DNA of 63,886 bases, filler included, from Asterionella formosa (lineage: Eukaryota): NCBI GenBank assembly GCA_002256025.1. It is 7 parts of 7 records of this genome, joined end to end, with 100 filler letters (N's around TTAATTAATTAA, not from the genome) between each part and the next. Parts side by side here need not be neighbours in the genome. Positions count along the whole stretch, not along the records: positions 1 to 27,433 come from NKIB01001491.1; 6 more parts are not named here. The stretch is one strand, 5' to 3'. Below the pieces are notes generated by a model. It did no database searches, was not told where the DNA came from, and saw only the letters and a list, made by a program, of their open reading frames with translations. The position numbers were made by a program, and so were the translations under genes. Positions 1 through 63,886 of the stretch are shown here, piece by piece; position 1 is the stretch's first letter, and every line of letters begins with the position of its first letter.

Positions 1-432
1 GTAAATTACCGGTATATTTGGTACTTCTATTATTCATGCTTGCCAACTAGTTAGTAAAATTGCTATCATTAGTGTACTAATTAGAAAGTCTATGTGTTCG
101 CAAATGATGATTTCGTATCCAAATGATTTGCTATGATTTGATGTAGATATACAATATCTATGTACATGTATGTGCATTTTTTACACATATTTATACATCG
201 ATATGTATATATCATTTCAGCAAAATAACCTTGCTTACCTGCTATTTAGGAAGGAGTACAGTACAGCATATTTAGCCACACTAATAATGCATATACCGGT
301 AACAACCGGTACGTTCTTTTCAAACGCCAAACGATTTCGTAGACATTCATTCGTGATCATTTTATGGCTTGCCGCCGCAGCAACAATCAAAAATAAAAAT
401 ATATATGCTTGAACATCCTTTTCCCTGATGCA

Positions 433-1647
433 ATGACACCGAAAGTCAGTTGCTTAATGATATCCAACGTAAAGACAGGTGTCCTCTTGATCATTGTTAT
501 TCTCGCTCTGCTTCAGCTGGGCACTCAGTTTCTGGAATATGTGCCGGTAAACTTCGCGACCTTCGCTAGCAAAACAACAACAGGAGTAAACACAACAAAC
601 GCAAGTGCCATGTGGAACATGAAACCTCCCGCCGAACCAGCAAACAGTGATTGGGACCATTGCCATACTCAGGAAATGATTGATAATCAATTCTGTATGC
701 CGTGGCCAGTGGAGATGGACTCGTGGTGGACACATCATCCAGAATGGGAGGTGTCGTTTGAAAATGACATTTGTTTCTGCTTCAGAAAGATGGCAAGCAA
801 TTCGTCGAGGCTCAAATTCCTTCGTAAGATTTACTATCTACAGTTCTCGGAATCCACAAATTGCTCCAACGCCCGCAGTCGAGATATGGTGCAACAGGGG
901 TTTGGTGCAGATACAAGAGAATTGGCTCGTTGGCTACTTAGTGGCTACCAGAATAATGCACCATTCCAACTGGTAGGTACTTGGAAATATGCAGTTAATC
1001 CTGACAACAAAGAAGAGGTCTGTTCTACTGCATCCGTATTTTGTTACTTCTTACCTCTGGGAAGGTGCACCGATGTGATTCCTGGGAATAATTTTACAAG
1101 TCCATTGAAGGCTGGTAGAACAATATCAATCGAAATGTCATGGTTGCGCATACATGCCATCCGACCTCAGCAGTGGTTGCGCAAGCGAATTTATGAGTAC
1201 ATGAAAGAACGTGTACCTTGGGAAAAGATAGACACACCATGTGTAGCTATGCATGTGCGGCGATCTGATCTTGCAAATGCATATCGACCCCGAAAGACCT
1301 TTCCAATTTCCGAATACATTGAAAATGTACCAGACTTGAAGTCAAAAAAAATTCTTAATGTCATGCTCTTCACAGATGATGCGGATGCTATTGATGAGGC
1401 TCTCAAGTATCACCCCGAATATAATTGGATGTTCCTGAATAGAACGAGGTACCGGGGAAGTTCAGCACCATGGGGAGTGCACATGCCAACAAATGATCCT
1501 GTGCTGGAAGTTGTGGCAATTTATGCCACCTTCCAACTTGCCAGATATTGCGACACTCTGGTTCATAATTCTGGTACGTTTTCTCTAGCAATTTATGACA
1601 GCATGTTGTCAACTGGACGAAACATCAAAAAGATCCTAATTGAATAA
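433..1647 (+). CDS. Alpha-1,6-fucosyltransferase-like glycosyltransferase (GT23/FUT8-like), type II membrane protein
   Basis: Intronless ORF with first ATG at 433. N-terminal hydrophobic anchor (GVLLIIVILALLQL), a GFGA loop, the donor-binding motif VAMHVRRSD, an acidic LFTDD motif, and C-terminal ARYCDTLVHNSGTFS resembling the FUT8-type 'CDxxVxxxSxFS' segment. Confidence 0.7.
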   Translation: MTPKVSCLMISNVKTGVLLIIVILALLQLGTQFLEYVPVNFATFASKTTTGVNTTNASAMWNMKPPAEPANSDWDHCHTQEMIDNQFCMPWPVEMDSWWTHHPEWEVSFENDICFCFRKMASNSSRLKFLRKIYYLQFSESTNCSNARSRDMVQQGFGADTRELARWLLSGYQNNAPFQLVGTWKYAVNPDNKEEVCSTASVFCYFLPLGRCTDVIPGNNFTSPLKAGRTISIEMSWLRIHAIRPQQWLRKRIYEYMKERVPWEKIDTPCVAMHVRRSDLANAYRPRKTFPISEYIENVPDLKSKKILNVMLFTDDADAIDEALKYHPEYNWMFLNRTRYRGSSAPWGVHMPTNDPVLEVVAIYATFQLARYCDTLVHNSGTFSLAIYDSMLSTGRNIKKILIE

Positions 1648-2046
1648 TATATGAAGGGTAATGGTGAAAGTATGGAATGCCCGGATGAAATGCACATGAA
1701 AAAGAAAGAACCACAAAGCTTTTTGTAACAGCGTAACCATGTGCAGCTGGAGACGAATGAAATGAACACTTTGATAAAAATTTTTGTTGTTGTAGAATCA
1801 ATGATGACAGTAATTAAACAATTTATAAGTATCGCCATCTCAGCCCCATTTTACTCGTTGAATATTTAAATATTGTCTGATATATCAGGTAAGAGTCTAG
1901 ACTACTGGCACATGACGTATCTGAGATCTATTTGTGGTGTATAGCAAGACCTTGTCATCCTTGCCCATGCAAGGGCTTCGAACAGGGGCACAAGATAGAG
2001 TTCGTTCGTTCGTTTTAAAGTCTTTTTGGTCAAAATGTTGTTCTAA

Positions 2047-2730
2047 TTACAATGCGTTCAATCTCGCCTTTAGGTCCGGCAGAGCTGCATCCAATGCCTC
2101 TTGTTCCGCCGGTGATAACGTGTCTTCTGCCACTGGCTTTTGCATTGGTGCATCCAATCCTACCAATTTGGAGTCCATTTCCACTCCCAGTTCCGCCAAA
2201 ATTTGCGACGTAATGTTATCCGCCTCGTCTTCCATCTCTTCATTATCAAAAGCATCAATCAAAGCATCATTCATCATTTCTTCCTTGACAGTCAACGTTT
2301 CATTCTGTTTCATAAATTCTCCCATAATCTTGGTCATTTCCTTAGTATCCACTGCCTTATTTGCCGCCGACATTGCCGTGGTGACACTCCCAATCGCACT
2401 TGCCGCCGCCACTTGCGACGCCATACTCGATGCATGCATCCCGACGGCTCCAATATGTGCCTTGGCAGCATATAATTTTTCTCGTTGTTGTCGGACAGCC
2501 ACTAATTGTTTGGCCAATGCCTTGAGTGCCGAGTCCTTGGTGGGGTTGACGCCCGGAGTCTTGGCGCGTTGCTTGAGTTCCAGCGTCACTTGCTTCTCTT
2601 GCTTGTCCAGTTCTCTAATTTCTCGATCCATGTCTCGTTGTGAGGACCTGACCTCTCGACGCGTTTCTTTCTTGGCAGCCATGGCAGCTTCCTTGGGGGT
2701 AGGTTTCTTTTTGAACAAACTATTCATCAT
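2047..2730 (-). CDS. VPS2: ESCRT-III subunit Vps2/CHMP2 (Snf7 family)
   Basis: 227 aa. Basic N-terminal half with RDMDREIRELDKQEKQ and LAKQLVAVR, acidic C-terminal half with EEMMNDALIDAF and QILAELGVE, and a C-terminal MIM-like DLKARLNAL. Confidence 0.9.
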   Translation of the reverse strand: MMNSLFKKKPTPKEAAMAAKKETRREVRSSQRDMDREIRELDKQEKQVTLELKQRAKTPGVNPTKDSALKALAKQLVAVRQQREKLYAAKAHIGAVGMHASSMASQVAAASAIGSVTTAMSAANKAVDTKEMTKIMGEFMKQNETLTVKEEMMNDALIDAFDNEEMEDEADNITSQILAELGVEMDSKLVGLDAPMQKPVAEDTLSPAEQEALDAALPDLKARLNAL

Positions 2731-4420
2731 TTGTAGTAGTTGTTGTTGTTGTTGTTGTTCTGTCGTGCGTCTATTCGTAGCGTCGTGTGTAGAACAAGAG
2801 AGGAGTTAGTTGTTTGTTGCTGTTCTTGTTGCTTATCACCAGTAGGTAAATGATTGTACCGTATTTTGGCTATAATATGAGCTACTTGTAATGTTTGTCA
2901 ACGAACGAAAGCATGAGAGAGAGAGATCAACACCAACACCCATCAACAACAGACGGTACGGTATTTTAACTACCCTCCTGTGTGGTCGCCCAACGCTTCA
3001 TTACACATAATGCAGCAACAACAACAACAACAAGAAGAAGAACAACAACAATACAAACAAGAACAACTAACAACACGACTTGATAGTCCAGAACAAAAAA
3101 ACAAGAAAACCCGCCGCGGCAAACACAACTACAATATTGTCTCGCTCGATTATCCTTTGCCTTTGGAATCAATACAAACACAGACCTATACAGGAATAGC
3201 CTTTGACAAGTTGTACTCACAACGATCAAGAGTAGTGCCGGTAAATGTTCCAAGAATACCGGGGTAACAATCTACCGGTATTTGTTGTCAAGTCAAGGGC
3301 GAGGATGGAATGTTATGACCACACCTACGACCCGGCGGTATTATGGTCTGTGCGTACCAGTATTTCTTACATGTACAAGCAATGATCCATACCGTTTGCT
3401 TGATAACGCACGACGGTGGTCCTCTAGCACTTCGATTACAGGCTACCGGTACATCATATTCTTTTCAGTTTTCAAACACGGTACCTGGTATCGGTAGCCT
3501 ACCGGTACTCCGAAACAACACTATACATAGACTCAATTCTTTATGATACTGGTATACTACCAATTGGTATTTTTCGAACATACCGGTATGTACATTTTAG
3601 TATGTAGAATAACAACAAGACAAGGCTACACGGCTACGATACCATACTTACCGCCTGTAGCTAGTATATATACTGGTACATATTTTTTTCATGATCATGA
3701 ACGAATAGGAAGCAGCAGAGGAAGACTCATGACAATGTTGATCAGCAGTACTGGAATGAAATACCGGTAATCAGAAATAGCAGGTGTTGAAATTCTTAGA
3801 TCGTGCACCACCAGCAATGATGCCATGACTGCAGACTAACTGACTAAATGGACTCACCAAAAATGACTATAGCTAGAGTTCTGGTGCCATAATAGTTATT
3901 GGCAATTCAGCAGTAGCACTGGTACTCTCACACCTTATTCCATCAACAATGCCAATGAACGCTTTTTGGGGGAGTGATGCTGTATATGCTCTAGATATAC
4001 ACATGATGCTGACTGACTTTGTAGCCTGCTCAGATGCAAGCAACAGAACAATACATTCCACAGCAAGCAATCAAAAAGAATAGTATGACAAAACCATCAT
4101 GATGGTTCTGCCAATGCTGCTGCTAGCACTGAAGGAGGATATCATTACTATGTTGATGCTCCAGGCAAACATGTCATTCTATTAGCAGTGTAAACAACCA
4201 TATTCATTTACACACAACATTTGCTTGCTTGTCACACCATGCACAACTTCCCAATTGCTCAGCCAACAATACTACTTCTTGCTTCCTGCATATGTCCCTA
4301 GCTTGTCTACACAGCAATAATAGTGTAGATGTGTCAACATTTGAAGGGTTCTGGTGGTGGTGCTACTTACTACCAATCTATTCTGCTTGATCAATAATTA
4401 TACTTTAGAACTTTCTTGCA

Positions 4421-4710
4421 ACTTCATTTTCTTAGATAAAGTACCCCACCTTTGATTTATCCTTCCATCATGCTATTGAATATTGCTTCTTTTATGGAAT
4501 CACCGCTGGCCTCAGAAGTTCCTGATGTTTTAATGCCAACCAATTGGCTAGAAAATTGGGGACACTGCTTGTTTGGATTTTGCCATAGTAGTGGTTTCTG
4601 GCATTCATCATTACGGAAAAATCTCCTTGATGGGTTGATGAGATATTTGGAAATTTCGGCAATATAACAAGAACTCCCCATCATTTCCCCCCTGGCTGGT
4701 ATTTAGTGAT
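4421..4710. repeat. Dispersed ~290-bp repeat, copy 1 (copy 2 at 10921-11220)
   Basis: Both copies begin acttcattttcttagataaagtaccccacctttgattta and stay alignable to ccctggctggtatt, with substitutions and small indels. Confidence 0.95.
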
Positions 4711-4714
4711 AAAC

Positions 4715-5145
4715 ACAAAGATCCGATTCTCTGCGAACTCAATTGTGATTTGTGCACTTCCATACATTGCAACAATGGATTCATAATCCCAGCCGCTAAA
4801 ATAAGAACCTCTCGTGCCGCAACAGCTTTGTTGATTGTGAATCATGTAGTTGAAGTGTCAGCACTCGTGTTGCTTCCTGAGTCTCCCATGCCGCAATACT
4901 CCCCAATATCCACAAGGATTGTTCATAAACGTCTGGATGTGACAAAAGCGATTTGAGTGTGGGAATGGCATCGGCATGCCGGAGTACAAAGTGCTGAGAG
5001 GCTGGCGACAACTGTGTAGGAAAGGATGCTGTTGTGGGAGGTAGTAGGTATGGGGACAAGGATGAAACTGTATTAGGACTAGCAGTGGTTGCCTTATTGT
5101 TGATGCTGCCCTGCGTGAATGTGGGAGGTACGGCTTGCATCCAAC
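4715..5145 (-). pseudogene. Importin-alpha/ARM-repeat gene fragment
   Basis: AIPTLKSLLSHPDVYEQSLWILGSIAA resembles the importin-alpha ARM motif EQAVWALGNIAG. After a frameshift it continues LAAGIMNPLLQCMEVHK. It ends at the dispersed repeat and no complete gene is present. Confidence 0.55.
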
Positions 5146-5789
5146 GAAGACATTAGTACTAGAAAATTAAAAAGAGTGTGGATCATAACCTGGAAAGTTC
5201 AATGGAGCAATGTTGAAACGATATAGTTTATTTAAATATCTACACATGTATACATTCTTTAATATATATAATAATATATTCTTTACTTAATAACATACAT
5301 ATTTATCGGAAGACTAAGCATCGTCCATCTACTGGTAATTTATTGGTGGGGGCTTGTATTCTGATCCAGGCCAGTCAGGAGGATTGATTATCATAATGGT
5401 GAGATGAAGCATCGGGCACGCCTCACTGTTTGATAATGGGCGCGCCCTGATATTAACAAATTATTATATCATGTGTGTTTTATAACACAAATATTATTTT
5501 GGCGATTTGATACATAACAACGTTGTCGCGCTCTGATAATCAAGCTATTATAGATTAATCAACTGACATAGTATATAAATATAACTTTAATTTAAAACAG
5601 TTATAGTTTCATAGCGATGCATCCTCTTACGTGTTAGGCAGCATCTTTAAAATAGAAAGCACTTGATCAATAAACAGAACGAACCCTGTAGAATCTGTTT
5701 TCTAGGAGAGCGATCCTAGATGCTTCCATGGGATCATTTGCATAAACTAATACAACATAACATAACGCATCATTCATTATCCATCCAAC

Positions 5790-7284
5790 ATGTCAGATGA
5801 TGAATATGAATATTATACAATTATGATGATCAGTTCGTGTTCTGTTTCTGCTAATTATTTTGATCATGGGGCCATGACTTCTTGACAAACTACTATTAGC
5901 TATTAGCTACACCTCCTGCTTTAGAATTTCTTACTCTGATGAATGTCATCTCATGGTTGCATGTTTAATACACACATCCAATATGCCCACAACAAGACAC
6001 ACGACAGGACGAAGAAATGCAAAACATGGGGGTCAAGTGGCACTGGAAAATGCATACCCGTATACTTCATTGTCCTGGACCCCCCAGTACATTTTTCTCG
6101 AGGTGGAACCAAACACCCAATAATTTTCTTATCACAGACAATTTAATATGCTAAAATTCTTTTTGTCCTCGCAGGCACTAGTATATAATTATTTAGCTAC
6201 CATGTTGCGATTCTTTTGTACATACAAAACACAAGAGAGGACAGGTAGTGGCTGTTAGCAGGTGGAGAATCCTTCATGCATCATGTTGTCGCAACCTTGA
6301 CCATGACAAAAATACGAATTATCTCCACGAAAATAGAGAACGACGCTTTGCTACTTGCTACCTGTATTAACAACGACATGGAAAATACAATTGTAAAAGA
6401 AGTAAAGTAATAACACTAATAATGACAACGAAAGTTGAGATCAAAGATAACAACATGAAGTCACGTTATTCTTGCGAGGTGAAGAACTCTCTCATTTTTC
6501 ACATCACAGAAATAATTGTCATATTAATACATCTCAAAAAATGTGCGCTATCCTGTAGAACTAATGAAATTAACTTAGGTCCAGTATTAGGGAAATTTCT
6601 TCATTGTCCTGGCCCCCCTTGAGTAAAATCAGTCAAATGCAGTCACAGCAGTGTCCATTGGGGGGGGGGGGTCCAGGACAATGAAGTATATGGTATTACA
6701 ATGCCAAGGGCCTCCGCAATTCAAGTGTAGAAAAGGCCATTCAGGCATTTAAAGAATTGTTGACAAAGGAACAACATAATCCAACCCTGTTGTCATTCAA
6801 GGCATTGAAACAACTTGTCAAACTACATATTCGACACGCTCACAAGGAACAGTACATTAGGGACTATCAACGCTTATTACAGTTGTGGCGAAAGGAGAGA
6901 TAACTCCCAATGCCATGGAAAAAGGGATGCATACCATGTTGGATAGGTTGCCATCAGAGGGGGCGGTCTATGATGCAACCATTACTTTGCTTCCATCCAA
7001 CAACGGGGGCATGTCCCAACAAATGACTATGGTTCAAAACAACGCTCAAATATGGACAATTGTGTTTCGATTCGAATCAACTTGCCAAGCTGCAAGTTGT
7101 CTTGAGAGACTTGTCCAAATTGGGAAGTAGTGGGAGTCATCAAATGGAAATTTATGCCCTAGAAATGCAATTGACAACACATCAAAAGGATTTAAAACAA
7201 GTTAGAAAAACGTTTGAAAATGCAATGGCAGTGAGAGGGGGGATTCCACGAACATTGGCACTCTTTCAAGAGTTGGGATGCTGA
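5790..7284 (+). pseudogene. CSN2: COP9 signalosome subunit 2 pseudogene (N-terminal part), interrupted by a MITE
   Basis: MSDDEYEY at 5790; VALENAY before the MITE and YYNAKG...FKALKQLVKL after it; NAMEKGMHTMLD; LWFKTTLKYGQL; MEIYALEMQL. Frameshifts near 6884 and 6990, TGA at 7024-7026 where R of RLWFKT is expected, and the sequence ends before the PCI domain. Confidence 0.85.
6063..6688. mobile_element. Non-autonomous TIR element (MITE) with TA target duplication, Tc1/mariner-like; family A copy 1
   Basis: Left end TA|TACTTCATTGTCCTGGACCCCCC at 6061; right end GGGGGGTCCAGGACAATGAAGTA|TA ending at 6690. Extra internal TIR-like copy near 6599-6618. No transposase ORF. Confidence 0.9.
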
Positions 7285-7535
7285 GTTTACGGACTTCTTG
7301 ATCACTACTTTCTGCTTGAATATATTGGGTCACTTCGGAGCAGAAACAAAGTTGAGCAAATAACCAGAAGGGTCAGGCGCTCGTGATGCAATATATTGAT
7401 TCAATCCATGTTTGGGGCATTCTGTCCTCCAGATGGACCATAGTCCCCGTTAGGGACGTGACAGCAGAGTCGTCGAAACAAGATATGTCAATTATTATGA
7501 AACGAATAAACTTGATTTAAAATTAACGCCCCAAT

Positions 7536-10292
7536 CTAACTATACACAACCTTTTGCATCAAAGAAGTCGATTCCTCCAATTCTTGTTGGAGCTGCAACC
7601 ATTCTTCTTGTGAGACCTGCATACCACTCAAAACCCGGCCGTATATTCTCGATACATCTGTGGACAAAACTGCGATAGCTGCAATTAATTCAGAAGGGGG
7701 GGCACATCCTTCTTCTATCACCAACGGGGTTTGGTCTGTCGAAGTCGAATTTACTGAATGCCTTGAGATACTAGAATTCTTTACAGGCGCGGCAACAAAT
7801 GAAAGCCTGCCCTCTTGTTTCGACCGCATGGTCGTTGTACCCAGAGCCTCCGCTCTGTCACACGCTATTTGCTCGTTGTCAGTAGTACTATCGTTGAGTC
7901 CAATAGAATAATTGGCCCTTCCTTCTAGCGGACCTTCTTTCCAACAGGTTAGCTCCGAAATTGTTTCATTTCGATTTACTCCTTCAGCCATTCCATTTTT
8001 TCGATTATCTTCGACTAGTTGCTCATCACCCTCAGTTTTTTCCTCGCGACCATTGATGGAAGTCGCCATTTTGCGGTTAGCCATGTCTAACAGAATTGAA
8101 TCTTCCTCTTGCTTTTTCACGTTGTCATGCTTCTTCTTCCGATGGTCAGACATGATTTTGCTTAAAATAATCTTTTCGCCACTCCAAATGAGTCTTAGTT
8201 TCGGAAGCATGAGACGAACCATCATGTTTAAATTGAAATTAAGGAAGATGATGACATGCATCAAAAAGGGTACGTCGGGAGGGCTTTCTGGGTCGTTACT
8301 TACAATAATTACAGCAAATGAGAAAGTTGATACAAAGAGTGTAGTGATTAAACCGGCAATGACCGACGACGCCTCGTTGAACAAGGAAGGTAACTTGGAC
8401 GAAATCCTGCCCTGCCACATGCAAGCAAACATTGCGAGAAAGGCAACAGCTGCTCCCTCGAAAGCGAAATACTGATCTGAGCCAGTTCCACATTCATAAC
8501 GACCAATGGACTGTGAACTATTCAAATCAATCCATAGGTTAGGAGGGATCAGGACAAGATCAATAATCTGGACAATCACTTGTGGCATGGTCACAGCTAC
8601 AATTGAGATCCAAAGCTGGATCACAGAAAAATTCTTTTTCAGTTTTCGAACCTTGGTTTTGGTAAATTTGCGCTTGAAAAGTGTTTTGCCATGGCCACCC
8701 TCCGAGCTGCCATGGGATGGTGGTTGGTTGGCACTTGCCTGGTCGCAACTTGAGGCGGATGATCTGCTCCATTGTGCAGCAATCCATTGGCGCATATTTG
8801 CTTTCTTCTCTTTCTTCGTTTTCACAGTACTCCAGTTCATTAAAGATCCCATAATTGTGTTGATTCGCAACAAGCGACTGAACACAATTGCCAGGACGAA
8901 CTGTGTAGGGATTAACGTCATTGGATATTGTAGGATACAATGCGCCTCCGAGGATGGCGAGAACAGGGCAGCGCTGGGAGTGGAAATGAGGGACGCACAC
9001 TGAGCAATGATTAAGAAGCTTCCTTGAGAAAGTTTCATAATTGGGTTGTTCCGGTGGGCAATCGATAAGCCAAGAAGTAAAAGTTGTATCATCCCAGTCA
9101 GACCAATAAGTACATATGCAATGATTTTCGACGCTGATTGAACCTCACGGATCTCAGGAGGCGCCTCAAACTCTAATGCTGCATGTAGAAGAACATTTGC
9201 CATATCAAATTTGAGCTGGACATCACTATTGTTCGCGAGGAAGAAGAGCAGAGAGGCTGTATCAACGTGGACATGGGATTTAATTAGACACATGAACAAT
9301 TTGTAAGGTGATAGCATTGTTCCACACTTACCGAGGGGAGTATAAGTTCCAGGCACGTAAACTGTTACGTGATCGTCAACGTGTATCACGAACTTTGTTT
9401 GTGTTGGGTCCGTCGTCACCAAATAGACTGATGAAGAAAGATTCGTATAATCTTCAATTTCAGTGTTATCCTTCTCCCGATGAGCGATCATTCCATCAAC
9501 GACGATGTCGTCATCAACTGAGTTTTCCGTGATTGTGTACTCGTAATGATCTATGTTGCTTTCTTCCTGATCATTTATGGCAAGCTCTCGTAACCGTAGC
9601 CCCCTTCGGTTTCCACTAGCATTTCCGCTTCCATCGTTCCCTGCCGAGTTCTGATTTTTCCCCCTTTCCATTTTACTCGTTTCGAAGATATCAGCCATGG
9701 ACTCCTGTGATGATTTCTTCACAATGGAATGATCTACACTCAAAGTCTGATTGACCCCCAGGGTGCTTGATGTTGAATTCGAACCCGAAGAATTCATGCG
9801 CTGTTGAACAGCTTTCAAAACATCATACGCAAACGGCGTGCAAAGCGTCCCGTCAGTTGGACAGAAGGATATCGTTGCTTCTATTCCCATACTCCCATCT
9901 TCCGAGAAGAAGTACGCATCCGCTGCAAGCCCGAAGTGCTCCCGAATTTGGTCAAGATCGATCGTTGCCGTAATCAAGTAATGATAGCTCTGACCGGCCC
10001 GAAGGATCTCCCCATTCAAGTATGCTGGTGGAGGATCGACCCGCAAATCGGTTCCATTTGGACAAGCGTTTAGTCTCATCGTTGCACCCGCGAGGAAATT
10101 CGGAACCAGCCCGTTAGCGAATGTCAAGCCCTCCGCATTCGATGACGAGGAATTGGTAAGCGTTTCGTTCTGATAAGGACGAGCCGACCAACAGATAGGC
10201 TCCGCACCAGCGGTGTTGTCATAGCCATCCGCAGTATATGAGCCACCCACATTAATTGGTTTGTCAACTAGTCCGTGAACGTGAACGGCCAA
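7536..10292 (-). CDS. Class C (7tm_3, GABA-B-like) GPCR with a large non-canonical extracellular region
   Basis: TM1 is followed by HRNNPIMKLSQGSFL; later CILQYP, SRLLRI and KLPSLFNEASSV, with LMLPKL after TM7, all typical of 7tm_3. In-frame 75-nt intron 9331-9257 (GTAAGT...CTAAT...CAG). The true start is unresolved and is probably the ATG at 10480 in another frame. Confidence 0.8.
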   Translation of the reverse strand: MAVHVHGLVDKPINVGGSYTADGYDNTAGAEPICWSARPYQNETLTNSSSSNAEGLTFANGLVPNFLAGATMRLNACPNGTDLRVDPPPAYLNGEILRAGQSYHYLITATIDLDQIREHFGLAADAYFFSEDGSMGIEATISFCPTDGTLCTPFAYDVLKAVQQRMNSSGSNSTSSTLGVNQTLSVDHSIVKKSSQESMADIFETSKMERGKNQNSAGNDGSGNASGNRRGLRLRELAINDQEESNIDHYEYTITENSVDDDIVVDGMIAHREKDNTEIEDYTNLSSSVYLVTTDPTQTKFVIHVDDHVTVYVPGTYTPLGKCGTMLSPYKLFMCLIKSHVHVDTASLLFFLANNSDVQLKFDMANVLLHAALEFEAPPEIREVQSASKIIAYVLIGLTGMIQLLLLGLSIAHRNNPIMKLSQGSFLIIAQCASLISTPSAALFSPSSEAHCILQYPMTLIPTQFVLAIVFSRLLRINTIMGSLMNWSTVKTKKEKKANMRQWIAAQWSRSSASSCDQASANQPPSHGSSEGGHGKTLFKRKFTKTKVRKLKKNFSVIQLWISIVAVTMPQVIVQIIDLVLIPPNLWIDLNSSQSIGRYECGTGSDQYFAFEGAAVAFLAMFACMWQGRISSKLPSLFNEASSVIAGLITTLFVSTFSFAVIIVSNDPESPPDVPFLMHVIIFLNFNLNMMVRLMLPKLRLIWSGEKIILSKIMSDHRKKKHDNVKKQEEDSILLDMANRKMATSINGREEKTEGDEQLVEDNRKNGMAEGVNRNETISELTCWKEGPLEGRANYSIGLNDSTTDNEQIACDRAEALGTTTMRSKQEGRLSFVAAPVKNSSISRHSVNSTSTDQTPLVIEEGCAPPSELIAAIAVLSTDVSRIYGRVLSGMQVSQEEWLQLQQELEESTSLMQKVVYS

Positions 10293-10920
10293 GGAGCTAG
10301 TACTAGTAACGACACCACCAACAAAAAGTCATAGAGGGCCGATTCACGTCTTGGAATCCCCCGACGCTTGCAGGGACGCTCGAATCGGTGAAGCTTATCG
10401 TTGTTATCTTTATTGTTCTTGTTCTTGTGGGTAATACTACTACTGCTGCTGCTGCTGCTACGTTTATTTGTTGTGTCCATTGTTGTTGAAGAGGAGTGGG
10501 AAGAGTAATAAGGAACAGAGTGCGAATCATCCAGAAAAAATACTTCTGGAGTAATTCATAGTATCAGCTATGTTATATGTGAAGCATGGAATGCATATAA
10601 TAGCAAAGCAAACGAGCGATAAATAATGAGTGTAGAGATTTACCAAATAAAGAAAGCTGGTGCTCGCTCATGTAGAATCGATACTACCTGCTGGTACAAA
10701 ATATGAAGAATGACTTCACAGTAGAGGCATCTTCTATGCTGGGAGTCGACAAAAAAACTCCGAAGCCCGAAAAGAAGCAAACTTAGAAAAAATGCTATTT
10801 AACTAAAATCGTTTGCCAGATCGAACGAAAAAGAAAGTGAGGTTCGCAAACGAACATAAAAATCAGGAGAGGAGCGTAATAAAACACTGTATATCTGGGG
10901 TTCTTGTTCTCTTACTTACC

Positions 10921-11220
10921 ACTTCATTTTCTTAGATAAAGTACCCCACCTTTGATTTACCGGTATCCTTCCATCATGCTATTGGATATTGCTGCTTTTA
11001 TGGAATCATCACTGGCTTCAGAAGTTCCTGATGTTTTAATGCCAACCAATTAGCCAGAAAATTGGGGACACTGCTGCTCTTTTGGATTTTGCCATGATAG
11101 TAGTGGCTTCTGGCATTCATCATTATGGAAAAATCTCCTTGATGGGCCAATGAGATATTTGGAAATTTCGGCAATATAACAAGAACTTCCCATCAATTCC
11201 CCCTGGCTGGTATTAGTAAT
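10921..11220. repeat. Dispersed ~300-bp repeat, copy 2
   Basis: Aligns with 4421-4710 and carries an extra CCGGTA after the TA at 10958-10959. Confidence 0.95.
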
Positions 11221-11351
11221 GGATCCAGGATGAAGTGGCATTTTGGCCATGCACCAATGTTGCTTGCCAAACCCAACAACACACCAAGTTACTAGTGGCC
11301 TCTGTTTGAGCAGCTAATTGTTGGATGCCAGCTCCTCTCTGATGCACAAGC

Positions 11352-12092
11352 GTGGCAAGTGATTCGAGCAGGCAGGTGCCATTTGCAATGATTGAAATGA
11401 AATCAGAACTTCAAACCAGTCAGCTTTCCAACCATATGATGAAGCTGGCTAGCTGCAGAACTACATACAAGCAGATTTTTGTCGGAATCAAGACTGACGG
11501 CAGCCGATTTGAACTCAGCCCCAAGGGAAGCACAGATATGTGTTTAGTCAATCTAGAGCATCATCCAAAGGCTCAGGAGATCATCTACGCCACTTCATGT
11601 AAGCTGGTGCGGACCATTCATACCAATGAATGGACGGCATACAATGAAGGGTCGAGTGGAAGTTCTACCTCGACGGGATCAGGCAACACTAACTTGAAGT
11701 TGCGAAACCCTGAATGCAGCGACAACAGCCTTTGTGATATTTGCGAAGGAGACTGCGACAGTGATGATCAATGTAGGAGTTACTTGTTATGCTTCAAACG
11801 TACTGGCAACGAACCTGTCCCTGGCTGCTTTGGAACTGGTACAGTTGGACGAGATTACTGCTATAAGCTGCCCTCTCCAGTTCCATCTATTGGTAAAAAT
11901 GTTTTCGAAAAGTTGCGTGCTCCAGGGTGTTCTAGAGATCGCCCTTGTTTAATGTGTAATGGCGACTGCGACAACGATGATGAATGCGCTGGGAACTTGG
12001 TGTGCAAACAAAAGGATGGACCGGGATATGTTCAGAGTTGTTCGGGGTATGATCATTCAAGAACTGATTTTTGCGTTCCCGCTTCAACCTAG
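11352..12092 (+). CDS. Frustulin-like cell-wall protein with two acidic cysteine-rich (ACR) domains, apparently 5'-truncated
   Basis: Two repeats, CDICEGDCDSDDQC...VPGC...DYCY and CLMCNGDCDNDDEC...VQSC...DFCV, match the frustulin C-E/Q-G-D-C-D consensus. They are preceded by an RFEL...MCL...HHPK...W segment and a Ser/Gly linker. No signal peptide is visible. Confidence 0.75.
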   Translation: MASDSSRQVPFAMIEMKSELQTSQLSNHMMKLASCRTTYKQIFVGIKTDGSRFELSPKGSTDMCLVNLEHHPKAQEIIYATSCKLVRTIHTNEWTAYNEGSSGSSTSTGSGNTNLKLRNPECSDNSLCDICEGDCDSDDQCRSYLLCFKRTGNEPVPGCFGTGTVGRDYCYKLPSPVPSIGKNVFEKLRAPGCSRDRPCLMCNGDCDNDDECAGNLVCKQKDGPGYVQSCSGYDHSRTDFCVPAST

Positions 12093-12103
12093 ATGGTCCC
12101 GAT

Positions 12104-12221
12104 CCGTGGTATTGTAGGCATGGGGAAACATACGAAATGTTTGTGTATAGCAGCCAGGTGGTCTACTTCAGCCGTGGTATTGTAGACATGGGGTAAAATA
12201 TGAAATGTTTGTGCATAGCAG
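12104..12221. repeat. Tandem duplication with 68-bp period, 3' of the frustulin-like stop
   Basis: ccgtggtattgtag(g/a)catgggg...gaaatgtttgtg(t/c)atagcag starts at both 12104 and 12172. Confidence 0.9.
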
Positions 12222-14798
12222 AAAGGGTACGTCAGTCATTCTATGGTATTTCATCAGATTACAATGATTTTAAACTCAATTGATGAACGAATTTATGAAA
12301 GGAAGAAATTGAACAAAGTGTATTTGTCCATTCATTCCCCCTTTTCGACTTTTTATGACACAGTAGAAATTCCAAGGAGGATAACTGTCACCTCGCTCTC
12401 TCCATAAATGAGGTCTTAACATATCCGAAGATAGAACATACCCTAAATTCAACCAATGACAGGTATCTTATCATATGCAAAATTCCACTCTTCAAGTAAA
12501 AAAGGTTACTTTCAACGTTTTCATGTCAAGTTTTGTTTGTTTCATGTTAAGTTTTCACAATGAACTTTTAATGCAAGACTGAATTAGTTGATGTTTCTAA
12601 TAATTCATTTCAAAGTTCAACTGAGATCCTGCTGTCGTGGATAAATCATTAACCACAAGCATCTTGATTTACGAAATAACAACGATATCGCATCTAATTT
12701 CATGCCTTTTAACATCAAATTTTTACAGTTGTGCACATCACTAAAAGAACATACACTCTTCCAGTAAATGAGCACACTCTTCCGGTAAATGAGCTCACTC
12801 TTCCCAGTTTTCATGTAATGTTTCCCACCCATATATTGAATTCAAGATGGAATTTTTTGATGTTACAAGTGATTACTTTATAAGTTCACCATTAGAAATA
12901 TATTGGACTATAGCTACTATTAGGTTACTACCCCAAGTAGGTAACTGTAGGCAATCAAATATTTTTACAGTTGCTGGTGTGCACACCACAATCATTATTC
13001 CTCAAAATCAACACTGGAGTCATGTTGGCTGACAAGGATGTTATTGTTTGCCACATGTCTACCAAAGGTCCATTCAAGTCACATTGCGTTCACCAGCATA
13101 TGGACATTACTCGTTGTGGAAAGCTGCTGATTTGCCAAGAAAGACAGGCTGTGTCGATTGTGATGACAAAAATACCAAGAAGTTCAAGACGCAGATTCTC
13201 CACGATTTTCGGCATCCTGTCATTCCATTGTACATCTTCCGCCATCGACACCGCCCACTTTGTCTCACGACCACTGCTTCATTAATCACATATGAAAAGA
13301 CGATGTTGGGACATCCCTGTAGGTCAAAATATCCCAGTAGAGCGTCGTCATGGACTGGACTTCAGGAGGGTATGTTGAGATCCATCTGGTTGGCGCTACT
13401 AGTAACAAAAGCATTCAGGGACCAAAATTTCAATCCAGACACCACATTCAGTTTCCTTCATGATGACGGCTTGATTATTTAGCTTCACTATCTAGTAGTA
13501 GTAGTTAGTCTTACTAAATCTAGCTAGCAATAGCATTACTTGGTAAAATAACTCCTCCATTGTTAGCCTTTGTAGCTTCTAGCTAGTTCTCTGACATTGT
13601 TGTTTAGAACAAGCTTTACTAAATCCTTATCTAGAGAATTACAAATAACTCTGTACTTGCTCGAGGTTTGGTACTTCTTTGGTTCATTATACTAAGTTGT
13701 AAGATCCGGAGAAATGAAACTGTGGTATATTGTTATGGTCTCCAGAGCATTTCAGGATGCATGTACCAGTATGTTGATGTTAAAGTATTACCTTTTGTAT
13801 GGATCTATATCGTTAGACAAAGAAGACTATAGATAGAGACGTTCGTTTCTCTTTCCGTTTCTATATTCTTATTGTGAGTTTACTAATCTAGTTTAGGTTG
13901 TTCTGTTTGAACAAAACAAACGAACTATTCTCCAAATGCTGTTTGCATTTCTAGGAACATACAATCATAGATAGACCCATGTCTATCTCACACTTACTGA
14001 TCATAGGTTTTTAACCATGATCATTCATTTCAAACTATCGGTCTTCCGAAATAGCTTATATTGTCTGGCTCATTATAGTCGGAGTAACAAGGTATAATGT
14101 GTGATTGATGAGAGCTTGGTACATCAAAGTTGACTCATTCGAATCGGTTGACTCGTTTGACTCGGAGTCCTAACTACGTAGATGAGCTCACTTTGACTTT
14201 TTGACAGTACAAAATCACTAAATTGCTATGGTGCGAACTGGTGTGCATGTTTACATTGGGATGTCGCACACAATCGCGCCGTTATTATAATCCACCTGAA
14301 GAAAAGCGTTAAAGGAAGCTTTATAAATTTGCAGTATAAAACTTTATTAATTGATATCATATATGAATATAAAATGTCGGCCCAGCTAAACGAGGTACCG
14401 GTAATTTTATTTTCTTCCGATGTGCCTCAATCAACATTTTCGTGGTCGTTTATGTCAATAACTGGAATACAACATCGATCGGGCGTTACGACATCCTATA
14501 TGTAGATGCGTGTAACAAATGACTTGTTCATAGTAAATATTGTCGTATTGCTAAAATTGAAAAAGTTTGTAGTACAAAATGTAAGATTACCCCGTTATAG
14601 TGGTCTAAGCAGTTCATATGTAATGTGCAGTTTTTGACTGGTACTGTACCAAATCCTAAACTGCATGAAGTGTCTTTGAAAACTGCATGATGCAATGGGC
14701 GTTGATGTGGCGTAAATACCGGTAATACAAACGCGACCACAAATGCCAAAAGTTTCTCCATAAATCTGTCCACTTATTCCATATTCTTTCACCCAGAG

Positions 14799-17788
14799 AT
14801 GACGATTGGTTTCCAAAGGCCCATAGGCGCGAGCGCAGACGTCAGGGAGCTAGAATACATTTCTGCCCTCTGTCAGACGGATATCACTGGAATTCGAACC
14901 GACGGATCCATTATCGGTACGTACACAAAACTTTTGCTCGCATCCTCAAGTTGCTACTTCCAGAGTTGCATTGCTGTATTCTCATCCCTTTGTCACACCT
15001 TTCAGACGAAGACATAGTTCTATTTCTTCGATCTCACTATGGTATTGTCGTCACAGTTGAAGATGTCAAAACAAAAGTTATTCGGGGCTTGGGTGGAGGC
15101 GATGAAGTGACAGATGGTTGCTTGGATCTAATGGAGATTGTTGCTATTCTTTTGATTCCCACATTGCTCAAGGCCGCATCGCGGGATTCTATCCCCGAAA
15201 ATCTTATCCAGCCAAACAAGGATTTGATTCAATCTATTTGGAAGATCATTGTACATGATACTACCGGACACATCCAACCCGAGCCCTTGACGACGAAACT
15301 TATCAAACGTATACTATTCTTTTATGGGGAATCAGATTTGGCATGCAACGAGGATTTGCTAGATGAAATGCTTTTGTCTAGTATCCTGACGAAGGATGGG
15401 CAAAATTTTACTGTGGAGTCATTCACCGAAGCTCTTACTCATGACATTGGTCTTTACGACATAAGAAATGAAAGCAGCAGAACTACAACCTACGACGACG
15501 TCTTTTTGACCAAAAACCATCGTGACGAATGGCAACCTGAGGATGAAGAGAGCACAGATCTCGCCAAGGCGGTTCGGCGGGCGAAAAACAATCTGTCTGT
15601 CGGGTTAGAACGCCGCTACACTGCAGCGCCGATTGATTTTGTTGCGAATTCATATCGAAGCAAGGCGCTAACAGTAACGTTGTTGTCAACATTTGTTCTC
15701 GCAATATTTGGTCCTCTCATCTCGTCGACTCTTTTCACAAAAAAAAAATGTGAAAGCAGACCATCTTACTACGATGCAAGCTGGACTGAGAACTCCGATT
15801 CATTGCGTTGCGGAATTGGTGCTGCCATTATTAATTGGCTGATCACATTCGTCGTCATCAGCGTCGTTGGTCTCGTTACCATTGGTTTAGGGAGCATTGG
15901 GAACGACATTTCGAGCCAGAAATTTTACTTTCCCTTATTTGGCATGTCTACTGTTTTTGGGTTAATTGTTTGGACTGCAAAAAGCCCATTCTCCAAATCG
16001 ATCTCCGTCGCCGCTGAAGAATACTTAAAGGGTACAACTATTCTTCTCGGTGTTCTGGCCATGTTGTTTCATCTGTCACATGCAATGATTCTGTACGTTC
16101 CGAAAGAGAAAAGAGGCAAGTTCCCTCGCCTTGAATCTGCCATTGAATCTGACGGTATTAGGAACACCGTCCGTAAGAAGCGAGCGACAGCCTACAAAAT
16201 CAACATGCTTTCAGAAAATGCCTTGAGCTTGGTCGTTCCAGATGAGACAGATGACATTGTGCACAGTTACTATGGGAAAGGCCTTCTAGCATTCTCAAAG
16301 TACGGTAAGCGTTACGAAGAAATTGGTTTTGTTGGACTACTGAAGCTAGTCTACAAAGACGCATCTTATCAAGAGGAGGGTGTTTTTATATCAGCACGGG
16401 TTGTGGCAGCCAATATATCTCAATATGTTGTTGCCTTGTTTATCTTGATTGCCGGTGTTGGGTTTACAATTGCTACTGAGGACCAATACAGCAAAAATGA
16501 CTTGAAAAATCAGACCAGTACATTCATTAACAAGTTTCTCGATCCCACGGCTCTTAACACGCTTGTGAATCAAACTGTTGCCAACATATCCGCTGAACTC
16601 TCTGCCAGTTCCACTGCCTGTAAAATCAAGACTGATGATATAATGAATTATGTAAATGCCACGGCAAATGCCGCGATCCAAAACCAAATTGATAGCATTT
16701 TTCCATCGCAACAGTACATGATAACTATTCCAATAGTCATGGGCACCATTGCAGCATTTCTGACGGCGCTGTCACTGGCTTTCACTTATTTGCCGTCTAC
16801 TACTGCAACGATATTGAAGCTAAGGAGTGGGGTGATCCCAACGTTTCGAGCACCAAGAGATTTTCAACTAAACCGAAGGGCAAACGATGAAGTTACCATG
16901 TTGATTGGAGGGCTGTTTTGGGGTTGCTTCATTTCCTCGGTATTGGTAGGTTTATTGATTGCAGTAACCTTCTTCCTCCTATTATGGCAAGTGACGATGG
17001 GAGTTGTGCAGCAGGTTTTTGCTTTTCTTATTGGCTTCTTAGTTGTGTTTCTTTTAAAGTTAACCATTGTATGTTTCGTGCGATGCACCTTCTATCAAGC
17101 CTTCTATCGCCGACGGCCAGCAGCGGCCAACATTGCAGCTTTGGCGCTCGAATGTGCAAATCTGGCCTTGTCTGTGGGATTCGTTTTTCTGCGGGCGATC
17201 CGATTCATTGTTTCGGGGGTCCTCTTTATTGGAAGAATTGACACCCCTTTTCTAGCATCTGGCGTTGGAAGAATCGGCAATTTTGAGCTTGACCATTACC
17301 CAACAATTTTCACCAAGGATCTACTTGCCCAAGAAGCGCACGGTCATCCTTACATTGACTTGCTTGGAGTTATGTACTTGATGAAGCTTCGATATGGCGA
17401 GCACTTTGGTAGCCGGGCTGGGTCAACATGGAGACTAATTTTCGTGTATGCACTTATGCCTTGGCTTCATAAGTACCGGGTTCTGACCAAGTCGGCTACT
17501 AAAGTTCATATTAAGGAAAACGAAACAATAATAGGAGAGGAGAGTCACAATGAAAATGAGAAGCTCAGAAACGAAGTAAGAAGACTGACACGACTATTGA
17601 ATGGCGAGAGTGAAAGTTCAGGAAGAGATTTTCCTATTGTCCAGAGCAACATAAAAAGACCAAGTGAGGGGCTGCTGGTCATGAGCAATGACCCTATGAC
17701 ATACGAGGAACGACCATGGGCTGGGCTGAAAGAAAACGACGGGCCAAAAGGAAAGGACCTCAAGGATAGGACCTCAACTAATACATAA
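14799..17788 (+). CDS. Large multi-pass membrane protein with STRA6/RBP-receptor-like C-terminal region (2 exons, ~966 aa)
   Basis: Exons 14799-14916 and 15006-17788; the 89-nt intron GTACGT...TTTCAG joins GSII-DEDIV in frame. Many hydrophobic segments. C-terminal IGRIDTPFL...LDHYP...EAHGHPY resembles the STRA6 'RxD...D.gY...E..hsHP' pattern. The family call is less certain than the gene model. Confidence 0.6.
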
Positions 17789-18881
17789 CACATACATGCA
17801 TGCAGGTAACTGTTGAATAATTTTAAAGGCTTCATCCTCCTCCCCTGGTTAGGTATCTCCTTACATAAACCTTACCTGTTGTAGTACTAGGACTGATATC
17901 CCTTACTGATAGTCTTTGATGATGGGTACAATACATATTTTTGGCAGACTAACAATATCCTAAAAGGGCATACAAGAAATTGAACTATACCATTAATCCT
18001 GTAGTCTATAATCCTGCTGTCTCCCCTTCCAGTCATTTGCCGGTTCCGAATCTTCTGTGTATTTGCCCTCTCCAATTGAATCATTGCCTTATAGTCAAAG
18101 TTAACTCCTACTAAACATTCCCAGTTCCAAGGAAATTGGGCAACCCTAGGCAATCTTTTGCTCAAATCATTGAGCACCTAAATGATCAATGCAGATGAAA
18201 AGGGTGAGGAGCCAAAACAGCCTTGGAGTTGCCTCATTTTGTCTGTTTGATGAGGACCTATTGATTCAACAGTAAATAATTTCAAAAGGTGCTTCTTGGA
18301 TGACGAATTTATTCTCTCCATCAAAAAGGTAATGGAGTATATATCTGTTTTCTTTTTGAGACTGGCCCATGAATAATCCATGTGAAATATCAAGCAAGGG
18401 AGCGATATTTGAATATCTGATGCACAGGTAGTCATGTTGGTCATTTTGTATTTAGGTATGATGTACAAAGATATCTGTTCATATTGACCTACTGGAATCT
18501 AAGTCCACATTTGGTCAAGATACCGGTATGAATGTTCATTCGATATGATGATGAGATTTGAAGATGTTGTGCTGTCCAGTAAGTACTCCGAGTACTGCAT
18601 AATTTAACATCACATTATTAGTGGAATATTCATTTAAATTCTCTGTGTCAAACAGCAAATGTTTTGCCATGATACTTCCTTTCATAATTACCTTTACTAT
18701 GAAACAAGAATCTGCAATCACATGAAAACATGCCACTACTCAACTGACCAAACCAATTATTTCAATACATAATTTGATTAGAAATGATGTGGAAAACAGT
18801 ATCAATTGGTGAACAAGTAAACAGTTCAACTACATATTTATTCATTTTAATTCTGATGTTCTCTTCGATTTAGTGTCCCTT

Positions 18882-21800
18882 CTAGATTCCTTTGGTTCGT
18901 TCACTTATGCGCTTTTCTAGATCTTGGAGGCGACATGCGATTCGCTCGGCAGCATTCGCCTCCTCTCGATCAGTATACTTCAGAGATTGCCCGGAGGCTT
19001 CCTCTCGTGTTGCCAGACTCTCATCCTCGTCAAGTCCACTGCCACCGAATAAATCCTCAACAGCATTGCTCTCCTGTTTCAGTGCTGTTGGCGTTTGGAC
19101 AGTGACTCTTGGAAGAAACATTGTTAAAGGACTATCAAAATCACGTTCTTTTTCTGGCTCCTCTTTATCGCCTTCATTGGTTTCTGCATCGATTTCAAGA
19201 TGACATGGAGAAGGGACTGAGATTCGTGAAGAAAAATTTGATGAACCTGTATTGCAAGAATGATGCGAGTTGTTGCTGGTTATGGGCTGCAGAGGTGAGC
19301 GTTCTGTCGTGTGCGCATTAGACCCTTCTGTTCCTGATTTCTTTGCTAAGCCTTTGTTTCTTGACTCCGGTGAGCTGTTCTCGGTGTCTTCAGATGGAAT
19401 AGTGCACAAACCTCCTCCGTTCGAGGCCCGGCGACTGACATTGGTGCGAAAGGAGGGTCCTGTTGATGAAAAACACGAATCGCTGTCTGAATCTTTTCGA
19501 AATTTAGATCGACGGTTGTTCTTCGCTCTCATGTTTGAATTCCGCATGGTTTCCATTCTGTGCTGTTCTTTCTTCAGGTCATCCTTCACCGCACGAGGTA
19601 AAGTGGAAATAGAAGTTGACATAATATACTTGATCAAGAGCATGATATGCTCCCATGCGACAACGAAGACAATGAGTTTTATTTCCTTACCCTCATTCGT
19701 TTTACCATTGATCCAATTGAGCTGCGAGCTTGTAAATCCGACCAAAAAGCAATTCGTCAAGACAGCAATCACAGTGACAATGTGCAAGACATGCTCCCAA
19801 ACTCCGATACCTCCGGTCTTGACAGCCAGCGGCCGTTTTCTTGTTCGACAAACTTTATACGCATCAAATCTCATACTGAGAAGGTGATTCATGAGACAAA
19901 TCAGCGGTGTGATGGGAAGGACGACACTAAAACAAGTAACAAAAGCGAACTGAATAACAGCCTGAATGTACTCCGGAAAACTGTCATGCTCGGGCATCAA
20001 GACCTCTTCCCACAGATGATCTTGTGCCTGATCAAGAAGGAGCCGCTTGTTGATAAGGCGAACTTTCTGGGCAATAATATCTTCGTTCATGGCTTCTGCT
20101 GGTGACATATCGGCATACTGAGACTCCTCCATTTCAACAAACATTAACTCCTCACGGAGTCGCTTCTTCTGACGTTTCATCCTCCACCGATAGATAATAC
20201 GAGGAAATTGGATTTGGAGGAAGAGACCCCACCAGTGAGTGACAGTAATATAGATGAATACACTTGTCGCAATACGAAGCATTCCGTTTTCGATCGTTCG
20301 CTCGTTGCCGACTGAGAGGAAAGCGTAGTAATATAATGTTGCAAAATAGCAAACGAACCGAAATGAAAACACTTTAATAATCAGGTGTGTGCGATACTCT
20401 GACTCGGTTCGATAATTTTCAAAATCGGTCAATGCAACAGAGATCCTCATAAGGATCAAGTTCAAGAGCGGCAAACACAATCCAAGGGCAGCAGGCAGAC
20501 CAGCAGCGATGAACCAAAAGGCGGGGTTTCGGAGGTCTTCTTTATTTATTGGAACCGACTGTAAAGTCTTTTTTTGACCAATAGCTCGTAAGGAGAAGCT
20601 GAGGTGGAATTCTCCACTTCCAGATGCCGGCGTATGATAGTAGTTGTAAAGCAGTAGATCCCTATTGGCGTGCACTAATAATATGAGATGTAGAGTTCCA
20701 AAAGTGAAAATGAGGGTCAATGGGAAACTGATAAGATACTTCAGATATCGCTTCCAACGTGGGTAGACAACTACCCACTCTTGAGTGACCTTGTCTTTCA
20801 TGTATTCACCATGAAATTGAGGCCGAGTCGTCTCCTTCTCCTTGAGGTCCTTCGTTCCCCAACGGTGAGCCAGAAAGTTACATCTTTTCCTCCAGTTGAC
20901 GAGAACGAAGAAGGACCAAATCATAACTACTACTGAAAAGAGAGGGCGGGTGGGATTATCCCAACCATACTTGAGTTGACAGATCGTTACGATGACTCCG
21001 GCGATAGAGAGAAAAACTAAATGATTTGCACAGTGCTGAAGCCAGGCAAAATCTGAAATGTCTAAATGGGTTAGCATCTGGTCACAAGAAACAAAATTTC
21101 CTATTCGTTCCAAAAAAAGAACTTACAGAAAGCAATTTTTTCTCCAAAATAAAGTTCAATTGAATCCAAAGGCTGATGTAGCGCTCCCACGAAGAAACGG
21201 TGAAGAAAGTTCGGAGGTACATGATCAATCTTACTGCCTAACAGGTTTTGCGATTCCTCATCATTGATTGATCGTTTCGACGCCTCCTTCGTCAATTCTA
21301 TTCCCACAGTCAAACTTCGTCCATCACGGCCGATCCAATTTGAGCGTCGCCAGAAGTAAAACCAGCCATCGTATAGGATGTCTAGTGTTTTGTGCACGTG
21401 AAGTGGGACACGACATTGAATCATGTGCCCAAGTTCTGTGCTCTGCCCAAGTTCTGCTCCAGAATCACGGATGCGGGATCGAATGATAAAATCAATGACA
21501 GTTTGTCGCTGGGACGATCGGAATAAGGCGGCTCCTTCCAGTATGGCTTTTGGGTCGACATCGGCGTCGTCACAAATAGGCTGGAACTGAGCAATGGCGT
21601 TTTCGCGAAAGCGAGCAAACGCGCCATTTCGAGTTTTGAGTTGGATCCGGAGGACTTCCGCCACATCCAAGAGGCGATCATCTGGACAGCGCACTTTTAT
21701 GAGAACCCGTCGAGTATCTATGGCATAAACACGTGAAGTTTCTAGCCCAGCTTGACGGAGTCGACTCCAGATTTGCGTTCCGGGAGACTTGAATCCAAGA

Positions 21801-24478
21801 AAATAGTCGGATGGCGGAGGGGTCGCTCCAGGACCGGCCCGTCCCACCATATATGACATGTCAATCTTTCTAGCCTTGGCAACCATCTTCTCAACCCATC
21901 CAACGGTGGGTGGCTCATGATACACGTCCTTTTGCAAAATGTTGTATCTTTCCGATTCTTCTTCTTGATTATATTTGTTGCCAAAGCCAGCAGCTCGTTG
22001 GGCCGCAAAACGACCAGATGCAACATCACGGTGGAGCAGAAGAAATCCACGAAAAAGCAACCAGTATTCTCCTTCGGTGGCAGCTTCAAAATCTACAGAC
22101 TTGAATTCAATATCACGACCATCACCCGCATACCATCTTTCACTGGCCATTGCCATTTTCGTATTGTTCTTTTTGAATATGGCGGGATTCGATCGCAGTA
22201 TGATTGAAAACGTATGCTGACCATAGTATTCTGACTTAGACTTACGAAGGGATCCCACTCCCAGAGCACCTGTTGACGATCGTGGATCTTTTAGACGAGC
22301 AGGATGGACCGCAATAATATCAGATGCCTTAATAATTCCAGAGTTTTTAACTTTTGTGGCTGCGTCGGTTACGGTTTTCTTTATACCTGTTTTGTGTTCA
22401 TGTCGCTTTCGGTATTGTTTCGCAGCAACAAAATCTGGGATTGAGAATGCGTGCAATTGCTCATCTTCTTCTTGGTGACTCCAGGCCTTGCAGAGATTGC
22501 GACTCATGTCAACATTTGTTTTCTTCGTCTTATTGAACTTGATTCTTTGCTCTCTAAATGCCAGCATGGCTTCGTCAGAATCAATGAAATCGTACTTAAT
22601 GGTATCGCCACCATCCGACGACATGATCATCAGGAAAATAGCTTCTGCTCCAGGTCGATGACGCCTGAGTACGATACCTTTCTTTAGGGCAGACAAAAAT
22701 TGCATCATTCCGTTTGTTCTCACTGCAATACCGCGAGGGATAATTTGAGTGGGAATATCTTCGATTTCAATGCTGTTAGGGTTCTTTCTTTGTCTCTTGC
22801 TAAGCGGCTTTTCATCTTCATCGTCCTTGGTAATAGGGCTTGTTCGAGATGCTATTGTACTTAGTGAAACTGAAGGTCGCTTCCGTACTGAAGATATTCG
22901 TCCCAAGGAACGAATTGGTGGTGAACTTAAATCTCCAGGGGACGACTTTTCGCCAGTTGTCGTCAAGCCGCGATTGCCCCATCGACGCCGTGCTGTCATG
23001 ACCGACATTGGAGGTGTTTCAAGAGTAGATTCTTCAGCAAAGATATTTCGTCTCGATGTCCCCCCTGCGGTCAGTGACATACGCGGAGAAAAGATTCCTA
23101 TGGCCTTTTCAAAGAGACTGAGTCGAGGCTTGACGATGCGAGGGACAGAATCATCCAAAGTGAAACTTTGATTGAAGATTCCTCCAGAGTGCAGCGGTTG
23201 TTGCATGCTTGGTCGTTTTGAAGTGCTTGGAGTGAATTGACCTTGAGTTTTCTTTGAATTGTGCCTTTGTCGCACACCTGCCGATGAGGGCGTCACAAAA
23301 GGCCGTGCATCAATGACATCACCTTCGTCACTATCGTCTGTTCCTTGCGTGGAGGTGGGTGAAACTGATGTTGGCATGTATCCAAGTTGCTCTGTTCGAA
23401 AATCTAGATGTTCTGCCCAAAACGCATACACAGCTTGATCTGCCAGAACTAGTGCGAAATCATAGTGATCTTCATGGTCAATGTTGGACATTGATCCCAT
23501 CTTTTCTTTGTGAGTTTGTTTCAAGTATTCCAAGTCATACTGCTCTTCTGGAAGCGGTGATAGCGGGGCTGGTCTGAGTTCACGCACTCGCTGTGCTGTT
23601 TTCACTGCAGTTTGCGTGGAGAGTCTCGCAATGTGAACGAGTTCGTTGGACGTCATGTATCCGACACGAGTCAGTTCTTGATTCAATTTGCAACTCCATT
23701 CCTTGACTAGCTGAAGGCCCCGTCGTTCCTGTGTTCCTTGCTCCAAATCGATAAAAGACACTGTTTTCTTCGTTTGCCTCGTAGAAGGTACTTGTTGGTG
23801 TTCCAAATCATCAGATTCTACACTAATCTGGGACGATGGTGACATGAGTCCCATTGGAATGCCTTCCCCCACCAAGCAGGATGAGACCAACGATGCTTCT
23901 GCCATACTCGATGCATCGTGAGAGTTGCGTCGAGGATATCGACCACGAGGCGATGGTAAGTGGGAGTATGTAGCACTGCAATCAAGTGATATGCGCCCAT
24001 CAGATTTCGCCGATTGCGGAGATCCAAAAGAAGCTTTGCTACTGACGGAATCCACCAAGGATTCTACTTGTTGTTGTCGCAGCCAAGGGACAGTAAATGC
24101 GGCATACTCCACATCATCGTCGTCGTCATCGCGGCGGTGAGGATGATGACCTTCCATTGGTTGGGTTTGAAACGAGGGCTGAAATGTATTCTCTTGCTTG
24201 ACATGGTTGCCGGCAACAACAGGTGCAGTGTCAGTGTGAATGTGATACATGGGCGTCCTTGTCATGCGATTCACGGTGGCATCGTTGAAGGGAATCTGCT
24301 TCCGAGCAGGAGGTGGTGGAGGGGAGAACATGGCCATGGCGGAAGACCATCCAGGCTTGCTGCTGCTGACTGCTGTTGGTCGGGTTCTGTTTCTGTTTCT
24401 CGTCGCGTCTTTGGGCGTCAACGGGACGACTTCTTCGGATGGATTCACCATTTTGAAGGGAGAGGAGAGATCCATCAT
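18882..24478 (-). CDS. Anoctamin/TMEM16 family protein (2 exons, ~1840 aa)
   Basis: Exons 24478-21127 and 21052-18882; the 74-nt intron GTAAGT...CAG restores QPLDSIELYFGEKIAFYFAW. Also LTDFENYRTESEY, EYIQAVIQFAFV, MRFDAYKV and GIGVW. Confidence 0.92.
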
Positions 24479-26520
24479 GTATGTGTTTCACTAACGGATT
24501 GAAAAGCAGTTCATGTGCATTAATAGATGTCGACCGGCAATTTTATGAAGTGTCGATGTATGTACGGTAAGATAGGACTGCAACGATGAGATGGAATAAG
24601 GATGATGAATGTGTGCAAATGGACGGAGCAAGCATAGCTTCCCCTTCGCTCGTTGAGAATCAGGCTGGCGGATTATTGGATTTGAATTTATTGTCTCGGC
24701 TGAAATGTAGCGTTAGGGTTTTGCTCAGAATCAATGGTACATACAAAGACCATCATGTATAATTTCTACTGTAATATAGTGGCTCCTCCGGATACGTTTC
24801 CGCCTGCCTTGTTATATTACTGGTACCAGGTACCACCTGTTACCAAGTATGTAGTGATACGTACTGGTACCTGGTACCTGGTACCAGGTAGTACCGATGC
24901 CTGGTGTACTTTTTATTCACACCCTGAATTTTAGGTCAAACTGACACCTAAAAAATGGTCGGTACAAAATGTACACACGAGAACGCCTTCTACCTCGGGC
25001 GGACCACACCCATCCATACCTAACACAGAAAGTACTGATAATACGTTGCAGGGCTGAGCAGATCACAAAAAATATTGTAACTATACTAGTATACACATAC
25101 GACTCACCATCACTTCATTTCAACCTCAACCTCAACCAAATGATAGAATGTAGATGAAATGAATAGTTAGCTATTAGTAGTGTCAGTACTACTTGTTCTG
25201 TTGAAATTTGTTGACAACATTCAACAATCGTGGTGGCCTGATTCTTCGGTTGACTGCTTGAACCAAATTAATTCCTTTGTTCATTTCAATAACTACTAGT
25301 AGCAATTCATAAGCATCAAAATTTCAAAATCAGAGTTTCGATGTTAACATGGTAATCTTTAGTAGTAGATTTATCCATACTGGTCTGCTAGCTAGTTTGA
25401 ATAATCTTGCACATTGTGAGTTTAGCTTCATGCACTCCTTGCGTCGCTGATGAAGCCTCAATGATAGGCTTATGGAGCGAGTTCAATCATCTCTTAAATC
25501 CATCAAAGAATCATGTTATTTGTGTGAATTTTTAACAACCCGACCTGCTTTATCAGCTTGCAATAAATGGTGGACCCTCAGTGACAAATTTGCGTGACAT
25601 TGTGATAGAGAATACAATTCAACAATCTAAAATGCGCCAGATTTTAAAAACTTGAAATCGGTGAATAATAGACGAACACATTCAAAGGGTTTTTTAGCAA
25701 TAAGAACAGGGTGGTTAATCGATGATAGCGGGCAATCAATTGGGCTTGAATTGGCAACGAAAACGAAGAAGTATGCTGACTCTATACTACTACTAGGCAT
25801 GGATCATGGTAAACAGAATAAATCAGACGACTACATAATCAAACGAACATTTTCATGGCTGTCATGATATCTAGTCATCAACATTCTATTTTAAAATCAC
25901 ATCCACACATGCAACAAGCTGTTAGAATTGTGGTCGCATTACCAACATGCAACTATCACAAGATACTACAACCCAAAGTTCACCTGCAATTTTGCTGCAT
26001 ACTAGCTAGTATTTCAGAGATTGACGAGACAGCATGGACTTCGGTTGATTGCTGCGATAATCGATCGTTGCCTCATAAAAATGAGCACATCCGTAGCTAG
26101 CAATGACAAAGGTGAGCCGTGGCAAACTGTAGACCGATCATATGGTTTCGCAATATTTAATGACAAGGACAAAGAAAAGTTCATGCCGACAAGATTCTAC
26201 AACACACCGGTATGGTACGTACTGACATGTATGTATGCGCATCCATCAGGTACCAGGGTACTGGTACCAGGTTCCTGGTACCTTGTACCGGTATTAGAAC
26301 TCCATAATATCATAGTAAGTCATGACTACCGTCCAGTATAATTCTATATTTATCTACCGGTACCAGGTACCGTACATCAATGCTCCATGTCAGGTGCGTA
26401 TCAGGTACCCTGGTACCTGATACCGGTACATCCAATGCATCACGTACCGACCTGTAGCTAAGTACGGTATGAACCATCAGAATCCGTCATCCGTTTTACA
26501 CTGTACAAAAGTATTGAATG

Positions 26521-26682
26521 CAGGGAGTCATTATTAGGTTTTCCCGCACCTAAAATTCCAAGAACTGAAAAGGAAGTTTAACTTCGTCTGTAACCTTGTA
26601 CCAACATTTGTCTGTAGGACGAGAAATATTCTCAATCATTTCCTGAATTTTAGGTGCGGAATAACCTAAAATGACCCTCAGG
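26521..26682. mobile_element. Short foldback/MITE-like element with ~40-bp imperfect inverted repeats
   Basis: cagggagtcattattaggttttcccgcacctaaaattcc (26521) is nearly the reverse complement of cctgaattttaggtgcggaataacctaaaatgaccctcag (26642). The related ACCTAAAA core also occurs near 24923-24955 and 26696. Confidence 0.6.
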
Positions 26683-26872
26683 GGCAATTAATTTAACCTA
26701 AAATTCCCCACCTTCTGCCGCAGGTATACCGGGTAGCGGGTAGTATTGCTTTACTTCACATACCAGTATCTTACCAGTATGTACATCGTGCCAGATTATT
26801 GGCAGTACTGGTAGCTACGTCTCGGCTCATTGCAATTACCAGGTACCTGGTACCAGGTACCAGGTACCAGTA

Positions 26873-27082
26873 AAGAACTGCTGTGACCCACTGAGTTCTC
26901 CTATTCGTTTGATTAGTTCGACTACACCTTTTCCATGACTTGCGAGAATCAAACTTCCAGGTCTTGTTAACCAAAGGAGTCAGCAGATTGTGGATCTGTC
27001 GGTATTCTCATTGAAGGTCGAGGTACTGAGATACGAACCCTTTTATGTGGACAAAATTTGACGGTAATGGGTCACAGCAGTA
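26873..27082. mobile_element. ~210-bp MITE, probably with TTAA target (Kolobok/piggyBac-like)
   Basis: Left end AGAACTGCTGTGACCCA; right end TGGGTCACAGCAGTAC followed by TTAA. The left TTAA appears once the adjoining CCWGG array is collapsed. Confidence 0.6.
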
Positions 27083-27433
27083 CTTAAATTTTTATCTATA
27101 ATTGTATATAATTTTATATACCATTATGATCACGGATTACCCCGTTTGGTTTTCGCAAAATTATTTTTAAGAATTTTTGCATCCAGTATTTATATCACTA
27201 TCACACGCAAATGCATTCAGCCACATGAAATGCTTGCGCCTATCAACACCACTGCAATATCGCCCTCATCCCTACTAAGCTCCTGCCCTCCCACAAGCAC
27301 AACATCAACCGGCCGAATTGGATATGGAGAATCCTTTTCTCCACGGCAACAAGTCTCCAATTATCTTGCCAACAAGTTCTGTCTGGTTATTGGAAGCGGC
27401 GCATCGACGTTGCGCTTGTACCATGTCACCACT

Positions 27434-27533
27434 NNNNNNNNNNNNNNNNNNNNNNNNNNNNNNNNNNNNNNNNNNNNTTAATTAATTAANNNNNNNNNNN
27501 NNNNNNNNNNNNNNNNNNNNNNNNNNNNNNNNN
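27434..27533. other. Artificial 100-nt contig spacer (N-TTAATTAATTAA-N); same spacer at 54959-55058, 56745-56844, 58531-58630, 60317-60416 and 62102-62201
   Basis: An identical six-frame-stop linker is embedded in Ns, and the flanking pieces have descending lengths (27433, 27425, 1686, 1686, 1686, 1685, 1685). Confidence 0.97.
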
Positions 27534-27836
<303 letters not shown>

Positions 27837-28332
27837 GATAATTAATGTCCCCAATGAAGAAACTGTATTTTATAAAATATGTACGCCCTTTCCTGGACCA
27901 TCAAAGGTATCATAGACCACAGTAATATCCTAGGGAGGATAGAAAGACCGACAGTTTGCTCAGCATGAGGAAGTAAGAATTGTGAATTGCTAACAAGAGA
28001 ACTACCGCTATGTAGTCTATTGTAAAAATCTCCATGCCCCGTCGATTCCTGCATTCTCCACCTGTCGTCCTTTCATGTAGTCACTAGGGTTCCAGGGTGT
28101 GTGGCTGACGAGAAGACAGGTCCCTTTGTACCGTATGGACGATTAAACTGGTACTATGTCATTTATTTGGGCATGCAGGAGTGCAATTATTGGATAGCTC
28201 TAACGTACTTCAAGATTTGATTGACAATTTTCTTTTAAATCTCTATGCCATGGTATCTTATAATATATATTAAGCTGTTCCTTCTTGAATCCACTACCGT
28301 ATTCTATAACTGACATGGACTCGTTGCCACCG

Positions 28333-29135
28333 CTATCTCAGATTGGGATGCCTATCAAATGGAAATGTATCTGCAAAACACCGTTCCATGGCTGCATCAA
28401 TATATTCATCTGACTTTTCCCGACACTTCGGATTTGCCTGCAACGAGAGGGCAGCCCTTCTTTTCACGCATTCCTGCCCGTGACCTGGAAATGAGGTGAT
28501 GCGACCCTGCATCATTTCACGGATCGTACCGCATTCACCAGACAAATTTTCGGCTCTGATTTCCGTGCACGCCAGGTGCATGCAATTGTTGAAGGGGTCC
28601 ATTTTGGTGCTGAGAGCTCACGTGTTAGCATCACAAGAAAGACGTTCAATACAAGAATCAGAAAAATATTCTGAGTTACTCACCGACAAACGTCAATGGC
28701 GTGAATTAGCTCATGGACCATGCTCTCGTGGGCATGAGTTTCATCTCTCAAATGCTGCTGACAGAGATAAATCTCAGGAATGAGCTTCAGCGTTTCCTTG
28801 GCACTGTTCTGAGCATCAAAAATATCCCGTCGACAGCTTCGTTCTGACGTCGAGTCAACCGATGCGTTGCCCTTCCGAACCACCATCTGCTCCACCACGC
28901 CAAATCCGCCACCCGCCATGGTATCACCGCAATCCAGGCACTTTATGAATCCCTTGGGTGGTTGACACCCAAGCTTTTGCAGATTGTCCAAGAGGAACCG
29001 AACTGTCATATTCCTTCCCAAACCACTGGCAATGTAACCATCGCACCGCTCTTTAAATTTTGTTTGCTCTTTTTCTCGAGTGGCCATGGCCGAGGAAACA
29101 GGGTCAGGGAGCGGTTGCTCTGTGGTGGATGACAT
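28333..29135 (-). CDS. ATP23: Mitochondrial inner membrane metalloprotease ATP23 (peptidase M76; 2 exons, ~242 aa)
   Basis: AGGGF, HELIHAID, HLACTEIRAENLSGEC, QECVKRRAALS and CFADTFPF motifs. The 74-nt intron 28683-28610 (GTGAGT...CAG) joins DVCR-TKMDP in frame. Confidence 0.93.
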
Positions 29136-30939
29136 GGAAGTGTTGGTGTGCGTCGTGGTATCTGGAAGATTGTATGGATATGTTGCAATAGTAGTACGGT
29201 GTTCCTTTGCTGGAGGGAGACAAGTGATGTGTGTGGTGTGTGGTGTGTCGAGCTTCCCTCCTGCTGCTTGGCGGTACCTGGTAGTGTACCTGGTATCTGG
29301 ATCCTCTGGAAGTGTTCCGGTAATCGACATATTTAGCATAATCTTTTCTTGAGTTAAAAACGTGTTTCACCGGATCTTCCCTGGATCCTGCTATTACAAA
29401 TCAAGCACCAGCCACAACACCAATGTTCAATAGAAATCAATTAAGCTTACAGCTAATTGAGGAGAATTTTTTGAAAATCTGCACATGTACTCACTTTTGA
29501 TGACTTGGTTGTCCATGCAAACTCACACCACAACTTCCTTGAAATCCATCCAAATTATCATCAAAAGCTGTACATGGAATGATGGCTGCTCAGTTTGTTG
29601 CTGCTTTCTTTGGATTTGGAAAGTAGCCACAGTAGGTGCTGCATATATTTCCATACTTTTGACAATTTTGCCAACTATGTCAGAAACAGTTGAAACATTG
29701 GGCTGGCTGTTACTCACAGCATCATGTGTAAGTGGAGAGGATAAATTATAGAAAGAATCGAAGACATCTAGCTGGTACTACTGTCTATCTGGATGGATTG
29801 TGTTTTTGAATCTCTAATATAGATCCAGATGAGCCACATCTCATCAGTTTTACCTTGCGCAAGTCTGGGTAGCTTAACAATAGTATGCCCACAGTTTCAA
29901 CAATCCCATGTCCAGCCAATTTCACAGGACCACCATAAGTGGGGCATAATTGGAAGAATCAGTATTAAAATCTGGAACTTGCAGCCAATTTTCAGTCAGC
30001 AATGGCATTTGCAAGCATTGAACCAACCCCCTCCCTGTTATAATGATGCCAAAGGACTGACAGCATGAGCATATCTAATATTGTGATGGGCACAAGCTGG
30101 TGGTACCTGGGACTGTAGTGTATAGTGTACATCAATGGACTAACGGTACGCATTCTGCTTACGTACAGTACCTGGTACCAGGTAGTACGGTTGCACAGTG
30201 GTGGATGATACCGACCAAGTACACATGCTTGGCACCAGGTACCTGGTACTCCGTACCAGGGTTCCCTACCTGCTGCGTAGCTGGAAGTACCAGGTACCCT
30301 GGTACCATGACTAGGTACAGAGCGAAGAACATAAAAATAACGGACTTTGCTTCAGTTTCCGGTATATTTGAACCGAAACCGTAGACTCGTGCTGCGCAGT
30401 GTATATTGTCTCGACCGATACACAGTTTACATGACCGGAACGTTGCTTGCATGCTGTATAGCATGACACAACGAATGGCTGTATGAAACAAACGTAAGCC
30501 CACCTTTCGATGCCGCCCGCTCGCTCGCTGAAGTCCTTCTTGTGTCACGAGATAAGTTTCCGTTGCGATGAGAAGTACCGGGTATAGCTACCGGTTTACT
30601 ATAATGATTTGAGTTTATATATAAAACAATTCCTATTTATTTCTTGTATCCTTTAAATTAGTGAAACATATATAGGCAGCATTGCATCGTGAATTTCTTT
30701 GAAAAGCAAAATTTCGATGAGCGATTTTGTGAATCGGAGGAACTGAAACCGGTAATAGACTGTCCTTACGTTTTCAAAGTTGAATGATTGTGTCTTTGCG
30801 AGCCAATCAGGAATCATTATAGCAGCAAAACCGACAGAGAAACATCGCCCAACTCGACAAATTATTGCTCTCACGAGAGCGGATTGGCTATTGATTCGAA
30901 TTTTTCAAAACAAAGCGAGAAGTTACCAGTACCACCGCT

Positions 30940-33900
30940 ATGTCATCTTATTTAGAAGTACGGCTTTCCTGCCAAAACGACAATTTTGAAAGCTGCGAAG
31001 GATCTATCGAAATAGACCTAGTAGCGCTATCGTCATCTTCAGAAGCAGTTATCCAACCGGTGCAGTTCAACACAGTACAGGACGCCACCACGACTGAGCG
31101 TGATCCTCCTTCGAACAATTGTAATGATACCCATCCACAATTTCCTCCGTCATTTTCACTGATATCCTCACAAAGTAGTGAACTCGACGAGGAAGATGAA
31201 GTTTTGGCGAATATTCTCAGGGAAGCTCGTGCCGCTGCTCAATTCAAGCAACAACACGGTAGTCGTTCACGTGCAACTGGACACAAACTGGATGAAAGAA
31301 AGCAACATATTATCCAACAAGCACTAAATTGTTCGGTTGCAAAGAATGCTTCCCCTAAACTCAGGTCATCGAAGGAAGTGCTCAAACTGGCGCGTGAGGT
31401 ACTTCATCACTCAGGTTCAAATGTGTCAAACAGCAGCACTGAGTTCAACTCTTCCTTTGATCCACGAAATACTCAACCCCCAGTCTCGGAACCTGCTTCG
31501 GAATACAAATGTCTCAGTCCCACTAATAGCGAAGCAGAGGAGTACCAAAAATCAGTGATCTCAGCATCCAAATTCGCAGGAGACTCGTCGATACCCAGGG
31601 AAACGATGTTGAACAAGATTGATGGCATCAATGCTTCAAAAAATTCTCCATCTGCCATGCCGGAAGAAAGGGAAGAAGAATTTTCTGCAACTTTAAATTT
31701 CAGCCTTTTTTCATTCCTTCTAGGCGAAACATCCACTGTCGCGCTCTTCGACAGCAAGCGCCCACAAAGCGATTTTGTTGATTTGAAAATGAGAAACTTT
31801 TCTAGTCTACAATGTGGTGGTGAGATCCAAACAGTTGAAACAGATGAAGATTTCATCAGTGACACTTTTCACCACTCTGCATCAATCATTTCCAGTCCAA
31901 GTGCTATTATACATGTCGCTCCTCCGTCTTATGCCGAACACATAAATGCTATGGAGGTTGACCCTCGCATGCCAGCGTGGATTTCTGCACAAAGTGCAAC
32001 CTTTACCGATGAGGAGCAAAAGCCTCAGGATTGTTTTTATTCGTTAGGCACGTCGAGGACTGTCGTTGTACACGAAATTGTTCGAGGTAACTGGACATGG
32101 TCGACCGCGTGGTCTCCAGATGGAACCAAACTTGCAATGGCGACAGAGAACCATCACCTTGCAGTAGTTGACACTAGTTCCTCAACCGTTTGGAGAGTCC
32201 AGCATGACCGGCGGATCAACAAAACAGTTCGGAATGACACAACTCACAGTATTCGATCAATTGCATGGGGCAGTCAATTTATTGCTGTCGGTGGAACTGG
32301 CAATGCTGTGTCCATCTTGGCACCAACAGAGCCCTATCCTATACTACATACAATTCGGGGGACTGGCTTTGTGGGATCATTGGATTGGAATTTAAATTCT
32401 GCCGTGTTGGCAATTGGCAGTCGTTTAGACAAGTGCCTTATTGTCAATATTAGTGCAACAGGCGATGAACACAACAACCGTTGCGGACATCCCGAAGCAA
32501 GGCGAATTGTCAGCACAATTCTTCACACGATAGAAAGGAAAAACTGGGTAGATGCTGTTACTTTTAGTCCAGGAGGTGGATTATTGGCTATTGGTGATCG
32601 AAGTGGTAAGGTCTCCGTGTACAAGTATAAGAACAATCTCAAGGCGCTCCCGGATGTTCAGGAACTAACAAAATTCACCATGGGCGACGCAATTTTAAGT
32701 GTAGAGTGGTCTCCAGACGGAAAGTGGCTCTACGCGGGCGGCGAAGATTTTCGAGTTATTGTTGTAGACACGTCGTCATGGGGGATTATACATACAATTC
32801 AACGGGATCGTTGGGTACAATTCATTGCATCATCCAATTTAGGGTCACATTTGGCTATTGGGGGCGTCAACTCTGAAGTTACTATATTTGATGTAAATGA
32901 TTCATGGAAACCTGTCATGACCATTGAATTGAAAGGACTTGTTCCATTATCTGCAAAGTGGCACCCGAAAGACCAATATCTTGCCTTGACCGGCCAAGAC
33001 TATAGTGTGATTGCCATTGAGACCACAAACGCAAGATACGTACAAGGGCATTATTTGCAGTCAATTTCACCCATTCTTGCTGTTGCCTTCTCCCCAGATG
33101 GGCATATGGTAGCAGTCGGAAACGAAAGTGGTGTGATAACTTTATACACTTCGAATGGTTCCTCGTTTGTTACAATCTACGAGATGGTCATCGCTGATGG
33201 GGCTTCACAATCAATTGTTTGGAGTCCGAACGGAAAGTATGTTTGCGTCGGAAGCCAAAAATCTTTGGTGGTTCTAGGGAAAGCTAACACAAGGACAATG
33301 GGAGATCGAATTCCTCCAAAGACATCTGGTTTTGGTGTGATACAAGTGGTTCGCATGGATGGCGTGATCGAGGCCGTGTCAATTCAACCAAATGGCCGAT
33401 ATGTGGCCGTGAGTGGAAGTAATACACGGATTCTTGACGCATCGAAGGATTTTGCTTGTGTCCATGAATGGAATCATCACTCCATCTTGGCGAATGCCTG
33501 GGCGCCAAATGGCCTGTGGTTTGCTGCCATTGGACGAAATCAACAATTGGCTGTTTACGACACAAGCAGCAAAACGGTCAGTAATTGGAAGGTGGTCCTT
33601 ACTTTTCAGTGTGAGCAAGCTGGTTTATCTCTTGCTTGGGGACCAGCTGTCGTAGATGGTCTCCGATATCTTGCGTATGGCGGTGAAGACAAGAAGGTGA
33701 CAATTATTGAAATTCGTACTTACGAAGGAACCTGGGAGACTGTTTTGGAAATCCCTCGCGGCGGCATTATATACGACCTTGACTGGGGCAAGAGTGGCAT
33801 GCTCGCTGTAGCAGTCGGTGATGGTACAGTCACTGTCATAGACTTGGCATATCTCCAAGTTGGCTGGGCTGTGAACGAAATGGACTACAATTGGCAGCGC

Positions 33901-34086
33901 CAAGGCATCACCTGCTTTGCGGAAATTCGTCGTAGTAAAGGGAAGAATTCTATGCGTACAATTAGATGGATACCAGAAAAGCTTGGGGCCGACAATTTGT
34001 TGGCAATTGGGGGAACTGATGGTGCCCTGGAGGTCGTCGATCTTACTGAACGGCAACGTTGCAAAGGTTTCGGCAATGGGCTTTAG
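30940..34086 (+). CDS. WD40-repeat protein (probable double beta-propeller) with low-complexity N-terminus
   Basis: 1048 aa. More than 12 repeats of the type AWSPDGTKLA, FSPGGGLLAIG, EWSPDGKWLYAGGED and AFSPDGHMVAVG from about residue 370. Confidence 0.88.
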   Translation: MSSYLEVRLSCQNDNFESCEGSIEIDLVALSSSSEAVIQPVQFNTVQDATTTERDPPSNNCNDTHPQFPPSFSLISSQSSELDEEDEVLANILREARAAAQFKQQHGSRSRATGHKLDERKQHIIQQALNCSVAKNASPKLRSSKEVLKLAREVLHHSGSNVSNSSTEFNSSFDPRNTQPPVSEPASEYKCLSPTNSEAEEYQKSVISASKFAGDSSIPRETMLNKIDGINASKNSPSAMPEEREEEFSATLNFSLFSFLLGETSTVALFDSKRPQSDFVDLKMRNFSSLQCGGEIQTVETDEDFISDTFHHSASIISSPSAIIHVAPPSYAEHINAMEVDPRMPAWISAQSATFTDEEQKPQDCFYSLGTSRTVVVHEIVRGNWTWSTAWSPDGTKLAMATENHHLAVVDTSSSTVWRVQHDRRINKTVRNDTTHSIRSIAWGSQFIAVGGTGNAVSILAPTEPYPILHTIRGTGFVGSLDWNLNSAVLAIGSRLDKCLIVNISATGDEHNNRCGHPEARRIVSTILHTIERKNWVDAVTFSPGGGLLAIGDRSGKVSVYKYKNNLKALPDVQELTKFTMGDAILSVEWSPDGKWLYAGGEDFRVIVVDTSSWGIIHTIQRDRWVQFIASSNLGSHLAIGGVNSEVTIFDVNDSWKPVMTIELKGLVPLSAKWHPKDQYLALTGQDYSVIAIETTNARYVQGHYLQSISPILAVAFSPDGHMVAVGNESGVITLYTSNGSSFVTIYEMVIADGASQSIVWSPNGKYVCVGSQKSLVVLGKANTRTMGDRIPPKTSGFGVIQVVRMDGVIEAVSIQPNGRYVAVSGSNTRILDASKDFACVHEWNHHSILANAWAPNGLWFAAIGRNQQLAVYDTSSKTVSNWKVVLTFQCEQAGLSLAWGPAVVDGLRYLAYGGEDKKVTIIEIRTYEGTWETVLEIPRGGIIYDLDWGKSGMLAVAVGDGTVTVIDLAYLQVGWAVNEMDYNWQRQGITCFAEIRRSKGKNSMRTIRWIPEKLGADNLLAIGGTDGALEVVDLTERQRCKGFGNGL

Positions 34087-35396
34087 GGTAGTAAACTGCA
34101 ATGAATCAATTACTGGTACGTCATATTTTTCTACCAACTAGGAGTGCTTCTACTCTACTGAGGCAGATTTAATTTGCAGCAATGGCACCGGATTTATTTG
34201 ATTCATCTAAAACATGCATCAAGCCTCTGCCCTTGGTACAATGTTTGGAAATGTCAGGCCCTGTTTAACTTGGTGAAATGCATCCAAATTTTCTTCCTTG
34301 CTATTTGTGTACAGCCCACCACTACCTCATTTGTAGACTACCAAGTTCATTTTTGCAGCTTCTTTTGCATGCCCCATGCATGCATACTATGAGAACTGGT
34401 GTAGGTACCAGCAAGTTGCCGTTATTTTGCTTGACAGGCCACATTTGGTGGATGGTGGTCACAGCATTTGTGAGATTGGTTCCACTTGCCTTGCATATTT
34501 TCTTCCATTTCCCTGCTGTGCTGTTTATTTTCAGGGAGAATCCAATGACGGATCTGCAGCAATAGTAAAATTGCGGCCAAGTATGAAAGCCCAGTGGCAA
34601 GTCATCAAGAATCAAGAAGACAGTATTAGTTTCTGTCTAGTGCAGCCAGAATCATTTTTATGGTGCTGCTTTGATGCACACACCAATGTAATAAAGTTCA
34701 ATTATATATATATATACATATATATAGCATTTGTCTGCAAATGATTATACTTCAATAGACTCCCAAAGAACCCTTAAGTTGGGCAATAAGGATGATGCTT
34801 CTGGTCAAAATGGACACCATGCTTTAGAGCTGTAAGGTGCTTGTTGCTGTTTGTCTGTGCCACTAACATTTTATGTTGTCCCATGAATTGCAATAAAAGA
34901 TCACATTGTTGTTCTTGTCCTTGAAATTTCTTTCTTTTGAATTTCCTTGCTTGTACAAGCGAATTTTTTGGGCAATTGATTTTTGTTGGCCAGCGCACTG
35001 TCAGTGTGTGTCATATCGGCTACTACCGGTAGCCCCAAAACGAAATAGCTAAATCAATTATTAGGAGTATGCATTTCTGGACAGCAAATATCTCATTCAA
35101 CAGCTATAGCAAAAGTTTTGAGCACGCCCAGATTTATGACGATCTGGTCATCCATGTCAACAGTCTCATCAGCCATCCTTTTGAGGTTACGAAGCGAGCA
35201 ATCGAGGTTGAATTGGCGCTTTTCTGGTCCAGAGAAACCATTCCAATCGGAGCACGATTTCCTACCAAGAATGCGCCAAAAGAAACGAGGTCAGATGTAA
35301 CTATTTCTAGATTATGATTCATATATATATATATATATATATACATGTTACATGAGTGCTCCCTCCCCCCAAATAAATGCGCACATTAACATTTTT

Positions 35397-36824
35397 TCAA
35401 CCATAGTGTGAAAAGTCCATGGGAATGAATGTTTTGTTTTCATGACAATACCCTAGAAAAATATCTGTCATGAATTCACCATCAGCAACTGTCTTGTTCC
35501 ATTTTCGTTGATGATTCATGCTCCATCCTTCCTCCACTTGCTTCCTGGTCAAGTACCACTTATTCAAATACCAACGACATGGTGTTGCACGAGGGAAATG
35601 CTTTTTCCCTTCTTTTTCCCATCGAGGACAGGACCATGGTTTGTGGCAAAAAATGGGATGAGATAATTTAACCTCCTGAGGTGGAACTTTCCGACAATCA
35701 ATACAGGGTTCCACTTGAGGGATACACGTACCATCCCATATTGGTTCAGATAGAATGTTGTTGTAATAGCAATTATGCAATTCAAGGCCTTGATCTGGTT
35801 GAATAAATGAATAATAATATCCCAGTAACCCTTGAATTTGTGGGTCACCCCAACATGATGTGGTGTGCATAATCCCTCCCCAGCCACCAGTAATTGTATA
35901 GTTGGCAGTGTGTACCATGTCAATCAAAATGTCAAACACAGTTTGATTTGGCACAACAGCAAAGAATCCACCTTGAATGGGTATATGTTTATAGTTTGTT
36001 GAAGCCCGCAATGCCATAAATACCTGTTGATAGTCACGAGTAAACATGGCTTGTATGGTATTTGTTTTACCACCAGTTTGAGTGGGTCGCATGATTTGTA
36101 GTTTTGACCTGGCCACATTCCTATTCGCTTCTCCCTCCAAAATGAATGAATCAATAAGATCATCCAACGGTTGGAGAAGCATCGTATCTAAATCAAGATG
36201 AATTACCAAGGGGTATTTTGTTAATGTATATGCGTATAGCTTAATGAATTCATGTGCGCCACAACAGCCATTAGTATGCAAGTATGTCAAGTAGGGTTTG
36301 TTGGTAATGAGTGTTTCATTAATAGGTAGGTCCAATAGCAACACCTCATATCCAAACTGTTCTAACAGATTCACACACTCCGGTATGACTTGAGTTTTGG
36401 ATGCTAGAGCAAACAGATGATAATCGTATTTGGATCGGTGAATGGTGTCAGCACCATTATTTTGTTGATTCCTACAACTCATGGCATGAATATGATGGGC
36501 CAACAGTGGCGCTGATTGTAGTGCATCACTTTGAAGGGACTCGCATTTCGAAACAGTGACTGCGTATGCGATTTTGATTGGCGGCTGCTGCTGTTGTTGT
36601 TGATTTTGTTCTTCTTGACCTTGATCTTGATGCTTATTATTATTATTAATATGATTCGCAGTACTACTAATACTACGAGCATCTTCATCAGGTAACGAAT
36701 CAAGAAATTGATGAGTATTTTCGGTAATAGGGTTAAGCAAAATTAGATACAAGCCCTGAATCATGACAAGCGCCACAAGTAACAGGGACAGCAGCACAAT
36801 GTGACTTCTTGCTGTGTTCATCAT
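35397..36824 (-). CDS. GT8 (glycogenin-like) glycosyltransferase, type II membrane protein
   Basis: N-terminal anchor and Gln/Asn-rich stem, then EFIKLYAYTLTKYPLVIHLDLD (DxD), QGGFFAVVP, IQGLL and HKPW. Confidence 0.85.
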   Translation of the reverse strand: MMNTARSHIVLLSLLLVALVMIQGLYLILLNPITENTHQFLDSLPDEDARSISSTANHINNNNKHQDQGQEEQNQQQQQQPPIKIAYAVTVSKCESLQSDALQSAPLLAHHIHAMSCRNQQNNGADTIHRSKYDYHLFALASKTQVIPECVNLLEQFGYEVLLLDLPINETLITNKPYLTYLHTNGCCGAHEFIKLYAYTLTKYPLVIHLDLDTMLLQPLDDLIDSFILEGEANRNVARSKLQIMRPTQTGGKTNTIQAMFTRDYQQVFMALRASTNYKHIPIQGGFFAVVPNQTVFDILIDMVHTANYTITGGWGGIMHTTSCWGDPQIQGLLGYYYSFIQPDQGLELHNCYYNNILSEPIWDGTCIPQVEPCIDCRKVPPQEVKLSHPIFCHKPWSCPRWEKEGKKHFPRATPCRWYLNKWYLTRKQVEEGWSMNHQRKWNKTVADGEFMTDIFLGYCHENKTFIPMDFSHYG

Positions 36825-39527
36825 CAAGGCTAAGGTTGATAAGTCACAGAAGGAGTTTGTTTGCTTCTACCGGTAGCCATGTCAAAGGGGCCTCGGTTCA
36901 TGCATCGATTTATGACAGAACTGTGTGCGCCATTCCTACCGGTATGTGCATTCCTTTATTTTTTAATACATGAGCGATCGAGCCGTCATCGTCCCAAGGC
37001 GGCAGAGGATTTTTTATGCATGACGATGGTGCTACACTCTCACGAAAAACGACATTGAATTTTACAATTTCAATACTTAATTAGCTGGATTACGAATTTT
37101 GACTCTGACTCTCGGTACCTGGTACCGGTTTTTGTATTCCAAGTACCCCGGTATGTGGATTACTCGGAGGGCTCAAATATACAACAGTGCATAGGAGTTT
37201 GCACTGTTCTGATCTACCCTTTCTGGTTGGGCCATTCTTATCATTTTTCATTGCATATCACTTCATTTGAAATTTTTGGAAAATGCATCAGCAATGGTAA
37301 CTCGACTTCAACTGAATTTCATTCATTTCAAACTTGACACTGTATCTCATCTGTATCACAGTGTATCATGGTATAACATGGATTGTTACCAGTGACAGGC
37401 CAGCAACAAACATATAAATATACCTGAGCAGTAATATGCATATGCATAGTAGCCTAAGAAAAAAGTAAACGGAATTTTATAACAAACATATCATGTGATG
37501 GAGCCTGTGTATTCATGCTACCAGTACCTGCTACTGGGAGACTGGTCAACATGTCTTCGTCAGCACATTGACCATGTGCGTTGATTATGGGCCATTTCTC
37601 CATTAAAATGTCAAACAAGTTGCTAAATCTATGATGTAAAAGAATATTCATCAATTCATAGGAATGCAAATAGAACTATTGATTTGTTCCAGAAACGACT
37701 AATGCTATGACTACCAATGCGACTACAGTACTGCAACACTATTATAATATGACAAAAGGGCTTGCAAAAGTGGTGTGAGGCTAGAATTTATATTATAGAC
37801 GCCATTAGATCAAGCAATTGCACCAGTGGTGTTTTCATGTTGTGCTGTGTTGCTGATTTTGATTTTATGGCGCAATCCACTGAATCAAAACTGATTACTG
37901 GTGGTAATTATTTGTTGATGTAGTAAGTGCTGCTGGTGGCGGCAACCCCCATGGTGAAAAGCTGGTTGACATGCCACATGGTGATGGGGACAAAGACTTG
38001 TTGGCGCAATTGGATGACTTGATTGCCCGTGTGCAGCATGATGTCTCTGAAGGTGTTAAGCAAGGATTGGGAAATATATGGTTCTGCTGCTCCATCTGTT
38101 CATTACGGAGATGCTATCCAGTGTACCAATAAGTTGTGCTGCTTCGATGAGTGTGAAGGATGCGACGGTGAGCCAGTGAGCTAAAATGGTGGTGCAGCCT
38201 CTCGTTTGTTGGTGGGTAGGCTGAGCAGGAGGAGTGTCCTGGAATTAAGTTGTTTTCCTATGATTCATCTGCAATGGTTGTAGTATGTAGTAAGAAGTTT
38301 TTTGTGGGAGAGCGGATCAGGATCCAGGTCATTGGGAAAACCTATACTAGTGTAAAGGGTTAGCTAGAATGCTGGTGTTGAGAGTGCAAATCATGTCCAC
38401 TGGTGACAAATGACCATCATGAATTGCTCCATTTGATTGCATAATAATAGTACCAAGGCAAAACAATGATATAACCAGTATATGTATTGTCTATGTNNNN
38501 NNNNNNNNNNNNNNNNNNNNNNNNNNNNNNNNNNNNNNNNNNNNNNNNNNNNNNNNNNNNNNNNNNNNNNNNNNNNNNNNNNNNNNNNNNNNNNNNNNNN
38601 NNNNNNNNNNNNNNNNNNNNNNNNNNNNNNNNNNNNNNNNNNNNNNNNNNNNNNNNNNNNNNNNNNNNNNNNNNNNNNNNNNNNNNNNNNNNNNNNNNNN
38701 NNNNNNNNNNNNNNNNNNNNNNNNNNNNNNNNNNNNNNNNNNNNNNNNNNNNNNNNNNNNNNNNNNNNNNNNNNNNNNNNNNNNNNNNNNNNNNNNNNNN
38801 NNNNNNNNNNNNNNNNNNNNNNNNNNNNNNNNNNNNNNNNNNNNNNNNNNNNNNNNNNNNNNNNNNNNNNNNNNNNNNNNNNNNNNNNNNNNNNNNNNNN
38901 NNNNNNNNNNNNNNNNNNNNNNNNNNNNNNNNNNNNNNNNNNNNNNNNNNNNNNNNNNNNNNNNNNNNNNNNNNNNNNNNNNNNNNNNNNNNNNNNNNNN
39001 NNNNNNNNNNNNNNNNNNNNNNNNNNNNNNNNNNNNNNNNNNNNNNNNNNNNNNNNNNNNNNNNNNNNNNNNNNNNNNNNNNNNNNNNNNNNTTTCCAGC
39101 ACTAAAAAACCGTTGAGATTTCAGATTTGAACTTCTTCCCGCTTCTTTTTCAATTCAAATAGCATCATGGGACGACACAAAAACCCCGCAATAACGAACA
39201 TCAACTGATATGCTACCATCCCACTTCATCCGTTGCTCGCGTTAAAGTGACCTAACCGCCGTTTAGACCTGTCGCTTCCCCCTCTTTTCCTTTAAAGTTC
39301 CGATTCACTTTATTGCCGTCAGCTTGCAAGTTCATTGCACAGACCAGACGAGCTCTGCTAACATACCACCGAGGTGCGACGACAAAAATCGTTATTCTGA
39401 GTCGGTATCTTGCTCCACAACCTTCGCCGTTACTTGGTTCCATTATTCGTAAACATCGGGAAACCGTTCGAATCCGTCCTTTTCCGGGAATTAATCAGCG
39501 TCCAACCAGGCTACAATAAAGTGCGCG

Positions 39528-41729
39528 ATGACGACTCCGTTTAAACCATCTCGACGCGTTGTGGCCCTCGGCAGATGCGATTCCAGTATGGGTGGTACGA
39601 CTCTCTTTGCTGGTGACTACGATGACAGTAATGATGAACCTATGACCACTGAAGACATTGAATCACCGCCTCGATCTTCACTCAATCAGCCTCAACGTTT
39701 TTACAATCACGCATTTGACTACATTTCCCAGGGGCAGCAAGCAGACCGCCCGAAACGATACACCGTTCGTCAACAACCTCGTGGCTTCTCTCCCGATGCA
39801 GCACGAAACTGCAGCACTGATGGTAGCCCATCTTCCAACTCTGTGTATGATGACACTGTCCTTCGTCCGCTTGATATGAACATGAACAACTCATCGCCAC
39901 CACAGAGGCGAAAACGAGCCGGTGAAGGGCATCCCATGGGACGAGAGGAGTTCGCTTCGCGTGAAGGCGACGACATGTTCATCTCACCAAGACCTGAAGC
40001 ATATCGTACAATGGATGGTCGGACTGTAACGTCCAGAAACCCTTTCTCGCCTTACACTCCTGATTGCGATATCATGGATGAAGGAGACAGTGACATGACG
40101 GCGGCTCCCGTCTTTCCGATGTCGCTTTATGGAGGAGGAAGTGCCAATAGTCATTCAAGCAACGACCAAACTCCCTCATTACATGCAAGCGTTCAAAAGG
40201 GCCAATCGCTAGTTCAACAACGTCCGTTGAAGATTAACTTGCAGCGAAGAGATAATACTGGAATAAGTCCATTCAAAAATCATACCAGTTTCTTTCCTGA
40301 TCAGCATTATGAGGGTGCCGGCTTCCCTGCTCGTGAAGGACAGTTCTCCTTTACGGGTTCTCCTATTTCAGAAGTTGATTATTGCGAGCATCAAAGCACT
40401 GGTAGTGGCAGTTCATGCATGGGTAGCAAAGTGCGAAAGCTGTACATCGATGGCGATAGCGCCAGTGAGTGTCACCGTGCCCATGGGCTGTTTGTCGACA
40501 CAGGAAAGGCCATCCGCGACTCCAAAATCCCCCGGGATGAAATAAGCCCAACCGATGTTTTTTCCTTCCCCCCTCCTACGCCCACCAAAATGGCTCGTCC
40601 ACGGTACACGCCAGGCCCCCCTCATACCCCAATGACAGAGCGGCGCTCACGTAGGTCGGAGTGGGACGACGATGATGAAATGAACCCTATCGTTTCATCG
40701 TCGTCCAAGCAGCCCATTTCTCGATTCAGCCAAGACTTCGACATTATTGGACAGCTTGGGAATGGCTCCTTTGGAACTGTTTACAAGTGCCTGTCCCGCC
40801 TGGACGGGTGCATGTACGCCATCAAGGCTGCCAAACGAAAGGCTAAGGGTGTGGCTGATCGGGATCGGATGCTAAAGGAAGTTTACGCGCTAGCTGCATT
40901 GTCCGACCAAGCCGATTTTGCAGCATTTCACATTGTCAGATATCATCAAGCATGGATGGAGGAGAATCGTTTGTATATTCAGACTGAGCTGTGCTCATCT
41001 ACACTATTAGTGGAGATGTCACGTGGGATCATCAAACACGAGAAACGTCGATATAAGTTGATGCGGGAAATCTTGCTTGCGTTGGAATTCATCCATCGCA
41101 ATGGAATGGTCCATCTTGACATCAAACCTGAAAATATTTTTGTCAAGAACGATCAATTCAAGCTAGGAGACTTTGGACTTGTTAGCAAAACATCCAATGG
41201 TGGAGACGTTGAAGAAGGCGATAGTCGGTATATGTCGTTGGAGCTGCTGGGTGGCGATCACTCAGACCTTACCAAGGTAAGGATTTATGTCGTGCCAATC
41301 CCTTTTAGGTCTCAATTGATCAGTGTACTCATATCATTCGTTTCATCTGTTCTGCAGAGTGATATTTTTTCTTTTGGTGCCACAATGTATGAGATCTGCT
41401 TGGAACGACAACTTCCCACTGATGGTCAAGAATGGCAAGAAATCCGGCATGGACTACTCCAGCCTCTCCAGAACACTCCTGTGGAAATGGAAGCATTTAT
41501 CAAAGAAATGATGAACCAGCAACCCGACAGTCGACCACGCCCTGCTGACTTGCTAAAAAAAAGAGAGTTGTTAAGTATGGAGCAGAAACAACTCATTGCT
41601 GAAAAACACAAGGTCTTGGAAGCCAACATGGCCCTAGCCTTGCAAACGCAGCGAATGAAAAAATTTACCCCTCCCAGAGGCCGGGGACTAATTCGTGCAA
41701 ACACTTGGACTGGCGATACTGCATGGTAG
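39528..41729 (+). CDS. WEE1: Wee1-like protein kinase (2 exons, ~706 aa)
   Basis: GNGSFG, RLDGCMYAIK, KEVYALAAL, HIVRYHQAW, HLDIKPENIF and the Wee1 signature EEGDSRY. The in-frame 81-nt intron 41277-41357 restores LTKSDIFS. SP/TP-rich N-terminus. Confidence 0.93.
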   Translation: MTTPFKPSRRVVALGRCDSSMGGTTLFAGDYDDSNDEPMTTEDIESPPRSSLNQPQRFYNHAFDYISQGQQADRPKRYTVRQQPRGFSPDAARNCSTDGSPSSNSVYDDTVLRPLDMNMNNSSPPQRRKRAGEGHPMGREEFASREGDDMFISPRPEAYRTMDGRTVTSRNPFSPYTPDCDIMDEGDSDMTAAPVFPMSLYGGGSANSHSSNDQTPSLHASVQKGQSLVQQRPLKINLQRRDNTGISPFKNHTSFFPDQHYEGAGFPAREGQFSFTGSPISEVDYCEHQSTGSGSSCMGSKVRKLYIDGDSASECHRAHGLFVDTGKAIRDSKIPRDEISPTDVFSFPPPTPTKMARPRYTPGPPHTPMTERRSRRSEWDDDDEMNPIVSSSSKQPISRFSQDFDIIGQLGNGSFGTVYKCLSRLDGCMYAIKAAKRKAKGVADRDRMLKEVYALAALSDQADFAAFHIVRYHQAWMEENRLYIQTELCSSTLLVEMSRGIIKHEKRRYKLMREILLALEFIHRNGMVHLDIKPENIFVKNDQFKLGDFGLVSKTSNGGDVEEGDSRYMSLELLGGDHSDLTKVRIYVVPIPFRSQLISVLISFVSSVLQSDIFSFGATMYEICLERQLPTDGQEWQEIRHGLLQPLQNTPVEMEAFIKEMMNQQPDSRPRPADLLKKRELLSMEQKQLIAEKHKVLEANMALALQTQRMKKFTPPRGRGLIRANTWTGDTAW

Positions 41730-42235
41730 ATTGCAAATAATGTACTTATCAACGTTGGACCACTTCTTGCCCATGTTAGAAGAATAAAACACCGCTAGTG
41801 CGCTACAATATTCTATATGTATACTTCTTTCTTCCTAGATTATCGAATCTGAACGACAGTTGCCAGTCTGTTCTACATTGAGCTGCTCGACACCACAACG
41901 TTGTTGTTGCCATCTCGTAGCGGTTCACGACTAGATATGACAACCCATTCACAGTCTATGCCTTCCGGGACCAGGTAATTCTTAAGTCGTAAGCAGACAA
42001 TGGCTGGCAGAATGTACTGGATAAGGCCAACACCCGATTTACCGCTGACAACCAAAGGGAACATAAGCCAACAGTCTCGATACATTTCAACATGACCCAG
42101 CCAAAGGACCCAAGCACACCACAACTAACTGGTTGACAAGCAGATAGTTGGATTATGAGCTCCACTTTTTAACTAAATATTAACGCTAGTTCTTAGGGCC
42201 CTTCATGGAAGATGAAGACCTTGCCTGACTGGAAA

Positions 42236-44602
42236 CTAGCAGACTATCGAGGGTCCTGGTACAATCTTCACGCATGTCTTTGACCTCAAAGGTATACAGT
42301 AGATACAGCCGTCCAGTCCCAGTACTCCTCCTTCAAACTTATCTTTCACACCAATCATATCTTCGCCACACGACATAAGATCCACGTGATCAGTGGAGGG
42401 ATCAATTCGAAGAATCCCAATTGCTCGCTGAGGAATACCGTACAAATGCCCATCTCGGGCTGCAAATCCATTCTGGAACTTGTTCTCACCATCTAACAGC
42501 AGTGGCCCTACGAGCTCCAATTCATCCGTCGAAGTATTGATTTTGAGGACGCGTTCAGCATCACATGGAAATAAGTAAGCATACTTGGAATCTAAAGTAA
42601 GCGCACCACCCAGATATTTGTAGCGGCCATCTTGAGGAATGCGATGACGTCCACTCTGCAAGACTCCAGCATCACCAACTGTGTAAACTCTTTGCTCCTT
42701 CACATTAACCACAAGGATTTCATCTGAATTATTGGGGAAACCATAAATCTTGTCGCCTGCCGCCAATCCCCCGTGCCACTTCCATTGTCCAGAAGCCAAT
42801 GGCTGACCACCTTCTTGTAACATGATTGTACACTCGTCGTTTCTTGGATCTATCTTGAGAACGCCTGTTTCATTGTGAGGGATACCATATACACAACCAT
42901 CACTTCCGATGATTCCACCAAACCATTTTTGTCTTCCGTGCCCGAATGACGGTCCGATCAAACTTACTTGCTCTGTTTTAGGGCAAATTTTTATCACATG
43001 ACTTGCGTTAGCCGGAATGGCATAGACAAAGCCGTTGAAGGCCAAATTGCCGCCATGGTAGTACCACCCAGTGTTACCAGTTTCTTTAATAACCTGGTCA
43101 CCGAAAACAGAAACTTGATTCGTCGCTGGGTTGATCTTGAGAATTGTCAATGCATTGGAAGTAAGGGCAAGGCAGCAGCCACTTGGATAGTCAAGCGAAT
43201 TCAAAGCCTTCGCAGGAATCTCGACTCCTCGTAACCACTTAAAGTCACCATCATATGTTGGCCCAATCCAATCCATATTGTTCGCTTCAGTGTGAATCCG
43301 CAATACCCTTTTGGCGCTCCCCGGGACGCCATAAATGTAGGTTCCGCATGGTGATGCCATGCCTCCCATGTATTTGTCTTGACCCACTAGATTTCCGTCC
43401 GTCGTGGATGAAATGAATTCTAATGTTGCCTCGCACTTTCGTACAAGTGGTTGCGTTGGAAGCGAGCATGGAAGGAAACGTACGCCTCGTATCATAGCTC
43501 GATTTATTTCTTTTTCCAATTCTTCTGGTGTCGCCGTATACGGGAGGAGACCATAAAGCTCTGCAAGTCGCTGGGTAACGAGCGGTGGACTGGTCCTATA
43601 TGCCATTCTATGATGAGGATTCTGTTGCTTGTGGGAATGCCAACTCTCGATATGGGGGCGATGATCTCCAGTTCGACGTTGCTTGTAGGCGTTGATTTTT
43701 TCCAATAGAATGGTACTGGGAGTCAGGGACGCTGGCTGCATGCTGGCATAAACAACTGCCCGAAATCGAGGAGTTTGACTAGTGGGCGGAATCGCTGCAT
43801 GTACTAAGTCGGAACGCCAAATGATCAAGTCACCTTTGGAGAGAAATATTCGTTTAGGCTCTAGATCGTAGTATTCCTTCAATCGTATCACTTCATCATC
43901 AGTTAATGGAACCCAAGCAAATTGTCCTCGATAAATATCTTGCGTCAGGTTATAGTGCACGTGACTATGCGATTTCGGATAGCAAAGAAAGCATCCATCC
44001 AAATCTTCTTCTTGGTCCTCTAAGGCGACCAAAGATTGAATAGTATGTAAGCCTCTGACATTGTGTGATTGATCATAGTGTTCCCCAAGCGAGTTCGGTT
44101 GCTTCTCTCCGCACACCATGGGTGCTTTTTTAATTCCTTCTAGCCATGAGTTCGGTGCATCTATAGTTGGTCTATGGAAAGTGAACCCTTCCTTGGAACA
44201 ATGCAGCTCGCGAGTTTGATAAAGAGGCTCAAATACTCGTTCCGCTAGCTTTTCCCGCACTGGCCCATTCACCCACCCAGCTCCGTTTGACTGAAACATG
44301 TCAGAAAAGGACTTGTACCCAGTATGAGGCCACGGATCTTCGTTGTCGTCCACTGGGTACCACGATGTGGGATCGCAGCGGCTCACATATCCACCGCTCG
44401 AGTCCTCGACAAAATTCCAAATAGATTCTATTGCCTCATGACATTCAGCGTGGGATAGAACAGACTTTACCACGCAATATCCATCCGATATGAGCGCCTC
44501 TCGAACGTGAGCGAGCGGTGAGGTCTCCGGGATGTAATCAAGGAGAGGATCGGAGAATACGTTGTCCTCATCTACAATTAATTGGTTTTGTACGAGTTGC
44601 AT
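42236..44602 (-). CDS. PhyH-like 2OG-Fe(II) dioxygenase fused to a beta-propeller-type repeat domain
   Basis: DGYCVVKSVL, HYDQ (HxD) and GDLIIWRSDLVH in the N-terminal half. About seven GG...GxxYGIP...VLKI repeats in the C-terminal half. Confidence 0.75.
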   Translation of the reverse strand: MQLVQNQLIVDEDNVFSDPLLDYIPETSPLAHVREALISDGYCVVKSVLSHAECHEAIESIWNFVEDSSGGYVSRCDPTSWYPVDDNEDPWPHTGYKSFSDMFQSNGAGWVNGPVREKLAERVFEPLYQTRELHCSKEGFTFHRPTIDAPNSWLEGIKKAPMVCGEKQPNSLGEHYDQSHNVRGLHTIQSLVALEDQEEDLDGCFLCYPKSHSHVHYNLTQDIYRGQFAWVPLTDDEVIRLKEYYDLEPKRIFLSKGDLIIWRSDLVHAAIPPTSQTPRFRAVVYASMQPASLTPSTILLEKINAYKQRRTGDHRPHIESWHSHKQQNPHHRMAYRTSPPLVTQRLAELYGLLPYTATPEELEKEINRAMIRGVRFLPCSLPTQPLVRKCEATLEFISSTTDGNLVGQDKYMGGMASPCGTYIYGVPGSAKRVLRIHTEANNMDWIGPTYDGDFKWLRGVEIPAKALNSLDYPSGCCLALTSNALTILKINPATNQVSVFGDQVIKETGNTGWYYHGGNLAFNGFVYAIPANASHVIKICPKTEQVSLIGPSFGHGRQKWFGGIIGSDGCVYGIPHNETGVLKIDPRNDECTIMLQEGGQPLASGQWKWHGGLAAGDKIYGFPNNSDEILVVNVKEQRVYTVGDAGVLQSGRHRIPQDGRYKYLGGALTLDSKYAYLFPCDAERVLKINTSTDELELVGPLLLDGENKFQNGFAARDGHLYGIPQRAIGILRIDPSTDHVDLMSCGEDMIGVKDKFEGGVLGLDGCIYCIPLRSKTCVKIVPGPSIVC

Positions 44603-45204
44603 ACCAACAGAACATATATTGTTAAAATGATGGTCGGGTGAGAGGTTCGATCAGCCAGCTAGTTGGAGTACAATTCAAGCAACAATGACAAAAATGTAAG
44701 AATGAAGAGTGTAGTGAGACTGCACAAGCGTGACAACGGACTGCGGACTAAAATATCCATCATTGATCAAGGCAGGACAACACACATCATCAGGCATTTC
44801 TCTTCCAGCCATTTATTTAATAGAGGAGTTATTCCATCAATCATGCTAATGTTGCTGCAGATGTTTTGGTCCAGCATAACTAGTCATCAACAGCAGAAAT
44901 CTCATAGACTATTGCAAAGGTACTGCTGGCTGGCTGACTCTGTGATGATTGGTTGATGGAAATGCTTGGGTATTTGAGCAAATGGCTGAGTGGCAAAGCA
45001 TGTTGCCTTTGATCTGAAGTTATGTGGTTCAATTCCTGCATTTTTTGAGAAGCAATTATTGGGTTTGATTCCCACACTCCTTACCATCCTGCACAGTCTA
45101 GCCTGGTTTGCAAGAAAAAGTGTGTTGTCCCATGCAGGCATCTTGTGCCACCTTTCTAGGCAGTTGGAATTTCCCCAACCACTGTGGTTGAGGTGAGTAC
45201 CATA

Positions 45205-45930
45205 TACTTCAGTGTCCTGGACCCCCAATGTACACTGTTGTGAGTGAATTTGACCAATAGGTTGAGATTTCCCTCATANNNNNNNNNNNNNNNNNNNNNN
45301 NNNNNNNNNNNNNNNNNNNNNNNNNNNNNNNNNNNNNNNNNNNNNNNNNNNNNNNNNNNNNNNNNNNNNNNNNNNNNNNNNNNNNNNNNNNNNNNNNNNN
45401 NNNNNNNNNNNNNNNNNNNNNNNNNNNNNNNNNNNNNNNNNNNNNNNNNNNNNNNNNNNNNNNNNNNNNNNNNNNNNNNNNNNNNNNNNNNNNNNNNNNN
45501 NNNNNNNNNNNNNNNNNNNNNNNNNNNNNNNNNNNNNNNNNNNNNNNNNNNNNNNNNNNNNNNNNNNNNNNNNNNNNNNNNNNNNNNNNNNNNNNNNNNN
45601 NNNNNNNNNNNNNNNNNNNNNNNNNNNNNNNNNNNNNNNNNNNNNNNNNNNNNNNNNNNNNNNNNNNNNNNNNNNNNNNNNNNNNNNNNNNNNNNNNNNN
45701 NNNNNNNNNNNNNNNNNNNNNNNNNNNNNNNNNNNNNNNNNNNNNNNNNNNNNNNNNNNNNNNNNNNNNNNNNNNNNNNNNNNNNNNNNNNNNNNNNNNN
45801 NNNNNNNNNNNNNNNNNNNNNNNNNNNNNNNNNNNNNNNNNNNNNNNNNNNNNNNNNNNNNNNNNNNNNNNNNNNNNNNNGTTAGGTACCACCTTGAGAA
45901 AATGTACAGGGTGTCCAGGACACTGAAGTA
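45205..45930. mobile_element. MITE family A copy 2 (interior mostly an assembly gap)
   Basis: TA|TACTTCAGTGTCCTGGACCCCC at 45203 and GTCCAGGACACTGAAGTA|TA ending at 45932. The TIR differs from copy 1 at one position (G vs T), mirrored at both ends. Confidence 0.85.
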
Positions 45931-46054
45931 TACAGTACCTCTCTGGAGACTCACCTATGCTAACAAAAGCAGGCTGTTATTTGACCAGGACACTGAAGTA
46001 TACAGTACCTCTCTGGAGACTCACCTATGCTATCAAAAGCAGGCTGTTATTTGA
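45915..46054. repeat. 70-bp tandem duplication covering the MITE right end and flank
   Basis: ccaggacactgaagtatacagtacc...aggctgttatttga at 45915 and 45985, with one mismatch. Confidence 0.9.
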
Positions 46055-46709
46055 CAATCCAAGTGTAAATACAATGTCTAAGAAAGCTTGTTGTAATTTA
46101 GAAAATCCTTGGGTATGCCAAGATGTTGATTCATGTGTAACTCAATGACAACTCATGGGCAGTCTCATGATAATCACTTGACATGAACATGGAGAGAGTG
46201 ATCTTGTCCTGTTGGTCAACATGAAGGGGGCGAATCATGCTTACCCTTGAAGTCAAAATCCATGATACAACCATTTTGGTTGGGTTGTGAAGTGTAGCAT
46301 GTCGGGGGGGGCCTGTTCAAAGTGCACGACCGGGAAACAAGAGGGAATGATTTCTCGTCTCAGCTCTTCGCCACAGCGTCTTCACTCTCGTGTCGACACC
46401 GATCTTCTCGCGGAGTCCGGTAGTGCTATGAATTGTCATCACAGGTGATGTTGATTTCTTATTTGAGTAAGTCAAATAAGGGTGTGTACTAAATAGAGAT
46501 TCTATATGAGTACAGTCATGTCTTGCAGTATACTTGAGGGCAAGAGCCTGTTTGTTCGGGGACAAAAATTTTTAAGAAGCAAGGGTGACCAGAAGAAATA
46601 TGCAGTTTCTGGAGTGGAATAAGAGCCACCCAAACTCTAAAAGTTTGGACTAGGAGGGATTTTATCCCCTTCAATTAATCTGACATACCGCGTCCTGATT
46701 CTGTCGACC

Positions 46710-48413
46710 ATGGCGTATTCGTTTGGAGCAACCGCACCAGCTCCTTCCGGTGGCAACGGCTTTTCCTTTGGTAATGCTAGCACTCCTGCACCAGCTTCTG
46801 GTGCTTTTGGCTTTGGATCTCCAGCTCCAACGCCTGGAGGATTCGGATTCGGAACGGCGGCTCCTTCCGCGTTCGGAGCAAAGCCGATGTTCGGAAGTTC
46901 CCCAGCACCGACTGGGGGTTTCTTCGGAAACCCTTCCGGTCCAGCCTCTGGAGGGTTTGGATTAGGAAGCCCTTCTTTGAATCAAGGAGGGGGGATGTCT
47001 GGCGCGCCGGCACCATCCGCCTTTGGATATACTCCTCCCTCTGGAAGCTTCGGAATACCGTCTAACTCTGGAGCTCCTGTAGCTCCAGAAATTTCATCTC
47101 AAACTTCGTACTCTGATCTCAATGCGGCAGCCAAGCAAGCCATTGATGCAATTCATGAACAAATATTGAGGCACCGACGGAGTATGATGCAAGTAGAGTG
47201 TATGGGTCCAGCACTGTTGCGGGATGTTAAACCTGGGGATGTTGCTGCTGGAATGACTCTCCCTTTGAAGGATCAACTTGTAAATTTGAATAATAATATT
47301 ATGCAATTAAATGATCAGGTAAGCGAGTGTGGAAATGAAGCTGTATCATTGAAACGTCAGTTTGAAGGATCTACAACCCAGTCAGTGATGTACGGGGTTT
47401 GGCCAATTGAAGCTTTAGCAGCAAGGCGAGGTGTCAAGTTATCTACCGTCGACGCGACAAAGACGGACCCAACTGTTCAGGAGCAACTCAGAAAGCAATT
47501 GGATTTGCAAACTGCATATGTCGATCGAATTGAGAAGATTCCCAGTCCATATATGTGGCAACAGCTCGCAGATATGGAACGGCGCTCAACAGAACTGACT
47601 CACATGATTCAGTCTCTGAAGCAGCAATTGGACATGTCACGAAAAATTAATGATGTTGGTATTGCATCGGTCGTTCAGAATCAGACTGAATTTCTCCAGA
47701 GAGTTTATTTTGAACTGATTCAAGTCCATGGCTCTATGGAGGGATTGCGTGCGAAATACAATCAATGGGAACGAGGACCGAACGTCTTGGACGAGGCCAG
47801 AATAGAAGAGGAAGTGCAACGTCGACGAATTGAGGAGCAAGTTAAGATTGATTACATCAAAGCCGCACACACTCAGAACAGCACTGCACCGACCCCAGGA
47901 GCCCCTTCACCTGCCCCCAATGGATTATTTGGTGACAAGCCTTCAACTGGATTATTTGGAAGTACTCCAGCTCCTACCCCAGTAGGTGGTAGTTTGTTTG
48001 CGAACACTCCGGCTCCTACCCCAGCAGGTGGTAGTTTGTTTGGGAACGCACCAGCTCCTACCCCAGCAGGTGGTAGCTTGTTTGGGAATGCACCAGCTAC
48101 CAATCCAGTGGGCGGTAGCTTGTTTGGGAACACACCAGCTCCTACAACAGCAGGTGGTGGTTTGTTTGGGAACACACCAGCTCCTGCTGCCCCCGCGCCT
48201 GGTGGTCTATTTGGATCTACCCCGGCTCCGGCCAGTACTGGATTGTTTGGTACAGCCAGTACAGGAGGCGTTCCTGCTCCTCCTACTTTTGGGGCACCCC
48301 CTGCCTTTGGATCAACACCTGACACTGGAGCATTTGGTTTGTCGGGTGGGTTTGGTTCAAGTACAGCAAAAGCCAAAAAAACGTCGACATCGTCTTCTCG
48401 TCGACGAAAGTAA
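46710..48413 (+). CDS. NUP58: FG nucleoporin Nup58/Nup49-like
   Basis: FG repeats at both ends (GFGFG; GGSLFGNTPAPT repeats) around a helical core containing IPSPYMWQQLADME, with a basic tail SRRRK. Confidence 0.75.
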   Translation: MAYSFGATAPAPSGGNGFSFGNASTPAPASGAFGFGSPAPTPGGFGFGTAAPSAFGAKPMFGSSPAPTGGFFGNPSGPASGGFGLGSPSLNQGGGMSGAPAPSAFGYTPPSGSFGIPSNSGAPVAPEISSQTSYSDLNAAAKQAIDAIHEQILRHRRSMMQVECMGPALLRDVKPGDVAAGMTLPLKDQLVNLNNNIMQLNDQVSECGNEAVSLKRQFEGSTTQSVMYGVWPIEALAARRGVKLSTVDATKTDPTVQEQLRKQLDLQTAYVDRIEKIPSPYMWQQLADMERRSTELTHMIQSLKQQLDMSRKINDVGIASVVQNQTEFLQRVYFELIQVHGSMEGLRAKYNQWERGPNVLDEARIEEEVQRRRIEEQVKIDYIKAAHTQNSTAPTPGAPSPAPNGLFGDKPSTGLFGSTPAPTPVGGSLFANTPAPTPAGGSLFGNAPAPTPAGGSLFGNAPATNPVGGSLFGNTPAPTTAGGGLFGNTPAPAAPAPGGLFGSTPAPASTGLFGTASTGGVPAPPTFGAPPAFGSTPDTGAFGLSGGFGSSTAKAKKTSTSSSRRRK

Positions 48414-49424
48414 TCATGTTAGTGGTCATTGAAGGTAATTGGGTTTTAATGACAATATCAGTCTAACAAATGCCTATTGCCCTACCGGTATGCTATGTAG
48501 CATTAGGAAATTTGTCAAAAAGTATGGCATGAGCAATGTCCCGAATGCAATTTGACAAAATTAAGTCGGACTGATCGATTTGGGGCAAGTTAATTTAGCT
48601 ATATCTATGTACATACGAAATAGAAGACTATTAGGAGTGCGTATTAATTATTATTATTCAGAGTCAAGTAATATGTAGTAAAGGATGAAAATTTCACGAT
48701 ATAAACCTCTGTTGCCTAAGTCACGACAAACCCTATCATCGCCGAACACAGAGAAAACGTTTACTATAACAAGGGCTGTTCCTATCATTTCGAATTTGCT
48801 GTATCATTTCCGGGTTGTGGGAAAAAAGTGACAGTGCATATCAAAACACGGAATCAATTTTGTATCATTGATACAAAATTGATACCCCTCCATAAGCAGT
48901 ATCAGTGATACTGATGTTTTCAGGCAATTATCATTTCTGTTGTCACTAATAAAAACCGAAAATACGCCTAAAGGGCACTACTTTTAATGGCATATATTAC
49001 TTCTATTTTATGGTGTGTACATCCAAGCAACACAATACATTTCATTATGTGGCACCAGAGAGAAACTAATATCTTTGTTTATTCTTGGTGACTTGCCGCT
49101 GGCTTACATCAGCCATCTTGTAACTCCCAAAAGTCTTTTTTACAACAGATCATGGATTCTCCCTGACAATACAAGCAACACAAATGGAACCAATCGAACA
49201 AACACATAAGGAACCAATCACACAAATGCAGATGAGGATTGTTGATGCTGTGACCACTGTCCACCAAGATTGACCCATCTCCCCAAAATACATACGAATT
49301 GTGGTTGGAACCAAATTAATTCCAGAAAAAGGGCCATTTTTTTAAAGTAGCAAAAACCTTCATTTTAGACATAAATTCGAAATAGTGCCGTACAGGGTCT
49401 TAGATGTACGGCATGATGTGATGA

Positions 49425-50305
49425 ATACTAAAATATACAATTGCTTTTTCTAAAAAAATTTATGAATTCAATCATTGACAGATCCTCAACCTTTGCTTCC
49501 TCTTTTTCTACAGTGTTCTTGCTCGAGATATCGTTGTAGACAATTTGTAGATGCTCCAAAAAGGAGAATCCATTGCGGCCCGCACATCTCAATTTCGAGT
49601 CACTATGGCAACATGCAATGAATGCTAAAATATTCAATTCCTGTTTCGAAACAAATTTACGAATTCAATCATTGACAGATCCTCAACCTTTGCTTCCTCT
49701 TTTTCTACATTGTTCTTGTTCGAGATATCGTTGTAGACAATTTGTAGACGCTCCAAAAAGGAGAATCCATTGCGGCACGCAGCACATCTCAATTTCGAGT
49801 CACTATGGCGACATGCAATGAATGCTAGAATATAAAATTGCTGTTTCGAAACAAATTTACGAATTCAATCATTGAAAGATCCTCAACCGTTGCTTCCTCT
49901 TTTTCTACTTTGTTTTTGCTAGATATCGTTGTAGACAATTTGTAGACGCTCCAAAAAGGAGAATCCATTGCGGCACGCACATCTCAATTTCGAGTCACTA
50001 TGGCGACATGCAATGAATGCTAGAATATGCAACAGCTGTTTCGAGACAAATTTACGAATTCAATCATTGACAGATCCTCAACTCTTGCTTCCTCTTTTTC
50101 TATATTTTACTTGCTAGAGTTATCGCTATAGACTTTCTGTAGCCGCTTCAAAAAGGAGAATGCCATTTCGGCATACACATCTCAATTTCGCGTCACCATG
50201 GCGACATGCGATAATACTATAATATGCAACAGCTGCTTCTGAACAGATTTACAAATTCAATTGTTAACAGATCCTCAACTTTTGCATCCTCTTTCCTATA
50301 TTGTA
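49425..50305. repeat. Tandem repeat with ~197-bp unit, about 4.5 copies
   Basis: The anchor (g/a)aattcaat(c/t) recurs at 49464, 49661, 49861, 50056 and 50253; the distal copies are more diverged. Confidence 0.95.
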
Positions 50306-50492
50306 CTTATGATCATTCATTTTTTAATATTCATGATATCATAGGGAATGGATTAGTGTTTAAACATGTAGCCTTTGTTCTGAGGTTGTGTTGTTTGATT
50401 CCCCAATTTTTGAGAAGGAATTGTTCGGTTCAACTCCGCCCACACTCCTTGTTTACCATCCCACACGGTCTTGACCGGTGTGCAACAAATAT

Positions 50493-50545
<53 letters not shown>
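50493..50545 (+). repeat. Poly-G tract
   Basis: Uninterrupted G run of about 53 nt. Confidence 0.9.
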
Positions 50546-52547
50546 CGGGGGTTTCGCGAAAGGTGGTTGAGGAAGCACCTACGCTAAAAAAACTAGGGAA
50601 GAACAGGTCTTGTTTGCAGGTAGCACAATGAAATACTTGCCTAGAAATAGGAGAGTACAAATGGGCTATAAAACATACAACATTTTAAATTAATGAACAA
50701 GCAAAGACCCCATTTTTATGTCTAACAAATTTTCATTGAAAGGCCAGATGGGGTTTAGAGGTTTTTCTAAAACACAAGAACAAATGGAAAAATGCATTCG
50801 ATTGGAGAAGAAGACCATGTATGGCACAATTCTTCAAGAGAATGTTTCAAAACCTAACCTTAGTTTGGATGAAAGAACAAGATCAGCCAGATAGACTATT
50901 AAAAATAGATTACAATATTACAAAGTGTAAAATGAAAATATGTTTTCAGCTTGAGTGATCTTAAAAGTAAGATCAGTGACATTTCAACTTGACAATTTAA
51001 CAAATGCATAGTGACAAATTTGACCCTATTCTGTCATTCAGCGGGAATTTATAGTAGGCAGCACCACAAAGTACTACAGTACTATACTATTCACTGCTCT
51101 GCAATGGACAAAAGTCATTGCTTTGTTTCAAGCACAATTTGGAACATCAGCGATTGAAAAATATTGAACAACATAATGGCGGATTGATGGAGTGAAAGAT
51201 ATTAGAGAAATTTTTATTACCAGTATTGGACTGCAATGTTCTGTTTACCATGAGATTATTCAGTTATGTTATGTTATGCTGGCCACATCTACCAATACAA
51301 CCACCTCAACCAAGTGCATCAAACGTATACTAGACATATTGTGCATCGAATCAGTATATTTCACATGTGAAGAGGAAGGGAATGGCCTTTGGAGATCCAT
51401 TCCAGTTTTCCAGTTTCATATTTATTTAGTTTATGACTTAAAACACCCTCTCTTCATATATAGTTGTACCCACACCATGCTCAGTGATTAAAAAACTTGG
51501 GCTCAATCTGCAACATCAGTTCGGCATCCTCCTAGGGAAAAGCTTTGACTGCAGATTCCACCGAATGCACGAAAAAAATCGAAGAGAGACTAACAGACCT
51601 TCTGAATTGACAACGTCAAGCGGATACAGTGGTTCAAATTTTGGAGGTCCGGCCGTCCAGGCTACGAAAACAACAGCAACAAGGAAAAGTTAGTGGACCA
51701 GGTTCAGCAAATACATCGCACAGTCGATACATTGGTTGCGGCTTAACTTAGCAAGGCATTCTTCAGGGTCTTAGCTATAGTTTCTAATCTAGCTACAGCT
51801 TTATCTCCAGCACTGTTATATCTACCGTCCCCACCACCATCGATAATTATCCCCCATCCACACATAAAAAGTTTTTGAAGTTTCTCCGCCAGTGTAAGGA
51901 TCAGTGCCAAAAACCTCACTATCCAAAGCTTTTGCTACAAGACTCCTATAAATTCCTGTCAGGTTCCTAAGGGAAGGAAACGAAAAAGCTCCATACCAGT
52001 TACTCCAAGTCAGAGCAGTCCTCCACCAGCTTACACTAATCCTAGACAACCAAGAGAAGCCCAGTATTCTGGCCCAAAATTTCTCGCAGCATTCAAACAA
52101 CAAACTCACATTTCTTCACCAGCTGGTTAAAAAACAAGGCGAAGGATTGAAACCTGCATCGAGAGCTCCATACTATAACAAATATCGACCTTTCCAACTC
52201 TCATTCAAAAGCTCATTTGTCAGAGTGTACCTGAAGGTTGGGTTGACACTCAGTGAACTCAGGTTTATTTTTCCAGGAAGCACCACATGGGCTCCTCTAC
52301 CAAATATAGAGTAGTTTTCTGGATACTTAATTTATTAATTGAATATAATGACTGTAGAAATAGGCAAATGCAAATGGGCCATAAAACATACTAATATTAT
52401 TTAGTATGTAAATTAGTCTACATTGTAGATTGATAATTTCCACATTGGGGGTGGTTCAATTTGCCAGATCGACCCTCACAATCAGAGAAATCAAAACCAA
52501 CCACACAGGTATTCCACAGCTTGCAGCAAAGATTCCGATAGATCAGA

Positions 52548-53447
52548 TCAATCCCCTTCACCCTCAGTCAAATAGTGTACTGGTACATAATATGTAAAGA
52601 AGCCCACAACACTCGGATTCAGAACAACATGCAATATTAGCATTTCATTTTCCACCATACATAACAGGGAAGAACTTACAGTCCGACTCATAGTGGCCTG
52701 CCATTGCAAACATGTCGATAACTTTTTTGTGTCGACTTTCAGAATGCAGGTCGCTGACTCATTCTGTGACTTGCAATCATCAAACTTGGGTGCAAGCTTG
52801 GTAAAGAACGTCCGAATTGCCGCTCCATCGCTGTCCACTCTCAATGTGAGGGCGCCTGACATACTACCTTCGATGTACACATGCGGCGATATACTCTTTA
52901 GTCGTTCCACGATGGTTCGCAGAGGTCTATCACCGGATAATTCGAGTTGTACATCGGGCATGTTAATTTGAGGTGGCAGATGTGATTCCATTTCGGCGGC
53001 TCGCAAAATTCGAACAGGAATGGCGTGATGGACCTCGACGGTCGCATTCGATGCATCCATACAGAGACAGGGGAGACCACCTTGGCGTTTGGCAAGTTTC
53101 ATGATTATCCGAGATGATTCCGCCATGCGCACATCGTCTTGAGTGCGTCCTCGCCGCACTTCACCCTCGCCAGATAAAATGCTTTGTAAGGCCGTCCGCC
53201 ATTGAATCAAGTCAATTTCAAATAGAATAGCGTTGTCTGCCACAGACTCACACCGGTGTTCGATAAAGATCCCACCACAAGTTGTCAATTCGGCAAAGCA
53301 CGAAATGCCGTCGGCGTCGCGTGTCGACAATCGAAGGTGCTTGAGATCAATGTATAGGACCGCATCGGATTTGAGACGAGAAATGGGGCCGATGAGAGAA
53401 TAAAGGAGTGAAACCTGCTCGGTATCGAGTTTGGCCTTGAATCTCAT
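52548..53447 (-). CDS. HUS1: Checkpoint clamp (9-1-1) subunit HUS1
   Basis: Starts MRFKAKL; ESVADNAILFEI, MKLAKR...LPCL, VHHAIPVRIL, IVERLKSIS and terminal TYYVP; about 299 aa. Confidence 0.88.
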   Translation of the reverse strand: MRFKAKLDTEQVSLLYSLIGPISRLKSDAVLYIDLKHLRLSTRDADGISCFAELTTCGGIFIEHRCESVADNAILFEIDLIQWRTALQSILSGEGEVRRGRTQDDVRMAESSRIIMKLAKRQGGLPCLCMDASNATVEVHHAIPVRILRAAEMESHLPPQINMPDVQLELSGDRPLRTIVERLKSISPHVYIEGSMSGALTLRVDSDGAAIRTFFTKLAPKFDDCKSQNESATCILKVDTKKLSTCLQWQATMSRTVSSSLLCMVENEMLILHVVLNPSVVGFFTYYVPVHYLTEGEGD

Positions 53448-53957
53448 GGTCAAGGGAGTTTAGGAAAGACCAACAAACGGTGATGAAAGGTTGAACAATC
53501 GATGGCGGGAACTATTATGTGGGACTGCTGTGATGGTGGATTATTACAGGTACTCACCGGTACTATTGGTACAGGTACATGAAATAGACTACCGGTACCC
53601 CTGGTACCTGGTATCATATGACATACATACACACATATATCGTTGTCGTGCCTTGTGCACCTGGTACTTGGCACTAGGCTATCGTACCAGTACCAGGTCC
53701 TTCGGAGACTGCATACCTGGTACTCCTACCAGGTATGACAAGATACCCGGTAGAATAGAACCAAGAACCAAGTACTGGTACCAGTACATGGCTATCTATA
53801 ACCCTACCAATGCTACTTCAACTGTTACCATTTACTGACACTACCAGCTATATTTAGTTTTTTCTTACCTAATTGATGTTCTCAAATGCACTACTAGAAG
53901 GCTTCATCTCCTGAACCTAACAGGATCTTGGTCTTATATAGACTGCCATTGGATTGG

Positions 53958-54958
53958 TTAGAGGTAATCAGGTTCCAGGATAACTGGGGTTCCTACAACA
54001 TTGTCCTTTGTAGGAATCTTGGTTGGGATCCTTGTAACTGGGGCCTTTGTAGGAATCTTGGTTGGGATGCCAGCAACAGGTGCCTTTGTGGGAATCTTGG
54101 TTGGGATGCCAGCAACAGGTGCCTTTGTGGGAATCTTGGTTGGGATGCCAGCAACAGGTGCCTTTGTGGGAATCTTGGTTGGGATGCCAGCAACAGGTGC
54201 CTTTGTAGGAATCTTGGTTGGGATTCCTGTAACTGGGGCCTTTGTAGGAATCTTGGTCGAGACAATTTCTTTCTTAAGAATCAAATCTATCCATTCTGAG
54301 GCACATCCAGTTAAGTAATGATCAGAATCACTCCATCCAGAAATTGACTGAAAAGGATCCCAGTAGGCAACACCAAATTTATAGGTCCCTCCAGCAGTAA
54401 GTTGGATATCTGTCCTTTTGGATTTTGTAGCCAGCAATCTAGAAAACTCGAAAATGTACTTTCCTGGTTGGCCTTGGATTGGATTCGTGTGATCCCATGC
54501 TCCCTCCCACTCATTACCTGCGAGGAGACCGTCGTTGTCATCGAATCTACAATATGGACTGACTCCGTACTCGTCGTCTTTGTTAGCAATTAAATCATCG
54601 CCGGTACCACCTGTAACATTCAAGAAGTACGTCACCTTTCGTGTTGTGGTACTTAGTTCCCAGTGAGCTCCGATGTCGACAATGTAGTTGTCACAGCTTG
54701 CTGGAATACCAGCAGCACACCCATCGCCAGCATCAGGGCATCCTCCCATGTCGAGTAAAGGTCGCATCACTGCCAATCTTAAACATGGTAGCAATAGCAG
54801 CACACTTCTTATTGGTTGTTGCATTGAAGCGGTAGTCTCCAGGTATTTCCATTGCAAAGTAGATTTTTTTATCATCATAGGAGCACTTAAAGCCAGCGTT
54901 CCCATCAGGATACGGAGTAAACCCGCCTATCTGGTACATCGTTGTGTCCATTCTAGTC
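53958..54958 (-). CDS. EB_dh/DOMON-like (putative heme-binding) extracellular protein with PTKAP mucin-like tail; 5' truncated, one frameshift
   Basis: One frame reads IYFAMEIPGDYRF...CAAIATMFKIGSDATF and shifts near 54756 into LDMGGCP...VDIGAHWE...SPYCRFDD...NEWEGAWDH...YIFEFSRLL...AYWDP. Confidence 0.65.
54006..54258 (-). repeat. Coding minisatellite with 39-bp unit (TKIPTKAPVAGIP), ~6.5 copies
   Basis: Near-identical units visible in both DNA and translation. Confidence 0.95.
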
Positions 54959-55058
54959 NNNNNNNNNNNNNNNNNNNNNNNNNNNNNNNNNNNNNNNNNN
55001 NNTTAATTAATTAANNNNNNNNNNNNNNNNNNNNNNNNNNNNNNNNNNNNNNNNNNNN

Positions 55059-56744
55059 ATTGATAGAAAAAGTAATCTGAAGTAATCACAACATTGAAAG
55101 GGGTTAATCTGAAAGTAGATTAAAGTGTTGTCGAAAACTAGCTAGTGGAGAACTAGTAGTACTGGACACTAGTTGTGTAAGTACTATCAAGTAGATCTGG
55201 AACATCTCAACACGTTTTTAAAAACAATTGCTTGTGGAAGTTAAGGTCACAAAGACAAGAAGTGATTGTGCAAAGGATGAGTGAAGCAAGTTGGTCAGAG
55301 AAAGAAGATTTGACAAAAGAAGAGATGTAGTTGGTGAGACAAGATGATGAAGCAAAGCATTTTCTTATTTTGTCATGCAGAGGTGACGCTTTTGCAATCA
55401 TTGAATCATATGAAACAGCATACCAAATGTTTCAAGCTCTCAAGGACCGGTACAACTCAAAGAAGACAAAAGATTTGGAAAAAGCAACAACCAAGCTTGA
55501 AAAGTGTTACATGAAATCAGACATAGATGATCCCTACCTTTGGATTGTCGAAATGGAACGATTGAACAGAGAAGTGGAAAAGTGCGAAAATGGATCAAGA
55601 CGCAGTGAAGAGCAAATGCAAGCAACTATATTAGCAAGACTACCAAAACGAAGATATGAATCAGTGATTTCATCTCTAAATGGAAAGATTGGTACAAAAG
55701 GATTTGACAATAAGGACTTCATTGCTGAGATCATTGGCTGGCCATTATGAGATGTTTGCGGAGCCATTCAAAAATCGTCAAAATCGCGAAAATCAAGATC
55801 AAAGAGAGAACAAGGAAAGAGGAAAGCATCTGGCTCTGAATACTACAAGTGGAAAAGGTGCCTGGAGAACTTTAAAGGTAAATGCAACAAGTGTGGAAGA
55901 CAAGGCCACAGAGCAAGAGACTGCAGAAGCAATGGCAACAGCAACAACAGTGGAGAGAAAGACATTGAAAAACCGAAGGTGAAGTGCTACAGTTACGGCG
56001 GATTTGGTCACATTGCAAGAGATTGTCCAAAGAAGGAAGAGTCTGGTATGTTTGTTGGTATGACAATCCGTGGAGCTGATATCCGGGAGGATGATGTCAA
56101 GAAGAATCAAGATGCTAAATCAGAGTATTTTGACACAAATAAATTTGCAATTGAACTTTTGCAAGAAATTGCAGACTATAACAGGAAGAAGAGAAGTGTC
56201 TTGAAAGACATAAGAGAATTTAAGTGGAAACCAAGAAAATACAACAAGTTCCAACAAGTGATAAGCCAAAAGAAGAAAGTAGAGAAAAAGACCATGAGCT
56301 GGGCTGATATGTGTGAGACAAGTGATGAGGAGGAATATGACAATGTCGACGAAAATGAGAACAGAGGAATTGTTGATGAGAAAGAAATTATTTACCAGAT
56401 GGAAAAAACAAGCCATGGAGCAGAATGGATGTGGGATGAGGACGTTTTTGTTACAAATTCATTGAAAACCATGAGCCCTGTCACAGAGAGTGGACATAAA
56501 AGCTGGCTTGTTGACTCAGGAGCAACAACTCATGTGTCCATCAACACTATAAAAATGAGTAATTTGCAGACTGAGCATGTGAGGGTTGGAAGCAATGAAA
56601 CCCTTAAGGCAACAGCAATTGGTGATTTAACTCTGGAGCAGAAGGACACATAGAAAACACTGAAATTGGAAAAAGTGATGGTTGTTCCCGGTTTTGCTCG
56701 AAATTTGATAAGTGTTGGCAGGTTGACAGAGAAAGGAAACCAAT
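55059..56744 (+). mobile_element. Degenerate Ty1/copia 5' part (probable LTR end, gag, protease)
   Basis: Putative LTR end TCAACA at 55212; gag DDPYLWIVEMERL; knuckles CNKCGRQGHRARDC and CYSYGGFGHIARDC; protease WLVDSGATTH; stops and frameshifts. Confidence 0.88.
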
Positions 56745-57353
56745 NNNNNNNNNNNNNNNNNNNNNNNNNNNNNNNNNNNNNNNNNNNNTTAATTAATTAA
56801 NNNNNNNNNNNNNNNNNNNNNNNNNNNNNNNNNNNNNNNNNNNNCCTTCATGTTTGTTGCTGATAGGATCTAGGATTTTCTAGTAAACCGGGGGTTACTA
56901 ATGGATAGTTGTTTTTCTTTCGTTGGTGCCCTGGTAGTGAGAAAAAGTAATCATCCTGACTAAATATCGTTCTTGTCGATAATCAGATCCTAGTAAGAGG
57001 TACTCGGAGTACATGTCTAATAGATTCAAGAATCTATATATACACATGTGTGTATTGCTGACAGGACTGCAACTACACATCGGTACAAATATATTTATGT
57101 ATGTAGTTTTCGATACGTTTGGACGATTCGTCATGATTGTGTGACAAGAATGCGAAGCATTGTTTTCTTACCAAAAACGACAATCATCATCATATGTACT
57201 GTATCTACCGGAATATCACGTCTAAAAATAAAGTGTAAATCTATAAAAAGCTAATAATGCCTGCTACATACACGATGCTGTGCATTCAGCTACTATAAAT
57301 ATATACAGCCAAATATCGTAACTACAGAACATATTTATAGACATCATACCTGG

Positions 57354-58530
57354 TGTTGAAAGGTCTCGTACTCCTTCCCGTCTGACGGGTTCCTCTTACG
57401 TAGAACTTACCTGTTATACCACTAGTATTGTTATCTTCTTTCTGCTGCTAGCCTTCGTGCTAGTTTTCGCTATTGACCTTACTCTGTCAATTCTCACTGT
57501 TTCTTAATTATAAGATTAAACTAAAACTAAGTTTCAATCCCATTCATCACATTTCGAGAACCTGTTCTTCGTGTTCCCTTTTCGTTGATGTAAACCTTCT
57601 TCTGATTGATCTAAGACATCAATCTCGTTAGCAAGCTTCTTGACATGGGAACGCACCATTTGACTCATTGGACTATAGTCGAGTCCACAGTCCTTGTGAC
57701 TCATTATAGCCATTGATGCTATATTCTTGACATCCTCCTCGTTACCATGTTCAAGAAGTTCTAAAATTGTACCACTCAGCACGGGTCCAGATAACCTTGT
57801 AAAAATCTGCTCTTTGACATTCTTTGTCAAAATGTCTGCTGGATTGTTTTCTGATCTTAGAAAAACAATATGCAACTCACCCTCATCTATCATGTTCTTG
57901 ACATGATGAAACTTAATATCAATGTGTTTTGTTCTTGTTCCAAGTTGTTGATTCTTCGCTGTGAATATTGCACCTGTATTATCCTCACGTAAAATGCTTG
58001 GTAGGATATTTTTGCCACCTGTCACTTCGTTGAGTAACATTGCAATAAATTTAATCTCTTGAGCACATTGCGACATTGCAACGTATTCTGCTTCTGTGCT
58101 TGATAGCGTAACGGATGACTGGCCCTTTGATTGCCAACTGATCAACGCACCACCAATGGTAACCAGAAAACCCGTAGTACTTTTCCGGCTTACCTTATTA
58201 GCAGCCCAGTCACTATCAACATAAGCAATAACCCGTAATTCCTTAGGTTTTCGAATCTTGAGAACTCTGTCCAATTTGCTTGATAAGAATCCAACAACTC
58301 GTGAAATTCCATCCCAGTGTTCTTCGCCTGGACAGCTTAAATACGAAGATAATTCACGTACTGCATTGGCACAGTCCGGGGAATCTTTCTTAGTAGACCA
58401 TAATAATTTCCCAACAATCTTGCGATATTCCGCCTCCATAATAGTTTCTCCATTATTGGCTCCTAATGTTTTTCCTGGTGCTCCTGGTGTCGCATAAGAC
58501 TTTATCTTCTTCCCAGTAAGCATTTCATAT
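57354..58530 (-). mobile_element. Ty1/copia 3' end: RT C-terminus, RNase H, PPT and 3' LTR (57354-57732)
   Basis: YRKIVGKLLW, YVDSDWA...RKSTTG, SSTEAEY, EDNTGAI, TKHIDIKFH and NPADILTK. Purine tract GAGGAGGA abuts a 379-bp TG...CA LTR. Confidence 0.95.
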
Positions 58531-58630
58531 NNNNNNNNNNNNNNNNNNNNNNNNNNNNNNNNNNNNNNNNNNNNTTAATTAATTAANNNNNNNNNNNNNN
58601 NNNNNNNNNNNNNNNNNNNNNNNNNNNNNN

Positions 58631-60316
58631 TAGCTGACTCGCTGGAAGAGGACCTGGAGGATGTAATCGAGTGTTCACATTCACTTGAAAACCCCACCAG
58701 TTACCACCAGGAAAGGTTGGATGGTATGGCCAAGAAGTTCACTACAACATGTCACCAGGTGGCAGAGGACCTGAACCTCCACCAACGGGTGGCGGGACAA
58801 AACCCACCAAGAGTGACAGAACAGAGACCCGAAGGAGGATCTTCCGGGAAACCCGGAGGGCGGAGTCGCGAGGAGACCGTGAAGATGTAGCACAGCTTGG
58901 GGACATGTACAAGACTGCCAAAGAAAGGGCGCGGAAGGTGATCCGCCTCTCGGGTAGGCGGGCATGGTATAAGGCAATTAGGGAGGCTCACGTCAATATG
59001 CGCAAGAAACCTCGCCACTATTGGCGGTGGGCCTCAGCGACGGCAGGATGGCGCCAGAAGAGCAGCATCGACTGCCCTTTACTCGGACCCCTGCAGACTG
59101 TTGCGAGGTGTGCGGCAGGGTTGCTCTCTTTCGCCTATACTGTTCAACATCTTCATTGATGACTTGGCAGTGGGGACGGAGGAGAGCGGTGCCCTGGTAC
59201 CAACTGGGGACAGTCGCACATGGCGGAACTCCACACCCACACTGACAGTGGGATGTACCCTCTTTGCTGATGATGCGGCCGGAATCTGCCCCTCCCTGGA
59301 GGCGGCCAAACGGTTCTGTACGCACGTTACCAACTGGGTTACAGCTAACGAGATGAGTGTGGGCATAGGGAAGTGCGGGCTGATGGAATTCCTACCGCCA
59401 GACCCAGGTTCGGCCACCGAACCGCTTGTCCCTGGACAAGATGTGGCTGGACTGGAACTGGAGGGACTTCCACTCCCTGTTGTGGACAGATATATGTATC
59501 TGGGTGTCCTCATGACACCAGGTCTGTCTATCTCGTCTATGGTGGACCATAGAGTCAAGCAAGGGCGGGCCACAGTTGCCACCTTGGTACCGTTTCTACG
59601 GTGCCCGGTGGTACCAATGGCCATGCGTTTGCTGACTGTTGCAGGAGTAGTTGCCCCCCGCCTCCTTTTTGGGGCTGAGCTGTATGGTATGAACCGTCAC
59701 CTTACGGACAAAATGCAGGTTCTTCTGAACCGATGCCTTAGGGCTAGCATTGGAGCCAGGAGGGCAGGGGGTGTGCCATCAGTAGGCCTTTGGAAGGAGG
59801 CACGGATGTTGCCAATGTGTGCCTTGGCGGGTGCCCGACGGGCCAGAGCTTATGCCAAGGCCTCGGGTCTCAAAACCTGGCTTCAGGAATTGGTCCTAAG
59901 ACCATTCCGAAGTCAGAAATGGACATGGTGCTCAGGGGGTCCGCGCTGGCTGAAACGCTATGCGCTCCCCCATGCACCGGTGTCTATTGTGGAGAGGTAC
60001 TTGGGTGCTGGATGGCAGAGCCTGGAACCAAAGGTACTGGCTGAGGTAGTGAAAGCATGCATCTTGGAGAGAGAGTGTGGGATCCGACGGAACTTGACTC
60101 GTCCGTCGGGGGCCCGCACAGTGTGGTATGAGGGAGCCGGATTTGACAAGCATCCACTCACACGGTCACGTGTGGGGGGCAGTCCCAACGACCAAGCAGG
60201 ACTGGCTTTGATAGTTCGGTGTCGGATTGGGGCATTTGTAACTGTCCCCACCTTGGTGGGGTGGAAGCGAATGCCTCATAGGTATTTGAGGAAGTGTCCA
60301 TTTTGTGGTATGGATG
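58631..60316 (+). mobile_element. Non-LTR retrotransposon (LINE-type) RT fragment with internal deletion
   Basis: RGVRQGCSLSPILFNIFIDDL, LFADD, KCGLM, YMYLGV and C-terminal CPFCG. Visibly GC-richer than the host sequence. Confidence 0.9.
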
Positions 60317-60416
60317 NNNNNNNNNNNNNNNNNNNNNNNNNNNNNNNNNNNNNNNNNNNNTTAATTAATTAANNNNNNNNNNNNNNNNNNNNNNNNNNNN
60401 NNNNNNNNNNNNNNNN

Positions 60417-61741
60417 TCTTCGTTTCTATTATTCTTAGATGCACTGTTACTAGTGCACTCTCTTGCGTAGTGTCCCATGCGTTGGCACTTGAAACACTTG
60501 ATCGTTTTCCTCTTTTCTTTCTGCTCAGGAGTGAGCTCCTTCTTGTCGGCACTATTGCCCTTGCTGCGACATTCAGCCGCCCTGTGGCCATACTTGCCAC
60601 ACTTACGACAGTCACCTTTGAACTTCCCTTTCGTGTAGAAGGCCTGTTCACTCTTGTTCTTGTCAGTCGTTTTGACGTCATCCCGGACATATAGATCGTA
60701 GTAGTCCCGGATGTCTGTCTTAATCTCTTCGACCGTTAGCGTGTTGCGCGCCAGGCCGAACCTTCCTACTACCAAACTCTTGTAGCTTTCAGGTAGGTTG
60801 TTGATCATGTGTGCCACATAGGCACCATCCGAAACGGCGGAGCTCGTATTGCCCAATCGTTCCCGGATTCGATCCAACTCCACATACCAGCTGTCGGGGT
60901 TCTCGTTTTCCCCTAGAGTGCACTTCGTCCATTGGTGGGACAAGGCAATGACATTCGCCATGTTGCCTGACTCATACGTAGAAATGAGCTTGTCCCATGC
61001 TTCTTTAGCATTGCCGTTAGGAAACTCGGCACTTCTTGCATTATTTACGTGTCCGAATGGCCCACTCTGGCATGCCATTATCAGACTTGCGTAAGCAACT
61101 GTGTTGCTCCTTCGGATGCGTCTCTCGTCAGCATCCGACAACACGATCGTATCGCCCTTTAGGTCTTTCTCTCCTCTTGGTAGTTCGTCACCGTTAAGTA
61201 TTCCTTGAAAGTTCTTGTAGCACGCGTATGCGAGAAACTTCGCTTTCCACATGTGCCATTTAGCATCTTGCCCATCGAATGTCGGCAACCTCACTGACGT
61301 GTCTTCGTCACTTCCCATGGTTCCTGAGTAGCCTGTGGCCTTAAAGTGAACGCTTTAAAGCGTGTTGAAAGGTCTCGTACTCCTTCCCGTCTGACGGGTT
61401 CTTCTTACGTAAAACTTACCTGTTATACCACTAGTATTGTTATCTTCTTTCTGCTGCTAGCCTTCGTGCTAGTTTTCGCTATTGACCTTACTCTGTCAAT
61501 TCTCACTGTTTCTTAATTATAAGATTAAACTAAAACTAAGTTTCAATCCCATTCATCACACTTCGAGAACCTGTTCTTCGTGTTCCCTTTTCGTTGATGT
61601 AAACCTTCTTCTGATTGATCTAAGACATCAATCTCGTTAGCAAGCTTCTTGACATGGGAACGCACCATTTGACTCATTGGACTATAGTCGAGTCCACAGT
61701 CCTTGTGACTCATTATAGCCATTGATGCTATATTCTTGACA
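60417..61741 (-). mobile_element. Ty1/copia 5' end: 5' LTR (61363-61741) and open gag from ATG 61318
   Basis: LTR matches 57354-57732 with 3 substitutions seen. Gag has LPTFDG...WKAKFLAY and two CCHC knuckles (CRKCGKYGHRAAEC, CFKCQRMGHYAREC). Confidence 0.95.
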
Positions 61742-62201
61742 CACAGCACCGATAATGATATAACGACAAAACTTGTTGTTGCCGACCACATCATTCCGCG
61801 CTTCGGTGCCACGACAGCACCCGCATTCAAATGGAGTTAACTAATTTGGATATACTTCCGGCAGTTGATTGGTGCTTTAACTGTTACTGTCATGCATAAT
61901 ACAAGATTTCAGCCATAGTAATCTCGCCTCGCCCATGATAGCCTAGTCTTTTCTTTTCAAGTCTTTTGAATTTAGCCCATCAGATAGTATCATTCATGTC
62001 AGCTCGTATCTTCCGTCACGTGATGCTCTTATTAGTTGTTGTGGTACCTCGTGCCAACTCCTTTGCTGGCATCGACGAAGGATCGCTTGGTAGACGACGA
62101 TNNNNNNNNNNNNNNNNNNNNNNNNNNNNNNNNNNNNNNNNNNNNTTAATTAATTAANNNNNNNNNNNNNNNNNNNNNNNNNNNNNNNNNNNNNNNNNNN
62201 N

Positions 62202-63886
62202 CGTACGAGTCAAGTAATATGGCAAATGTGATTGCCTTGTCAGGTCAGTGGACAAAATGCACGATTAACGAGAATGAGAACCCCGACATTTGGTTTGTGG
62301 AGTTGGATAGAATTCGAGAACGATTGAGTCTTACGAGCTCCGCAATTTCGGATGGTGCCTATGTGGCCCATGTTATCAACAACCTACCGGAAGTCTACAA
62401 GAGTTTGGTGGTTGGAAAATTTGGTCTCGCGAACTCCGAGCTCACGATCCAAGAGGTCAAGAAGAATGTATGCGACTATTACGATTTGTATGTGTGTGAC
62501 GAAACCAAGACGAATAAGAATGGCGAGCAGGCCTTCTTTTCAAAAAGCAAGTTCAAGGGAGACTGCAGGAAGTGTGGCAAGTATGGCCACAAGGCAGTTG
62601 ATTGCCGAAGCAAGGGCAATACTACAGAAAAGAGAGAATTAACTCCCGAGCAACGAAATAAGAGAAAGAATGTGAAGTGTTATAATTGCCAGAAGATGGA
62701 GCACTATGCCAGTGAGTGCAACAATCAACAAAATGCACCAATCAAACAGAAGGGAGAAGACGCCAACACTACTACGCAAGGAATGTTCGTGGTGACGTGT
62801 ATTGAGGCAAGGTACCTGGTACAACGAAGAGGTAAATTATACGTGCGTGCATAAGGACCGTTGGCTACTAGATAGTGGCGCTACGGTACATATATGCAAT
62901 GATGAGCGCATCATGGAGGACAAGTGCGCAGTGCATGCAACTGTTCTTGTGGGAAACGGCGCAGCAACTGTTGCGACCGTATCAGGCACAGTGACCCTTA
63001 CGACGACAGACAAAGGAAAAGTGTTGAAACTCACCAATGTGCTCTATGCACCGGAGTTCAAGCAGAACATTATCAGCATTTCGAGAATTATTGACAAGGG
63101 AAATCAAGTTATGTTTGACGATGATAAGATGACAATCATAAACAACAACGGATTTTTGATCTGTAAATGTGATGAAACGAGGACAATTGGTGCAATGTAC
63201 CATGTGCAAGGAACGCCTATTCTAAAGGAAACGGTGTTGGAGGTTGAACAAGAAAGCGAGAAGCCAACACAACAATCTATCGACTATGATACTAAAGAAG
63301 ACGAGAATGAATGGACGAAAGTTAACGATAAGAAGAAAACGACGAAAGCGATAGATGAAACGATCGAGAAAAGAAACGCGAACGAAAATAATGATGTGAT
63401 TGTGGAAATAAATGAAGCGCATGAAATGCTTGGACATGTGGGGGAAAAATGTCTTCGTGAGACATTGAAATTATTTGGGTGGAAACTTGTTGGAAATTTA
63501 AAGGTGTGCGCAGGATGTGCAGCAGCCAAGGCGAAAGCACGCGCAGTACCCAAGATGACGCAAGAGAAGGCTAAGACACCGGGAGAAAGACTGTTTATTG
63601 ATATTAGCGGACCCTACGCAAAATCCGCTGTGGGAAATCAGTATTGGGTGATGGCCGTGGACGATTATACAAGGAAACGCTGGAGTTATTTTATTAAGAA
63701 GAAAAGTGACATCGGAATTGTCATTGGAGCGTTACTCACAAAACTTGCAGGTGCGGGACATAAGACTAAGTTTGTCCGATGTGATGACGCAGGTGAGAAC
63801 TCCAAGCAACTAAAGAAAGTATGCGAAAACCAAGGTGTCAAGATGGAATTTACGGCACCTCATACTCCGCAGCACAACGGTGTTGT
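62202..63886 (+). mobile_element. Ty1/copia gag-protease-integrase fragment, frameshifted by a 7-bp insert
   Basis: Gag similar to the 61318 gag (MANVIALSxQWTKCT); protease WLLDSGATVH; HHCC motif HEMLGH...CAGC; integrase core FIDISGP, VDDYTR, RCDDAGE and TPQHNG. Runs off the window. Confidence 0.95.

Follow-up and report, generated by a model that had tools for sequence, protein, structure and literature searches.

Positions 26837 to 26872 of the Asterionella formosa DNA analyzed here (the window, 63,886 nucleotides including the filler between its parts) hold a series of short units separated by TA dinucleotides, and the question raised by this locus is what kind of process writes such words and stacks them one after the other. 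An earlier note, made from the sequence alone, had described the array as built of TA-CC(A/T)GG-type units in either orientation and had read it as the footprints of a TA-targeting element that revisited the same sites. The sequence of the array is exactly as described there, and chains in the window do mix unit types and orientations.

Word counts and word grammar

We counted 19 copies of TACCGGTA in the window, together with 9 of TACCAGGTA, 12 of TACCTGGTA, 10 each of TACTGGTA and TACCAGTA, and 39 of GGTACC. In 100 dinucleotide-preserving shuffles the mean count of TACCGGTA was 0.17, and that of TACCWGGTA, observed 21 times, was 0.30; neither observed count was reached by any shuffle, which bears out the claim that the non-coding DNA is rich in these words. 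In a census of TA-N(1-7)-TA in the window, CCGG, CTGG, CCAG, and TATA were among the leading 4-nt spacers, and the 5-nt spacers were headed by CCTGG and CCAGG. A k-mer count against a background, the check proposed for the whole genome and made here over the window, yielded a strong enrichment of CCGG/CCWGG words between TAs. Isolated sites in the window comprised 17 TACCGGTA and 7 TACCWGGTA.

The words are sharply defined. The exact TACCGGTA exceeded its dinucleotide expectation 62-fold, and its single-mismatch neighbors stood at 0 to 4.8 times theirs, except for TACTGGTA/TACCAGTA at 16.7. All eight positions of the TACCGGTA-type word are informative and palindromic. In the window, the central base of TACC-N-GGTA was A or T in 21 of 24 cases; among the metagenome contigs of the second group (see below), this held for 408 of 420. 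Between TAs, CCAG/CTGG was enriched 17-fold and CAGG/CCTG only 2.5-fold, a bias that fits the prefix of one element end joined to the suffix of the other, although it is equally compatible with CpG decay of CCGG, which as the source of TACTGGTA/TACCAGTA is inseparable from a primary origin. The word that would keep both 3-nt overhangs, TACCATGGTA, was found zero times in the window and twice in the second group. A general palindrome-making process was considered and rejected, as the median observed/expected ratio over the 64 palindromic hexamers was 1.0, with ACCGGT, GGTACC, and a few others as the only exceptions.

The window itself is eukaryotic, with long ORFs and few introns, and its genes encode anoctamin, class-3 GPCR, kinase, FG nucleoporin, WD40, and Hus1 proteins. 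From 54959 on, it consists of a chain of ca. 1.7-kb contigs joined by N linkers, mostly pieces of copia-type retrotransposons. A run of 59 G (50493-50551, 96% pure) adjoins a 197-nt tandem repeat (49421-50308, 4.5 copies).

Arrays and their neighborhood

The arrays, word clusters, and neighboring elements are listed in Table 1. Tandem Repeats Finder reported three arrays of period 7 or 14 in the window, and resolved the main array as 4.9 copies of period 7 with 92% matches. The eight longest chains combine units of 6 and 7 nt in both orientations, and only 2 of 16 neighboring pairs are identical. Folded as single strands, the arrays form hairpins of 9 to 12 bp, the main array having a 12-bp stem (−13.9 kcal/mol, z of −4.4).

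TABLE 1 Features of the window discussed in the text (positions count along the whole window)
Feature	Position	Strand	Basis
Main array, TA-CCAGG-TA-CCTGG-TA-CCAGG-TA-CCAGG-TA-CCAG-TA	26837..26872	.	Read from sequence
Partner array, TA-CTGG-TA-CCTGG-TA-CCTGG-TA-CCAGG-TA-G-TA	24862..24893	.	
Short chain, TA-CTGG-TA-CCAGG-TA	24818..24832	.	
Degenerate 7-nt array ending in TACCGGTA, inside highly repeated element	26249..26293	.	Tandem Repeats Finder, period 14
Mixed chain, TA-CCGG-TA-CCAGG-TA-CCG-TA	26355..26374	.	
Cluster, GGTACC-CTGGTACC-TGA-TACCGGTA	26404..26428	.	
Cluster of isolated words: 5 TACCGGTA, 1 TACCTGGTA, 2 TACTGGTA, 1 TACCAGTA	3273..3769	.	
Word cluster between divergent genes (28680-29366, minus strand; 30895-34086, plus strand)	29275..30296	.	
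Word cluster immediately upstream of minus-strand ORF 35397-36866	36868..37124	.	
Word cluster upstream of Hus1 gene (52548-53459, minus strand)	53590..53786	.	
Filled site, TACCGGTA in one copy (10911-11214) of ca. 300-nt repeat	10958..10965	.	Alignment
Empty site, single TA in the other repeat copy (4411-4703)	4458..4459	.	Alignment
TACCTGGTA within copia-type gag-pol gene, in frameshift interval 62800-62853	62813..62821	.	
MITE, 211 nt, with 17-nt inverted ends 26874-26890 / 27068-27084	26874..27084	.	
Non-coding repeat of ca. 1.8 kb, some hundreds of copies, between both arrays	24900..26719	.	Depth bins
Artificial linkers, 100 nt (44 N + TTAATTAATTAA + 44 N)	27434-27533, 54959-55058, 56745-56844		
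Artificial linkers, 100 nt (44 N + TTAATTAATTAA + 44 N)	58531-58630, 60317-60416, 62102-62201		

The main array and its partner share a perfect 29-nt inverted repeat (24862-24890 versus 26844-26872), built from array units and bracketing ca. 2 kb, which may have arisen by chance among few unit types or may represent a foldback-like structure. The possibility that the arrays of 24862-26872 are the inverted ends of one element was rejected, since they enclose a single-copy segment (26731-26827) and many unrelated flanks adjoin the array. The boundaries of the ca. 1.8-kb repeat lying between them are approximate, derived from depth bins and from the start of the unique contig, and it contains no ORF longer than 111 amino acids.

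The MITE next to the main array is flanked by TAA (26871-26873 and 27085-27087), a duplication with the Tourist/PIF pattern, and reached a depth of 0.75 to 1.36 million in public run X1, compared to ca. 800 for single-copy DNA. This MITE adjoins the array without belonging to the putative scar system; the earlier proposal that collapsing the array recreates the TTAA of this MITE is wrong and also unneeded, as the MITE duplicates TAA. Other elements occur in the window. A small MITE (26534-26669) with 25-nt inverted ends (TTAGGTTTTCCCGCACCTAAAATTC), together with related CCTAAAAT pieces at 24925-24950 and 26680-26712, looks like a set of nested Tourist-like elements. A TA-flanked MITE with inverted ends CTTCA(G/T)TGTCCTGGACCCCC occurs at 6061-6690 and 45203-45932, and a further copy in a contig labeled as marine metagenome (L019, 3726-4150) is 93% identical to window positions 6075 to 6503.

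Insertion at a single TA

Direct evidence of insertion comes from two cases. The first is a pair of ca. 300-nt repeats that are 89.5% identical and differ by a clean 6-nt gap, with CCTTTGATT-TA-TCCTTCC at 4458 and CCTTTGATT-TA-CCGG-TA-TCCTTCC at 10958 (the flanks match at 44/49 and 45/49 positions). Nothing is repeated at this point except TA, and slippage therefore does not explain the difference. The simpler reading of the aligned pair, unpolarized by an outgroup, would be a gain of CCGGTA, and gain is preferred over loss because TACCGGTA is in ca. 100-fold excess. The neighborhood of the insert contains no template for it.

The second case is found in a copia-type gag-pol gene (62150-63884) that runs over two overlapping frames. 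GMFVVTC, the last landmark of gag, ends at 62800, and WLLDSGAT, the first of pol, begins at ca. 62853 in a different frame, whereas both landmarks share one frame in two other copia genes (one in contig L035 and the other at window positions 55751 to 56650). Deleting CCTGGTA (62815-62821) leaves GGTAC and restores one open frame of 576 codons, a test that is unspecific, as any deletion of 1 or 7 nt within ca. 62793-62854 also reopens the frame. The probability of a chance site in this 53-nt interval is ca. 0.005, calculated from the coding density of 0.1 sites/kb. Both cases support the proposal that words were inserted at a preexisting TA.

Two weaker cases come from public-run contigs, among the variants listed. 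At 26209, some copies of the repeated element are 5 nt shorter, reading CCGG-TA-CG where the window has CCGG-TA-TGG-TA-CG, and one copy, reading GGTACC-GGTATTA, is 35 nt (five 7-mers) shorter than the window at 26249-26293 (joint 26254>26329). A paralog and ortholog search among the fetched metagenome loci gave five alignments of at least 300 nt, four of them 100% identical (two of these were overlapping stretches from a single contig); a looser search gave 56 alignments with 13 indels of 4 to 45 nt, of which one was the TACCGG case.

Public runs and strains

Public runs that contain segment 24500-27400 are labeled as algal, freshwater, lake, or river metagenomes; one run contains a fraction of 0.89 of the sampled words and 19 further runs contain 0.30 to 0.49. 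The indels, substitutions, and joints cited here are among those listed for their contigs, and stretches without cover were excluded as evidence. Contigs of X1, X2, X6, and X16, four runs from as many studies, all contained the main array, and in each run it continued into many different flanks on both sides, indicating that such arrays occur at many loci. Its presence in four independent runs also means that it is not an assembly or library artifact, a doubt that the earlier note had raised.

In X1, positions 24500 to 24790 and 26731 to 26827 are single copy (depth of about 765 to 870), and the contig depths over 24891-26730 and 26873-27400 sum to 10^5 to 10^6, identifying these as repeats present some hundreds of times. 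The stretch of ca. 100 nt that leads from the repeated element to the array (26731-26836) has a depth of 870 in X1, 3.4 in X2 (versus 170 for neighboring single-copy DNA), 0.1 in X6, and 0 in X16. Being single copy in the first and nearly absent from the other three, it indicates that the structure of the locus differs between strains. Within the segment, TACCAGTA occurs twice and TACTGGTA once. A comparison of lengths between strains was made at one locus and for one strain, diverged by ca. 1% (X2, record 17), which differs from the window over 24500-24892 by four substitutions and no gaps and has identical arrays at 24818-24890.

Related metagenome contigs and lineage dialects

Metagenome contigs were scanned for three GGTACC with W between them, which gave at least 124 stretches; 123 loci were fetched, 34 of them with at least 55% G+C and 74 with 38 to 49% G+C. 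The 34 G+C-rich loci belong to other organisms and carry homogeneous arrays (64 neighbors with the same center base versus 7 with a different one). Within the loci of 38 to 49% G+C we defined a second group of 39 loci of at least 2 kb and 40 to 48% G+C (41 before two overlapping ones were dropped), amounting to 190 kb. Because the presence of an array was the basis for selection, the array counts of these loci are inflated; their flanks are unbiased. ORFs from the loci of 38 to 49% G+C and at least 1 kb, second group included, encode DUF6824 and HA domains, which are common in diatoms, as well as ordinary eukaryotic genes. These contigs, of which the ones with domain matches are diatom-like, use the same words as the window in a different ratio.

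GTACCWGGTA exceeds expectation about 1,000-fold in the second group, where isolated sites comprise 155 TACCWGGTA and 15 TACCGGTA (window, 7 and 17, respectively), so that the ratio of TACCGGTA to TACCWGGTA differs about 25-fold between lineages. A few contigs have a window-like dialect, such as L042, with 11 TACCGGTA in 1,966 nt; L019, which shares the TA-flanked MITE, is another. In the loci of 38 to 49% G+C, neighboring CCWGG units had the same center base 133 times and a different one 76 times, and their long arrays contained runs of one variant unit (for example, eight GGTATCT) and blocks of A units followed by blocks of T units, indicating that slippage or local copying contributes. The seventh position of the array unit was A or T in 315 of 323 units, and the other six positions were each 93 to 99% constant.

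Spacers of the second group (L014, L040, L043, L055, and others) are also very rich in TAGTAGTA, TACTACTA, TACTAGTA, and TAGCTA, the first three (8-mers) being enriched 24- to 58-fold and TAGCTA 3.8-fold. Such short C/G stretches flanked by TAs could represent 3-nt microsatellites or else smaller scars of this type. Contig L006 contains TTTAGGG-type, telomere-like repeats at 1154-1450 and therefore comes from an organism other than that of the diatom-like contigs. The array pattern had no match in 2.9 million viral contigs, and a 19-mer of the MITE end had none in viral contigs either; a 14-mer gave 119 chance matches with no similarity to the window.

Search for a candidate element

The earlier note had advised looking for a transposon with inverted ends TA-CC(A/T/G) and a DDE transposase, and neither was found in a search that covered the 64-kb window and about 250 kb of related metagenome contigs. 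Scans for TA-anchored inverted ends over the window and the 74 loci of 38 to 49% G+C returned only arrays, low-complexity DNA, and unrelated MITEs, and the only inverted ends beginning with CC beside TA were the arrays themselves. There was no overrepresented extension of TACC..., the frequent TACC... 14-mers being arrays only, and half sites consisted of decayed words, none of them convincing. The sequence CCWGGTGTAC, with which the repeated element starts at 24900, was not enriched (3 matches versus 4.8 expected). No DDE transposase was found among 41 ORFs of the window (including 12 chosen from the 35 of at least 200 amino acids) or among 108 ORFs of the contigs of 38 to 49% G+C. The statement of the earlier note that the responsible element is not visible in the window agrees with these inverted-end scans and ORF searches. 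The mobile elements visible in the DNA searched were TAA/TTA-flanked Tourist-like MITEs, one TA-flanked MITE with CTTCA ends, and copia pieces. A literature search on these motifs, on diatom transposon footprints, and on diatom MITEs, which returned mostly listings and abstracts, gave nothing relevant.

Origin of the words

The explanation that we favor, tentatively and as slightly less than an even chance, is that a cut-and-paste element which targets TA and has CC...GG ends left the words behind as scars upon excision, slippage having lengthened them in places. Each unit would consist of a constant core (CCGG, CCAGG/CCTGG, or the trimmed CCAG/CTGG and CCG) plus a second copy of the target TA, left behind by a transposon of the Tc1/mariner kind. 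The ends of this putative element would start with CC(A/T)G or CCGG and close with the complementary bases, staggered cuts at excision would leave a few terminal bases on each flank, and end joining would enclose these leftover bases within the duplicated target, one TA on either side. An unpaired or added base, resolved either way, would account for the central A or T. As element-end sequence lying beside TA, scars might be re-hit preferentially, and chains would then grow in steps of 6 to 7 nt, replication slippage copying units afterward in some arrays. What the data show directly is the enrichment, the TA-bounded form of insertion (two cases), chains of mixed units, the prevailing A or T at the center, and the differences between lineages; the transposon as agent, its end sequence, its cut geometry, and the return to scars are inferred. 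Weighing against this explanation are the failure to find such an element or a transposase in the DNA searched, a 5-nt core longer than that of Tc1/mariner footprints, the lack of TACCATGGTA in the window, the near restriction of the sites to spacers with a promoter, the slippage blocks in long arrays of related contigs, and the unchanged arrays at 24818-24890 in the strain diverged by ca. 1%. The idea that arrays were built by repeated revisits holds in part: chains of mixed units are in line with it, and the blocks of identical variant units in related contigs point to a contribution of slippage, so that revisiting is not needed for every unit.

It is improbable, in our opinion, that the words are instead a cis-regulatory or chromatin element of promoters, with palindromic ACCGGT/ACCWGGT as the site of a putative dimeric DNA-binding protein, kept by selection and expanded into arrays by slippage in motif-dense DNA. 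Their location would fit such a role, as they are nearly restricted to non-coding DNA preceding genes: of the 59 sites located before position 54950, 55 fall in the 25.7 kb free of long ORFs (about 2/kb) and only 4 in the 28 kb of ORF. In the second group, there were no sites in 5.5 kb of convergent spacers versus 4.2/kb in tandem and 5.7/kb in divergent ones, which bear promoters, and 0.1/kb in ORFs (densities calculated by subtracting the window-only counts from pooled window and group figures). However, the free non-coding DNA of this compact genome is mostly upstream DNA anyway, and the distance from word to ATG is broad, from 200 to 1,600 nt, without a peak. A fully informative palindrome such as this one would suit a binding site, and a second strain retains the arrays at 24818-24890, but mismatches are almost untolerated, half-site spacings of 0 and 1 are both used in a ratio that varies about 25-fold between lineages, and the density reached in L042 is too high. 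One site is, moreover, a frameshifting insert in a retrotransposon gene, and one paralog lacks exactly CCGGTA at a TA.

Similarly improbable are micro-insertions during double-strand-break repair in which no transposon takes part and a polymerase copies a TA...TA word from elsewhere in either orientation, the ends annealing via TA and the words spreading as good templates. Micro-insertions of this type are usually copied from nearby and are varied in sequence, whereas the insert at 10958 has no template close to it. Copying would account for the TA at both borders and for the two orientations within one chain, A/T flips being inverted copies, and agrees with the lack of a visible element, with the palindromic arrays that fold as hairpins, and with the clustering of words within a few hundred bases. 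Yet it leaves unexplained why only CCGG/CCWGG cores have spread, palindromic hexamers as a class having the median of 1.0 given above.

An ordinary 7-nt tandem repeat that grows by replication slippage and diverges by point mutation, the dispersed words being its decayed remnants, is very unlikely as the whole explanation. The three arrays of period 7 or 14, the blocks of identical variant units in the long arrays of related contigs, and the homogeneous arrays of the 34 contigs with at least 55% G+C (64 versus 7) are what slippage would produce. It cannot produce the 6-nt insert at a lone TA, and the isolated exact 8-mers (17) and 9-mers (7) in unrelated contexts of the window, the 2 identical neighbors in 16, the A or T at the seventh position of 315 of 323 units with the other six 93 to 99% constant, and the lack of length change in the second strain (at one locus) also argue against it. 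An assembly or library artifact, suggested by the N linkers and gaps of the window, has a negligible probability, given the array with its flanks in contigs of four runs from four studies and the same words in metagenome contigs of other projects.

Coming back to excision scars, a wider reading can be proposed that we regard as rather unlikely on present evidence. A TA-specific insertion process would build and continually rewrite the upstream spacer DNA of this alga and of diatom-like lineages with palindromic scars of 6 to 7 nt, its agent being either a very mobile low-copy element or a transposase or nuclease retained by the host and drawn back to its own scars, which would seed hairpin-forming arrays and give rise to lineage-specific dialects. 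If the words are transposon scars, they would be the trace of a mobile element that is unseen yet highly active and whose cut geometry exceeds the 2 to 4 nt of Tc1/mariner, and excision scars by themselves would account for a measurable fraction of the DNA near promoters (about 2 sites/kb) and seed palindromic arrays. They would also offer a direct, countable record of past transposition in algal genomes and be a source of promoter variation. If they are regulatory instead, this group would have a promoter word of unusual density and sharp definition.

Comparison with known systems

A-CCGG-T and A-CCWGG-T, the two enriched cores together with the A and T beside them, are the recognition words of AgeI and SexAI. 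In the CCGG/CCWGG family of restriction enzymes, one fold reads both CCGG and CC-N-GG, with the center base flipped. Restriction words are usually avoided in genomes rather than enriched, and the likeness here is one of sequence only, no nuclease gene having been seen.

The closest form is that of Tc1/mariner footprints, which consist of the first or last 2 to 4 nt of the element between TAs; those of Sleeping Beauty are TACAGTA/TACTGTA, and the outcome of repair varies by cell type (PMC6943129). The comparison drawn in the earlier note is apt in form, as the words of the window likewise have two TAs around a short constant core with A or T at the center, for a net gain of the core plus TA. 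Nevertheless, the core is 4 to 5 nt long here (CCGG, CCWGG) instead of 3 as in Sleeping Beauty, the 5-nt form exceeding the 2 to 4 nt given for Tc1/mariner, and the scars are stacked in chains, at about 2/kb of non-coding DNA, with no donor or transposase found in the DNA examined.

In grasses, excision of Mariner/Stowaway elements produces 3' overhangs from the inverted ends and varied small repair insertions (PMC4423477) and is a major source of small sequence change (PMC4423477, PMC4561436). The rice elements are abundant and visible beside their scars, unlike the situation here, where the visible MITEs are TAA/TTA flanked or CTTCA ended and neither type fits a CC...GG core.

With a 7-nt micro- or minisatellite, the arrays have in common the head-to-tail period of 7 nt and, in related contigs, the copying of variant units in blocks. 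They differ from one in that the window combines units of 6 and 7 nt in both orientations with dispersed single words and with a gain at a lone TA.

Follow-up and report, generated by a model that had tools for sequence, protein, structure and literature searches.

The window analyzed here, a 63,886-nucleotide stretch of Asterionella formosa DNA (GCA_002256025.1), consists of contigs joined by N-padded TTAATTAATTAA linkers (27434–27533 and later gaps), so that neighbours across the gaps are not genomic neighbours. Its final contig, G000:C1500 (NKIB01001500.1), is by its sequence a decaying Ty1/copia copy with separate gag and pol frames (Table 1). Pfam profiles match zf-CCHC (E 9e-10) and Retrotran_gag_2 in the gag frame, which is read from the contig start at 62202, and Pol_BBD (E 4e-18) and rve (E 1e-5) in the pol frame; the Retrotran_gag_2 and rve matches fall under Pfam's curated cut-offs. 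The resulting order of zf-CCHC, Retrotran_gag_2, Pol_BBD and rve corresponds to the gag zinc knuckle, protease and integrase of Ty1/copia, and the contig terminates within the integrase. A 7-base insertion at a TA, seen as TACCTGGTA at 62813–62821, is the sole frame break in the 1,685-base contig. The gag frame continues for 12 residues past the motif to a stop at 62852–62854, and the pol frame is open to the end of the window, bearing out the original prediction that this motif breaks the copia polyprotein frame. It can also inactivate open reading frames, as had been proposed: the shift here is +1, with a stop 14 codons on.

Table 1. Features of the window that bear on the scar at the gag–protease junction
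Feature	Position	Strand	Remarks
Second scar-word stack	24862..24890		CTGG, CCTGG, CCTGG, CCAGG
Stack of four TA-CCWGG-TA words	26837..26866		central bases A, T, A, A on + strand
One end of CCAG-ended TIR element, cut by contig end	26867..27433	+	in last TA of scar stack; 98% identical to L103 element
Whole contig G000:C1500, internal fragment of a decaying copia copy, without LTR	62202..63886	+	siblings 94–98% identical
Ty1/copia gag frame with two zinc knuckles, truncated 5' by contig start	62202..62854	+	loses register after scar
Ty1/copia pol frame, protease-type beta-barrel and integrase core	62796..63886	+	open to contig end
TA-CCTGG-TA scar	62813..62821	+	duplicated TA around 5-base core; 7 bases longer than other copies

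The copia domain order, with integrase directly after protease, is shared with the diatom Ty1/copia (CoDi) elements as presented in the available part of PMC2806351, where most putatively active copies have at most one stop or frameshift between gag and pol. In the focal family, by contrast, a single frame continues through the junction, and the shift is a lesion private to one copy. Elsewhere in the window there are fragments of other copia families at 55751–56653 (+), 57534–58530 (−) and 60417–61354 (−). The segment at ∼57340–57800 recurs at ∼61360–61790 and looks like a shared LTR, and a GC-rich contig at 58942–60316 (+) has an RVT_1 frame and looks like a non-LTR retroelement.

We compared the focal site with 36 other copies of the copia family. 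The family search gave 40 matches, 30 of which were obtained as loci; one of these is the focal contig, leaving 29 fetched copies, to which 7 further contigs were added. All 7 bases are lacking from 28 of the 29 fetched copies and from 7 of 7 further contigs, or from 35 of 36 copies overall. The remaining copy, L014 (G000:C14141), has 3 extra bases at the same TA, reading TA-G-TA; this insert keeps the frame, yet creates a TAG stop, and looks independent of the focal insert. Contigs from three runs of other studies (X6, X8 and X9) also cross the focal site without the 7 bases, the runs that contain the stretch being algal and freshwater metagenomes. Because 35 of 36 other copies and the contigs of three other studies lack the 7 bases, the insert is private to this copy, and the empty allele that the original prediction expected at other genomic copies is the prevailing form. 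A genome-wide search with the filled-junction pattern returned 4 exact matches, and the 3 besides the focal site are not copia; these matches had suggested recurrent hits in the copia family, a possibility that we rejected since the loci are unrelated. Among 15 one-mismatch matches to the filled junction, the one fetched lies outside copia, and the listed copia copies include none of the 15 contigs.

Over 1,683 columns, private substitutions of the focal copy number 20, with 7 CpG transitions among them, and its closest sibling lies at 1.5% distance. Together with the private insert, these changes support the proposal that the insertion would postdate this copia copy; the contig carries no LTRs by which to date it. 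The insertion may instead have occurred in a parent copy that has left no other surviving descendant. Across copia copies L011–L030 and the all-against-all set described below, we also observed many 3-base duplications away from TA. The 3-base indels occupy 547 distinct contexts, 88 of which parse as TA-x-TA; the non-TA duplications could be products of slippage or footprints of an element with a 3-base target duplication.

Alignment at the focal site alone allows the insert to slide from 62811–62817 to 62816–62822, and also to be read as GGTAC, 5 bases, duplicated on either side of CT. Evidence for the TA parse therefore comes from other sites rather than from the focal site alone. The scar word occurs 21 times in the window compared with 0.34 in shuffles, and 0 of 100 shuffles reach 21; scar-like words as a whole occur about once per kb of the window. 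In a 289-kb sample, which comprises the window and 38 stretches (L051–L088) chosen around pogo matches and whose densities are thus not genome-wide, TA-CCWGG-TA is found 78 times against 3.2 expected, a 24-fold excess. Also enriched in this sample are TA-CCGG-TA (82 versus 4.7 expected), TA-CCAG-TA (73 versus 15.6), TA-CCAGGG-TA (18 versus 0.6) and the CCCGG word (13 versus 1.1). CCCAG/CTGGG is at background there (2 versus 2.2), and we found no enrichment of TA-CCA-TA, a Sleeping-Beauty-like 3-base product (51 versus 53), or of TA-CCATGG-TA. None of the 40 CCWGG and CCGG words in the window lies in an identifiable host coding region, and 2 occupy the upstream portion of a single long frame; long frames contain 1,204 of 3,509 window TAs, but comparing this fraction with the word count is partly circular for an insert that shifts frames. 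As a separate observation, TA-CTCCGAG-TA (6 versus 0.1) and TA-CTCCG-TA (9 versus 1.0) are enriched in the window plus L051–L088 and look like footprints of a CTCC-ended element. CTCC ends are those of plant Stowaway/mariner elements.

An all-against-all comparison of 171 sequences yielded independent empty/filled pairs for 22 CCGG, 6 CCAG/CTGG and 4 CCWGG sites, the last including the focal site. The 3 other CCWGG pairs, which lie in other repeats, have a single TA in the empty form and a TA on both sides in the scarred form, and along with the 35 empty copia copies they argue that the motif is, as predicted, a true insertion at a TA. Across this small set of 4 pairs the CCWGG core is constant under differing flanks, such as AAA..ATG and CTG..TTT. 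Because the flanks in 2 of the 3 non-focal pairs are unable to supply the core, it must have an outside origin. At one paralogous TA, copies differ in having either CCGG or CCTGG, so that word and family are not related one-to-one. At three paralogous TAs the alternatives are CCGG and CTGG, and for this reason CpG decay probably explains part of the CCAG/CTGG class.

Searching the genome for TA-flanked TIR families, we found two CCG-ended pogos, one CAG-ended family and one CCA-ended clade. The young CCG-ended pogo family (L034–L043, L050, L051 and L053) has copies 99–100% identical to one another and contains DDE_1 frames; TA-CCGG-TA and TA-CCG-TA probably stem chiefly from this family. The window has remains of CCG-ended family B with paired TIRs at ∼6058–6693 and 45200–45935, the second spanning an N gap. 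L062 and L121–L150 represent a long non-coding repeat that is present in high copy number and contains nested inverted repeats; pogo elements have inserted into it, and it carries numerous scars. A CCAG-like inverted repeat in L062 was rejected as an element end, being an internal part of that longer repeat. Tc1-type DDE_3 gave 0 matches among 16 candidates in the genome.

The CCA-ended clade has at least four subfamilies, with ends CCACTT, CCAGTC, CCAGTA and CCACCT. CCAC ends mark its commonest young subfamily, and the CCACTT subfamily includes a 746-base MITE as well as forms of 2.2–3.7 kb. One TIR pattern of the clade has 264 matches in the genome compared with 0 for the reversed control, the clade transposase has 207 matches, and a TA is present at 62 of 71 end flanks. 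Full-length copies with TA-flanked TIRs are found at L171, L177, L184, L191, L196, L202 and L209. Among these, L191 (G000:C14068:1-3540), of the CCAGTC subfamily, is 3,532 bases long and has matching TIRs and 779 open codons.

Three tests connect the CCWGG scars to this clade, based on the flanks, on the rank of the focal TA and on the missing CCCAG class discussed below. With cases beside another scar or element end excluded from the counts, GG precedes the TA at 30 of 60 CCA-clade element ends (50%) and at 43 of 111 CCWGG scar sides (39%), compared with 6 of 150 CCGG scar sides (4%) and 5% of all TAs; the bias is absent from the CCG-ended pogos (2 of 21 and 1 of 14). In a natural insert-free copy of the copia element, the focal TA ranks first of 79 TAs under the raw target profile, and second, or tied for places 2–4, of 79 under cleaned profiles. 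As for the words themselves, CCAG, CCGG, CCWGG and CCAGGG can all be formed as prefix-plus-suffix products of CCAG ends with at most four bases retained, and all are enriched. The products specific to CCAC ends are not enriched (9 versus 10.9, 0 versus 1.2 and 0 versus 0.4), and the CCAG-ended subfamilies therefore fit best. The CCAC subfamily either yields CCWGG by another geometry or is rarely excised; with three bases retained, CCAC ends could still produce CCWGG. L103 and L111 share an 800-base locus, and the TA at which L103 contains a CCAG-ended element appears in L111 as TA-CCTGG-TA; the two match on one side only, with just ∼25–30 bases in common outside the MITE. The far flank of this pair is found only in L111, and a search for it beside an element end gave no match. 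From these sequence comparisons, the scar is best read as an excision footprint of the resident CCA-ended, TA-targeting, mariner/pogo-like clade.

The transposase of this clade has no Pfam hit, no PDB hit by sequence, and no match by sequence to the DDE_1 profile or a known pogo transposase; comparison with the genome's own pogos likewise gave no BLAST or profile match. Homologs number 260 among 7,999 scored candidates and are nearly all unnamed, the named ones coming only from Fragilaria crotonensis. In an alignment of 53 sequences, D310, D459 and D497 are at least 90% conserved, and the second and third Asp are separated by 37 residues. These Asp residues lie in the motifs VDEVG, LDGHGSR and WQVGD, which may be Fot1-like. 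Language-model features place the protein next to DDE_1 clusters at 0.95. For the predicted fold (model pLDDT 83), the ten best Foldseek matches in the PDB are all to Mos1, Sleeping Beauty or SETMAR, with probabilities of 0.87–1.0 but weak E values of 0.012–0.16. The clade thus combines TA-flanked TIRs with a DDD/E triad in a predicted RNase H-type fold, the features by which ITm elements are recognized. With the class read from the conserved Asp triad and the predicted fold, the enzyme is predicted to work like those of the ITm (IS630-Tc1-mariner, pogo) group. TA flanks, short TIRs and a conserved Asp triad resemble those of pogo/Fot1-like DDxD (Pfam DDE_1) elements. The clade differs from these in having no Pfam hit, a length of ∼780–1,000 residues, 37 residues between the last two Asp, and a GG-TA-CC target bias.

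These observations suggest how the focal scar would have arisen. A TA-targeting cut-and-paste transposon would have landed at GG-TA-CA, at the gag–protease junction of the copia copy, and duplicated the TA. In a later excision, staggered cuts would leave either flank with a small number of terminal bases, which end-joining would then seal as TA-CC(A/T)GG-TA. The simplest geometry involves an element with CCAG...CTGG ends and up to 4 bases retained per side, such that the overhangs would pair over three bases around one A:A mismatch resolved to either A or T. The whole transposon would first interrupt the frame, and the scar would then keep it broken, its 7 extra bases shifting the single gag–pol frame by one. 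We consider this scenario as a whole, in which an element of the CCA-ended clade inserted, duplicated the TA and was excised from the copia copy, to be likely.

Scars are often found next to one another and next to element ends. The four-word stack in Table 1 is directly followed by the CCAG-ended element, and, overall, 32 of 98 distinct element-end flanks adjoin a scar word, compared with 529 of 35,570 ordinary TAs (1.5%). Of 40 pairs of adjacent CCWGG words, 20 agree in their central base, which argues that stacked words record independent events and not slippage. Scars probably attract new insertions and so stack, judging from these adjacencies. Element ends beside scars could also reflect a shared preference for hot spots; the feedback itself is likely.

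Several other explanations of the focal insert merit consideration. Its position at the gag–protease junction, where Ty1-type elements can frameshift, would suit a conserved programmed gag–pol frameshift site, as the original prediction noted for the case in which all copies carry the 7 bases. We found the opposite, in that 35 of 36 copies and the three other runs are without the insert. Moreover, among the 35 copies in which the site could be anchored, 28 are stop-free in one frame through the site over at most 150 bases on each side. A programmed site was therefore rejected, as neither conservation nor separate frames were observed and no other copy has the 7 bases. The filled allele is known from an assembly contig, but an assembly error would not be expected to spell a word that is 24-fold enriched elsewhere, and we give these two explanations together almost no chance of being correct. 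Spread of a mini-repeat, by slippage or by the copying of words from stacks into breaks with no transposon needed at every site, would fit the frequent head-to-tail arrangement of the words in 7-base steps and their high density of about one scar-like word per kb of the window. Slippage would however copy the central base, which agrees in only half of the adjacent pairs, and the focal insert stands alone within coding sequence, without another such word nearby. We regard this type of spread as highly improbable.

Repair templated by the flanks is another candidate, and the focal insert can indeed be described as a 5-base duplication plus a 2-base filler that completes the palindrome AGGTACCT. 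Here, a break in the GTAC palindrome would be followed by fold-back or strand-switch synthesis that copies the left flank (CT) and then re-copies GGTAC, with no transposon involved. The preference of CCWGG words for GG flanks agrees with such a route. Yet the flanks could not have templated the core in 2 of the 3 other CCWGG pairs, GG is absent from 68 of 111 unstacked scar sides, and the genome is rich in elements that have suitable ends and show this flank bias, making this route unlikely. A source among the CCG-ended pogos, with a CCCGG/CCGGG footprint altered by CpG deamination or a CCGG footprint plus one base, would draw on families that are present, young and equipped with DDE_1 frames. 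It would also account for the enrichment of CCCGG and for the paralogous TA with CCGG in one copy and CCTGG in another, and the focal copy does show CpG decay in 7 of its 20 private changes. Deamination of CCCGG, however, predicts CCCAG as often as CCTGG, and CCCAG/CTGGG is found only 2 times compared with 78 for CCWGG; with this class missing, CpG decay was rejected as the origin of CCWGG. The GG bias seen in CCWGG is, in addition, lacking from both CCG-family ends and CCGG scars, and a CCG-ended source appears very unlikely.

Footprints of known transposons offer a comparison for excision of a CCA-ended element. Sleeping Beauty leaves TACAGTA/TACTGTA, which is explained by overhangs of 3 bases that mismatch at the centre, and it also leaves shorter forms such as TAGTA and TACTA (10.1101/659086, as far as its text was available). 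The likeness lies in a TA duplicated around terminal bases of the element and in two forms that differ at a central A/T, and short forms of this kind are likewise seen among the other copia copies. Unlike in that system, the core here is 5 bases, CC-W-GG, with 7 bases added and not 5, and the best fit, which we infer from genomic pairs, is up to 4 retained bases and not 3. Passer, a pogo-type element of the pogo superfamily, likewise leaves short footprints on excision, of 0–4 bp according to the accessible portion of PMC9976928. These are exceeded by the cores of 5 and 6 bases seen here, and the DDE_1 profile does not find the clade transposase. In the open-access literature, we found no matching paper on such scars in diatoms, on pogo footprints at TA or on diatom TA-targeting MITEs, and no paper on self-targeted footprint arrays or on footprints that regenerate their target. 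None of the three diatom genera searched for is mentioned in the available part of PMC7325037.

Excision footprints of this kind are textbook material, and the focal site by itself is nothing unusual, a footprint in a retrotransposon copy that is dead. It provides a clean test, with dozens of sibling copies giving the prior state, and shows that the scar words are insertions that break genes. What is new here is this in-frame test of a scar, the link to one clade, and the Pfam-negative transposase of that clade.

The structure of the scar suggests a further consequence. As it ends in GG-TA and begins with TA-CC, one good target would become two, on which the clade could land again so that scars stack. 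We lean somewhat towards the broader reading in which a divergent, Pfam-invisible, mariner/pogo-like clade of diatoms rebuilds its preferred target twice with each scar, giving self-feeding stacks in non-coding DNA and frameshifts in coding DNA, with at least one apparently intact driver in the genome. If true, this loop would explain the build-up of GGTACC-rich stacks and would make transposon excision a visible and datable source of mutation in these algae. The open-frame copy L191 makes the self-targeting idea testable. We also observed CCA-ended elements at L157 (G000:C2608:1102-1143) and L106 that are inserted in the TA flanking another element's end, giving head-to-head arrays with one common TA.
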